The position numbers and the translations under genes were made by a program. From Octopus bimaculoides (taxonomy: Eukaryota), in the NCBI RefSeq assembly GCF_001194135.2, contig NC_068981.1:173769644-173833643 (forward strand): 64,000 nucleotides of DNA, given 5' to 3'. Positions 1 to 64,000 of this stretch are shown here, in pieces. The stretch's first letter is position 1. Each line of letters opens with the position of its first letter. A model generated the notes under the pieces. The model was not told the DNA's origin. It saw nothing but the letters and a program-made list of their open reading frames with translations, and searched no databases.

Positions 1-678
1 TTATTAAGATGGCAAACCGGCATTTGTGTGTTGGTCAAAATGTTTAGCAGCATTTTTTCTGGCTCTTTATATTTTGAGTTCAAATCTAGCTAAGGCTGAC
101 TTTGCCTTTCATCTCTTCAGGGTCAATAAAATAATCAGTTGAACCCTTGGGTTGATGTAATCCCCTAAAATTACTGGCCTAGTGTCAAAATTTGAAATCA
201 TAAGGCAGCAAGTCAGCCAAATTATTAACATGTCAAACAATATGCTTCATGATATTTCATCTATCTTTGAATTCTCAGTTCAAATGTCACCAAGGTCCAC
301 TTCGCCTTTCATCTTTTCAGAGTCAATGAAACAGAACCAGTTGAGCACCGAGGCTGATATAGTTGACTTCTTCACTCTCACATTTGCTAGCCTTGTGCCA
401 AAATTAGAAACCATTATTATTATTCATTTCATTCATCTTTAAGGTAGTGGGTTTTTTTTAAACACTGTTTGTAGACCAGTCACTGACCAAGACTTAGATG
501 CCTAACAACCACAACTGAGATAGATTATGCTGCACTAGTTTCCACGTCAGTACTTTTTCTTTTGTAGATCATATTTCAACAATTAGCTTAGATTCATGAG
601 ATGACAGTACTGGATTACATGGTTGCAAGTAGCAGGTTTCCATTGGTCTTTGGAGGACTTGCCCCTGACCTCATCATC

Positions 679-1825
679 ATCATCATCATCATCGTTTAAC
701 GTCCGCTTTCCATGCTAGCATGGTTTGGACGATTTGACTGAGGACTGGTGAACCAGATGGCTACACCAGGCTCCAATCTGATTTGGCAGAGTTTCTACAG
801 CTAAATGCCCTTCCTAACGCCAACCACTCAGAGAGTGTAGTGGGTGCTTTTACATGCCACCGGCAAGAAGGCCAGTCAGGCAGTACTGGCAACGGCCATG
901 CTCAAAATGGTGTATTTTACGTGCCNNNNNNNNNNNNNNNNNNNNNNNNNNNNNNNNNNNNNNNNNNNNNNNNNNNNNNNNNNNNNNNNNNNNNNNNNNN
1001 NNNNNNNNNNNNNNNNNNNNNNNNNNNNNNNNNNNNNNNNNNNNNNNNNNNNNNNNNNNNNNNNNNNNNNNNNNNNNNNNNNNNNNNNNNNNNNNNNNNN
1101 NNNNNNNNNNNNNNNNNNNNNNNNNNNNNNNNNNNNNNNNNNNNNNNNNNNNNNNNNNNNNNNNNNNNNNNNNNNNNNNNNNNNNNNNNNNNNNNNNNNN
1201 NNNNNNNNNNNNNNNNNNNNNNNNNNNNNNNNNNNNNNNNNNNNNNNNNNNNNNNNNNNNNNNNNNNNNNNNNNNNNNNNNNNNNNNNNNNNNNNNNNNN
1301 NNNNNNNNNNNNNNNNNNNNNNNNNNNNNNNNNNNNNNNNNNNNNNNNNNNNNNNNNNNNNNNNNNNNNNNNNNNNNNNNNNNNNNNNNNNNNNNNNNNN
1401 NNNNNNNNNNNNNNNNNNNNNNNNNNNNNNNNNNNNNNNNNNNNNNNNNNNNNNNNNNNNNNNNNNNNNNNNNNNNNNNNNNNNNNNNNNNNNNNNNNNN
1501 NNNNNNNNNNNNNNNNNNNNNNNNNNNNNNNNNNNNNNNNNNNNNNNNNNNNNNNNNNNNNNNNNNNNNNNNNNNNNNNNNNNNNNNNNNNNNNNNNNNN
1601 NNNNNNNNNNNNNNNNNNNNNNNNNNNNNNNNNNNNACTTGGTCACCTAGATAGCGGAAGCTATCAACTACGTCTAGTTTTTCTCCTTGGAATGTGGCAG
1701 AAGTTGTTTTCTGCACATTTACACCTCTTATGTGTCCATAGCTTGCACTGGGTGCATCTTATAGATTTCCATAGCTTGCACTGGGTGCATCTTATAGAGT
1801 TCCATAGCTTGCACTGGGTGCATAC
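679..1825 (-). mobile_element. RTE-clade LINE, 3' portion (interrupted by assembly gap)
   Basis: (GAT)n tail and conserved 3' end at 679-760; after the gap, post-RT ORF2 sequence (GEKLDVVDSFRYLGDQ; CTQCKLWTHKRC) matching the copy at 10122-11920. Confidence 0.85.
1736..1823 (+). repeat. 33-bp tandem repeat, about 2.7 copies
   Basis: Unit ccatagcttgcactgggtgcatcttataga(t/g)tt starts at 1736, 1769 and 1802; translates SIRCTQCKLW on the minus strand. Confidence 0.95.
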
Positions 1826-2921
1826 CTCATTGACAAATGACAGGGACCTTCTCTTTGTGGTTGGTGACTTCAATGGACATGTTGGACAACATGCAGGGGG
1901 CTTCCATGGTGTACATGGAGGCTATGGTTTTGGTTCCCACAATGAGGAGGGAACCAGGCTGCTGGAGTTCTGCGATGCAAATAATCTTATGGTTTGCAAT
2001 ACTAACTTTAGGAAACCTGCCAGTCACCTAGTCACCTACCGATCTGGTAGACACAGTAGTCAAATTGACTAAATCCTTGCCAGAAAGAAGGGAAAGATGG
2101 CTGCTTATAAATGACAAAATCTTCCCAGGCAAAGAATGTACCCCACAATATAGACTAGCAGTTAGCAACTTTAGGATCAGGGCTAAATGGATGCTCAGAA
2201 GACGACCAGCATAGAGGAGAAGGGTCTGGAAGCTTAAAGATCCTGCAAATGGACAGAAATTTAGAGACGTATTACTCGAAGCTTTTGACGAAATAGAGTG
2301 GGATATAGCATCACATAATGTGGAAGACAACTGGAGGTTTCTACAGGACCACCTGCTGAGGGCCACTGATCAGATTTGTGGATGATGCAAAGTCCCCTCT
2401 TGACCCAAGGTAACATGGTGGTGGAACAATGTTGTTGACAGGACCATTAGGGAAAAGAAACCGACTTGGAAGGACTGGAAGAACAGTGGTAGCAGGGAAT
2501 TGTATCAGAATGCCAAAAGGGAAGCTAAGCGACATGTTTATTTAGCCAGAGGGGAAGCAGATAAGAAAAAAATTTGCCAATGTTCTGTGCCATGAGAACC
2601 AAAGACTTGAGGTATTTCATGTTGCAAGACAGTGTGTGAGAGAGAAGCGTGATGTCATAGGAGAGAAATGTGTCCACATGGATGATGGTTCACGTGCATT
2701 AAACGAGGCTGCAAAGAGAGAGGTTTGGAGACGCTACTATGAAAGGTTGCTAACTAAAGAGAATGAATGGGAGAAAGTGAGTCTGCCAAATGCTGACCCA
2801 ACAGAGGGACCAACTATCCGAATTGACAGTACCTTGGTAGATAAAGCAATTAAGAGTATAAAGACAGGGAAAGCCCCCGGCCCATCAGGAATCACTGCAG
2901 AGATGCTCAAAATATCTGCTC
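1826..2921 (+). mobile_element. RTE-clade LINE fragment: APE endonuclease C-terminus to start of RT, degenerate
   Basis: VVGDFNGHVG..HGGYGFG..NEEG.RLLEFC...L..CNT.F.K...HLVTY.SG...SQID; later KAPGPSGITAEMLK. Confidence 0.92.
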
Positions 2922-3394
2922 AATAAATTCCAAAATTTAAAAAAACGGCAGGAACTTAGTTGCTAACCCAATATATATATATATATACATTTTCAATATG
3001 TGACCGCGTGTGCATCGTTGGCAATTTTCTTTCTCTGTCTTCCTTTCTTTGGACTTTTCCTATATTTCTGATAAAGAGCTCCACTCGAAACGTGAAATTC
3101 TCTTTCTTTTCTTTCCTTTCCTGAGTGTCCAATAACACTGTACTTATTCCACATCCTTGCGTTGTTGTTTTTTTGTGTTTTTTTTTGCTTGTTCATGTTT
3201 GATGAATTTATCACTGTAAATTCCTACTCAAGAAATATTTATATTTATTATAATTTCAAGTCGAACACATGATAAACAGATAAAAATCATCTAATTGTTA
3301 TAGATAAATTTCCACTATTATAAATTGCCACTCATCATTTCTTCTTAATACTCATGCCGATTATAAACTAGGCGATCAGTCAACTGTTATAAAT

Positions 3395-3403
3395 TGGTGA
3401 CCC
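3395..3403 (+). promoter_or_regulatory. Putative primer-binding site of the Gypsy element
   Basis: TGGTGACCC about 280 nt upstream of the gag ATG (3673); TGG start is complementary to tRNA CCA and resembles the tRNA-Trp-type PBS of CsRn1-like elements. Confidence 0.55.
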
Positions 3404-6400
3404 TTGTGAAAAATATATTAAATTTGATATAGAAAATAGACGACAGTTTCATTTCACAAAATTTTATTAACGGAAATATTTGATACTGAAGGTTGAAGGA
3501 AGAAAGAATGCTGAATAAATAAAACAATAATAGTTGCAAAAAGTTTTAGTTGCACTTTCTAGCAAACTAAATTTATACTTCATTGCTGTTGAAAGCATTA
3601 TTTCACTAAGTGAAAATTTTTCTTCTTAAATTTGAATACATTTGAATAGAAGAAAATATTAAAGAGTTTGAAATGTCTTATTTCGATAGAGGATATATGC
3701 AAGCTTCTGTAACAGTTTTGCCTCCCACTTGGATGGGAGATACCATTATCTGGTTTGCTCAATTAGAAGCAAGTTTTGCAGCAAACAGAAAAACAAGAGG
3801 CACAAAAATATAACATAATGTTAAGCAACTTACCACCACCTCTGAGCAATGGAATTAGAGACATTAATAGATCCTACCAAACCATTTTTGTATTCTTCTG
3901 TAAAGGAAGAGATACTAAAGAGGACTTCCAGCTCCAAGCAAAAAGAATTTGTGAAGTTGTTCAATAACGAACAACTAGGTGACAGAAAACCTACTCAACT
4001 TCGTAGAATGAAAGAACTTCTCAGAAATCAACAGATAGAAGAGTCTTATCTTAAAGAAATTTTCTTTAGCAAGTTGCCTCATAGCACTCAAACTCTACTT
4101 TCAGCGGTGAAGGAGCAAAACTCTCTCAAACAATTAGCAGATTTTGTAGATGGTATATTAGAATTATCATCTAGAGAGTCTGTTAATGCTTTACCATCCA
4201 TTTCTTCAGAATTACAGAAGATGAAAGAAACTTATGAAAAGCAATTAAAATTATTAACAGACAAAATTGAAAGTCTTCAACTTGGAAGAGATAAGCGTTC
4301 TCATAACAGAAATAGTACAAGATGGCGTGGACAATCATAAAGTCCCAGAAGAAATGCTATTTGCTGGTACCATTCAAAATTTGGTGACAAATCTTATCGT
4401 TGTATTAAACCATGCTCATTTGATTTTCTAAACAAAAAAAAAGGCCGGGAAACTTCTCAACCACAGATGACTAAATCTGTGGACAACTTCATAAAAAGTT
4501 GCATATTCTTCATATTTGACTCTAACTCCAAACAAAGATTCTTAGTTGATACAAGAGCGGCTCGTCCCATTTGGCCTGCTAAACTTTTAACAGAGAAACC
4601 TAAGCCTGCTTATTTGATCCTACAAGCAGTAATCAGTCTGACATCCAAACATTTGGAGAAATTAGTTTAACTCTAGATTTACATTTAAGAAGAGAATATA
4701 AGTGGATTTTCATTGCAGCAGACTTGCCTTATCCTATATTGGGGGCAGATTTCCTTTCATATTACAATTTACTGGTGGATGTAAAGCAACAAAGATTAAT
4801 AGACACCGTTACTTCATTGAACGTTCAAGGCATGAGATGCAGGAATGCGATAATTAGTCCATTATATTTTATGGCATCCTCCGAAAATTGTTATCACAGG
4901 ATTTTGAAGAATTACCCTGAAATTACCAAAGCATTAGCTCCAAACACCAAATGTGTTCATTCAGTCACTCATCACATTGTAACCCATGGACTACTAAGTT
5001 TTTCCAAACCTTGTAGACTATCTCCAGAGAAATTAAAGATTGCTAAGGCTGAATTTTGTCACATGTTAGACCTTGGAATAATTCGTCCTTCTGGCAGTAA
5101 CTGGTCTACACCTTTAGTTTTGATAAAGAAAAATCTCACAGACGGGCGTCCATGCAGAGATTTTAGACAGCTTAATGCGAAAATACGAGAGGAAAATATC
5201 CAATTCTCCATATCCATGACTTTGCAGCTTCGTTGAGTGGTTGTAATATCTTTTCGAAGATGGATTTAGTTAGAGCATACAATCAAATTCCTGTTGAAGA
5301 GAGTGAAATATCAAAAGCAGCAATTACAACTCCATTTGGGTTGTATGAATTCCTTCGTATGCCTTTCGGATTGAAGAATGCAGCAAATACTTTCCAGAGA
5401 TTCATCGACGAAGTAACAAGAGATTTACCTTTTGTATTTGCTTACATAGATGATATTCTCATTGCTAGTCTGTCAGAAGAAGTTCATGAAAATCTCTTAA
5501 ATCAAATTTTCGAAAGACTAACTAAATATGGTATAGTGATAAATCTATCAAAGTGTGTTTTTGGTGAACACAGTATATCTTTTTTTAGGTCATCTCATTG
5601 ATAAAGATGGAATTCGCCCACTGCCAGACAACGTTGAAGCTATTGACAAATTTCCAGCACCAAATTCTTTATGAAAGCTTCGATAATTTTTAGGACTCAT
5701 TAATTTTTACAGACGATTCATTCCCCATTGCACAGAAAATTTATTTCCTTTAACTGAATTATTAAAGAATAGGAAAAAGAAAAATGAAGCTATAACTTTA
5801 AAACACAAAGAATTACAGGCTTTTCATTGCATAAAAGAAAAACTTTGTGAAGCAACACTTTTAAACCATCCAGTTCCTGAAGCAAAATTATCATTGGTAG
5901 TTGATGCTGCCAATGTTGGAATTGGTGGAGTTTTATAACAGTTTCATTGTGGTTCTTGACAACCATTATCATTCTTTTCAAAAAATTCAAGGCACCAGAA
6001 ACGAAGTACAGCTTTTTCAGCAGAGAATTGTTGGCAGCTTACTTGTCAATTAAGTACTTTAGACATCTTCTTGAAGGTAGGTCATTTACATTATTTACTG
6101 ACCATAAACCATTGACACATGCACTAAGAAATTCTTCTGAAAAATATTCTCCCAGAGAAATTAGACACTTTGATTATATTTCACAGTTTACTGTGGATAT
6201 ACGGTATATCAAGGGTGTTGAAAATTCTGCAGCTGAAGCACTTTCTTGAATGAATGTTGATGCATTACGTTCATTAAGTACTAACAATTTAGAAGAAATG
6301 TCTAAAGATCAAACTACTGATAAAGAATTTTCTTTTTATAAAGATTCCAGTTCTACTTCTTTGAAATTCAAATTATTGCCGATTCATTTTTGTGAATCAC

Positions 6401-7620
6401 ATATTTAGTGTGATATTTCTACAGGATTTTCTAGACCATTTGCGCCTGAAAAGCATAGAAAAGTTGTTTTTTCTACCTTGCATAACTTATCTCATCTTGG
6501 TATTGGAGCTTCATTAAAATTAATATCGAGTGGATTTGTTTGGCTTGGTATGAATAAAGATATTCGTTCTTGGGTTCAGTCGTGTAGGCAGTGTCAAAAA
6601 GCAAAACTGAATCATCACATTAAAGCACTATTAGGTACTTTTGCAAATCCTGATGCCAGATTCCAACACATTCATATTGACATAGTCGGACCATTGCCTC
6701 CTGTGGAGGGTAATAGTTAATCTGTTAACGTATGGATCATTTTTCGCAATGGCCAGAAGCTTATCCAATCAAAGACACATCTGCAGTAACTATAGCAAAA
6801 ACTTTATTTACCAACTGAATGTCGAGATTCGGTATACCAAATACACTGACGACAGACCGTGGAAGACAATTTGAGTCTACACTTCGCAGAGTTTAATAAA
6901 TTGTTGGGAATTCATACTACTTCCTAACATCCGCAATCTAATGGCATGATAGAAAGGTTTCATAGGCAGTTGAAATCTTCATTAAGAACTTATTCTGATT
7001 CTAACAGTTGGTTAGAAGCCTTACCAGTGACATTGTTGGGAATCAGGAGTGCTGTTAAAGAAAGTTTGCAATTTTCTCCTGCTGAACTTCTGTACAGAAC
7101 AACATTAACTCTACCTGGTCAAATGTTTGAAGAAACCAATTTTTTTAACAGGAATATTAACAATTATGTAACCCGACTCAAAAGATTTCTTTCTGATGTT
7201 CCTTCTTTTACAAGTAAATTACAAAATATTAAAAGTTTCATCCCTTCTGATATTAATTCTTGGACTCCTGTATTTGTACATAATGATGCCAGTCATCATT
7301 CACTGAATTATAAATACACTGAACCTTTTAAAGTTTTGTCAACTAAAGATAAAATTATAACCTTGGATATGCATAGTAAAAAGGAAATTGTCAGTTTACA
7401 CAGAGTTAAAAAAAGGCTTATTTCGACCAGTCTTCATGTCATGAGAATAAAAATTTAAGCAACACATTACAAAATAACTCCAAAAGGAACTATTCCCAAA
7501 ACAGCGAACTTACGGTTGAGGAAAAGATCCACAAGCCAATTTTAAAATCACCTACCAGCGGAAAGAAAACTAAAAGTGGTAGAATTGTAAATTTTCCCAA
7601 AAGACTTTCTCGGTTTCAGT
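3395..7620 (+). mobile_element. Decayed Ty3/Gypsy LTR retrotransposon internal region (CsRn1-like): gag, PR, RT, RNase H, IN
   Basis: gag PPTW..WFAQLEASF and CWYH..FG...RC...C; protease FLVDTRA; [10 protein letters not shown] and YIDDIL; RNase H RELLAAY..FTDHKPL; integrase HIHIDIVGPLP, TDRGRQF, GMIERFHRQLK; C-terminal TKSGRIVNFP. Multiple stops and frameshifts. No matching LTR pair found. Confidence 0.93.
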
Positions 7621-8174
7621 ATTTTCTTCTTGGATTTTTATATTTCCTGGAATTTTTTTTTTTTTTTAAATGATTTTATAATTTTTTTCCAGGGAAATTA
7701 TATTGAACATTTTCATAAATTTTCCATGAACGCTATATTGTTGTAAAACCATGATGCGCAGTTATTTTCATTTGTTCAACATGTGGATACATTTGTATAT
7801 TTGTATATTTGACTTGCTAAAATATTAATTCCAACTAAGGGTTGAAATATATTTGTATTACTAATATTCTTTTTTTTGCAAAATTTTAACAATTTTCCTG
7901 GTTGAGGGCTTATGTAGCAAGTCTTAATAAACCTTTGCTGGCAGTAATATGATGTCATCGTCATGCTGGCAGAATAGGTATAATTATTAGTTTCCCATTG
8001 GTTAAAATTACTGCCCATATTTGAATTCTAACTTTTGTCAAAGAGAAATCTTTCACGAAATATGCTTCTTAGAATTCAGATATCGGCAGTAATTNNNNNN
8101 NNNNGTACAATCATTTCATGCAACTCCATTTAATTGAACAATGCAACCATTACATCAATTTAAATATTTATGTG

Positions 8175-8205
<31 letters not shown>

Positions 8206-8216
8206 ATATATGTACC

Positions 8217-8252
<36 letters not shown>

Positions 8253-8821
8253 GATATGTTTATACGTACATTTGCTAAAAAAATTATAATGGTGTGTCCT
8301 GTAATTTGAAAATCTATATGGTCGTATGCATCCGAGAGTGGTCTACTTCAAATTGATGTAATGTCTTCATTGATTGATTAGCTTGCAATGCTCGTTGCAG
8401 CAGAAATTTTTGTAAGCTAATAAAGCTCATTGCATAATTTCCTGTTCCCTTGTCTTTTGTGTATTCTCATTCACATGTGAAGGAAATTTTTGTTTTTATT
8501 TATAGGTCAAATAGACCATGAAAATCATTTTCTTTAATAGGTATCCATGTTTCTGTTCCTCTTACATGAAGTTACAAGAATCTTCCGAGAGAAATATTTA
8601 TGTCCACCACAGTAACTCATTTTTCTCACTCAATCTAGCTTATCAAACTAATCACAGTAGGACCCCTTTTCAATGACCACAACACACAGTATGAATCTTT
8701 GTTACCTACTCTTTGTCAACCACCACCACACATAAATAAACATTTCAATGATCAAGAATAACAACAAATTTTACTACTGTTGTTTCATTATTAACAATTA
8801 TTTCACTTTCAATTTCAACAG

Positions 8822-9560
8822 GCCAATTATTCGGCAAGCAGCAACTCCTCTAACACCCTATGAAACAGAATATTTACAACCTTATCTTGCATTTCCCAGA
8901 AACTATGCTTGTTATCCAAAGGAGAAGGATGTACTAGGTGCTAGCTTTCATGATGGAAACATACCAAAATATCTATATATTGCTAAGTTCCCAGGGCATC
9001 AAAATCTGACGACAGCTTTATGCATGATTACTCAAACAATACTTAGCAATATTGAGGAATGGGATGAACATACACTTGATCGGATTTTGGTCAACGGATG
9101 TAAATTACATGAAAAATGTCTGAAGAGACGCCAAGCAATAAATGATGCATATTCATTAGAAATCCGGCATTTACCAACATTTATGGTATATGATAATTCA
9201 TGCACATTTCAAATTGTATATAGCAACCCAACATATGGGAATATAATGAGTGACTGTAAAGGTACTGAAAAAAGGAAGACTTTGTATAATGCATTGAGTA
9301 GTGCATTCTTTCAAAGAATTCATGGTGTGATCTTAAAAATGCAAGGGTTTGCTATGAGTATAGTTCGTCATAAAGCATCAATTTTCTATCTATTCGATAG
9401 CTTTCCAAAAGATAACATTGGCAGATTTGATCGATTTGGTACGGCCAAATTGCTTAAATTTTGTCACTTGAAAGCACTTGCGAAATACATAGAGAATGAA
9501 TTTTTGTGGGCACTTCCATTCACGTTAGTTTCTATCCGAATGGTACGCATAAATTTATGA
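8822..9560 (+). CDS. Terminal exon encoding a herpesvirus tegument deubiquitinase-like (peptidase C76/VTD-type) domain, apparently catalytically inactive
   Basis: Uninterrupted ORF 8748-9560; ttcaacag acceptor at 8821. Motif order ASFHDG..FPGHQNLTTAL..W....LDRIL.NG.KLH..LP..G..GVIL...GFAMSI..FYLFDSFPKD..GTA.LL.F follows the C76 fold. AATAAA at 9716-9721. Assignment is by-eye. Confidence 0.72.
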
Positions 9561-10121
9561 AATCATAACAGATGAAGTAATTCTTAAATCATAAAACCAG
9601 TGACTCACATTTGGATGGTATGCACAAACCTATGGACTCATTACAGACAAATATTTATTATTTAAGAAAAAAAAATAACTCACCTATACTCCCCATAAAA
9701 AAAATGTACTAATGTAATAAACATTGGAAGAAAATGTTGACATAAAAAAAGTGAACTGTATATTACCTTTGTTTATTTTCACATGACTCTTGTTGTTCAA
9801 AGCTGCACTCATCATACATATTGAGTACTCATTTCAACTATGGTCTTTCCAGTCCATAAGTGATAAAACTACACACATGCATGCATGGTGTGTATGTGTT
9901 TGTAATTATATATATGTTGCATGCACACACACACACACACACACATACATGCATGGTTGTGTAGTTAATTAGTTTGCTTCCCAACCACATGCTTTTGGAT
10001 TCAGTACCACTGTGTCGTACTTTGGGGAAGTGCCTTCTTGCTATAGCCCTAGGCTGGCCAAAGCCTTGGGAGTGCATTTGGTAGATGGAAACTGAAAGAA
10101 CCTCATCGTATATTTGTATAT

Positions 10122-11920
10122 ATCATCCTCGTTTAACGTCTGTTTCCATGCTGGTATCAGTTGGACGATTTGACTGAGGACTGGCAAGCCAGATGGCTGC
10201 ACCAGGCGCCAATCAGATCAGGCAGAGTTTCTACAGCTGGATGCCCTTCTTAACGCCAACCACTCCCTGACAACGATCATGCTCAGATGGTGCTCTTAGT
10301 GCTCCACTAACATGGATTCCAGTCATGCAGTGCTGTCACCGAATTTGATTTCGATTTCACTTGCCTCAACAGATCTTCGCAAGCAGAGTTTAGTGTCCAA
10401 TGAAAGAAAGGCACGCATAAGTGGGCTGGTTACACCCCTGGCATAGGCCACGGGTTATGGTCTCACTTGGCTTGCCGGGTCTTTTCAAGCACAACATATT
10501 TCCAAAGGTCTCGGTCACTAGTCATTGCCTTGGTGAGGCCTAATGTTCGAAGGTTGTGCTTCACCACCTCACCCCAGGTCTTCCCGGGTCTACCTCTTCC
10601 ACAGGTTCCCTCAACCGCTAGAGTGTGACACTTTTTCACAAAGCTATCCTCATCCATTCTCACCACATGACCATACCAGCGTAGGCGTCTCTCTTGCACA
10701 CCACATCAGGCACTTACACTCTGTCGAGTATGCACACTGATATTACACATCCATCGGAGCATACTGGCTTCATTCCTTGCAAGCTTATCCATGTCCTCAG
10801 CAGTCACAGCCCATGTTTCACTGCCATGTAGCATGGCTGTTCGTACACATGTGTCATTCAATCTACCTTTTACTCTGAGCAAGAGGCCCTTTGTCACCAG
10901 CAGAGGTAGGAGCTCTCTGAACTTTGCCCAGGCTATTCTTATTCTAGCAGTTACACTTTCACCACACCCTCCCAAGCTACTGACTTGGTCACTTAGGTAA
11001 TGGAAGCTATCAACTACTTCTAGTTTTTCTCCCTGGAATGTAGCAGAAGTTGTTTTCTGCACATTTTCAATGTTTATTGCTCCTGAGCATCTGCCACATA
11101 CAAAAACTATCTTCCCAGTTAGCCTTCTTTTGATATTGCTGCACCTTTTGTGTCCATAGCTTAGACTGGGCACATCTTATAGAGTTTCTACCTATGCCTT
11201 TTCTACAGATCGAGCAGGGCCATCTACCTGAAGGGATTTGTGGTTTGTCTGCCTTCCTACTTATTAGGAATTTGGTTTTAGCTAGGTTGACTCTAAAGCC
11301 CTTCGATTCTAGTCCTTGCTTCCACACCTGAAACTTTTCTAGTTCTGATAGTGACTCAGCAATTAGAGCAAGGTCGTCAGCATAGAGGAGCTCCCAGGGG
11401 CATCCAGTCGTGAATTCCTGTTATTGCCTGGAGGACTAGGATAAATAGGAGGGGGCTGAGGACTGAACCTTGGTGGACCCCTACCTCTACTCAGAATTCT
11501 TCACTGTACTCATTGCTAAACCTCACCTTACTGACAGCGTCCTTGTACATGGCTTGCACAGCTCTCACTAACCATTCTTCTATCCCAAGTTTCCTCATTG
11601 ACCACCAGATAAGGGATCAGAGGACCCTGTCAAAGGCTTTCTCCATGTCAACAAAAGCCAGGTACAGAGGTTTATCCTTGGCTAGGTATTTCTCCTGCAG
11701 CTGTCTTACCAGAAATATGGCATCAGTGGTGCTTTTCCCTGGCACGAACCCAAACTGCATCTCATCTAAACTGACTCTCTCCCTAATTAATTGGGCTATG
11801 ACCCTCTCCGTGACCTTCATTACCTGATCCAACAACTTGATACCGCTGTAATTATTTGTATCTAAAGCGTCACCTTTACCTTTGTAGTAGTTGACTATGG
11901 TGCTGCTACACCAGTCATTG
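10122..11920 (-). mobile_element. 5'-truncated RTE-clade LINE (RT, PHD-like finger, C-terminus, 3' UTR)
   Basis: MQFGFVPGKSTTDAIF..LAFVDMEKAFDRV; HQGSVLSP-like motif and LLYADDL; GFRVNLAKTK; RTAMLHGSETW; RRLRWYGHVVRM..GRGRPGKTW; gat tail at about 10122. Confidence 0.95.
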
Positions 11921-12242
11921 GGTTATGTCTATAACTATGTGTATCTTTCTGTCTCCTTGTCTTGACATCGTATGACCGATGTAAATGAGTATTATTGTCA
12001 TATAAACAGTGTTGTTCATTTCTAGTATTCTGTGAAAATGACTGGTCATGGGGAGATATTACTTTGCTTGGAAATAGGTAAGGGTGAATGACAGGAAGAG
12101 CATTCAGATATTGAAAATTTGTTTCAACAAACTGACCAACTCATGCAATGATGGAAAAGTGGACGTTAATACAATGATGACATATACATACATATACACA
12201 CACATGCTTCCATAGTATTTCTGTCTATGAAACTTCATTCAA

Positions 12243-12463
12243 CCCTTCAGTATTTAAACCAGCCATATCCAGCCCAAATGTTCTACCAGTTTTATATTCA
12301 AACTGGCCAGATCTAGCCTCTCACATCTACCCTACAATATAATTCTAAAAAATAAACTATCACACCATCGAAATCCCAAAACTATGAGATAATGTGTGAT
12401 TAATTCTAAACAATGTAAATACATAAGCATTGCATTTGTCAGAGTAATCTGAAGGCTAAAGGG
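12243..12463. mobile_element. piggyBac-like MITE, copy B
   Basis: tcaa-CCCTTCAG ... CTAAAGGG-TTAA; aligns by eye with copy A. Confidence 0.82.
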
Positions 12464-13139
12464 TTAAGACCATAGTAGAAGACTGTTTTTACTCAAAGTG
12501 CCACACAGTAAAACTGAATCAGGAACCATTTGGTTAAACTTATATTACTGATAGTCCTCTATGAAAAAAAAAGAAGTATATCTGTATTGCATTTCTTTCA
12601 TCCCTCATAACCTAGTAACTAGCATATTGCTTTATGATTCAAGTAAACCCTATTGAAACCCACATAGTCAATATACCGTAAAAACCCATGTAAATTGTGC
12701 ACCTGTGTAATTTACTCAGGTGATTTTCAGGATGAAAATTGTTAAAAAAACGCTTCTACTTATGTAAAATTCACACCCAAAAGTTTTCAGAATTGGCGAT
12801 ATGGCCAGGGGAAAAAAGGTTTTCAATTTAGTTGTATTTAGCATAATTTCACTTATTTATGATTAGATTTTATTAAATTTTCATTAAATAAAAATAATTT
12901 CTGTTTAACAGGCATCACATTAAAAGCTATTAAATTACAAAGTGTTTGTCGTCTGTAGAAATAAAATCGGTTTTGCAGGACTGAAACATGTCAGTCCGTT
13001 TTACTCACTCAGTATACCCTTCTTCTCCTCCCTTATGAGACTGACAATGGCAGTCTGCTTTAGCCACTTGGTATACCCTCCTCCTCCCTCGACGTTAGTA
13101 TGCCAATAAAAATAAATGAAAAATATGAGGCTGATTATG

Positions 13140-13325
13140 TGTGTGTTTGCGTGCATGTAACTGTATGAGACTGTGTTTAAGTCTGTGTTTACGCATAACT
13201 GTATGAGATTGTGTGTTTGTATGTGTATGTAACTGTATGAGACTGTGTGTTTGTATGTGTATGTAACTGTATGAGACAGTATGTTTGTCTGTGCATGCAT
13301 GTACTTGTATGAGACTGTGTGTCTC
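13140..13325. repeat. Minisatellite, about 5 copies of a 34-38-bp TG-rich unit
   Basis: taactgtatgaga recurs at 13158, 13196, 13230 and 13264, with a variant near 13302. Confidence 0.85.
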
Positions 13326-13767
13326 CACATAATCGGAAACAACCAAAATATTATTTTACAAATTGTGAGCATGTATCTTATCTATAAAAGGCATTTGCCA
13401 GTTCAATATTTCTATGTCCCTGCACACTATTTCTTGATAGTTGCTGATCCTATGCTGGATCATCAATTCTTTTAACAGATTTTGTTTTTGTCGAGCTGGG
13501 TTTCTAGAAACCCTTGTCACCAAGTTAGTTTGGGGCAGCTTCATTGCCGACAACCTAACCATGCAACAGGTCATAATGGATTATACATTATCAGTAGCAC
13601 ACAAAACACACAGATTATACACACACACACACAAACACATATATATCATATACACATACACACACATTTTATACATATAAACACACACATTTTGGTGCAA
13701 ATTTTCCCAAACTATTATTTGGTTTTACAGCATTATGAATTTTATTACAAAATGTTTCAGAATTTCA

Positions 13768-13836
13768 TCAAATGGAAGTTGGAATCATGTTTAAGTTGAT
13801 CAAATGCCGCATAGTTGGACGACCATGAGGGCAATT
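13768..13836 (-). CDS. PMS2: PMS2 terminal exon 21 (NCPHGRPTMRHLINLNMIPTSI*)
   Basis: CPHGRP zinc motif; tttcag acceptor; TGA stop at 13770-13768; an AATAAA follows at 13746-13741. Confidence 0.97.
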   Translation of the reverse strand, partial: NCPHGRPTMRHLINLNMIPTSI

Positions 13837-14491
13837 CTGAAATATATATAATATAATAATCAGAATATATAAAGTAATGAATATTAGTGAAAAAAATTAA
13901 ATACAAACATTATTTTTTTAAATTGGTGATGGGGGTAGTGTTGATTATGATCAGTGTCCTAAGAGTTCATTTGCTCTATCTCCGAAGACAGAGGTGCAAC
14001 ATTTTTTCTGGATCAACTTTTGACTCTTCCAACCAGGAAAAAACAGGTATTCATTCTGTTAACTTTCTCAGTAGGTTAAGACTGAATTTGAACTTAAGGT
14101 TTTAAGACATTGAAATAAGTGCCACCATTAGAGTTATTAAAATTAGGAAACAAAACTGAGTTGTGGGCTTGGTTCTCTGAGAGTGTGCCACTACTCTATG
14201 ACACTTGAATTGCTTCACAAATCAATATTTTTGCTCAGGTTACACAGTCTTTTATGTAAGAGGAAGTTGCCTTGTCAAACCAACTCCATTATATTAATGG
14301 TACTACAAACTGTGGAAAGATGATAGGTTAAATTGTGGGTAAGTGACATTTGAAACAAACCAGATACGATACTAAACTAAGTACCAAAAAATATCTAGTC
14401 TTGCATGCTACCAAATATTCAAACCCTGTATAAGATACAAATTTAAGTTAAATTATAAAACAATTTAAAATTACACAATGCTTAAACTTAC

Positions 14492-14527
14492 CCATGGTTG
14501 GTCAAGTTCTGACATGTGACAGATGAG
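14492..14527 (-). CDS. PMS2: PMS2 exon 20 (LICHMSELDQPW)
   Basis: tcacag acceptor and TGG|GTAAGT donor; 36 nt. Confidence 0.93.
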
Positions 14528-15285
14528 CTGTGAATATGAGAAAGGAAAGTGGGATTAACAAAAACTGAATTCAATTGCATATAAAAAAAAACACAAACAA
14601 AAATATGTGAGAGGGAAAAAAGGGCTGTTTTCAATTGCTATTTCTTTTAATGTTCTAACAATGGATATTCTGTAATTGTCTTACAATGCTATGCTTCATT
14701 ACTAACAGGAGAATTATGTGAGGTCACAAGAGTTTTGTGCACAAGCGTGCTGATAAAGGGAGGATGAAATGACATTGACAGTCAACAACTTCTATGTTTG
14801 GACAATAACTCCTGGAAATTAGAGATTACAATGAATATCATGCTGTCAATGTTTAATGTCTATAGCTTGTGGTTTTACATGTAACTGTATTTAACATCCA
14901 TTTATCCACGTTTTAGACTATTCATCAAATTTATATTTTCAATAGTTGTTGGATGTGATAATTTTTAGAGTTAGAGGTTTCCTAACACTTATAGTTGTTT
15001 AAATTACTAGGTCGATAAAGTAATTATTGAACTGTGACTTCAGGTGTCGTCATTTCAAATCTACAGATATTTCATTGTATTTTTGCAATTTGCACTTAAT
15101 TTAAAATGCCTCCATTCATTTAGTTATTAGGAATAGGTAATAGATTTTCTGAGAATATTCCTAACAACCTAGGGAAGTGCTGGATGTAATCAGCCTCAGA
15201 AAATTATGTAGGTATTTTTTAATACAAAGTCTTAGGAAAATCTCAACTGTTGATAACAGAACAGAATAGGAACAATATTGTATAC

Positions 15286-15390
15286 CGTTTTCATTTCTCT
15301 TTTTTTGAGAGCAGTTCCAATCATTATTGATTTGCGACAGGCACGAGAAGCAAACATCTGACATATACGGGATGGACGGCACATGACACC
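15286..15390 (-). CDS. PMS2: PMS2 exon 19 ([35 protein letters not shown])
   Basis: ACR zinc motif and [10 protein letters not shown]; tgttag acceptor and ACG|GTATAC donor; 105 nt. Confidence 0.97.
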
Positions 15391-16028
15391 CTAACAAAAT
15401 AAACAAGATATATTCCAAAGATTTTTCAAAATTATATTTCAATCAGTTTCATTTTTTTATTCATCCTTAAGCAAATAAATTTAATCAAAAAGATTAAAAT
15501 AGCACACACACACCACAATCTCAAATTGTTATTTCTCTCTATCTATTTTACAAATCCTCAATGAAATGTGATGATATAATTACAAATATAATTTACTGAC
15601 AGGAACCTTTTATCTACATAATCCTAAAGAAAACACTGTCTTAAGAATTCTTGCAGTTTGAGTTGTCAACTATCAACCAAATGCCATCCCATCCAACATA
15701 GATGAACAACCACCTCCATTATAATTGTCAACCTCTTTCCACTTTCATTGACCACCAATATAATGAAATAAATAATGTTATTGGTTCATAGGACACATGC
15801 ATCTCTGCACTCTTTCATGTTGGTAACCATGAACACCAAAGCAGTCAATTACAGCCCGATAAGAAAGAATTCATTCTTACAGTAGGATGGCATATGGTAT
15901 GTTTGTGGGCCATCTAGGAAGAGGATTTTCTCCCGGGGCTATTTTCACAGCGAATGTACTCAACTGTGTTAAATATGGCTTTACATGAAAATTAAATTGA
16001 TAACAAAAAGATTCATAAAATTTCTCAC

Positions 16029-16066
16029 CGGAAAATCTGTCAGCATGAAAATAAGTTCTTCAATAT
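16029..16066 (-). CDS. PMS2: PMS2 exon 18 (DIEELIFMLTDFP)
   Basis: Matches vertebrate DVDELIFMLSDSP; ttttag acceptor and CCG|GTGAGA donor; 38 nt. Confidence 0.93.
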
Positions 16067-17254
16067 CTAAAATAGACATAAGAGAAAACATACAGGATTG
16101 TTGCTATTCTTGTTGTCATGTTTAATGTAAGGTGTGTGCTGTAGCTAACCACTTTACATCCATTTTAATGCGTGTGTGTATATGTTTGTGTGGAGTGTCT
16201 TTGTGCCTGTGTTTGTCCCCCACCACTGCTTGAAAACTGAACCGGTGTTGGTGTGTTTATGTCCCCATAACTTAGCAGTTCGGCAAAAGAAACCAACAGA
16301 ATAAGTACTAGGGTTAAAAATAAGGAAAAAAAAAAGCCCTAGGGTCAATTTCTTCAACTAAAACCCTTCAAGGTGGTGCCCCAGCATGGCACAGTCAAAT
16401 GAATTAAATAAAAGATAAAAGATTTACATATTCTTCAAGTATGTCATGGGTGCAGATATAGCTGTGTGGTTAAGAAGTTTGCTTTGCAACCATGTGATTC
16501 CAGGTTCATTCTCATTGCACAGCATTTGGACATTTATGATAATGAGAATAACAAGGGAGCATCTGTACAACTTGGGCAAAACAAATATCACAAGGAATTT
16601 CATTTCAAAAGTTCTAGTTTATAGGTTTCTCATGGTTCCAAGTTGATCCCACTGCACAGTACCTTGGTAAGTGTATATTACCTTAGCTTCTTGTTGATCG
16701 ATACCTTATGAAAGGAGTCTCATAAATAGAAACTGAGTAAATGCTCATTGTGTGTGTCTGCAACTTCTTGCTGAAAAAACTGCACAGATGATTTGATTAT
16801 AGTGAACAAATGTTTATGCTGTACAGTAGCTCATTCCCTCCATCAAATCGACATTCTATGTTCAGGTGCACAGTGTGCTATACACCAACTGTGGAAGTGA
16901 TCACAAAGCAACATGAAATGAAGTGTTTTGTTTAAGAACATGACACACCAACTAGTCACGGAATCGAAGGTACAATCTTGTGAACGTGAGTGCAGCACCA
17001 TAACCACTAGGCCATGCACCTTCACATATACACACAATGAGCTTTTGTAGAGTTTCCATCTATTAAACTCTACTCATAAAGCATTGATCGAGGTGCTATG
17101 CCACAATAGGATCAACTTATAATCACGAAAAACCTATAAACAGATACTCACTCATTTGTTTGTGAGCTGGAGGATATCCTGAATTCCATTTGTTAATCAG
17201 TTGAGAAGCAGCTCTTCTGCTCATTAGTGTATTAATTGCAGATTCTGACTTTAA

Positions 17255-17474
17255 CCCTTTAGCATTTAAACCAACCATATCTAGATGAAATATTCAACTT
17301 GTTTTATGCTCAAACTGATCAGATCCAGCTACTCACATCTACCCTACAATGTCATTCTAAAAATAAACAATCACATCATCAAAATCTCAAAGGTATGAGA
17401 TAATGCATGATTAATTGAAAGCAATATGGATTAATAAGTATTACAATTGGCAGAGTAATCTGAATGCTAAAGGG
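17255..17474. mobile_element. piggyBac-like MITE, copy A
   Basis: TTAA-CCCTTTAG ... CTAAAGGG-TTAA termini; internally similar to 12243-12463. Confidence 0.85.
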
Positions 17475-17737
17475 TTAACAACATTTGAACCTAATACACC
17501 AAGCTAACAAAATTCTTGTCAAGCATTGGTACCCCACAGTCTCTTTCAAATAGATTTATTTCCTTGTAATGTCTATTTATACTATGATTGAATGAACATT
17601 AATATAAACTGTTGGTCTCTCAACTAATAAACTAACATTGTACTGATCCAAATGAAACTGACTCACAATTCCATTTGGTTCAGTAGGATTCAACCGGAAT
17701 TGCTTCCAAGTATTGACACATTATTAGAAACACTTAC

Positions 17738-17907
17738 CTTCTTTGCCAAAATTCCAGTTTTTACTCACAGGTGCTGTTTCCAGTTTCACTCGCTGACCTG
17801 GTACAGCAGATTCATCAATTATAAAGCTGAAGCCATTTCGGTTGAAAATCTCAATACTATTGAGAAGAATAATTTCATTGCTTGCAGTTAATTCCAAAGG
17901 CTGAGGA
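17738..17907 (-). CDS. PMS2: PMS2 exon 17 (PQPLELTASNE...NGFSFIIDE...SKNWNFGKE)
   Basis: Regulatory subdomain; taccag acceptor and G|GTAAGT donor; 170 nt. Confidence 0.96.
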
Positions 17908-18172
17908 CTGGTAAAACAATATGGGAATAATAAAAGTAGTTGTAGTGGTAGTAAAAAGGGTTGAATATATTTGAAACATGAATAAAAATTTTAAAGTTTT
18001 CAGGTCCTTAGAGAAATATGTGTCCAGACTACTATAGGTGTAGTCATAGCCATGCAGTAAAAAGTTCAGTCACATTGTGTGGTACCTCGGGCAGCAGCCT
18101 TCTACTATAGCCCCAGGTCAATCAAAGCATTGTGGGTGGATTTGGTAGCCAGACACAGGTTGAGAAACCTGT

Positions 18173-18227
<55 letters not shown>

Positions 18228-18967
18228 TACTGTCTCCCTTGCCTTGACTTCATGTGGAACTTGTGAATGACTGTCACCAACATGTAAGTGGTGTTCATTT
18301 CCAATCTTCTGTAAAAACATGTCTGATCATGGGCAATATTACCTTACTTGGAAAGAGGTGAGGGTTAGTGATAGGAAAGGCATCCAACTGTAGAAAATCT
18401 GCCTCAATAAATCCAGTCAAATGACTGAAACAAGTAAAAGATAGAAGATATAAAAAATCAAGTCCAGCTCTCTGCTTCTCATCAGCAGTATATTGATCAA
18501 TCAACAATTTCTAACATTGATCTATATTAGAAAAATGGTATAGACAAATAAATCAACCACAGAACTTGACTTTTATTTACCTCAGCAGAATTTGAACTCA
18601 GAATGTAAATGCATCTAAATTCTGCAAAGTTATTTTGTCCACTGTAATATAGATTCTACCATCCACTGCCCTTCCACAGTCACTCATTTTGAAGGAGGGG
18701 GTACAGTCAATTTTACAGCCTCCAAATGCATAACATATTTTATCAACATTAGAAAGATGAAAGGCCAAGTTAACCCTGGTTGGATTTGAACTCAGAATGT
18801 CAAGGGACCTAACTGAATACTTCAAGGCATTTTGTTCAGTGTTCTACTGATTCTCTCTTCCAAAGCTTTTCAAATGATAAAATAACAGTAATTTTAGCCA
18901 TCAATTCTACTATACAGTTATTATTATTTGTTGGAGAATAAATTAGGTAGGTCAGTTATTTGCTCAC

Positions 18968-19098
18968 CGAATCAATTTCTGGCCTTGCATTACTGTGTTT
19001 TTCCGCAATTTCTCAAAATTATATTTTTCATCAGTAGCATGTTGATCCACAATGAATAAGTCCTCATTTAATCGTGTGATGATAAAGCCAAGGTTGAA
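18968..19098 (-). CDS. PMS2: PMS2 exon 16, endonuclease motif ([24 protein letters not shown])
   Basis: Intact DQHA(X)2E(X)4E metal-binding motif; tttcag acceptor and CG|GTGAGC donor; 131 nt. Confidence 0.98.
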
Positions 19099-19840
19099 CT
19101 GAAAGAAGTTTAAAAAACAGCATAAATAATGTTTTTATATGTGTGTGCATGCATTTGAATGTGTGTAAATGTGTGTGCATTGATGTGCAAATATATGTGT
19201 AAATGTATGTGCGTGTTTGTGTGCATGCATACCAGTTTCCACAATGAGTATTCTGGGTGTTTTAATCAATGAAACTACATACTGAATCACAGTGCAAGTA
19301 TGTATATATTCCATCCAAACATTAGTACCCTTAACATAATTCTCAAGCATAAGTACAAACTTATACAGTTCAAAGTGCTGAGATTTAATTCCAGCCAAAA
19401 TTGGTTGAATTCTGTCATTCTTTAATGTAAAAAGTTATTATTTGAAACATTCTGAACATCCTAAAATAAACTATGGGACAGAACAAAACAAAAATTTTGC
19501 TAGAAACAAAACTGTCATATCATTCAATTGTAGCTCCTTTATCAAGAAGCATTTTATTTCTATCAAATTTAATTTTACTGAATTTATTGAAACATTTTTC
19601 AATCCAACAAAGGATAGTTTTAAAATATGCTAAATGTATAACTAATGAATGCATGTAATTAGCAGAAACACTTCCACAAAAAAATACATGGAATATTCAG
19701 AGGCGAAAATGCTTCTATATAACAAAGACACATTCCAGTATACTCTGATAACTCCAGGATACCTCTTATACCTGCTACAGGTGATGAATAAAAGGAGTAT
19801 TTTATAAACAACAACCAATAAAGATAATCTCAAAATTTAC

Positions 19841-20065
19841 CTGTCCCAAGATTTCCATACTTTTAAACATACTTTTGTCAATTTGTTTAGCAAGTTCTTC
19901 CTCAGCTGATTTATTTTCACTTGGAGAAATTTTTGCTCGAAAGTTGCGACAAAGATCTTTGGAAGTATTCACTTTGTGTTCTCTATGTAATTTTAGTTTC
20001 TGACGGAGGGAATCCATAGAAAATGGCACGGTTGTTTCTTTTCTAAATATCTCTGACTCTTCATC
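19841..20065 (-). CDS. PMS2: PMS2 exon 15 (..PFSMDSLRQ..NFRAKISPSENKSAEEELAKQIDKSMFKSMEILGQ)
   Basis: FRAKI.P.EN..AEEEL...I.K.MF..MEI.GQ is PMS2-specific; poly-T tract plus cag acceptor, CAG|GTAAAT donor; 225 nt. Confidence 0.97.
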
Positions 20066-20397
20066 CTGAAAAAAAAAAAAAAAAAAAAATTGAAATTAAA
20101 AAATAAGATTGGGGGTGGGGTTCCATCCAACAAAGGATGGTTCTGGAAATTAGCATGAATTACTAAAAAAAGTAATTTTTATATTTGGATGATCTTATTC
20201 CTAACCATTCAAGAACTGTACAGTGTGGTTGGTATCTATGTTAGTTGTGCAGCTTGAGGTAATTAGATTAAAATACCTAAGAGGCTCAATACAAATGCTA
20301 CTGTGATGTTTCAACTTATGACTACTGTTACTTATCTTTCCTCATTGATTTGTTATTATTTGAGACATTTCCTGCATTATTCTTATAATGTGAATCA

Positions 20398-20693
20398 GTA
20401 GGAGTGGCTGTGTGGTAAGTAGCTTGCTTACCAACCACATGGTTCCGGGTTCAGTCCCACTGCGTGGCACCTTGGGCAAGTGTCTTCTACTATCGCCTCG
20501 GGCCGACCAAAGCCTTGTGAGTGGATTTGGTAGACGGAAACTGAAAGAAGCCTGTCGTATATATGTATATGTATATATATATGTATGTGTGTGTCTATGT
20601 TTGTCCCCCCAACATCGCTTGACAACCGATGGTGGTGTGTTTACATCTCCGTAACTTAGCGGTTCGGCAAAAGAGACCGATAGAATAAGTACT
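20398..20693 (+). mobile_element. tRNA-derived SINE family A (young copy, runs into gap)
   Basis: A-box tggctgtgtggtaag, B-box ggttcagtcc, ccttgggcaagtg core, (TA/TG)n middle. Confidence 0.9.
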
Positions 20694-21371
20694 NNNNNNN
20701 NNNNNNNNNNNNNNNNNNNNNNNNNNNNNNNNNNNNNNNNNNNNNNNNNNNNNNNNNNNNNNNNNNNNNNNNNNNNNNNNNNNNNNNNNNNNNNNNNNNN
20801 NNNNNNNNNNNNNNNNNNNNNNNNNNNNNNNNNNNNNNNNNNNNNNNNNNNNNNNNNNNNNNNNNNNNNNNNNNNNNNNNNNNNNNNNNNNNNNNNNNNN
20901 NNNNNNNNNNNNNNNNNNNNNNNNNNNNNNNNNNNNNNNNNNNNNNNNNNNNNNNNNNNNNNNNNNNNNNNNNNNNNNNNNNNNNNNNNNNNNNNNNNNN
21001 NNNNNNNNNNNNNNNNNNNNNNNNNNNNNNNNNNNNNNNNNNNNNNNNNNNNNNNNNNNNNNNNNNNNNNNNNNNNNNNNNNNNNNNNNNNNNNNNNNNN
21101 NNNNNNNNNNNNNNNNNNNNNNNNNNNNNNNNNNNNNNNNNNNNNNNNNNNNNNNNNNNNNNNNNNNNNNNNNNNNNNNNNNNNNNNNNNNNNNNNNNNN
21201 NNNNNNNNNNNNNNNNNNNNNNNNNNNNNNNNNNNNNNNNNNNNNNNNNNNNNNNNNNNNNNNNNNNNNNNNNNNNNNNNNNNNNNNNNNNNNNNNNNNN
21301 NNNNNNNNNNNNNNNNNNNNNNNNNNNNNNNNNNNNNNNNNNNNNNNNNNNNNNNNACGATTCTGAAACAA

Positions 21372-21411
21372 TTAACCCTAACCCTAACCCTAGGGTTAGG
21401 GTTAGGGTTAA
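21372..21411. repeat. 40-bp perfect palindrome of telomeric repeats (CCCTAA)3/(TTAGGG)3
   Basis: ttaaccctaaccctaaccct|agggttagggttagggttaa, centre between 21391 and 21392. Confidence 0.97.
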
Positions 21412-21908
21412 AGCAAATTTAAAATGAAAAAAGCAAATAAAACGAATCGATGGAGATTAAATATGCTTTACATCGCTTAATCAGCCAAAGGAGTAAATGT
21501 AAACAACTGAATACTTGTCAGTGATTGGTTGAAATTATCGAAATAAGACAATTTTTTACATGAAATAAATTCGAATACAAAAATATTTTTCTGTTCTATA
21601 ACACAAAATAGATAAGTATACGAAGTTTGAAAGTCTTTCCGTACCAAAAACACTACGTAAAACATTAATGAAAAATGTGGCCCCCGTTTTAAAATAGATC
21701 CCAATCATCTACTATTTTCAATGTGATCACAGAACACATTAAAACACAATGTATTTAGAGTGTTTGATTCGTTGGTTCTCTCAAGTTTTTGGTTGACCTT
21801 CCTCTGTGCCACAGCCCTACCCATATGGAGCCAACAATAATATTATAATAGTTGTATAGACTTCACTATTATGGTTTCTCAAATAAAGGTATATAAATGA
21901 TAACTTAC

Positions 21909-22375
21909 ATATTTTGTAATCACTTCACTCTTTGTCACCATTTCTCTTTCTGTCTCCTGTTCTTGTAACTCAGAAGCTTGTGATTGTGATTCTTCACTTT
22001 TAACACTGGCTGTATGTCCTTCAGGTGAAGAACTATGGTAATAAACTGATAGAGAGGAATGGGATTCTGTTTGGCTTTGTGAAGATTCAGGTTGACTGAG
22101 AGACAATCCTGAATCTGAAACAGGCTCAGTTTCATTAGATGAATGGAATGAGGCTGTGTCTTCATTTTGTACCTGTTTACAATGTTCGCCTTGAGAAATG
22201 TCTTTGAAAGTAAAAGAAGAATCCAGAAATGGTTCACTATACGTAAGTTTCTTTGGAGAACTTCCGTCAGATTCCACATTTTCATTGTCATCTTGTGGTT
22301 TTCTTTTCAGCCATCTTGAAAGACTGTTTAACGATTGAGCTTTCTTTAAAGTTGGTGTAGAGCTTGATAATTTTT
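21909..22375 (-). CDS. PMS2: PMS2 exon 14, large Ser/Glu-rich disordered linker
   Basis: 467-nt open frame within ORF 21879-22454; tttccag acceptor and TAT|GTAAGT donor; phases fit neighbours. Confidence 0.88.
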
Positions 22376-22765
22376 CTGGAAATAAACCAAAAAGCAATGT
22401 TATTTTCCTAGTTAGAGACACTGAAACTTGTAAGCCTCGTCCAAAAACAAACACTTTTTTCTTTTATTCATTTTAGAAATGAAGAGCTATTGAGTGTAAT
22501 AAAAAGTAAAGACAAGGATTTATGCATTCTAAGAGACCTTCAAGAAAACAAAGTTCTCAAAAGATAAATTTCTCAAAGTTGAAATAAGTATCATGTGGGA
22601 AATTACAGTAGTAACAATACCAATAATAATCAGAGCACTAAAAATGATAAAAAGAACCTAAAAACAGCAGAACTTGCAACTTTATACTCAATACAAAGTA
22701 TAGCTTTGGTAACCATAAATATTCTACAGCATCTTCTCAGTAGGATAATTAACACAATACATTCT

Positions 22766-23156
22766 TTACTCTTTTACTTGTTTCAGTCATTTGATCGCAA
22801 CCATGCTGGAGCACCGACTTTAGTCAAGCTAACTGACCCCAGGACTTATTCTTTTGTAAACCTAGTACTTATTCTATCGGTCTCTTTTGCCAAACCGCTA
22901 AGTTACGGGGACGTAAACACACCACCATTGGTTGTCAAGCAATGTTGGGGGGACAAACACAGACAGACAAACACACACACACATACATATAGACGACGAG
23001 CTTCTTTCAGTTTCCGTCTACCAAATCCACTCACAAGGCTTTGGTCGGCCCAAGGCTATAGTAGAAGACACTTGCCCAAGGTGCCATGCAGTGGGAATGA
23101 ACCTGGAACCATGTGGCTGGTAAGCAAGCTACTTACCACACAGCCACTCCTGCGCC
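22766..23156 (-). mobile_element. SINE family A, full-length
   Basis: Reverse complement of 20398-20693 plus 3' tail gtcaaatgactgaaacaagtaaaagagt. Confidence 0.9.
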
Positions 23157-23644
23157 TTTGCATATAAATATATAACAAAAACAGCATACTATATATACCC
23201 TCTTAACCCTGTCGACCTAAATACACTAAATTAGCAGGAACCTGACAAGAAAACAATACTGTTCACATTGAATGCTTAAATGCTTGAAACGAGTTACTGT
23301 AATTAAGATTATAATTTTCTAGACATTTATACTATTGTATTTAAACCCCACTTTGATCAGTTCACTTTCCAATTATCTGGATCTAAACACTTGATGACGG
23401 AAAAAAATAAAATAATAGAAACTTGCTGCAAGGCAAGCACACAACAGGGGAGATCTTCAGAGGAAGGACTCCCATCCAACAAATGTTTCAGCCCTTTTAC
23501 CTAACACTCTATGGGAGCCTGGCCCACCTAGGTCATGACTCCTAGGTGTCCTAAGAGCAGATATCAAAATATAGCATAGATATAATATGTAATAAAAATT
23601 TACTATAAAGATGAGGTGAATAGCAAAGAAAAATTATAATCTGA

Positions 23645-23922
23645 GTAAAGAATAAAAAGTTTAGAATGGTACAACAATGCACTATAAAACAAAAAATGGA
23701 CTATATACCTGTTGTAATTTGGTTATCTATAGTCCGATGATATTTCGGAATTACAATTCCTTTTTCAGATCTTCTTAGATGGAGTCCCCATCTAAGGAGA
23801 CCTGAAGAAGGAATTGTAATTCCGAAATATCATCGGACTATAGATAACCAAATTACAACAGGTATATAGTCCATTTTTTGTTTTATAGTGCATTGTACCA
23901 TTCTAAACTTTTTATTCTTTAC
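23645..23922. repeat. 278-bp near-perfect foldback (arms about 135 bp, loop about 5 nt)
   Basis: Left arm gtaaagaataaaaagtttagaatggtac...cttagatgg is the reverse complement of right arm ccatctaag...gtaccattctaaactttttattctttac. Confidence 0.95.
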
Positions 23923-24224
23923 AAACAATACACAATGCTTCAAGTGAACCACAATACTTTCATAATCTGAGTATTATTGATACTTGACGAACACAAGAAG
24001 GTGTATTGTTTGTTACAGTGAAAAACACTCGCAGGAAACCATAGAAAAGAATTAGTATTAACATCAACAGAACAATATAGATAAGACAATAACATTTATT
24101 TTATAAATAATAATGAATTAGATTTGGATTAAGTTTTAAATGTTTAAAAAATAGCTTTAATAAATAGCTTTAGATGATGGTGACGATGATAATAATGATG
24201 AACTCTCAAGTAGAAGACAACATA

Positions 24225-24465
24225 TGAGTGTTCAGTCTTTGCCAAACGACCTGCTCAAATGATTTTGTTTATGGTGATCAAATGTATATGCTGTACATTA
24301 GCTCACTCCCTCCATCAAATCAATGTTGCTTGAACAGGTGCACGGTGTACCACATGTGATGGTGTTGAATTGACGAGGTGAAGCATTTTGCTGAAGAACA
24401 CAACGTGCCACCCAGTCTAGGAATTGAAACCATGACCTCAAGATCATGGCGTAACACCCTAATTA
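24225..24465 (-). mobile_element. SINE family C (second copy at about 16760-17025)
   Basis: Shared tagctca(c/t)tccctccatcaaatc..caggtgcac..gaagc/tattttg..aagaaca, and a tRNA-like head with B-box on the minus strand. Confidence 0.7.
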
Positions 24466-25048
24466 TGATAATAATAATAATAAGACCAAAACAAAGTCTG
24501 TTTATTGAGCAACATGAGCATTCTTTGTGATCATAATATCTAGGCAAAACAATTTGACAAGCTCAGAAAATATAATGATTTGCTCATTGAAATTGAAAAA
24601 ATGTGACATCTCAAGACAGTTACAATACCAGTGATTATAAGAGTACTTAGAAAGATCAAAAAAGGAACTGAAAATTATTTGAGAATGATCCTTGGCTTAC
24701 CATCTATGCAAGAAGTGCAAAAGATTGTTTTAACTTGTACGTCACATGTATTAAGAAGAACATTGTCACTGTGAATTTTCTTTCCATTTTTTCTTTGTTT
24801 TCTTTTTTGTCAATTTTTTTCTTTTTCCTCCCTTTTCTGTCTTTCTTTTTTCCCCTTTTTTTTCTATCACATAACTTGACTTTATAAATGAAGAATCTGG
24901 GATGTTTATTTTAATGGCCTACTAATGTGTACAGTGATTTTCTTTGCCCTAAGTGTCAGGATGACACTCGGCAAGAAATGGAAACAAGATTGAAAAAAGA
25001 AAAATAACAACAACAATAATAAAAATAATAATAATGTAGCATACATAC

Positions 25049-25134
25049 GTTTTTCATTGTAAAATTTCATAAGGCTTGATGGTGTATTTTCATGAGAATG
25101 ATGGTTTAAACCAGATGAAGGGGAAGACATTGAC
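25049..25134 (-). CDS. PMS2: PMS2 exon 13, linker (SMSSPSSGLNHHSHENTPSSLMKFYNEK)
   Basis: accag acceptor and C|GTATGT donor; 86 nt, phase 2 to 1, bridges exon 12 to exon 14 in frame. Confidence 0.72.
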
Positions 25135-25605
25135 CTGGTTAAGTTGCTAAGTAATTTACTCGGTGTCTATATTCCAGAGATAAAATAAATAAATAAATAA
25201 ATAAATAAATAACATGATGGTTTTGGCATCACTTTTAGACAAAGCTCTTTACAAGAAAATAAATGGTTTGAGTGGATTAGAATCAATAACAAAAGTGATG
25301 ATATATAAACATTTCCACCAAATAAGTGGTCGACATAACTGAGAAAAAAACCTCTGCTAGCAAAATTGTTAACACATCAGGCAAAATACTTAGCAGCATT
25401 TCATCCATCTATGTTCTGAGTTCAAATTCCACTGAGGTCAACTTTTTTTGCATTCTTTTGAGGCCAACAAAATAAGTACCAGTACAACACTGGGGTCGAT
25501 GTAATCGAATTACCCTCTCTTCTGAAATTGCTGGCCTTGTGCCAAAATTTGAAATTATTTTATCCACCTATCTGCTTGTTATTTTATATCTATTTTTATG
25601 TAAGA

Positions 25606-25910
25606 GGCGTAGGAGTGGCTGTGTGGTAAGTAGCTTGCTTACAAACCACATGGTTCCGGGTTCAGTCCCACTGCGTGGCACCTTGGGCAAGTGTCTTCTT
25701 TTATAGCCTTGGGCTAACCAAAGCCTTGAGTGGATTTGGTAGACGGAAACTGAAAGAAGCCTGTCGTATATGTGTGTGTGTGTGTATATATGTGTATNNN
25801 NNNNNNNNNNNNNNNNNNNNNNNNNNNNNNNNNNNNNNNNNNNNNNNNNNNNNNNNNNNNNNNNNNNNNNNNNNNNNNNNNNNNNNNNNNNNNNNNNNNN
25901 NNNNNNNNTA

Positions 25911-25950
<40 letters not shown>

Positions 25951-26060
25951 TGTGTTTGTCCCCCAACATCGCATGACAACCGATGCTGGTGTGTTTACGT
26001 AACTTAGCAGTTCGGCAAAAAGAGACTGATAGAATAAGTACTAGGCTTACAAAGAATAAG
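25606..26060 (+). mobile_element. SINE family A
   Basis: Same head and core as 20398; (TG)n tract broken by a gap. Confidence 0.9.
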
Positions 26061-28893
26061 AGATGGCTTTTGTTGGAACAAATTATTTTTACAACAGGAC
26101 ATACCTTACAGATAACCACTAAGTCACAAATCCATGCAAATGTGGATTCATAGACAAATGGTTAATAGTAAGGTTGAAATTAGACTTGGTGTTAGGCAAG
26201 AAAACATGCAAGTAGATGCTTTTGCTTTGCTCACAGTCAGAACACAATGGCTATAGTATACATTGAACTTAAAGCTACGTGGTTCATAATCCAGTACTCT
26301 TTCCTAGACACAAAGAGCCACATGTCAGCTCTGACATGTAGGTAGTTGATCAAATATCTATGTATGACAAGTCTATTGTTCAAGATTGTATTTCTTAGCC
26401 TGGTATATCATGTTCAGGACCAATTCCCCTAGTATTCCAGTCATTTTTAAGACTACACAGAGGCTATTTCATTGGCTCATCTTAACTCTACATTGTTCCC
26501 TGAATGATGGACTTCATACTAGTATCACAAAACACATGAAAATGAGACTGACGCGATTATTGATTATAGCTAGTCAAAGACATTCTCAGTGGGTTAGGGT
26601 ATAAATTGAGATAATAAAGGAATGCAACTAAATACAAGACATTAAATTAATAATGTCAATATTTATGAGACAGGTGTAAATACTACAACTACATATTTTT
26701 ATAAGTTGGGAAAGTAATGAGAACTGATACCTAGATACTTTCCCAAGAGAGGCTATAACACCATAGCAAACTATATATAAAATGTGAGCATTAAAAGATG
26801 CGAGGATTGAAACAAAACATAAAGACAGGGAAAGAGGGAGAGATATGACAAAGAGAGAAGGGTAAATTGGTATATTAGTATATATAATCATCATCATCAT
26901 AGTTTAATGTCCATTTTCTTTTGCATAGAGTGGACAGTTTCACAAGAGTCAATGTTTTGTCATAGTTTCTACAGTTAGATACTCGTCTTAATGCTCACTG
27001 TTTTATAGAGTGTACCGAATGCTTTTTACATAGCACCAGCACTAGTGAGGTCACCAAGTAACTTGCAAGACAAGACCCATCAACAAAATGGGGTATAGTA
27101 CTGAGGGAAGTGGCTTTATATCAGATGATGAGTGGTTAAAGTATGAGAGAGGGTCAGGAAGAGGTATCTTACTGAAGAGAAGATACATGGCTACCCCAGT
27201 TGGAAAAGCAAGAAAATGGTAAAGGTGTGTCGGGGCATACCCTTAAGTGACAGGAAGGTGAATATAAATGGAGTTGTACAGAAGATTGGATAAAGTGAGT
27301 GGGTAGATTAGTAAGTTTGCATGAATGCTACAGGAGAGTAGCAGATAAATTATCTTGGACAGATGGATAGATAGACAGATATATAAGAAACCTGCCCTGT
27401 TTTGGTAATTTCTTTCGTACTTTTAATCCTCATCTCATAGCACAAAGCTGCTTCCTTGGAGGTAGTCTTACAAGCTGTATTGTGACCTCACTAGTGTTGA
27501 TGACAGAGAAAAAACATTCAATACTTACTGTGATGTGGTTGGCATTAGAAAGGGTATCCAACCATAGAAACCACACTAAAGCAGACACTGGAGCGCTATG
27601 CAGTTCTTGAGCCCATAAGTTCTTGTCAAACCACCCAAACAATGCCAATATGGAACATGGACATTAAGCAATGATGATGATAGACAGATATACATATTTA
27701 TAGAATGAGGGAGAGAGAAAAGCTTGTACATCAACTCTTGAGCAGTAAATTTGATACAAGAAACTAAACTGATAATATATTATGTACATACCTGCTTAGG
27801 ACTTGACAATTCTTTTTCACAACTGTGAATAAATTTTTAAAAGTATTATTTGAGGTGGTGCTGAAAAGTTCTTAGCTTTGGGTGAAAGAAAATACAGGAG
27901 GATCAGTTAATTATGATTTTATTCAACATATTCCCAGAAATAAAGAAAGAGCTAGGCTCCTGGAGTTCTATTATGCTTATAACCTTTTAATCTGCAACAC
28001 CAACTTCAGGAAGCCCAGCCAGCCACCTGATAACCTATCAATCAGGTGACTCAGCTAGCCAGATTGATTTCATTCTCACCAGACAGCGGGATGCATGATT
28101 ACTCTTAAATACAAAGACCCTCCCTGGTGAAGAATACACCCATCCTTGTCATGCCTGCATAGACATAAATAATGATAATTGAATAGATTGCGCAAAGATT
28201 ACTGAATATCATGTATCTAATATTTGGAAATTTTGTTTGTATAATAGACAAAAACTAACAATAGATATTAATATAAGTTTGTCAACTATAAAATAGAAAA
28301 AATCCAACAACTGTCCCTACTTACTGTCAATACCTATAGGCTGAAACTTCACTTCTTGTTAGTGGATAACGATTGTAAGTAAGCATGGACATAGTTGAAA
28401 ATGTAACTTTTATCAAAAAGAAACAAACATTATTCTAAAGGACTGTATCAAGTGACATGTTGTATGCCAAAACAAGCCATACATGCCAAAATATAGAACA
28501 AGTATTAAATCAATGATGCGGAAATGTTATGTAAAAATGTTTTATGCAAATTTTATTATTGTTGGTATCAGTTGGATGAGTTTGTAACAGCTAAATTCTA
28601 CATATCCCACTTCTATATTATTTTCTCTATGAGGCCCATATTACATATAAACATAACAGGCAAATCAAGTGAGTAAATGACATAAGTTAAAAATTTGTCA
28701 GTAATGAATTTTATAAAAGACACAGGTATGGTTGTGCAAATAAGAAGCTTTTTTTTTTTTTTGCAATCACATGGTTTTGGATTCAGTTCAGTCCAACTGT
28801 ATGGCACCTAAGGTAGATCTCTTCTATTTAAACTTTGACTTGACTAATACCTTGTGAATGAAATTAGTACAGGGAGACTGTGCAGAAGCCTTT

Positions 28894-28927
<34 letters not shown>

Positions 28928-29274
28928 TATGTTAGTCGTTACATAGACACCATTTGAAAAACACAGTTTCTGTTTATGTCTCATTACTTAGCAGTGCAAC
29001 AAATAGAGATCACCAAGTGCCAGACTTAAAAATAAGTATTGGAACCAATATGATTAATTAAAGTCTTCAAGGTGGTGCCCAGGCATGGATACAGTTCAAT
29101 GACTAAAACAAGTAAAAGTAAATAGAAAAAAGTTATAAGAGTGATAATTCTTAGAAAACTGACAGCTTATTTCGTGTTATTAGTGGTACTGGATGCTGTT
29201 CAAGATAGTAATATATTTTCTTTTTAAATAATGAACAAGAATAAAAAAGACAACAAAAATTCAAGACAGCTTAC

Positions 29275-29320
29275 CTTTCATTAAATTCTCTCTCATGTTT
29301 TGTATCAAAACTTAACTGAC
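29275..29320 (-). CDS. PMS2: PMS2 exon 12, linker (QLSFDTKHEREFNE)
   Basis: Strong tttcag acceptor and AG|GTAAGC donor; 46 nt, phase 1 to 2; open frame. No motif support because the linker is variable. Confidence 0.7.
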
Positions 29321-30892
29321 CTGAAATAAAGACAAAGGATTAAAAAAACTACAATCATATTTACGTTGAAAATTTTTATGACTTCAAATTACTAAAGACT
29401 GAAAATTGTAAAATTTTTCTTTACATTTCTCCATTATTACACTACAAGAACCATCTAATTGGCCAGCAGCAAACCTGTTGTTTTTAGAATCCTTTCCTGA
29501 AAGTGAGCAATAGTTAATTTCTCATAAAATAAAAGCTGGAGTTAGATATAACAAGAGGAAGAATCATTAGAGCATCAGAAAAAGTGTCTTGCAGTATTTC
29601 TTCCAGCTCTTTACATTCGGAGTTCATATCCTGCCTTGTTCAACTTTGCCTTTCATCCTTCTGGGATTTCAGAGATTGATAAAATAAAGTACCTTCAACT
29701 ACTGTGGTCAATCCTCATCATCATCATCATTTAACGTCTGCTTTCCATGCTGGCATGGGTTGGACAGGCTTCACTCTGATTTGGCAAGATTTCTACATCT
29801 GGATGCCCTTCCTAACGCCAATCATTCAGTGGCTGCTTTTATGTGCCTCTGGCATGGGAACCAGTCAGGTGGCACTGGCATCAGCCATGCTCGAATGGTG
29901 CTTTTTAGCATGGCAGGGTTTCGACTATCCTCCTCTCCACAAAACACCTGGCCTTCTGCCTAGCTTAGAAACAATTAAGAGCAGCAAACTAGCAGGATCA
30001 TTAGAGTTTCTAAAAATTATGATCTGTGATATTTGTTCCAGCTCTCTACATTCTGAGTTCAAATCCTACTGAGATCAACTTTGCCTTTCATCCTTTTGAG
30101 GTCAATAAAATAAAATACTAGTCAAGTACTAACCTCTCTCCCATCAAAATTGCTGGTCTTGTACCTAAAGCAAAAACTACTACTACTACTACTACTACTA
30201 CTATTATTATTATTATCATTATCATTATGCTACCAAGGTCCAATTTACCTTTCATCCTTTCAGGGTCAAAAAAAAAAAAAATTGTTCCAGTTCCTTGTGC
30301 CTATATCAGAAAAGATTATCATCATTATTATTAAGTTGTACGTCTGGAACCCTTGTTATTGTAACTGATAGAGTGCCAGTTTTATTATCTAAAACTATTA
30401 TTACCACCCACCAATGACCTATTACCCATCCACTCTCATTTAACATAATTAATGTCCTGCAACTCACTGAGTTGCTGGAGCACCACAAAAGAGCTGGTCT
30501 TCCTGAATTGTTTCAAAGTTACATACACTGGTATAGTTTCCTGTTGCTTTTACCAGTTTCATGGAAAATTAGCACTTTGCACTGAAAATAAAGGACACCA
30601 AATCAATTATACAGTTCACCACTGCTAAAAGTGTTGAACTATATCTTGATATGTTCCCCATTTTATAAATGGGTGAACATAGCCACTGAGAGTTCAGTGT
30701 TTTTTCTTGGGATACATTGCAGCACCTGATATGGAATATGAACAGCTGACATGTCCATCTTACAAGTTACAAGAATATCAACTGACATAACCTAATTTTA
30801 ATAATCTGAAATGAGTGTTTTTGTTACCCAGTTCCATTTTACTTTCATAAAGTAAAAACTATTGTTAGACACAAACCAACAAGGAACTTCTA

Positions 30893-31019
30893 CAGGGTGT
30901 CCACAAGGTCTGGGTACATGGAGTAAATAAAATCATAACATAAACAATTAAATATAAGAAATAATAATTTCTTAAAGTATGTGTTAATCCCCATGTACCC
31001 AGACTTTGTGGACACCCTG
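30893..31019. mobile_element. Tc1/mariner-type MITE, 127 bp
   Basis: TIRs cagggtgtccacaa(g/a)gtctgggtacatgg of about 29 bp with 1 mismatch; TA on both flanks. Confidence 0.93.
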
Positions 31020-31579
31020 TATATAATCACATATCCTGCTTAGTGTAGCAGTCAAATCTACTTTAACATGAGGGAACCTGTATGTCATGTGTTTTACCAG
31101 AAATAACCTACTCTCATAAAACAATAAAGCAATCAAACAAAGGCAGGATGGTTAGAACAGGAATGTCTGATCTGCTCCATCAAAGCTGACCTACCACTAA
31201 ACAACAAATTCAATACACTTTATATCAAATGGTGACATGTATTAAATCTAAAGTGTTAGGAAATTATGTCCCACAATAAAAGCAGGATGACCATGGCTAG
31301 AACACTTACTCAATGATGTATATGATTGATTACTTTTGTGTTACAGCAATACATGAAGTTCCTAAAATCACTGGATTTTAGACTTTACTCTTCCTGCTCA
31401 AACAGGAGCTGACCTTAACTCCCAATAATAACTATTTGGTCACACAGTTCATTACCCTTTATCTTCATCATACATCATTATAGCCACTTCTAACATCTGG
31501 CATTTTGCAAGGAGGTTAAGCAAATTAAAAATACTAGAATTTCAAGATCAATACTAAGAAATTAACTCAACTGCATTAC

Positions 31580-31640
31580 CTTTCATAGAAATACTTGTAC
31601 AAATAGCAGACGTTGGTTCATAAAGTGCCAACAGTGAAGC
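31580..31640 (-). CDS. PMS2: PMS2 exon 11 (ASLLALYEPTSAICTSISMK)
   Basis: tttcag acceptor and G|GTAATG donor; 61 nt, phase 0 to 1; occupies the position of vertebrate TSLIGMF. Confidence 0.85.
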
Positions 31641-32532
31641 CTGAAATAGAAAAAGGTTTTAGTGAACTGTGCAAAAATTGCAGTTTTCATACAAAATTAT
31701 GTGAACTTGTGTCTTTGTTATAAATTTAGCAAAGGAAGACGTCAGGTCTTTGGAGAATGGTTATAGGAGCAAGTATATCTGTATGGTTAGAATCACTTCA
31801 CAACCATGCGTTTCTGGGTCCAAACCCACTGTGTCTTGGGTAAGTATCTTCTACTAAGGCTTTAGTAAATCCAATGGCTTGATGAGATTATTTTTAACAA
31901 TGAAACCTCAGTTTCTCTTTTAGATCACTCGTCTAAAGATGCAATTCTTAGTTCTCAGAATTCAAACAAAAATGATGATAACACAAAATAGATAATGTAT
32001 TACATCAAATTCCTTGACTTTGCAGTTATTATTTCATGTTTGCATAAATAGAGCAACTATTTTTAAAGATGGATGCTCTTTTCTAACACTAAATTATGAA
32101 TAGAACCTGTTTTTGTCAATCAAGCAACCACAACCATGCAGAGTTATATGCTTTGCTCTGGGTAAAACAAAATAGTTGTAATAAGAAGAGCCTTTTAATC
32201 ATGTGGTTAGTATACCAGCACTTAAAATCACAATTATTGTACCCCATATCAAAATATGACTCTGCATCCATGGGACTTGAACTAACAATTTCTGGTTTAA
32301 GAACCTAGTGTTTCCAGAGTCTTTGGAAAAGACACACTGGATGTGAACCTGGGTTTATGACATAAAGGAAAAGACAGGCTGGGCACATTGGAATGCTTTT
32401 GATCAGGATTGATTTGGAGCTAAACAAAAACCACTGCCACCATAATCAGTTTCACTATCATCACACAAATCAATACAAGTAAAACATTGGAGAGGGAGAG
32501 AAACACAAATAAAAAAAGATGTTGACAAGAAC

Positions 32533-32612
32533 CTTTATGATAGCATGAAGTAACTTCTCATTCTCAAAGAATACTTTCCGTTTATCAGGTGTAACATTGA
32601 CATCAACACTTC
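32533..32612 (-). CDS. PMS2: PMS2 exon 10 (SVDVNVTPDKRKVFFENEKLLHAIIK)
   Basis: VDVNVTPDKR motif; ctctag acceptor and AAG|GTTCTT donor; 80 nt. Confidence 0.95.
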
Positions 32613-32874
32613 CTAGAGAAGGAGAAAAAATGAAAATAAAATATAAACATTTAGTTAAGTGTCAACAATTTAAGAATGCTTTATAAATAGAAATTTTTAA
32701 AGAAGAAGTGCACTATAGCTGTGTGGTTAAGATTTCGCTTTTCAACTATATGGTTTCAGGTTCAATTTCACAGTACAACTCCTTAAGAAAATGTCTCTTC
32801 TACCATAAACTTGAGTCAACTTAAACCTTATAAGTAAAATTTGGTAGGCAGAAGCTGTGTGGAAGCCTGCGATC

Positions 32875-33225
32875 ATCGTCGCCATTGCTGTTTAACAGTC
32901 ACAGCCCACGTTTCACTGCCATGTAGCACGGCTGTTTGCACATGCCATACAGTCTACCTTTCACTCTGAGCAAGAGGCCCTTTGTTAACAGCAGAGGTAG
33001 GAGCTGTCTGAACTTTGCCTAGGCTATTCTTATTCTAGCAGCTACACTCTCAGAGCAACTAACCCCACTGCTGACTTGGTCACCTAGGTAACGGAAGCTA
33101 TCAACTACTTCTAGTTTTTCTCCCTGGCATGTGATGGAAGCTGTTCTCTCCACATTTTCAGTGTTTATTGCCCCTGTGCATCTGCCATACACAAAAACTA
33201 TCTTCCCAAACCTTCCAGGCAAATC
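32875..33225 (-). mobile_element. RTE LINE internal fragment
   Basis: GEKLEVVDSFRYLGDQVSSG..SESVAARIRIA, closely matching 10800-11120. Confidence 0.9.
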
Positions 33226-33821
33226 ATTTCTTTTTTTTTAAGTGTTAGACTTCATACGTCATCCATTTTAACACCACCACCTTCCCCTTGTGTACCTAAA
33301 TCAGATTACATTCTGTTGCAAGCATTCAGATAAGTTTCTGGTCTGAACATCAATCTTGCACACACTGAAAAGGGTCATAGGTTCTATCATTCTTTGGCTA
33401 AGTCACGGAAAAATGTATAAATAAAAACAGAAAAATATTAATTGAACTGGTTTGTTGAATAGAGATTTCTCAAACAGGAAGGTCCAACATTTGCAAGGAG
33501 ATGGCTACATACAAATAAAACTATGAAACAAATTGATTAACCAAGAGTTTACGTCCACTATAGGCCACTTACTAGTAGGTTAATGATGAAAAGAAAATGT
33601 CTCCTAAACATTTGACTGTCATAAAGTTGCTGCTGTGGTTCCACTAGCATCAAGCAAGTGAGAAAAGAATCTGTAACCTGAGTATTTTGACAATCTGTTC
33701 AGGTAAACATTCTGGCATCATCATTTCACATCTCCAAACATGCTGAGACAGGTTTTTGAGACTTGAATTCCAACTAAGAGTTTGTACCCAACCTGTCTTT
33801 TCCTGAATGTGTCATAAACAT

Positions 33822-34095
33822 CATCATCATAATCATCATCGTTTAACGTCCGCCTTCCATGCTAGCATGGGTTGGACGATTTGACTGAGGACTGGTGAAA
33901 CCGGATGGCAACACCAGGCTCCAATCTAATTTGGCAGAGTTTCTACAGCTGGATGCCCTTCCTAATGCCAACCACTCAGAGAGTGTAGTGGGTGCTTTTA
34001 CGTGTCACCCGCACGAAAACAGCCACGCTCAAAATGGTGTCTTTTATGTGCCACCCGCACAAGAGCCAGTCCAGGGGCACCGGCAACCACCAATT
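33822..34095 (-). mobile_element. RTE LINE 3' UTR fragment
   Basis: (cat)n-cgtttaacgtccgccttccatgctagcatgggttggacg..., same as 679-925. Confidence 0.88.
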
Positions 34096-35393
34096 TAAAT
34101 ACATGCTACTGGAGTTGGAATTACCATGGTTCCTGACATCAAACCTGCCCTCTGGTAAATCCTCATTAATGGATTTGAAGTGTACTCATATCAATTGTGG
34201 GGCTTTGACAGAGTTCAGTGTCATTATTTTCCATTACTATCTCCCTATGCAAGGAAGAGGTAATTTGTGTACTGATGCCCTCCTTGGATGTGAAAGCTGT
34301 TTTGCATGCTTTCTCTCTGGAATCAAATCCTGATATCCCATTACCCTTTGACACGATGATCAGCATCTACAAAGCTGTTGATAGTTGATAGGTTGGACAG
34401 GTCTCTTTGCATCTCCTAACATTTTGTCCTTCACCATTTGGTACACACTACAGAAAATTAGCTATTTTTTTGTAGTGTATATCATAATTTTTTACAAGAA
34501 TTTTTAGTTAGATTGCATTTCTATCACTGAGTGCATTTTATTTTAGACTAATGAGTCTCCTCAAACTTGCATCAGCTTTTTTATTTATCTACTGTCCATT
34601 TCAATGGGTTTCTTGCATGGCAGTTTTTATTTGAAAAATCTTATCAAACATGTAGACTGATATACCATGTCCAAAGACACAACAGACAATCCACTAACTC
34701 AATATCTAATCTATTACCACAGCATTTTGATTGAGGACTAATATATAGGCTTGGTCTTCTAAAAATAGCAGCTAAATCTTCTTTAAAACAGACTTTTCTA
34801 TCTTGAATAAGAAAAAGATACACTGGATAATACAGATGGGATGATCATGACTGGAATGCCTTTGATCACAAGTCTTTCATTGAGGGGCTTTAACAACAAC
34901 AACTAGTTCTTATTTTATCAATCCTAGAATGAAGAAAAGTAAATAAAGCTAACTCCAATAGATCTTGAACTCAAGATTGTAAGAAGCACCCACTACACTC
35001 TTGGATTTCTATGGCATCCAGCTATAGAAATCAAACCAAATCAGACTGGAGCCTAGTAGAGTTCTCTGGCTTACCATTCCCAGTCAAACTGTCTAACCCT
35101 GCCAGCATGGAAAATGGATGTTTAAATGATGATGATTATGATTATTTTGAATGCAGGAAAAGTTGAAATGAAAAATTTGAGGATGGAAAATTAGATACTG
35201 CAAGCACTATGTGTTAAAGGATTATATTGTGTCTGATATTTACTGATGAGGATGAACCTGATTTTGTTTGATTAGAAAAAAGATCAATTTTGAAGAGAGA
35301 AGGTATGAAAATAGCGGCGGCAGTAGCAGTAGTGGTGGTAGTAGTAGTACCAGCAGCAGCAGCAGCAACAAAGAAAGGAAGTAGAAATATTAC

Positions 35394-35478
35394 CTTTGGT
35401 AATGTTCAGCTGAAGAACCACAAATGGGTACTGGTGACGGTTGTACATGTGATAAACATCATTGACAATCTTAGTGAT
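35394..35478 (-). CDS. PMS2: PMS2 exon 9 ([28 protein letters not shown])
   Basis: [15 protein letters not shown] matches vertebrate PMS2; ttgcag acceptor and G|GTAATA donor; 85 nt. Confidence 0.97.
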
Positions 35479-36703
35479 CTGCAAAAGCAAAAGATTTACT
35501 TACGAAAAATCAGTCAGTATAAAAATCCAAGCACACTCATAGGCAGCAGAGTTATTTGAGATTATTTTGATTTTAAAGACAACATAGGATTCAACACTCA
35601 ATATATAATTTAGAGTTAATAACAAGAACTACAAACTGAGATTTTACATCGTATTATTCCAAATTTCACATTACCACTTTTGCCCATGACTAAGATTTAC
35701 TAATCACATACAAGCATACAATGGAGATATAAATTTGATCAAAATGAGACTAAGTTTCTAAGATTTAAGAGCTTAGATTTTCAAAATTTAAGATAAGGTA
35801 AATCATTATAAAGATGAAAATAAGAATAAAAATAAAGTAATTATGAGAAAACTATAAGACAAATTGGTAGACAGGAGTGTAAATAAGAAAGCAGTAGAGG
35901 AATAAGAGAATAATGTATGCTAATGTGTATTACAATTATTTTTCCCTTACATTTTAAACATCTTTAATATAAGACTAAACGTCTCCAGTAAAGGACTATA
36001 TACAGAAAACATGTTAGTAGTCACACACAGCATGGACATGATTAGGATATAATAAGCATATTTAAGGAATTTCATTTAAGAATAAGAACAAGTAAGGCTG
36101 TGAGGCTAAGAAGCTTGTTTCCCAATCATATAGTCTAGTGTTCAGTCACACTGTGTGGCACCTTAGGCAAATGTCATCTACTATAGTCCCAGGTCAATCA
36201 AAATTTCATGAGTGAATTTGGTAGATGGAAACTGAATGAACCCTCTGTGTGTGAGTACACTTTGTCTTGACATCATGTGATGGTTGTAAACAAGCTTCTT
36301 TACAGCTCTAAGGGTTTTTAGCTCTTATTTCTAGCAATGTAGGTTCTACCCTGCACCATCAGTCACAATTAGTAACAATTGAATTTGTCCTTTTTGGTTT
36401 TATATTGCGTAAAGCTGCCCTAGTTATTTTATATGACAGGCTTCTTTCAGTTTTTGTCTACCAAATCCACTCACAAGGATTTGGTTGGCCCAGAGCTAGA
36501 TTAGAAGACACTTGCCCAATGTATCATGCAGTGGAACTGAATTCAGACCAACATGGTGGGGAAGCAAATTTCTTACCACACGGCCATGCTTGAACCAGTA
36601 TGCTCTAATATTATAGATGGCATTCATTAAGTAAACTCAATGGATATAATATATATATAATCATTAACAAATTCTATTAATTATTCTCATTATTGAAACT
36701 TAC

Positions 36704-36803
36704 CTTCACAGAATCACAGGGGCGTTTATTGACAAAATAAAATTGCCGGTCAGTGCTACTTCTTCCACAGCCATGTTCACATTTTGAAATGTAACCGTCA
36801 ATG
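36704..36803 (-). CDS. PMS2: PMS2 exon 8 ([33 protein letters not shown])
   Basis: [15 protein letters not shown] motif; tttatag acceptor and AAG|GTAAGT donor; 100 nt. Confidence 0.97.
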
Positions 36804-37289
36804 CTATAAAATTAACATTATTGATTTTTAAGTCCTCGGCAATCAAAATGAATATTAGCAATACCTTACAATATGGAAAAATGGTTTTGCATTATGGTAT
36901 TTAGCTCTTGAACTCATAGTTCTAAATGTTTCCTGCTGTTTTTCTTTTTTGTTTGTTATTTAACAGGTTTAGGGGCAGTGGCATGACCTTTGCAAATCCA
37001 CCCATATTGGTAAGTTTTAACTGATTGATGATCAATTTGAACACCTGTTAGCAGGAAGTGAATTACAGAGGTTTTCAGTTCAGAGAAGAATAGATTGATT
37101 GGATGAGTGTTTTATGCAACATTTGAGGAATGAGATATATCAGGGACGATAAGTGGAGGAATAACAGGTAGGTTTATATGGAGATGGTATTGTGCTGAGT
37201 CAAAAGTTTTGCAATATTTTGGTAATTTGTTTGCTTAAACGACGATGATGATGATGATGATGATCCATCAAGTTACAACAAAAGCAGCC

Positions 37290-37500
37290 TAACATTCAAA
37301 GTAGAGGCCATCATGTTGCACTGTCTGAAGCCACTTTTCTACCAGTTCTTTGATCTCAGGTTGATACCACTTCTTTCTTTTGAAGCAAAGAAGTCCTTCA
37401 CTGAAGCTTCCACCTCCTCTTGGTTAATGAAACGTCATGAGCGAAGGAAGTGAACCATGAATCCAAACAAAGAATAATCCAAGGAACATTTGTTTCTGCA
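37290..37500 (-). mobile_element. Mariner transposase C-terminal fragment
   Basis: DYSLFGFMVHFL..F.NQEEVEASVKDFFASKEKKWY..IKELVEKW on the minus strand. Confidence 0.8.
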
Positions 37501-37519
37501 ATGCTAATGTGCATAAGTA

Positions 37520-37890
37520 GTGGTTAAGCAAGGGCCAGCTTCCAGAACCTGTTGCCAAACATGGGTATTTTGAACATAAAGTGATGCTCTACATCTGGTG
37601 GAATTATGAGGGGATAATTCTCTGAATTTGTCCTGGACAATTGAACCACCAATGCCAACCTTTACTCCAGACAACTGGAGCAGATGTATGCCAATGTGTG
37701 GCAAAAATACCTGGCATTAGTTAACAAAAAGTGAGCTCTTCATCAGCAAGACAATGCAAGACCTCATATCATTTGAGCAACATGGAATAAACTCCAGGAA
37801 CTTCAGGCAATCAAACTGATGCCACACCTAGCATGTGGTCTGGACCTAGCTCCCTTGGATTATTACTTGTTCCAATCCATTTATAACTGG
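37520..37890 (+). mobile_element. Mariner transposase catalytic-core fragment (DD34D region), degenerate
   Basis: KVMLYIWWNYEGII; QDNARPH; DLAPLDYYLFQS motifs with stops and frameshifts. Confidence 0.82.
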
Positions 37891-38029
37891 TTGAAGTTCT
37901 TCATTCTCAATTGAAAAAAGGTGATCACAATACAAGGACAACATTCTGCACCTTATGTATTTACATCTGTATCCAGTTGTTTGGAGCATTCATTAAAAAA
38001 AAAATGGATGTGAACTTGAAGTGTAGTGC

Positions 38030-38800
38030 AGATGACATTAAGCAGCACTTTGAGATAAAAAGAACAGATCCTATATGCTAAAGATCTTTCCTACAATCTG
38101 ACCAGAACACAATGCAGCAAAGGATTTCTGAGTGGTAACTCAAGTTGGCTGTAAACAAGTGCATCACTATACATTTCACAAGGAAGAACCTGGAATTTAT
38201 CTATTCCATCTACAACACCAATCTTAAGTCTTCTCATGAATGTGGCCAAGGCATTATCGTCAACAATGATCTGCATCAGGCAAACCACATATCTAATATT
38301 GTCAACAAGACCAAAGGTTTCTAAGCATCACTTAGTAAGATCCTTATCAACTACAACTGGCTATCTATTTAAAGCTATATATGTAACTACACTTACAGTT
38401 TGATTCTCTTGGAACTCCATCTTGTCCAGAGATACGCATCCAGATGAATACACCTTGTCAATCAATTACCAATATCTTGAACTTCTTGCTCCTCAGAGCA
38501 TCAACACACTAAAGCTTTGACATCTGGCAACTGACTTGGTAGAGGCTAAGATTATCCATTTAACTTGGCCACCTTTTAAAATTTAATATCTCTACCATTT
38601 GCGTAGAAGTTTCTTAAAATCAAAAATCAGCAAGATATCCATGATTTTTTAAAACATTTTTCATGTTCAGAATTGTCAAAGTATGGAATAAACTATCTTC
38701 ATCAGTTGATAGCTCTCATGACACTATATTCTTCAAAGATTCCATGCTTCCTGAAATTCACCAGTACTTTTACCAGGCCTATGAGCCCTTTACATTTTAT
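38030..38800 (+). mobile_element. Degenerate CR1/L2-like LINE 3' remnant
   Basis: Fragments resembling post-RT LELLAPQS..DL and FRIVKVWNKL; low similarity judged by eye. Confidence 0.45.
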
Positions 38801-39124
38801 AGCTCTTTTAAAATTCTATTTTCTGTCTGTGTACTAGGCATGCACTTTTGGTTATCATTGCTATCTTTTGTTTACTTGACTATTGCCACTTTATACCCAC
38901 TCTTTATCCATTTCTGACATGCCATAGTGCATCTGAGAACTGCATACAATAAGCTCATTATCATTACTATTTTTAAAAATGAACTTGAGAGGAAATCCAA
39001 GGTCAGAACATGAAGTGACATGACTAAATATTACATGGCGTTTTATATGGCACTCAAGTGAAAATCTGTCATCACCTACCATTTATACAATGAAATAGTA
39101 ATATAATTAATTCTCTTAAAATAC

Positions 39125-39222
39125 CTGAAAAGATCACACACTTCTTCATTCAGTTTTATTCCGAACTCAGCACATACATCTTCTGAGGGTTTAGTATGAA
39201 TAATTTCTGAAATTGTTTGAAG
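39125..39222 (-). CDS. PMS2: PMS2 exon 7 (LQTISEIIHTKPSEDVCAEFGIKLNEEVCDLF)
   Basis: Resembles vertebrate LQSLIPF..PSDSVCEEYG; ttacag acceptor and AG|GTATTT donor; 98 nt. Confidence 0.92.
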
Positions 39223-40679
39223 CTGTAAGATAAAGTGACATTTCATTCAGTTTTGATGCAAAACTAATGATTTATTGTTTAACATACAACAGACAAATGT
39301 TTCCAGATTATAAAAGATGTTTTTTTTTCAATGACTAGATTTATATTTCCTTTGTTAATAAGTATTTGTTAGAATTATTGAAACAAATGTGTTATATAAA
39401 CATATTACTTATGTTTATCATTGTTAACTGTTAAATTATATGCTTAAAATTTTTTAGATAAGTTATTGTCACTAGTGGTCAAATGGCTTGGTAGAATCAT
39501 TAGAGCAACAAAATACATTGCAGTATTTAGTTATGGCCTTCTAGGTTAAAAGCTTAAATTCCACCAAGATCAAATTTGCATTTTATCCTTCTGGACTCAA
39601 CAGAACACCAGTCAAACACTGGGGTCGATTTAATCATCATCATCATCATCATTTAACGTCCGTTGTCCATACTGATATGGGTTGGACGGTTTTATTGGGC
39701 TAGCACGCGGGAAGGCTACTCCAGTCTGATAGAGTATGGTTTTCTACACCTGAATGCCCTTCCACTTCGAGAGTGTAATGGGTGTTTTTACATGCCACCA
39801 GCACGGGTGCCATTTGCATGACACCGGGGTGCGTTTATGTGCCACCGGCATGGGTGCCAAATGGGTTTTCTTCTCAAGCACGACATAATGCCAAAGGTTT
39901 TGGTCATTGCCTCCGTGAGGCCCAATACTCAAAAGGAACTCAACCACTTTGCCTCCATGGGGCCCTATAATTACCCACAAAGTTGTGCACATGTGCCAAT
40001 GTTAGAAATCATTATTATGAATGGATAAATATTCAGACTGTTGACCTTTGTAAAACAACCTTGTTTCCAAAAGGTGAGTTTGATAGACCAAAAAATATTT
40101 TCCATAAGTATGAAGTGAGTATATTATAAATTTTAACTGAGCTATCCAAAACAAATAGAATAAAATATCTTAAGAAATGACATGACTTTTAGTCAGTTAT
40201 ATAATAGATTTTAAAATTAACGAACATCTCTCAAATGAATGATCAATTTACATGATGAGATGGTTCACCAGAAGTAGTACAGAAGTTCTGTTACTTTAGA
40301 TGATAAAATTAGTATAGGAAATGTGCGTGTATATATAAAAAAGCAAACTATATGATGAGATTTATACAAAATACGATACTTCATGATAGTAAGTCTACAG
40401 TAACTAGAGAGACATGAGTTATGTACGGTAAGTCAGACTCATGAAATAAACTAGCTACAACACTTAATGAAATGGATTGAGAGATTAAATGAGTATCAAA
40501 GATATTGGCTGATGTATACAAGAAATATATACATGTTTGGACATGTAACATTAACAGATTAAATATGATATTTGAAAAAAATCACAGATGAGATAATATG
40601 GAACAGCATTGGCAAAGGAAAATTGATCAGTAAATATGACCTTTGGAAATGTGCTGTGCGTGAGAAGACCCGGCAAGCC

Positions 40680-41075
40680 AAGTAAAATCGTTGCCAGTGC
40701 CCCTGGACTGGCTCTTGTGGGGGTGGCACATGAGATGCACCATTTTGAGCGTGGCCGTTGCCAGTACCGCCTGACTGGCTCCCGTAGGATTTTCGAGTGA
40801 GATCGTTGCCAGTGCCCCTGGACTGGCTTGTGCGGGTGGCACATAAAAGACACCATTTCGAGCGTGGCCGTTTTCGTGCGGGTGACACGTAAAAGCACCC
40901 ATTACACTCTCTGAGTGGTTGGCGTTAGGAAGGGCATCCAGCTGTAGAAACTCTGCCAAATTAGATTGGAGCCTGGTGTTGCCATCCGGTTTCACCAGTC
41001 CTCAGTCAAATCGTCCAACCCATGCTAGCATGGAAAGCGGACGTTAAACGACGACGATGATGATGATGATGATGA
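40680..41075 (+). mobile_element. RTE LINE 3' UTR fragment with internal ~60-bp tandem duplications
   Basis: Ends cgtccaacccatgctagcatggaaagcggacgttaaacg(acg)(atg)n; repeated gttgccagtgcccctggactggc units at 40690-40830. Confidence 0.88.
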
Positions 41076-41360
41076 AATATCAAACAAACATAGATAAACA
41101 TGATATTATTATGGTAATAATGAGAATTATGTTAGCAACAACAACAATGATTATAAATGGAAACAGGGCAGTTGATGATTTATCAATATTTGAGAAATTA
41201 GTAACCTAAAAATAGTCATAATAAATGGGAAATAAGAGATATTCTGTGGATATTTAAGAGGTCTGAAATTACTTATTTTCCAGCATATCAAAAAAAAAAT
41301 TCATAAAGATCTAAGTTAATTGAGAGTGCAATGATAAATTTCTGCATAATATAAAATACT

Positions 41361-41742
41361 TTACTTTTTTACTTGTTTCAGTCATTTGACCGTGGCCATG
41401 CTGGAGCACTGCCTTTTAGTCAAGCAAATCGACCCCAGGACTTATTCTTTGTAAGCCTAGTACTTATTCTATCGGTTTCATTTTGCCAAACCGCTAAGTT
41501 ACGGGGACATAAACACACCAGCATCAGTTGTCAAGCGATGGTGGGGGGGACAAACACACACACATATATATATATATATATACAACGGGCTTCTTTCAGT
41601 TTCCGTCTAACAAATCCACTCACGAGGCTTTGGTCGGCCCAAGGCTATAGTAGAAGACACTTGCCCAAGGTGCCATGCAGTGGGACTGAACCCGGAACCA
41701 TGTGGTTGGTAAGCAAGCTACTTACCACACAGCCACTCCTAC
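41361..41742 (-). mobile_element. SINE family A, full-length
   Basis: Same consensus. Older or partial copies at about 9950-10110, 16150-16530, 18040-18400, 28730-29120, 32715-32870, 36090-36300 and 36420-36590. Confidence 0.88.
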
Positions 41743-41879
41743 TTTGCCAATAATTATTAGGAAACCTCAGTCAACATCAGGCTTTTAAAAGCAAACCAAA
41801 GTCTTTCTGTTTATTAATTCATAACAATAAATGTAAAAATGATTTTCTTTCTCTAAATGTTAAATTTGATAATACATAC

Positions 41880-41958
41880 TTGCTTTGTTCCAAAAATATT
41901 AGCGATATTTTCTTTAACTGAACACTTTCCAATTGATGATACAATTAATGATCTTGAT
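41880..41958 (-). CDS. PMS2: PMS2 exon 6 (SRSLIVSSIGKCSVKENIANIFGTKQ)
   Basis: KENIxxIFG motif; ttcttcag acceptor and CAA|GTATGT donor; 79 nt, phases fit both neighbours. Confidence 0.93.
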
Positions 41959-42905
41959 CTGAAGAATACCAAGAAAAGAAATTTTAAAAAATGAGAAAGG
42001 AAATTCTTATCTTTCAAAAATAAAATTCACAAATTCATTCATGGTTATAATAAACAAGTTTGGTATCAACATAATTTTTATGGCTAAATCTAAAACCTAC
42101 CAAGAACAAAAAAAACAAACAAACAAACAAAAAAAAAACTACATATAATTCAGTAGTAGGAAAAAAACTATATACAAATCGGTGTCAGAAAAAAATAATA
42201 AAATACTATTCCAACTACTAGTCACACCAACACACTACAAATACTAGCCTCAAGATGTACCAACTCCAACTTTTATCTCTTCTCCTGTTACAATAGTAGA
42301 TTTTGCTAGAAAACTGTACTAACTAATGCAATTATCTCTCACCCTCACATCAACCATACTTTGTCTTAATCCACAAATTATTTTCTCTTTTTCAACAAGA
42401 GCTTGCTCCTTACTCATCTTATCATTGCAAACATAAACCTACAAATGTTCCAACTGAACATCTACATCAAACCCATCAGTTGCCTTCACTTTCCAAAATT
42501 CAGAACATATCTCAATTCAGAAAGCTGTTGAGAATATTACGTTCCTGTGATGGCCTTTTAGCAAAGAAGAAACTTTTATCCCATCCACACAATACCAAGA
42601 AACTGTAGATGAGCAACAATCTTTATGAACCTTTTACAATTTGAGAGGCAATGATTTTAATTATCACTCATTCCTTAACTGAAAAGTAAGACTGGAATTT
42701 CACAGTGAAGCAAATATAAAAAAGTAGGCTCATTTTCTACTGCATTGCACAGTCTATTTTTAAATAATTTTAGTTTAAATATGTGTTGTCACCTTTTTAT
42801 TTATAAACAGAATTGATCACTAAGTTTAATGATTGTTCTTCCTTCCCAAAGATGTAATTTTATTTACTTAAATTCTTTTACAATGACTCTAAAAACATTA
42901 CTTAC

Positions 42906-43075
42906 CCTTTTCCAACCTGGTTATAACATGAAATCCTCACACCGACGTTAATAAGGCAGTAGGAATTCAAAACTTGAACCATTTTAAAGAATTCTTTTTT
43001 CAAGTTCCTTAAAAATTCTTTATGCCTAACAGGTAGTGTTGAAAACAAATTCTCCAATATGACAGTGCATCCTGG
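42906..43075 (-). CDS. PMS2: PMS2 exon 5 ([21 protein letters not shown]...NQVGKG)
   Basis: [12 protein letters not shown] motif; ctgcag acceptor and GG|GTAAGT donor; 170 nt. Confidence 0.96.
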
Positions 43076-43744
43076 CTGCAGATGAAAATACATTTTTAAG
43101 ATAGTAAAAAACATACTGTTCCCATTTGAAATAACTTTGAAACAGTTAAGTTAAATGCACATTCAAAGAAATTACATAAGGTTGAAGAAAAAAAATGAAA
43201 ATATTTTGACTTTGAAACATAATCATTTTACTAACATTTGAATTGTGTTTACTACAATCTCTAAAATTCTACGTTTTCGAAATCATTTTTATTTATATCA
43301 ATTAGTCAAAGAGCAGTAACTCTAGCCCTTAGAAGACCTATCAAGCTGACATGGTTAACATTAATGTTTGTAGGGAAAAGGGAAAACATGGGAAGAGAAG
43401 GAGCTTCAGAGGGTTTAACAAAATAAGTTAACAAAATAGTCATCAATGGCCTAACAAATATCTGTTATATGTGGGTTGAGAAAGAGATGACCACAATATT
43501 GGCACAAACCAAAGAAGAGTTCATCAGTCAAACAAATGCCTTTCTTATAGACGATGCCTAATATGCCATTAATTAAAGATTATGGACTATACCAATTACA
43601 TAGAACATAAGACAGAAAATTTCGATTTTGTATTTGGTTTGCAAGATTCTTGATGTAAACTCATCCATTGAAACGACCCTCCCGAGATACAATGAAATAA
43701 GACACAAAAAGTAAGGAAATATAAAAAAAATGAATGCAGCTTAC

Positions 43745-43950
43745 TTGTCTTGCACAAGGTGTGCATGAATTAATCTTTCCATGATGATCAAATTGGAGTT
43801 TTGTACCAACTGAAGCATTTATATGTCTGGTGATAATTGTTAGTTTACTGAGGGCACACAATGAACTCAATGCTTCTCCACGAAACCCAAATGTTTCTAC
43901 TAAGGTGAGGTCAGAAATATCCTTCAGTTTAGAGGTATAATGTTTCAAAG
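43745..43950 (-). CDS. PMS2: PMS2 exon 4 (LKHYTSKL...[16 protein letters not shown]...CARQ)
   Basis: HYTSK and GFRGEAL MutL signature; ctcag acceptor and CAA|GTAAGC donor; 206 nt. Confidence 0.97.
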
Positions 43951-44565
43951 CTGAGAAAATCCAAAAACAAGGAAAATTAATTTTAAACTTTTAAAATTCA
44001 GCATATAAGTATATTTTAAAGTTTTGTTTATCTATTTTCATTTATTTATTAGTTTTAAACACACACACACACAGTTCTATGGTAAATGTATGAGGTGGTT
44101 TTACTACACTTGTATCTGAATTATTAATACTTCCCCTGTCCCCAGTGATATTCAACTGAGAAGAATTTGATTTGTTATTAACTAAGAAAACTGAAGTGAC
44201 AATGGTTGCAAACATACAAAATAAAATAACAACAGCAATATTTGAACATGAGACCCTGGAATTAGTAGTTCAACACATTACAGCCCTATTTTATGTCGAT
44301 AATGACTCTACTTCAGATTTGGATATTGGTGAATTGCTGAAGTGGTATTCATTTTTTTTTCTCTTTTAAGTGGAGTAGTTTTCTGCAGGATAATCATTCA
44401 ATTACAAGGTGAAAAGGTAATTTTCAGCTAAGTGAGACTAAGAGTTACTTATCAAGGGACGCAACTCCTTGTCATTGTTGAGATACATCTGTAGATAAAC
44501 ATTTTAACCATACAGCCACTACACATCTCTTAGTATGTACCTTGGGTTCAAGATTTTTTAATATA

Positions 44566-44890
44566 ATTACCCCGTGCGCGTAAGCGAAAGCAAAGTATGG
44601 TAGTCGTTCGTCTTTCTGTGTTTGCAAAGTTACGGGAAAACGGTTGTGACTGAATTTTCACTAAATTTGGCAGAAATTCACTTGAGTGAGTGGCTCGAAC
44701 TCAATAAATTTTGGTTTGGTCAATCAAAATGCTTTTTTTCTTTGTTATATAGGCAAAAACAATAAACAGGGGAAATAACTCTTGACGTCATTTTTGTTGA
44801 AATATGAATTCCTCTGAGATTATTAAATTAAATTTTATTTATTCCTTGTGTGCACGCAGGGTATGCATCGCCCCTCCGATGCCTTTTTTT
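44566..44890 (+). mobile_element. Non-autonomous Helentron-associated (HINE/DINE-1-like) element
   Basis: 5' ttaccccgtgcg and 3' gcacgcagggta imperfect subterminal inverted repeats; 3' gcatcg-cccctc-cgatgc hairpin followed by a T-run. Confidence 0.6.
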
Positions 44891-45345
44891 TTTTCATTTG
44901 GCATATTTTTACTTGAGATTTTCCCTTCCCAACACAGACTAGAAGAAATGTAGTTTACCTCAAAGTCCAGGATGAGCTGTTAGAACCTTTGCCTCACTCC
45001 ATCATCTGCCATTAATACAATGGTAATACAAGAAAAGAAAATGTCTTGTAAACTATTTTATGATTGGAGAAACACTGAAAATATATTTTGAAGAACAAGT
45101 CAGCTCTGCTGAGCCCAGTCTGCACTGTGTTACAGAGTATGACCAAGCTCACAAGTACAAGGCATAAGTGAAGCATAATAGTTTCACCCAGAATAGATAT
45201 CAGGCCATGAACTGAAGCTATACCATTACATGGTATTTACATCCACAACACTAAACAGCATAAAATATACAATGCACCACAAAACAAAACAGCATATTAT
45301 AAGATGGCATTTGGAAAGAATTTAATGCAGCAACAATATACTTAC

Positions 45346-45432
45346 TTAAACCTTCAAAATTTTCTTCTGCCACACCACAACCATTATCAATAACTTCAAT
45401 CAACTCAGAACCATATTCTTTTAATTTAATTT
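45346..45432 (-). CDS. PMS2: PMS2 exon 3 ([29 protein letters not shown])
   Basis: DNGCG ATPase motif II; tttgcag acceptor and A|GTAAGT donor; 87 nt, phase 1 to 1. Confidence 0.97.
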
Positions 45433-46273
45433 CTGCAAAGGTTTTTAAATACAACAAAAGTATAGCTCAAATTGACATTGATAAAAACACAGATTAGATT
45501 AAATATTAGATAAGATGTCATAGGAACTGCCAACTGTATACAATAATTTGAAGTTGTTAATTCAATCCATCAGTGATAATAATAGCTATGATCAACCTTT
45601 ACTACTTTAATAAACTCAAATTAGAAGTACATTTCCAATTGAGCACATTTCCTCATGATAATTACTAAAATATGAAGTAGAAGCAGTACTTATTTTCAGT
45701 TACTGACAAGGTTGGAACCTCTGCTAATTATAATCATTAAGTTGCAAAGTTTCTAAACAATATAATAAACAGCTTTGTACAAAACATATAAAAAAAAATG
45801 TGAAGTTAAATCATGCTACAGCATTACTAAAATACCCACTTCATCTGATGCAAAAAAACCCAAAAAACATATGCTCACAAAAATAGCTTTATCAACAAAA
45901 TATACTTATATTAAAGGAAGGTTTGTATGCAACAATAATAAAAAAAAAGGCCTATTTTACTTTCTTATATTGTTATCAACACAAAATACTCTGAATGGAG
46001 ACAAAACTAGGTATGGCACAATCTGGCTGTGACAACTTTTTACTATCCCAAATGAAAAGCTGTTTGATAACTCAGTTCAGAACGAGGTTTGCATAATCAA
46101 GATGGATCATTTACATACTTTACATTACTAATATTTACTTCTATAGCAATAGTCTACTCAAACAATGTTGGCAAGGGTTTCACAAAAACAATTAAACATG
46201 AGATAATATTAACAAATTTCAATACAAAAAATAAAAATCAAAAAATTTCTAAAACAATGATGTTGATACATAC

Positions 46274-46461
46274 CGACAGTTGTGGCTCCAGCATCAATAC
46301 TGTTCTCAACAAGCTCTTTAACACCTGTTGCTAGGTTAACAATGACTTGACCAGAGCATATGTGATGAACTGATTTGCGATCAATTGCCTGGATAGTATC
46401 TTTCTGAAATGTTCGATTCTTCAGAAATTCTTCACTGTCATTTTGGCTGGAACTCATAGCA
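46274..46461 (-). CDS. PMS2: PMS2 exon 2 ([38 protein letters not shown]; GHKL ATPase motif I)
   Basis: MutL-family [13 protein letters not shown] motif; tacag acceptor and G|GTATGT donor; 188 nt. Confidence 0.97.
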
Positions 46462-47354
46462 CTGTATATATTAAAAATTATATGTTATCTAATATTCAGA
46501 GTATATAGGGATTAATCCCAGCAATAACCTTTTCAGGCTCTTCAATATTTTAAAATCATAAACAGAATGGGGAGTGGGGTTGAAAAAGATCATAAATTTT
46601 CAAAATTTTTATAGTATAAATGTGTTAATGGGGAGAAATATATTGAAAAACCTCATGATAAAGAAACGAGGAGGGTGTTCTTGGGATATGCTAGAAACAT
46701 AAGCCTAATCTCCCTTAAATCACACACTTTTTCCTGTGAAAATATTTACAAATATTTAATTTTTTTTTTATATCGTAAAGGCTGCTCTCATTTTTTTTTT
46801 AAGTGTATAGTGTCAAAACAATGACCAAAATTGGTTTGGAGTCGGGGACTGAGATGGGTAAGGCAAAAAAATATCATAAATTTTCAAAACTATTTTTTCA
46901 TAAAAAGATGCCCCCACATCATTTCGAAAGCCGAGATGAAAAAAAAAATTGGGAAAATCTCCGTCAAAACGGAGAAATTCCAACTTATGTGGGCTTCTTG
47001 ATTTGAAAATCCTCAACCAATACCCTTGGGAAAAAAATTCATAACAAATTCCTTTATAATCGTAATCTATGCTGTTTGAAAGGTATTTGTATAAAATAAA
47101 ATTTTATTAAAAGATANNNNNNNNNNNNNNNNNNNNNNNNNNNNNNNNNNNNNNNNNNNNNNNNNNNNNNNNNNNNNNNNNNNNNNNNNNNNNNNNNNNN
47201 NNNNNNNNNNNNNNNNNNNNNNNNNNNNNNNNNNNNNNNNNNNNNNNNNNNNNNNNNNNNNNNNNNNNNNNNNNNNNNNNNNNNNNNNNNNNNNNNNNNN
47301 NNNNNNNNNNNNNNNNNNNNNNNNNNNNNNNAACATATGCGAGCGTCCTAATCC

Positions 47355-48045
47355 GAAACGGGGCTAATGCAGAATCGCACCTCTCCTTGAAAAAGGCATT
47401 TCTTTGAAAAATATTTTTCGGATTCCTACGTTTTAGATGTCAGAAATTACGAATATGCAAAAAAAAAAAAAAAAAAAAAATTTAATTTCATCCCCAAATT
47501 TAAAATTTTGATTTTGTTTATTGAAAAGGTTGCAAGATGCAAAAGAAATTTTAGAAAAGTAAATGAGTAAAAATTTTACCGGTGAGTGTGTTAAATTATA
47601 AGGTACTAAAAGAGAATGGTTCTCCCCAGACACAACAGAATATGCTTCAACACACGAACTCACATAAAGAATCTTGCAAACCAAACATTAATATGTTTAA
47701 TAATTAATATTAAAAAGTTCTTCAAGAAGGGGCTCGAATTTCACCCCCTCCCCCAATTTAAAATGTTGAACATTTTCATCCATTTATTTATTTGTCTGTC
47801 TATCTATTTATCCCTATCCGTTTATTCATGGAATATATTTGCCAACAAAATGTGCCGGTCCTTTAGAAGACGGTGTTACTGTTGTTTTTAGCCCCATGAA
47901 GACATTCATATCTATATATCTATCTCTTTATACACATACCTATATGCTTATTGAATTAAAATTTTTGAAAACGTGGTTTCTTGCATATTCGTAATCTCCG
48001 ACACCTAAAACGTAGGAATCCGGCGAAATTGCATTAGCCCCTCCG
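47355..48045. mobile_element. MITE-like segment bounded by ~90-bp imperfect inverted repeats
   Basis: ggggctaatgc..ggattcctacgttttagatgtcagaaattacgaatatgcaa (47360-47460) is inverted to ttgcatattcgtaatctccgacacctaaaacgtaggaatcc..gcattagcccc (47980-48040). Confidence 0.65.
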
Positions 48046-49006
48046 AAACTCCACCCATGCATTATATGCCAGATAAACGCTTATATCGCTAACAATAGCA
48101 AGGTGTATATATTCAATTCTCTTTGTTGGCGAAGGTAAAGAATACGGACACCCAGTGTTTAGGGATAGGGTTACGCCGAAAATGGGTGCTGTGCGTATTC
48201 TTAATTTTCACCGAATTCTGGTTTAAGCACCCCATATAAACTCTCTTACAGTAAATATAGTTACAAAAATGCAGTATTAAACAGTTAAGCTACTATAACA
48301 TCTAAGGAATTGTGTATTTGATATTACAAAGAAAAAGCCCACAAAACGATTCAGTGTCACAGCTCTCATAAAAATCTCATAATGGTGATGTTGGTGGTGA
48401 GAACTAAGACACTTTAACCATGCAATAACTAGTGTTCTTAGCAAGACCTTTCTTCAAAAAAAAACCGTGGATAGGGAAAGAAGGGCAGACCGGAAGATGG
48501 ACAGACAATCTCAGTAAATGGACAAGTAAATCAAAGGAAACCAAGTTCTGGTACACAGCAGTGACAAGTCATCATCTGCCGTACATTACGACGGTGCCCC
48601 GACAACAACATTACAAACTGAGGGCTCGAGCAAGTAAAATTTATGGATAAATTAGAGAAGGGAATACTTCATCTACTTGAAAAGAAAACACCTATTACAC
48701 ACAATACCGAGTAATAAAGAGGCGAGCCTGAAAATGACACTATTTAATCGCAAGCATTATAGGGTTTAAGGCCGAAATATTATCGTACTGAGAAAAACAT
48801 TAACGTCACCACATGCCAACTACATTTCCCAAACAATCAGTTTTTAACACTTATATAAGCAAACAACGGTGAAAAGCACAAACCAGGTGTTCATACCATA
48901 TAACAGAACAAACTTACATTTCCTTTGTATATTTCCTAATGGATGAATAAATAGGTGTCATAAGACTGAGAAAATAACATTAAAATATATTAGTTGTTGC
49001 ACATAC

Positions 49007-49029
49007 CTGTCACTGTTATTTTCTTCCAT
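49007..49029 (-). CDS. PMS2: PMS2 coding exon 1 (MEENNSDS; an in-frame ATG at 49035 could add MK)
   Basis: ATG at 49029, 23 nt, then AG|GTATGT donor. Splices in frame (phase 2) to the CAG|TGCTATG acceptor at 46461. Same 23-nt length as I recall for human PMS2 coding exon 1. Confidence 0.8.
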
Positions 49030-51284
49030 CTTCATCTGTCGTCACGACGCGGGAGTTTTAATACAATCATATCTTTTAGGTTTCCCAACAAACTCACTAA
49101 CGAGCGCTTTAATTTCGTTGCTTTTCTTTTTCGTTTTATCAACGATGTATTCTTGCCAATATATAAAATAGTATTAAAAAATAATTAACTTATATCGAAC
49201 AAAAAGTTTTAATTTACTGTAAACAATTTATAATTGTCGATGCTATGAAGAAAGATAAATACTGAACATCCTTCGAAGCGGTGTAGTTATTGCAAATTTA
49301 ATTTAAAACTTACAAACTATTTTAAGACTTTTATTCAGTTTCTAATTGTTCTGAGTTGATTGTTATATATAGTAAATAGTAAATAAAGATTTTAATTCAC
49401 TGAAAAAAACCAAAAAAAATCCATTAATATGTTTTATAATTAATTATACCGAGTTCCTTACAGAGATAGTTCCGAGCTGTTGGTATACGAATAAACTTGA
49501 ATTGATAAACAAGAGAATTATTCTTTTTTCGCTAAGATAAAAACTAAATTATATTCTAATAAAACTATACTTTACATATTTAGTTTCAAAAGAGTTTCGT
49601 TTTGTCATAATGTGTATGAAAAATTTCCAATTTACTGCAATTTATGGGACCACTCGATATGATTATTAGTGACAATTTAGAATTGAAAGCATAAGTTGGT
49701 AGCGAATTGGATCAGAAGAGTCTTCTTTCTCTGGGTTATCATCTATATATAATCATTCAGAGTTATATAATGTATACATTAAAAAAAAAAAATCAAGGAA
49801 AATAATTATTCAAAGACATCACTTGAAAAATAATAGTTAGAGAGCTCACCTTGACTTTGTTGTCAAGTTAACAAGCACACACTACCAAGTAAACTCAAGA
49901 CGAAGAGCGGTGTTGTAAGTCGACCGATCGTCAAGTTATGCCGGATTTTAGAAGGAGACAAGTAATTAGATAGATTTGCATCTATACCTATCATCGGATT
50001 TTGTTAGAGCCCCACATGGTAAAGATGTGGATGGGAAAATGTAGGTAGAGGGTGATGTGCTAGCAACCCTCTCCCTTACTGTTCTACAAAGTAAACAACA
50101 ACAATAACTACGCAGAGGCAACCATGGTTGAAACAAGAACAACAACAAGCATTATTAAAAGAGAAAAAAAGCATGGTCATCCCTTATCTTAACTCCTGAC
50201 TGGGTGAAAATGATCAAACTTTAAACCTCTATAACCTTTTAGAAACATTTTTCTGGAAAAAATGAAGTAACTCCAGCAATGCAGCTTGGGCAAAGTGTAT
50301 TATTGTGCCAACGTCGGAGTAACCAGTGAACATCGAAAATGCCCAGAAGGAAGAAATATTATATACATAGCTTTATTCGTTTGCCCGACTTGTAGTCATA
50401 GCGAAATATTTTCGATAGTGACAAAAAGGTTGCTGTCTGCAAGTAGAAGGGGAAAGAGTAAGGAATGCACGGTGCTGACTAGAAAGGATAAAGGTGGCTC
50501 TGCTCTGATTGGCTGTATGCAAATGAGTTCATTACTGGGGTCCGGAATTCTCGTGGGAAAAAATTTCGCGTCCCGTACTAACCTTTCAGAGACAACCCAA
50601 ATGTCCCGTATTTAGTCCATTTTCAAATCTTGTAATAAAAAATATTTTTACTACCTTCTTTAGGTTCTTAGTTGTAACTTTATAAGTAATTATGTTTTCT
50701 TTTTTATATTCTCTTGATGAAAATAACCTAAATGTAACGAGTAAACTAGTGTTTGAAGTTTACACAAAACTGACGTGTTTACAACTTCATACTGTCAACA
50801 AAGTGTGTTACTACTTGCCACGGTGCACTTTTTCTTCTAACTTAAAAACTAATCCATCCATCCCCAGATGCCAAAACGTAAGTGTAAATTTCGTGATGCA
50901 TATTCCAGCGAATGGACATTTATCAAACAAGGTAGAAGCTGTTTTGAAGCTATAGATGGTCGAGGTGAGGCGCGGTGAAACCATCTAATAACGACTCCGT
51001 TCGGAAGGCTGGTATAATTCATATGTGCCAGTTGGAAAAGAGAGAGACATAACCGAGTAGAATGTTTGAGAAAAGATTTATTGATACGTTAACATGTGTG
51101 TCTGTGTGTGCGTCATGTATACAGAATAATAGATAGGCCGTCATGAGAACAAAGTGTATGTGTGTATAGGGATGGGTGTATGCGTGTGCGTTAAGTACAT
51201 ATAAGAATAACAATGAAGAAGAAAGTGAAAGAGTCTATAATGAGAAGTTAGACGAATGTTCATAGACACAAGAATGAGAAGTAC

Positions 51285-51547
51285 CAGTTCGTGGTCAATT
51301 GTACACGGGAGTTGAAATACTTTTTTTCTTCTACTCTAAGCAAAGGCCCGAAATTTTGGGGGAGGGGGGTCGGTCGATTAGATCGACCTCAGTACGCAAC
51401 TGGTACTTAATTTATCGACCCCGAAAGGATGAAAGGCAAAGTCAACCTCGGCGGAATTTGAACTCAGAACATAAAGACAGACGAAATGCCTCTAAGCATT
51501 TCGCCCGGCGTGCTAACGTTTCTTATTTCTTTACTGCCCACAAGGGG
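51285..51547 (-). mobile_element. tRNA-derived SINE family B (young copy)
   Basis: Minus strand gttagcacgccgggcgaaatgcttag..gttctgagttcaaattccgccgaggttgactttgcctttcatcctttcggggtcgataaattaagtacc. A second young copy lies at 61685-61890; degraded copies at 1-200, 250-420, 18540-18850, 25370-25560, 29560-29700, 30000-30300 and 58000-58160. Confidence 0.85.
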
Positions 51548-52081
51548 NNNNNNNNNNNNNNNNNNNNNNNNNNNNNNNNNNNNNNNNNNNNNNNNNNNNN
51601 NNNNNNNNNNNNNNNNNNNNNNNNNNNNNNNNNNNNNNNNNNNNNNNNNNNNNNNNNNNNNNNNNNNNNNNNNNNNNNNNNNNNNNNNNNNNNNNNNNNN
51701 NNNNNNNNNNNNNNNNNNNNNNNNNNNNNNNNNNNNNNNNNNNNNNNNNNNNNNNNNNNNNNNNNNNNNNNNNNNNNNNNNNNNNNNNNNNNNNNNNNNN
51801 NNNNNNNNNNNNNNNNNNNNNNNNNNNNNNNNNNNNNNNNNNNNNNNNNNNNNNNNNNNNNNNNNNNNNNNNNNNNNNNNNNNNNNNNNNNNNNNNNNNN
51901 NNNNNNNNNNNNNNNNNNNNNNNNNNNNNNNNNNNNNNNNNNNNNNNNNNNNNNNNNNNNNNNNNNNNNNNNNNNNNNNNNNNNNNNNNNNNNNNNNNNN
52001 NNNNNNNNNNNNNNNNNNNNNNNNNNNNNNNNNNNNNNNNNNNNNNNNNNNNNNNNNNNNNNNNNNNNNNNNNNNNNNNNN

Positions 52082-53909
52082 CTTTTTTTTTCGTCTATTC
52101 ACACGGTTCCTTGCACGCACAACACTCGTGCTACATGCTTCCATCTCTTTTGGAACGTACACTCCGACAGACATTGCCTCTCCAGCCACACTTTCCTTTT
52201 CAAATAAAAAGTAAAAAATGATCGTAAATTGTGGCCAGAGATAAAGTTGCCTGTCTTGATTCCTTTTATCCTAGTCTTCCATACTGCCTCTTTCGCTATT
52301 GCTACAACCATGAGAAAACAATTCTTACTTTCGTTTGTTAAAACTCCCGGTGGGTCAATTTTTATAATTGACTCAGCCGACAGCTGTACTCTTCCTTCGC
52401 CGGACAACAGGTGTTCAGCATTAGCTTACATTTCAGATATCTCCGGACACTGAACAATAGCGTGAGGGACGGTTTCCCTGTCTCCCTCGTATCTTGGATA
52501 GGTCGGCGACTGACGCTTACCGTGTTTTGCGAGCTTATCCCAAACGGGCAAGGCACCTCTATAGCATTGCCAGGTTAAGGACTTTTGAAAGTTGTCCAAC
52601 GTTCTCAACCCGAATGTACGGTGAAACAGGCTGTCCAGTTGAATAAACCCGAGACCTAGAGTCGCCCCCAGGCCATCGTCGCATTCAGACTCTACCAACC
52701 CACTATATAAAATCCGTGTGGAACACCCACCGCTGGCGTTGCCCGAGCGCCGGAATAGCAAGAGGGCCTTACGACACTCTTTATGCCATTCAATCAACCT
52801 CGGTCTACGAGAACACCAGGCTTCCTGTTCGCAAAAACTTTTGAACTCGGGGAACATTTGTCTGGCCAGCGGAGACCACACCCGTTCACTATCCAGGAGA
52901 ATCCAGAGATGCCTCAATCTCAACGCATTCCTGCGCATCATTAACCAAGGCATCCCTGAACCTCCATTTAAAGGCTTTTGACAGCAGACAGAGCGTTTCA
53001 CAAGTGGCGACCTGCCCTTCCACAAAAAGCGAAAGAGCTGTCTCTCCAACCTGATCAACCACGAATCCGGACAGGGCACGACGGTCAGACGGTAGGTAAT
53101 GACCGATGCGATAAACACATTGGCCACCTCCGTCCTCCCTTTCCGGGATGGCCACCGCCAAGACCAGGTCTTGACTTCTCAATACCTCCGTCCAGTTCGT
53201 CTCTATCTGGAGGCCTGGTCCAAACCAAACTCCCAGCAACTTAACCGGTCCCTCCGTCCAGCGCCCAACAACGCTGTCTGAAGGCATCGACTTGCCAACC
53301 CAGGTGCCGAGCTGCAAGCCGATCGACTTTTCCCGGTTAATCATTGCTCCTGCCACCTCCTCGTAAGCCTTAATAGTCTTACCCACTTCACGTAGGCGTG
53401 GTAGTGAGGTTACGCTGATAGTGATATCATCCGCGTAAGTCGTAAAAAACTCCTCTAGACCTGGTTCTCTCGGAATGCCACTCAACCTTCGCAGTAGGGG
53501 CTCGAGATCCACCACATACAAAAGCGGTGAGAGCGGACATCCTTGACGAACCGAGCGTCTGATGCAGAACGGCTTCGAAAGGAAACCGTTCACCCGAACT
53601 ATCGAGTCAATGTTGTGGTACAAAGCGATAAACCACCCGAGGAAGCCAAGGCCCAGGCCGTACAGCGCAAACACAGTCGCCAGGTATCGATGGTCAACCC
53701 TATCAAAAGCTTTAGACTAGTCCAAATGTACCAATGCCCCACCTTCGCCAGATTTATTACCAACCCTCTCTATGGTATAGCAGATAAGATGAAGGGTATC
53801 CTGAATGGTTCTGCCTGGGTTGGCTCATGTCTGTGCCTCCCCGACTATACCATTCGCGACACGCGCCAACCTTTTCGCTAAGACCTTCGCCAAAATCTTC
53901 ACCTCTGCA
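52082..53909 (-). mobile_element. 5'-truncated L1/Tx1-type LINE (RT plus C-terminal CCHC-like region), GC-rich
   Basis: KILAKV..; GRTIQDTLHL; LD*SKAFDRVDH; SVRQGCPLSPLLY; YADDIT; RFLWKG..GG.GMP; ETVPHAIVQCP; poly-A tail (t-run at 52083-52091). Few frameshifts. Confidence 0.92.
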
Positions 53910-56895
53910 ACAGGATTATGAAGATAGAATAGAGAGAAAGCAGCTTTATTGAAGTGCTTGGCTATTTAAAAGAACTTGTTGCAGTTATAAAGGAAAGAAT
54001 TAATGAAAAGTTTATTCCTCTCAGCGTGAAGGATTACCTTAATAATGACGGTGTCAAATCTGAAGAGAAAAATAAATTTCTACTTGAAGTGGATACTACT
54101 ACGACACTTGCCATAACTATCTTGAGAGATAGGTTTTGTGTTTTGAAAATTTTGATAGCTTTACATGGATGTTATTAGATATAGTTACAGCATGGGAACA
54201 TGTAGAATCGTCTTGTCTAGTATTAAAAAACAACAACAAAGGTATAAAAATTGACGATAACATTCTTTTCTGTCAGTGGTCAACATTTTAAAACTCCTTG
54301 CTAAAGAGATGCAGATCAAATCTGATGAATGGAAGATCAAACTGTGCTATGAAAGACGGTTTTCTATCCTTCAGCAGATTAAATTTCAAGAACAATACTC
54401 CGAGTTGTTAATTTTGTGCAAGTCCTTATTTAGCATACCAGCGCGTAATGCTAATGTTGAGCGTGTCTTCTCGATGATGAATGTTCAGCGAACTGAAGAA
54501 CAAAATAAGTTCGGTATGGCTATTGTAGAAGCTATCTTATAATGCACATAGAACCTTAACTGTCAATGTAAAGAATTTTATCGGTATGTGTTAGAAAACA
54601 AGGACCTGTTAACAAAACCCAAAACATCAGTGAAATAGAACTAAAGATAAAGGTTCGAGTTTAATTCTCGTGCGGTCTGTTAAGAAAATTTTGCATAGAA
54701 GTTTATCAGTTTCATTTCTTTTCATGTTCTCCAGTTGAAACAACTTTTTAGTCTATATTCTGTACTTGCATTAAATGATAATTTTCTAAATTATTTCCTT
54801 TGCATCTTTTTATTGTCTTTATTAAATATGAATTTTGCAATGATTTCAGTTTCTCATTATTTCTTTTAGTTACCTATATTGCCTGTATTAAATAATAATA
54901 TTCAAATGCTTTCACACTATTTTTTTCTATATTGTCTCTATTCGTCATTAAATAAAACAAGTTTACAATGATTTCGTTTTAACAGATTGTTTTGCTTATT
55001 TCTCTGTTATCTGAATTTCAAATTATTTCACTTTAACAGAAATTATTTTTTTAGCTTGTATTAAATAATTTTGAAATGATTTTACTTTTGTTTTTCTCAT
55101 AACCCATTAAAATAATTGCTTTGTTTTTAACTTATGTCTCTACTTTTATCTGATATATTGTTCTGGGTGTGTAGGCATGTATAAATTTATATATATACAG
55201 GGAGATTTGAAGAGTGTCCCATATATCTAATTTTCTAGTCTTGCAACCCTATTCATATAGGAAGTTAAAGCACTCACAAAGAGCCTTTATCGATCAATAT
55301 GATATAGTACCAAGTGATAAAGATGGTTGGTTTAATCGACTATACCCGTCCCTTAAATGTGAAGCTTCTTGCATATAACAGAAATCAATGATACAAATCT
55401 TTAGAAGTTTATCAGATGAATCTTAAGTCGGAAGCCGTCAAATTGCGAGAGACTTTGCAAAGCAAGATCTACTCGAGCTGTTATAGCTATTATTGCTGCT
55501 TAATATAGCATCGGTAGCTTTGTGTATAAATCCGAGGAGCCAGGCCTCACCAGAGATACACACAAAAACTTCACGCGAAAACTGTAATGAAACCATTGAA
55601 CAGATTTGCATAAAATATCTTGCAAGCAACTCTTGTCAAATAACCAAAAGCTCTTTCTTTTGCTTTCTTTCTCTCACCTGCTTTTTCTGTTTCATTACTC
55701 ACTTTCTTTTCTTCTGTTGTTTGACAACTGTTTACTGCAATGCCTATCCATTTTTTTGTCAAAGAAGACATTCCACCTAAACTCATGTAAATCGTTAACT
55801 TGAGAAACCGCCATATCGAATCAATTAATGTCTCCTTTATGGCATTCATCTATCAAAGCCCTTACCAGTTTTCAGTTTTTTTTTAGCCGCCAGTTTCAAT
55901 TAATGTCAATAGTTTTTTTTTTTTTTTTTTAAGGCATGACCTTCATACAAACAAACTCCATTTATATTTCTACACATGCGCTTTATGTAGACGCTTGATT
56001 CAACCCATTCTTCAAATATTCGTAATTACGTCTGACTATTGAGCAGACCTAATCAAACGTCCTCAAGTCGTGAACTTTCCTTCTTTTTAAGGGTATTTAT
56101 GAAATATGTCCTTTTACAAGATAGTAGGGGTAATTTGAGGAAGATAGGGCTGTTATTTCTAACAAGTCTAGCGGTCACATCGAAGCCCAAGTTTAATTAT
56201 TATTATTTTTTAAATTAAAAGTATGCAAGCCACATGCAGTTTTTAAATGGAAATTAAGAAGTAAATTTCCAGGTTGATTTCAGTCGTTTCCCGACTCCTA
56301 ACCTCTTCACGTAGAAAAAAAAAAGTGGGGGTACTTATTCAAAAGAAACTGAATATTTAAGTTGTCATTGCAAGTTCCCAAATAAACTATAATTTAAGAT
56401 TTAGTAATTTCTTTTTGGAGGATGGGAGTCAAAGAAAACAATACGAAGTGGTAACATTTTAAAAACAGTAATCGATACATTTCGAAATAAATCTCATAAT
56501 ATAATTGTGAACCAATATAAATCAGTTTTTAAGAATACGAAACAAATATTTACATAAAACAGATTTGGATAATTCCAATAAAGATATTTAGAAATTCTTA
56601 GACAAATAGAATTTATATTAATTGATGACGTTTGTGTTGCAAATCAGTTGAAGCTTTCAATAAAAACAGTTTTCTGGGTGATCTGTAATATTGGAAATCG
56701 AACCTGACTGTTTTCAAATTTCCTTAGTTTCGAACATTGTCACAGCTTATGAAAATGCCCAACGATTCATCAAAGAATATTAATTTTATTTTATCTCTTT
56801 AATCGGAAAGGCAACTTAACATGACATCATTATAAACTTCATTTGTTTTCATAATAAATATTGCACGGCTCTATATTATATATAACATAAGTGCA

Positions 56896-56963
56896 ATGGC
56901 GGACATGCAATCCGCTCTCTTAGAGATTGAGACTTTAAATCAAGAACACCAAGCAAGTAAAAA
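56896..56963 (+). CDS. PRPF4B: Probable PRP4 kinase coding exon 1 (MADMQSALLEIETLNQEHQASK)
   Basis: gcaATGG start context, 68 nt, AA|GTAAGC donor in phase 2, matching the phase-2 acceptor at 60354; lies in unique, CpG-containing sequence. Confidence 0.72.
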
Positions 56964-58379
56964 GTAAGCAAATTCTATATCTTTAATTGGTTATATAAAA
57001 TTGCTGAATAATTCTGTTCTATAAAAAGCACAGAGAAAAGTTTCAATTTATTGATTTTATTGCTCTTTTGACCCTGCGTGTGTTACTTTGGTGACAAGAG
57101 AGTTCGTGTTTTCTTTCTTATTTCCTTCACGAAATGAACTAAACGCTGCAGTGTTAATGTTATTTTAACTAATTACGGTCTATGTTATGTTTTACCCAAT
57201 ATTACAAGTAGTTATAAATGACTCCTCTTCTAAGACCTTTTTTTTTTTACGAAGGTTTTTTTTTTGTTAGATACCGTGGTTTTTAATCCGAGACAAAAAT
57301 TCCAATATGACTTTCTGCGTATTTATTCTTGTTACAAAATGAACGAAAGGGAAAATGATTGAGTGTTTTCATTTGCTTAATGGCATCTATGTATTGATTC
57401 GAAATCTGTAGATCATTTGCATATAAAAATTAAGATTGAAATAAAAATAAATCCATAAATTTACAATCATTACCAATGACCGGTTACTGTTTGTTTATAT
57501 TCCCATATCGTTTTACGAAAAGCTTCCTTGAATAAATACTTTTGTTAAAAGCCAGTGCTTCGAAGTTACGAATACTATTTTGTTTCATTTTGAGAAGCAT
57601 GTGTATTTTATTATATCTCGTGGCTTTAATTAGCTCTTTGCTTTGTCGCCAAATAATAAAGTTTGCACACAGTCTCTTAGTGTTTATTTCTTAAGTTTCT
57701 GATTTCGGAAACTGGTATTGATTTCAGACATTGAATATAACCTCGTATTGTTGGAGGGTTGAATATAATCTGTGTATGTTCGATAGATTATTCAATTCCT
57801 GTTACGTTAATATCATTACACGACCCAAAAGCATACTGGATAGTTGAATGTTGATCCCTTCGTATTGACTATATTTCATTAATCACACCCACGAATTAAC
57901 CCCTCTTTATCTCTTAAAGACTAATTAATCAACTGTCGAAGTCTACTAATATTTTCGACTATATCTAGACAAGTTCCAATATCGAAAGGATGGTGAATTG
58001 ACAGAATCGTTAGATATACAGTATTTAATATAATCCTTTAACGTTCTGAGTTCAAATCTAACCGAAGTCAGCTTTTGCCTTTCATTCTCTGGAGGTTGAT
58101 AAAATAAAAAAATACAAGTCCAACATAATCGACTATACCTATCCTTCATATTTGAGGCCGAAATCTGAAATTAATATCCATTGGGAGCTCAATACTCATT
58201 TCCTGACACGTTTCTATCAATATATTTACTCTCTATCAATGTAACCACTCTAAGTTGTTGCTTTTTTTTTTTCTTATTGGTTTGGTCTGGGGAAAGCGAC
58301 TGTTCCTATTAAAGACATCAACGTGGTTGATATTTTTCTTGAACAGCTGCAAGTTGAAGTTGTAAGAAAAACATTTGCA

Positions 58380-60080
58380 AAGAGGGAATTCTACAGGGTG
58401 GCCCTGGCTTGGGTGACTGGGCATAGTGATGCGAGTGGCTGGGTACATGTGACATGTGAGTCTGGGTAGGCCTGAATGAAGGCGGCATAAGAGGATAGAT
58501 GCTTCTGAAGTAACAGTATAATAGAAAGAGTGAAGAGAGGATACATCTGTGGACTTGAGATGTATGTCTTCATGCTAATCAGCCAGGTGGCCCATTGTTT
58601 TGGTTGGGAGGAAGAGCCTGTGCCCATGCTCTTTACTGGCTCTCCAAGACTGGTGAGGTTTCTGCAGGTGATATTTCTCTTGAATAGTTACTAGTTGATA
58701 GCTGCAGGAAGGGAATAGGAGAGAGTTTACAATATAGGGAGAGAAAATTCAGTGTAAGAGTTGGTCAAGGGTGGTGGTGGTGTGTGTGTTGGGAGTGTGA
58801 AATTAGTCAACTCCAAGGAGCAGTAACCACTATAGTAGCATTAGAGAAGACAGCACATTTGTGAACTAGAGACTTAGGTGGGTTTGTGAGAAACATCATT
58901 GAGTGGCTTTCTTTGGATATGGTCTTAGCTGTTTGTGTGGATCAGTAGCACTTGGTGAGCAATTTTGCATTTTGGATCTCACTTAGGTTTTAAAGACAAT
59001 TAGTAGTTATGGAGGAGGACTGATGCATTTTCTGATCTTCTGAAGAGAAAAGTCAATATCTGTGATGCTGTTTTGAATATAATTGAAGATGTATTCTTTG
59101 CTAGGGGAGATCCTCAGTGATGATGAGGCCTAGTGTTTGTAATAACTGTGAGTTCTAGTTGCATATTGTTCATGATGGTGAGTTGGGTATGGTAATGATT
59201 TTTTTTTATGTACAGTAGTTATGTCTTTGTGTTGTTGAAGAAGATAAAATTTGTCTGTCTTCACTAGATATTTCTGTGGTCTCTGTTTATTGAGTAGGTG
59301 CATATTTGGTGTGAAGTGTTGTTGATTAACTCAAAGTCAGTCAAGCCTATGATTAAAAGCAATCCTGCTGTATCCATTTTGTATATCTAGGACTACATGT
59401 CTCTACTTTGCCAAGACTTTAGGGTGTAATTTGAGGGGATTTGGTTATTATTTTCTAGCAGGTGAGTGACCATGTAGTAGTCCCCATATCTAGGTTGCAT
59501 GTGTCTGATGGATGTGAAGTTTTCGAGGAATGAAGGGTGGTATCATCTGTGTAGGATTGGGCTTTGTTGGAGGTGGCAACAAGATGTTTAAAAAGAAAAG
59601 TGTAGGGAGACAAATAAACCCTGCGGTGTATGAATTGATAGAGTGTAGTGGGGTTCGGAGAGAACTTCATTAACACATATTTCAGATGTGTGATCTAACA
59701 AACAACCACTAATCCAAGAGACAGGAGACAGATGGATCCGTTAAGTAGACATTTCCATCTCTGCCAGATTTGTTTGTCTGATACAGAAACAGTTGAAAAC
59801 TTCACTGATATCAAGGACAACAACAGTTTTCATTATATTTCTTGAAGAGTGAGATCCCACTAACAGTAATTAAGGTGGGAGAGAGAAATTCAAGGTGAGG
59901 GAGATGGTTGTTGTCAATGCCTGTGTTTCATTGTCCTTGAATTGTTGGGAGTGAGTATGATAGGGCAATAAGTTGCAGTGAGAAGAATTAGCTCTTCTTG
60001 GGAATAGGACACACTACAGATTGTTTACCAAAGACCTAAGCTATCTGTATATGTGATAGCAGTGCCATCCCAGATGTTAG
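58380..60080 (-). mobile_element. Highly degenerate LINE (endonuclease-RT remnant) in PRPF4B intron 1
   Basis: Residual LSP.TFLF..L..SYTDDTTL RT-like motif at 59500-59620; pervasive stops; CpG-depleted. Confidence 0.6.
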
Positions 60081-60353
60081 AGAAATATTTTATTGTGAGT
60101 ATCATTTGAACAAAAAATGTGTCTCAAGACTATAATTTCAATTTATTTCAGTTAGAATTTCAGTATGTATTTTTCCCATCTTTTTTTAAAGGTAATTTTA
60201 TTAATTTTGCGGCACAATTAGCTTCATCTTGCATATGTACACAACTTGGGAATCACTTTGTCAATTTATTCTGCTGTGACTTTAGTTATTGTATATATTT
60301 TGCTTCTTTGTGTTTCTGGTTACTTTTAATTTTGTCATTTTTCTCTATTACAG

Positions 60354-61457
60354 GGGTGAAAGTTCATGTAGTGAAGATGGAATGGAGAAGGAGGTACATA
60401 GTCGAAGAGACAAGAAGAAACACAAGCACAAACATAAACATAAGCACAAACATAGCAATGATCGAAAACGGCACAAACATAAGCGTAAAAAGCACAGGTC
60501 AGAGAAATACCAAACTTCAAAGGATGACAGTGACCAGAAAGGGCGATTAGAAGATAATGACCTAGCTAAGCTGGAAGCAGCCAGAGATGCTATCCGTGCC
60601 CATTTAAATGGGGAGAAAAATGCACAGATAATGAATGCTATGGCACTTATAGCTCAGGGTTATGGGTCAGATTCTGAGGAAGAAGCTGAAGAAGGTGAGA
60701 TTGAAAGTCAGAAAGTGAAGCTATCTCCTGAGCAGTCTGATCCCCATTCAAAAGAAGATGACTACCATCCTTCCCATCATCATCATCATCATCACCACCA
60801 TCACCACCACCATTCCCATAGTCATGGTAGTGAAAGTAATTCTCAAAAGACTGAATCTGTTTATAAAAAAAATGACAGTTCTTACTATAGAGAAGGCTCT
60901 TATTACAACAAAAATAATCAAGCAGAAGATTCACACCAGAGGGAGAGAGAACCTTCTGATAATAGCAACTATGCGAGAAACTATGATTATGAATATTACT
61001 CTTCTCCAATGCATGCATCTGCACATGAGTTAGATGTAACATCACAGCGAGAATGTGACACCAGAATTGTCATTGACCACAGTGAAGATAATGTTACTTA
61101 TTTTGCAAACAGAAAGAGCACAGGGCAGACATCACAGTCATCATCTCATAAATCTAAAGGGGATAAATTAGTTTCTTCAGTAAGTACACCAATGCGAGAA
61201 GACTCAGTGGAGAGATACTTAGAACAATTTTTACAGCAGAGTCGGAGATCAACAAGTCATTCTCCACATACAACATTTCCTAAGTCAAAAGAGAAACAGT
61301 CCTCTGAGAAAATCTCTGAAAGGGAATCTTTGCGCCATGAGAGAAGTAGTAAAAAGTATTCTGATGGAGATCGGAATGTGGTCTGGATTGATTCAGAAAC
61401 AAATAACTCTCATTATCGATCAGAACATGACCAACACAAGCATTCTTCTCCTCCAAG
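60354..61457 (+). CDS. PRPF4B: PRP4 kinase (PRPF4B-like) N-terminal exon: KH repeats, acidic patch, poly-His; gene continues beyond the window
   Basis: KKKHKHKHKHKHKH..RKRHKHKRKKH and DLAKLEAARDAIRAHL..MALIAQGYGSDSEEE.EEGEI parallel the recalled human PRPF4B DLALLEDLEKQRALIKAEL..MGLILQGYESGSEEEGEI; ttacag acceptor and AG|GTAAGT donor. The kinase domain is not in the window. Confidence 0.85.
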
Positions 61458-61684
61458 GTAAGTATTTTTATTATTTTGTTGGTTTTATTAATTAATTTTT
61501 TTTATTAACTTCTTTTTTTTCTCATTCAAAAACATAACTTGAATATCTTTTATTGTTCTCTACTTTAAAAATATCTGAGTTTTCAGCTAACAGTTCCTTT
61601 CAAGCTACAATACTTGTTTTATGTACATCATCATCACACCTACTTTTCCATGCTTGCATGGATCAAACAAAACTTGTTGAGGCA

Positions 61685-61890
61685 GATTTTCTTATTTCTT
61701 TATTGCCCACAAGGGGCAATAAAGAAAGAGGGGACAAACAAGGACAGACAAAGGGATTAAGTCGATTACATCGACTCTGAAAGGATGAAAGGCAAAGTTG
61801 ACCTCGGTGGAATTTGAACTCAGAACGTAACGGCAGACGAAATACCGCTAAGCATTTCGCCCGGTATGCTAGCGTTTCTGCCAGCTCACC
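61685..61890 (-). mobile_element. SINE family B in PRPF4B intron 2
   Basis: gaaaggatgaaaggcaaagttgacctcggtggaatttgaactcagaacgtaacggcagacgaaataccgctaagcatttcgcccgg matches 51420-51510. Confidence 0.85.
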
Positions 61891-64000
61891 ACCTTAATGC
61901 AGATTTTCTGCCAGCTCGCCGCCATTGAGGCAGATTTTCTATGGATGGGTACCCCTCCTGTTGCCAACCCTCACCTGTTTCCAAACTAAATAATATTTCC
62001 CATGGTCAGACATGGAAGACTGGAAGCAAACAACATTGCTTGTATGACAGTGATTTACTTGTTTACAACTATCATATGATATGAAGACAAAGGTACACAC
62101 AAGCCACGTCTGTGCCTACCATGTTCTATTAATTCCTTTATTACTCTTGCTGTTAAAAATACAATGAACCTGTGATGCTTTTCTTCACTGATTGCTATAT
62201 AAAATGTAAAAAGTAAAACTAATTCTCTACACCTCACTGAATAGTGAGTTTCACTTTCTCAATATGTATGAAACAGCATAATTATTTTCCTTCTAGCATG
62301 ATGAAATTCAATGAAAAATATAATGAAATAAATGGTATTGAATGAGATTTTTGGTGATTTGCTGTGCTTGAGAAGACATGTCAAGCCAAGTGAAATCATA
62401 GTTGTGGCCTGTGCTGGTGACATGTAAAGGGTATCCACTACACTCTTGGAGTGGTTGGCATTAGAAAGGACATCCAGCTGTAAAAATCAAACCAAATCAG
62501 ACTGAAGCCTGGTACAACTCTCCAGTTTACCAGTCCCAGTCAAACTGTCTAACCCATGCCAGCTTGGAAAACAGACACTAAATGATAATGAGAATGTGAA
62601 CACTTCAAACCATAAACACAAGTGGCAGTTGAATTCAGTACTGCAAGTAAATTAAGCGGTCACCAATTTTACAGTCATTTCTACATCACTCTTAAAGTAG
62701 TGAACTCTACACATCACATTATAGTAGTATCTACTCTTACTAGGCCACTAGATGTTAAGTGTGTCGATCATGGATATAGTGGTCTTATTGATTATATTAT
62801 TTGAACGACTAATCCTTCAGTTATTGATTTGACCAGCTTTGACTCTTTTCTATAGATGAATTTCCAAAATTATTTTAGTTTCATTGAAGTATCATTTTTA
62901 ATACAGCAAACTGCTGTTGTTTATCTCAAGGTCAGCCCTGATTGAGTAGTCCTATGGTCAAAGATATTCCAGCCATCTTTTATCCATACGTAATATAGCT
63001 AGGACTGCATTATCTAACATGAGCATTTCTATTAAAACGCTAGGGTATAATTTAAAAAAGATTTTGCTGTTATTTCTAGCAAGTCAAATGACCACATATA
63101 AGCTCTCTTGTTGACGTATGATATAGCAGGGGCTGGCATACTGAAACGGTGAAGGTTCTGGGAGGTCTTTATCATCATATGTTCATTTCGCCGTGTTGGT
63201 ATGGGCTGGACAGGTCATTATAGGTCAGTTATTGAAGTTACTGCCTTCCTAGAGGAGTCAAGGCCCTCCCCTCATACGTACATTTCATTTTTGGTATTGT
63301 TTCTACATCTTGAGGCCTTTCAATTACTAACCACTTTACTGAATGTAATAGATGCACCAGCACTAGAGAGGTTGTCTTGTCTCCAGCAAAACTGAAGAGT
63401 AACCCTTTATGTTGTCTCTGTTTTTATTCATTCATCATTCTTCCTTGCATTGCCTCTGTTCATTCATTCCTTTCTTTCCCACCCGAAAGGATAGGAAGAG
63501 AGCTACAGCTAGAGGGGGATAGTGTGTCAAAAGGGAGAGTGAGTGATCGGCAGTTGTATGATAGTTGATAGTAAGGAAATTGAATAGAAGCAACATAACC
63601 AAGCAGTTGATAAAAGAGAGAAATGGAAGTTAGAGAATCAGAGCAAGAGAGTGATAGAGAGGAGAGAGTAATAGAAAAAAGGTGATAAGCTGTTATGTTG
63701 TAGATACAGTTGTTGCTAATTGTAAATTATATCAGAAGTATAAGTTTAGTATATTCATCTGCACTTAGATTTACTCATCCCCTCATTACTAGTTCAGTAG
63801 CTTGGTTTTTCTTTCCCCTGTCTCTTAATATATTAGCTGATCTTTGCACGGATATAGTGCATATTCTTTTATACCTAGAAACTTTCTCTCTGTCTAGATT
63901 TTTGTATTTTCATTAGACTTCCTATTTTAGTTATCTATCTCCTACATATTCTTGTCATTATTACATCTACTTTTCAGTGTTGGCATGGGTTGGAGAGAGC

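What the first reader, a model, noticed from the sequence alone, without database searches (positions are those of the whole stretch)
8822..9560. Intact, spliced herpesvirus-tegument-like deubiquitinase gene with both catalytic residues replaced (candidate domesticated pseudo-DUB)
Seen: a 245-codon frame with no stops or frameshifts, a clean acceptor (ttcaacag, 8821) and AATAAA (9716), while all neighbouring transposon ORFs are decayed. Established: herpesviral large-tegument DUBs (peptidase C76; EBV BPLF1, MCMV M48) use a Cys in F-x-G-x-Q-C and Asp/His in FYLFDPH, and related VTD-type DUBs occur in animal Helitrons and some host genes. By-eye alignment to recalled BPLF1: LGTASCNQ/LGASFHDG, FAGIQCVSNCV/FPGHQNLTTAL, LDEVLDEGARL/LDRILVNGCKL, FYLFDPH/FYLFDSF, YTCVHL/FTLVSI. 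The Cys position is Asn and the His position is Phe. Inference: a virus- or transposon-derived fold kept by selection as a non-catalytic ubiquitin/NEDD8-binding or structural protein, convergent with PMS2.
Basis: partly seen in the sequence, partly recalled or inferred. Interest (0 to 1): 0.8.

Follow-up and report, generated by a model that had tools for sequence, protein, structure and literature searches.

The report
Conserved inactive tegument-like deubiquitinase gene
This is the main exon of an octopus gene, already in the databases but uncharacterised, whose protein has the fold of a herpesvirus/transposon-type ubiquitin-cleaving enzyme, has lost its catalytic residues, and has nonetheless been kept almost unchanged by selection next to the PMS2 repair gene in deeply separated lineages.

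Summary
Window 8822-9560 (+) is an intact terminal coding exon of 245 codons plus a stop, behind a conserved AG acceptor. Its translation is identical to Octopus bimaculoides LOC106867659, which UniProt auto-names 'Peptidase C76 domain-containing protein'.

The protein belongs to the VTD (viral tegument-like deubiquitinase) fold:
- Pfam Herpes_teg_N scores above its cut-off.
- A confident AlphaFold model matches the Helitron VTD structure 8ADD, the MCMV M48 structure 2J7Q and 26 herpesviral large tegument proteins.

The active site is largely replaced in every orthologue. Cys is Asn (Ser in one lineage), His is Phe or Tyr, and the conserved upstream Gln is Asp. The acidic pair that binds ubiquitin's tail in the Helitron enzyme is Arg-His. 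No cysteine is invariant.

It is not transposon cargo. It is single copy, has no Helitron genes nearby, and shares intron position and phase across lineages. It lies tail-to-tail with a PMS2-like gene in Octopus, Argonauta and a second, deeply diverged clade. dN/dS is 0.015-0.087, and that second clade yields spliced transcripts.

The best reading is a domesticated pseudo-enzyme that works by binding. Binding ubiquitin in the canonical way is untested and looks doubtful. It is a new, mollusc-lineage member of a kind already described in insects (inactive VTDs).

The parts
8814..8821 (+). 3' splice acceptor (ttcaacag) of the last intron. The intron is phase 2 and splits a Trp codon.
   Evidence: Read directly. 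The same acceptor context is seen in O. vulgaris, O. sinensis and Argonauta hians. The same intron position and phase is seen in the second clade, unspliced L005 versus spliced L006.
8822..9560 (+). Terminal coding exon of LOC106867659. It comprises the last base of the split Trp codon, 245 codons and a TGA stop, and encodes residues 19-263 of the 263-aa protein.
   Evidence: The translation is identical to XP_014768078.1 residues 19-263.
8919..9542 (+). VTD / peptidase C76-like papain-fold domain (protein residues 51-258).
   Evidence: hhalign of the cephalopod profile against the non-cephalopod VTD profile gives probability 99.9% and E 2.4e-31 over residues 51-258. Pfam PF04843 scores 26.8 bits against a cut-off of 25. 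Foldseek finds 8ADD at E 3.9e-15 and 2J7Q at E 5.9e-13.
8952..8954 (+). Asp62 codon, at the family's conserved Gln column (the H-Q-G motif upstream of the nucleophile).
   Evidence: Relatives have Gln in 20 of 23 aligned domains (HMMER) and 47 of 53 (MAFFT). All cephalopod orthologues have Asp.
9003..9005 (+). Asn79 codon, at the catalytic Cys column. It follows the conserved Gln78 and sits at the N-terminus of the central helix.
   Evidence: The model's helix spans residues 79-92. The residue is Asn in Octopus, Argonauta and L006, and Ser in L004.
9165..9170 (+). Arg133-His134 codons, at the columns of the acidic pair (D376/E377 of DrT1-VTD2) that binds the R-x-R tail of ubiquitin.
   Evidence: Pairwise alignment to 8ADD. 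Family columns are mostly Asp/Glu. The role of D376/E377 is taken from PMC9741609. The pair is invariant in all cephalopod orthologues.
9396..9404 (+). Asp210-Ser211-Phe212 codons, the remnant of the family's Asp-x-His motif. Asp is kept and His is replaced.
   Evidence: In 119 aligned domains of relatives, Asp occurs in 96 of 99 and His in 55 of 100. In the MAFFT alignment His occurs in 52 of 62. The residue is Phe in Octopus and Argonauta and Tyr in the second clade.
9716..9721 (+). AATAAA, a candidate polyadenylation signal 156 nt after the stop codon.
   Evidence: Read directly. The flanking 3' sequence aligns to O. vulgaris up to about 9873 at 95% identity. Its use was not tested.
13777..46397 (-). 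PMS2-like (MutL homologue) gene, convergent (tail-to-tail) with the VTD-like gene. It is the conserved neighbour.
   Evidence: tblastn with the 869-aa MutL-type ORF of L006 finds 14 exon matches in order on the minus strand. Pfam finds HATPase_c_3, DNA_mis_repair and MutL_C in that ORF. The same arrangement is present in L001, L003 and L004.

Best explanation
Window 8822-9560 is the last and main coding exon of a bona fide host gene, Octopus bimaculoides LOC106867659. The gene arose by domestication of a VTD-type (viral tegument-like, peptidase C76) deubiquitinase domain, most plausibly from a transposon lineage such as the VTD-carrying Helitrons.

The protein keeps the whole papain-like VTD fold but cannot work as a thiol protease. 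The nucleophile Cys is Asn or Ser, the general-base His is Phe or Tyr, the conserved upstream Gln is Asp, and no cysteine is invariant among orthologues. It therefore acts as a pseudo-enzyme, doing its job by binding rather than cleaving.

The acidic pair that grips ubiquitin's C-terminal tail in the active Helitron enzyme is an invariant Arg-His here, and the loop equivalent to the ubiquitin-contacting hairpin is the least conserved part. The most likely mechanism is therefore a re-purposed interaction surface. Candidate parts of it are the former cleft, the invariant L-E-I-R-H-L-P-T segment, the conserved N-terminal extension and the conserved C-terminal E-N-E-F-L-W-A-L-P-F segment. This surface would recognise a partner other than ubiquitin's tail in the canonical S1 mode.

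Shown: fold, residue replacements, orthology, synteny, purifying selection, and splicing and transcription in one clade. Inferred: transposon origin, non-catalytic binding function, and the change of ligand.

The confidence of 0.55 is for the whole statement including the changed ligand. For the narrower claim, a domesticated and catalytically dead VTD-fold host gene under purifying selection, my confidence is about 0.9.
For: Identity: the exon translation equals XP_014768078.1 residues 19-263.

Fold:
- Pfam Herpes_teg_N scores above its gathering cut-off for the Octopus protein (26.8 bits) and the Argonauta protein (32.9 bits).
- phmmer against the PDB finds 8ADD at E 5e-4 with the single sequence, 2.4e-6 with the cephalopod-only profile and 7.7e-33 with the family profile. 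The family profile also finds herpesviral large tegument proteins and M48USP.
- hhalign gives 99.9% probability.
- The AlphaFold2 model has pLDDT 88.6 and pTM 0.86.
- Foldseek finds 8ADD (TM 0.82), 2J7Q (TM 0.73) and 8ADB/8ADC, and 26 herpesviral large tegument proteins at E <= 3e-9.

Loss of catalysis: column counts are.

Host-gene status:
- There are three coding exons with GT-AG introns, conserved between Octopus and Argonauta.
- The same phase-2 intron is present in the second clade.
- There is one copy in the window.
- Only two close clusters appear among 1.84 billion representatives. The next hit is at 25% identity.
- No long transposon ORFs lie in the compact Argonauta locus.
- A PMS2-like gene lies tail-to-tail in the window, L001, L003, L004 and on transcript contig L006.

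Selection: dN/dS is 0.015 for O. bimaculoides vs O. vulgaris (16 synonymous, 1 non-synonymous difference). It is about 0.06 for Octopus vs Argonauta and 0.085 within the second clade. Synonymous sites are saturated between the clades, yet 113 of 245 residues are invariant.

Transcription: spliced contigs come from two independent sequencing runs (L006, L007).

Precedent: inactive, non-transposon VTDs in insects and domesticated VTDs in flies and nematodes (PMC9741609).
Against: - No functional or binding data exist.
- Expression in Octopus itself was not examined here. Only RefSeq models exist, and the upstream exons are outside the window.
- The structural model is a prediction, and I could not inspect its coordinates. 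The geometry of the former active site and any compensating residues were judged from alignments only.
- One lineage has Ser at the nucleophile column.
- The retained, nearly family-invariant Asp210 and invariant His61 and His134 leave a small chance of unconventional chemistry.
- The loss of ubiquitin-tail binding is inferred from two aligned columns and one paper's mutagenesis of a distant relative.
- The donor element is unknown, because no tree was built.
Confidence: 0.55

Rival explanations
1. A non-catalytic ubiquitin or NEDD8 receptor or decoy. On this reading the dead enzyme still docks ubiquitin or a ubiquitin-like protein in the ancestral S1 site, and shields or reads ubiquitin signals instead of cutting them.
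For: - The whole VTD fold is kept with high model confidence.
- All characterised VTDs act on ubiquitin (PMC9741609).
- Structural residues around the cleft (Gly76, Gln78, Trp98, Gly110, Phe209, Asp210, Gly218, Gly224) are kept.
Against: - The two acidic residues that bind ubiquitin's R-x-R tail in DrT1-VTD2 align with an invariant Arg-His pair, which is a charge reversal.
- The segment aligned to the ubiquitin-contacting hairpin or loop (residues about 159-172) is the least conserved block, with 1 of 10 residues invariant, and has the lowest model confidence inside the domain.
- No binding test was possible.
Confidence: 0.25
2. Still an enzyme. The protein would hydrolyse some bond with non-canonical residues, for example Ser or Asn with Asp210 and another His.
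For: - Asp210 is invariant.
- One lineage has Ser at the nucleophile column.
- His61, His101, His114 and His134 are invariant.
Against: - Three of four lineages have Asn, which is not a nucleophile, at that column.
- No Cys is invariant anywhere.
- The His column holds Phe or Tyr.
- The conserved Gln column holds Asp.
- In DrT1-VTD2, single replacement of any triad residue abolished activity (PMC9741609).
Confidence: 0.05
3. Unselected transposon cargo or a young pseudogene that happens to be still open.
For: - The window is full of decayed retroelements.
- VTD domains are carried by Helitrons in molluscs (PMC9741609).
- Some relatives are highly multi-copy. The cluster of P0106 has 183 members.
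Against: - dN/dS is 0.015-0.087 in every unsaturated comparison.
- The ORF is intact in eight sequences from at least six species or lineages.
- The intron, the neighbouring gene and the orientation are conserved.
- There is one copy in the window.
- The cluster holds only four sequences, from three named Octopus species plus one unnamed sequencing run.
- No Rep or helicase ORFs are nearby.
Confidence: 0.02
4. The locus is conserved for an RNA-level or regulatory role tied to PMS2, through convergent and possibly overlapping 3' ends. On this reading the protein would be incidental.
For: - The tail-to-tail pairing with PMS2 is kept in all lineages examined.
- On transcript contig L006 the two stop codons are only 460 nt apart, and the two mRNAs were assembled into one contig.
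Against: - The excess of synonymous over non-synonymous change shows selection on the amino-acid sequence itself.
- In Octopus the two stops are 4.2 kb apart with a retroelement fragment between them, so overlap is not general.
Confidence: 0.05

Closest known systems
Insect inactive VTD (iVTD) proteins, e.g. Drosophila CG32436, CG4669, CG14402 (Erven et al. 2022, PMC9741609)
   Same: They have the VTD fold, lack one or more active-site residues, lie outside any recognisable transposon and are host genes. In my own alignment many insect domains also carry Asn, Ser or Thr at the Cys column and Tyr or Gln at the His column.
   Different: - This is a different phylum (Mollusca, cephalopods).
- It is a short single-domain protein of 263 aa, not a multi-domain protein of 1500-2100 aa.
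- It is only 22-31% identical to the insect proteins.
- It has a deeply conserved single-copy orthologue with fixed synteny.
- Its expression pattern is unknown, whereas the fly genes are testis-specific.
Helitron-encoded VTD, DrT1-VTD2 of zebrafish (PDB 8ADD)
   Same: It is the best sequence and structure match in the PDB. It shares the same fold and the same conserved framework motifs.
   Different: - 8ADD is an active K48/K63/K11 deubiquitinase with Cys322, Asp451 and His453 and the Asp376/Glu377 tail clamp. Here these are Asn, Asp, Phe and Arg/His.
- 8ADD is part of a Rep/helicase transposon protein. Here the domain is a free-standing spliced host gene.
Herpesviral large tegument protein N-terminal deubiquitinase/deneddylase (peptidase C76; MCMV M48USP, PDB 2J7Q)
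   Same: It shares the fold (Foldseek E 5.9e-13, TM 0.73). 26 herpesviral homologues are matched in BFVD, and Pfam assigns the same family, PF04843.
   Different: - Sequence identity is only 12-20%.
- The viral domains are active and sit at the N-terminus of tegument proteins of 2000-3000 aa.
- Nothing else herpesviral is present at this locus. Descent from a herpesvirus is neither needed nor supported.
Domesticated active VTD genes: Drosophila ms(3)76Ca and nematode VTD genes (PMC9741609)
   Same: They are single-VTD-domain host genes derived from mobile-element VTDs and are conserved within a clade.
   Different: Those genes keep all catalytic residues and are active (K48-directed in the fly). 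The cephalopod gene has lost them.

Membership tests
VTD / peptidase C76 fold family (Pfam PF04843 Herpes_teg_N) | Significant profile match over the domain | tested here: met
   - PF04843 scores 26.8 bits (cut-off 25) for the window protein and 32.9 bits for the Argonauta orthologue.
- hhalign gives 99.9% probability.
- PDB profile hits to 8ADD, M48USP and large tegument proteins.
- My scan did not reach E 0.001 for the second-clade proteins P0078 and P0105, although the precomputed annotation lists PF04843 for P0105 and for P0003, the representative of P0078's cluster.
VTD / peptidase C76 fold family (Pfam PF04843 Herpes_teg_N) | Papain-like alpha/beta fold superimposable on solved VTD structures | tested here: met
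   The predicted model has pLDDT 88.6. Foldseek finds 8ADD at E 3.9e-15, TM 0.82, rmsd 3.0 A, and 2J7Q at E 5.9e-13, TM 0.73. The model is predicted, not experimental.
Active VTD deubiquitinases (enzyme class) | Catalytic Cys following the conserved Gln at the start of the central helix | tested here: not met
   The residue is Asn79, or Ser in one lineage. No Cys is invariant.
Active VTD deubiquitinases (enzyme class) | Invariable Asp-x-His motif (PMC9741609) | tested here: not met
   The motif is Asp210-Ser211-Phe212 in Octopus and Argonauta, and Asp-Ser-Tyr in the second clade.
Active VTD deubiquitinases (enzyme class) | Acidic residues binding ubiquitin's C-terminal R-x-R motif (D376/E377 in DrT1-VTD2) | tested here: not met
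   These align to an invariant Arg133-His134 pair.
Active VTD deubiquitinases (enzyme class) | Cleavage of ubiquitin chains or probes | not testable with these tools
   No biochemical data are available.
Inactive, non-transposon VTDs (iVTD sensu Erven et al. 2022) | VTD domain lacking one or more active-site residues | tested here: met
Inactive, non-transposon VTDs (iVTD sensu Erven et al. 2022) | Located outside a recognisable transposon context | tested here: met
   - The gene lies between a Fe-ADH gene and a PMS2-like gene in Argonauta.
- It lies next to PMS2 in Octopus and in the second clade.
- No Rep or helicase ORF is found in the 8.4-kb Argonauta interval.
Inactive, non-transposon VTDs (iVTD sensu Erven et al. 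2022) | Phylogenetic closeness to the insect iVTD / Helitron VTD branch; testis-biased expression | not tested
   No tree was built and no tissue expression data were examined. The closest named relatives by phmmer are insect multi-domain proteins at 25-31% identity.
Helitron cargo gene | Physical linkage to Rep/helicase and multi-copy dispersal | tested here: not met
   - There is one copy in 64 kb.
- The 90% cluster holds four sequences, from three named Octopus species plus one unnamed sequencing run.
- No linked transposon ORFs are present.
- Whole-genome copy counts could not be made.
Domesticated (exapted) mobile-element gene | Syntenic orthologues, intact ORF, purifying selection, transcription | tested here: met
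   - Synteny.
- Intact ORF in eight sequences, with dN/dS 0.015-0.087.
- Spliced transcripts in the second clade.
- Transcription in Octopus itself was not examined.

The most novel reading that the evidence does not exclude
The pseudo-deubiquitinase and PMS2 form an ancient, functionally coupled gene pair in coleoid cephalopods. On this reading the dead VTD fold has been re-tooled, through a charge-reversed former ubiquitin-tail cleft and a conserved N-terminal extension, into an adaptor that recognises a non-ubiquitin partner in germline or DNA-repair biology. This would parallel the male-germline bias of fly and nematode VTD genes. The convergent, in one lineage nearly overlapping, 3' ends would couple the expression of the two genes.
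Probability: 0.1. Interest if true: 0.7.

Novelty: new member of a known kind. Interest (0 to 1): 0.42.

Why it matters
Pseudo-enzymes derived from mobile-element or virus-like proteases are a recurring but poorly understood source of new host genes. This case is unusually clean.
- It is a short, single-domain, single-copy gene.
- The catalytic Cys, the catalytic His and an upstream conserved Gln are replaced, and only the Asp remains. The ubiquitin-tail clamp is replaced as well.
- Even so, it evolves under dN/dS below 0.1 across lineages whose synonymous sites are saturated.

It extends the inactive-VTD category from insects to cephalopod molluscs. It also gives a tractable example for asking what a dead deubiquitinase fold is kept for. 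The fixed pairing with PMS2 offers a concrete lead that expression data can check. It is not a new fold, not a new principle and not a virus remnant of concern.

Tried and rejected
- AlphaFold2 on the five cephalopod sequences alone gave an unusable model (pLDDT 33.5). It was replaced by a 66-sequence family alignment.
- I searched the window for the gene's upstream coding exons, for both isoforms, by tblastn, blastn and exact six-frame peptide search. None was found. They lie beyond the window start or in an assembly gap.
- NCBIfam gave no hit.
- The weak Pfam hits Imm64 and MAP65_ASE1 are below their cut-offs and were dismissed.
I used tblastn with the L006 MutL-type ORF instead.
- I could not name the organisms behind the second clade (runs SRR8281675/80 and SRR7369732, assembly ERZ21867824). 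Two paper searches found nothing relevant, and the exact look-up of the PMS2-like ORF was not in the collection. The idea that they are decapodiform cephalopods therefore stays an inference.
- Literature searches for the locus names and for tegument, deubiquitinase and cephalopod together found nothing. The supplements of Erven et al. do not mention octopus.
- The word-indexed protein search found few relatives even with a 29-sequence profile. The exhaustive search was the useful one.
- I considered and rejected a herpesviral integration. Nothing else viral is at the locus, and the best matches are transposon and insect VTDs.
Full report
**1. The observation**

The + strand between 8748 and 9560 is open for 270 codons.
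- Base 8822 completes a split Trp codon.
- 8823-9557 encodes 245 residues and is followed by TGA.
- AATAAA is at 9716-9721.

With the local base composition, about 0.002 such open frames are expected by chance in the window. The translation is identical to residues 19-263 of Octopus bimaculoides XP_014768078.1 (LOC106867659 isoform X1) and to isoform X2. It differs by one residue from the O. vulgaris/O. sinensis protein. So the window is O. bimaculoides and the gene is already annotated as 'uncharacterized'. UniProt auto-names it 'Peptidase C76 domain-containing protein'.

**2. Gene structure**

In O. vulgaris, O. sinensis and Argonauta hians the RefSeq-type models have three coding exons with GT-AG introns. 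These are a 5-codon first exon, a 13-codon second exon ending TG|gt, and the large exon beginning with G. The acceptor context is nearly identical in the three Octopus species and is recognisable in Argonauta. The two small exons, and the alternative first exon of isoform X2, are not in this window. The window has a 10-N gap at 8095-8104 and a decayed LTR-type retroelement upstream, so they lie beyond the start or in a gap.

**3. What the protein is**

Sequence evidence:
- Pfam Herpes_teg_N (PF04843) matches above its curated cut-off, at 26.8 bits for Octopus and 32.9 bits for Argonauta.
- The only PDB sequence hit of the single protein is 8ADD, the Helitron-encoded VTD domain DrT1-VTD2 (E 5e-4).
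- A profile of cephalopod orthologues alone improves this to 2.4e-6.
- A profile that adds 25 distant relatives hits 8ADD at 7.7e-33, three herpesviral large tegument proteins at 1.5e-14 to 2.1e-7, M48USP (2J7Q) at 7e-6 and the bacterial Wc-VTD1 at 5e-4.
- hhalign of the cephalopod profile against the non-cephalopod profile gives 99.9% probability over residues 51-258.

Structural evidence:
- AlphaFold2 failed with five sequences. With a 66-sequence alignment it gave pLDDT 88.6 and pTM 0.86.
- Foldseek then ranks 8ADD first (E 3.9e-15, TM 0.82), then 2J7Q (E 5.9e-13, TM 0.73) and 8ADB/8ADC.
- In the viral library, 26 herpesviral large tegument proteins score E <= 3e-9.

The fold assignment is therefore secure.

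**4. The active site**

Erven et al. [quoted passage not shown] In DrT1-VTD2, replacing Cys322, Asp451 or His453 abolishes activity. The table gives the octopus residues at these columns. Counts for relatives come from 119 aligned domains of 72 distant relatives (HMMER) and from an independent MAFFT alignment.

| Column | Relatives | Cephalopod orthologues |
|---|---|---|
| Catalytic Cys | Cys in 20 of 75 (HMMER); 37 of 55 (MAFFT) | Asn79, or Ser in one lineage |
| Asp of Asp-x-His | Asp in 96 of 99 (HMMER) | Asp210, kept |
| Catalytic His | His in 55 of 100 (HMMER); 52 of 62 (MAFFT) | Phe212, or Tyr in the second clade |
| Conserved upstream Gln | Gln in 20 of 23 (HMMER); 47 of 53 (MAFFT) | Asp62 in all orthologues |
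| Ubiquitin-tail clamp (Asp376/Glu377) | mostly Asp/Glu | Arg133-His134, invariant |

From general knowledge of the M48 enzyme, the conserved upstream Gln is the oxyanion-hole residue. That role was not verified here. The paper shows that Asp376 and Glu377 are needed for cleavage and for recognising ubiquitin's R-x-R tail. No cysteine is invariant across the orthologues. A thiol-protease mechanism is thus excluded for the orthologous group, and the canonical tail clamp is charge-reversed.

**5. Host gene or transposon cargo**

- *Copy number.* There is one copy in the window. The exhaustive search of 1.84 billion representatives finds only two close clusters (self, and P0003 at 49% identity). 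The next hit is at 25% identity. The 90% cluster holds four sequences, from three named Octopus species plus one unnamed sequencing run. A distant relative's cluster, by contrast, has 183 members.
- *Context.* In Argonauta the gene spans 4 kb between a Fe-ADH gene and a MutL-type gene on the opposite strand. That interval has no ORF over 105 aa other than the gene itself.
- *Synteny.* A PMS2-like gene (HATPase_c_3, DNA_mis_repair, MutL_C) lies tail-to-tail downstream in four places: the window (exon matches from 46397 down to 13777), Argonauta, O. vulgaris and the genomic contig L004 of the second clade.
- *Selection.* Nei-Gojobori dN/dS on the 245 codons is shown below.

| Comparison | dN/dS | Note |
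|---|---|---|
| O. bimaculoides vs O. vulgaris | 0.015 | 16 synonymous and 1 non-synonymous difference |
| vs a further Octopus species (L008) | 0.06-0.07 | |
| Octopus vs Argonauta | about 0.06 | dS about 1.2-1.3, near saturation |
| within the second clade (L006 vs L004) | 0.085 | |

Between the two clades synonymous sites are saturated (pS about 0.8) and dN is 0.40. Even so, 113 of 245 residues are invariant.

- *Transcription and splicing.* Contigs L006 and L007 come from two independent runs. They carry the coding sequence joined across the same phase-2 intron that is still present in the unspliced contig L005 of the same species. L006 also carries an uninterrupted 869-aa PMS2-like ORF on the other strand, so it is a cDNA-type assembly.

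None was met. Two gaps remain. Octopus tissue expression and whole-genome copy counts were not available, and model coordinates could not be inspected.

**6. How it most likely works**

Shown: a complete VTD fold without a nucleophile, general base, conserved Gln or tail clamp, under strong protein-level constraint.

Inferred: it acts by binding. Conservation between the two clades is as follows.

| Residues | Invariant | Feature |
|---|---|---|
| 129-138 | 8 of 10 | segment with Arg133-His134 |
| 239-248 | 8 of 10 | start of the C-terminal E-N-E-F-L-W-A-L-P-F stretch |
| 29-38 | 7 of 10 | N-terminal extension preceding the VTD core |
| 49-58 and 59-68 | 7 of 10 each | start of the VTD core, including His61-Asp62 |
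| 159-168 | 1 of 10 | loop region |
| 79-88 | 2 of 10 | helix after the former nucleophile |

By alignment to 8ADD, the loop at about 159-172 corresponds to the loop or hairpin that contacts ubiquitin in M48 and is required in DrT1-VTD2. It is also the lowest-confidence part of the domain in the model.

I therefore favour a re-purposed interaction module with a changed ligand (confidence about 0.55) over a canonical ubiquitin/NEDD8 receptor (about 0.25). Residual enzymatic activity, unselected cargo and a purely RNA-level role are unlikely.

**7. Comparison with what is known**

Erven et al. describe VTD domains in Helitrons of vertebrates, insects, cnidarians and molluscs. They also describe inactive VTDs (iVTDs) in insects outside transposons, with testis-specific expression in Drosophila, and domesticated active VTDs in flies and nematodes. 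The octopus gene works like an iVTD and meets two of that group's features: loss of active-site residues and a non-transposon context. It is in another phylum, is single-domain and short, and has a deep, syntenic orthologue series. I found no paper in the held library that mentions it. It is a member of the VTD fold family, but it is not a member of the active deubiquitinase class, because the defining catalytic features were tested and not met. Nothing at the locus points to a herpesvirus. A transposon donor is the economical inference but is unproven.

**8. Verdict**

The finding is real and correctly interpreted. It is moderately interesting as a new, mollusc-lineage member of a known kind.

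Noticed in passing
window 13777-46397 (-): A multi-exon PMS2-like mismatch-repair gene, with 14 tblastn exon matches in order and a long Ser-rich linker exon at about 21882-22463. It fills half the window and ends 4.2 kb from the stop of the VTD-like gene.
   Followed up: partly
L006 1259-1719 (transcript contig, run SRR8281680); also L007: In the second clade the stop codons of the VTD-like mRNA and the PMS2-like mRNA are only 460 nt apart on opposite strands, and the two transcripts were assembled into one contig. The VTD-like 3' UTR reaches at least position 1498. The 3' ends therefore abut or overlap. In the related genomic contig L004 the two stops are about 3.7 kb apart.
   Followed up: partly
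window 3849-7458 (+): A decayed LTR-type retroelement sits in the last intron of the gene. Only an RVT_1 fragment is recognised by Pfam. The pol region is interrupted at least three times (at least two frame changes, plus stops in the RNase H/integrase part). The exact count was not determined.
   Followed up: partly
window 10463-11835 (-) and 52429-53716 (-): Two non-LTR-type reverse-transcriptase fragments (RVT_1, weak zf-RVT). Each is split over several overlapping short ORFs in different frames, with at least three interruptions in the first. The first lies between the VTD-like gene and PMS2, and part of it is also present in the O. sinensis locus.
   Followed up: partly
window 9954-10121, 20398-20693, 22759-23165, 25605-25795, 41360-41742 and others: Many copies of a repeat of about 400 bp (SINE-like). 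It is also present several times in the O. vulgaris and O. sinensis loci at about 87-89% identity.
   Followed up: no
window 60289-61461 (+): The longest N-free ORF in the window (390 aa). It is rich in Ser, His, Lys and Glu, with a poly-His run, and has no Pfam match. It may be an exon of a low-complexity nuclear protein.
   Followed up: no
window 926-1636, 8095-8104, 20694-21356, 25798-25908, 47117-47331, 51548-52081: Assembly gaps (runs of N). The 10-N gap at 8095-8104 lies 0.7 kb upstream of the exon. It may hide intron sequence or the missing small exons.
   Followed up: partly
P0112 (O. bimaculoides XP_014768079.1): A second annotated isoform uses a different first coding exon (16 residues) spliced to the same acceptor at 8821/8822. 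The VTD-like domain is therefore constant and only the extreme N-terminus varies.
   Followed up: partly
The precomputed annotation lists PF04843 for the second-clade proteins P0105 and P0003 (the representative of P0078's cluster), but my Pfam scan of P0078 and P0105 found no family at E <= 0.001. The clade sits at the edge of what the Pfam model detects.
   Followed up: no
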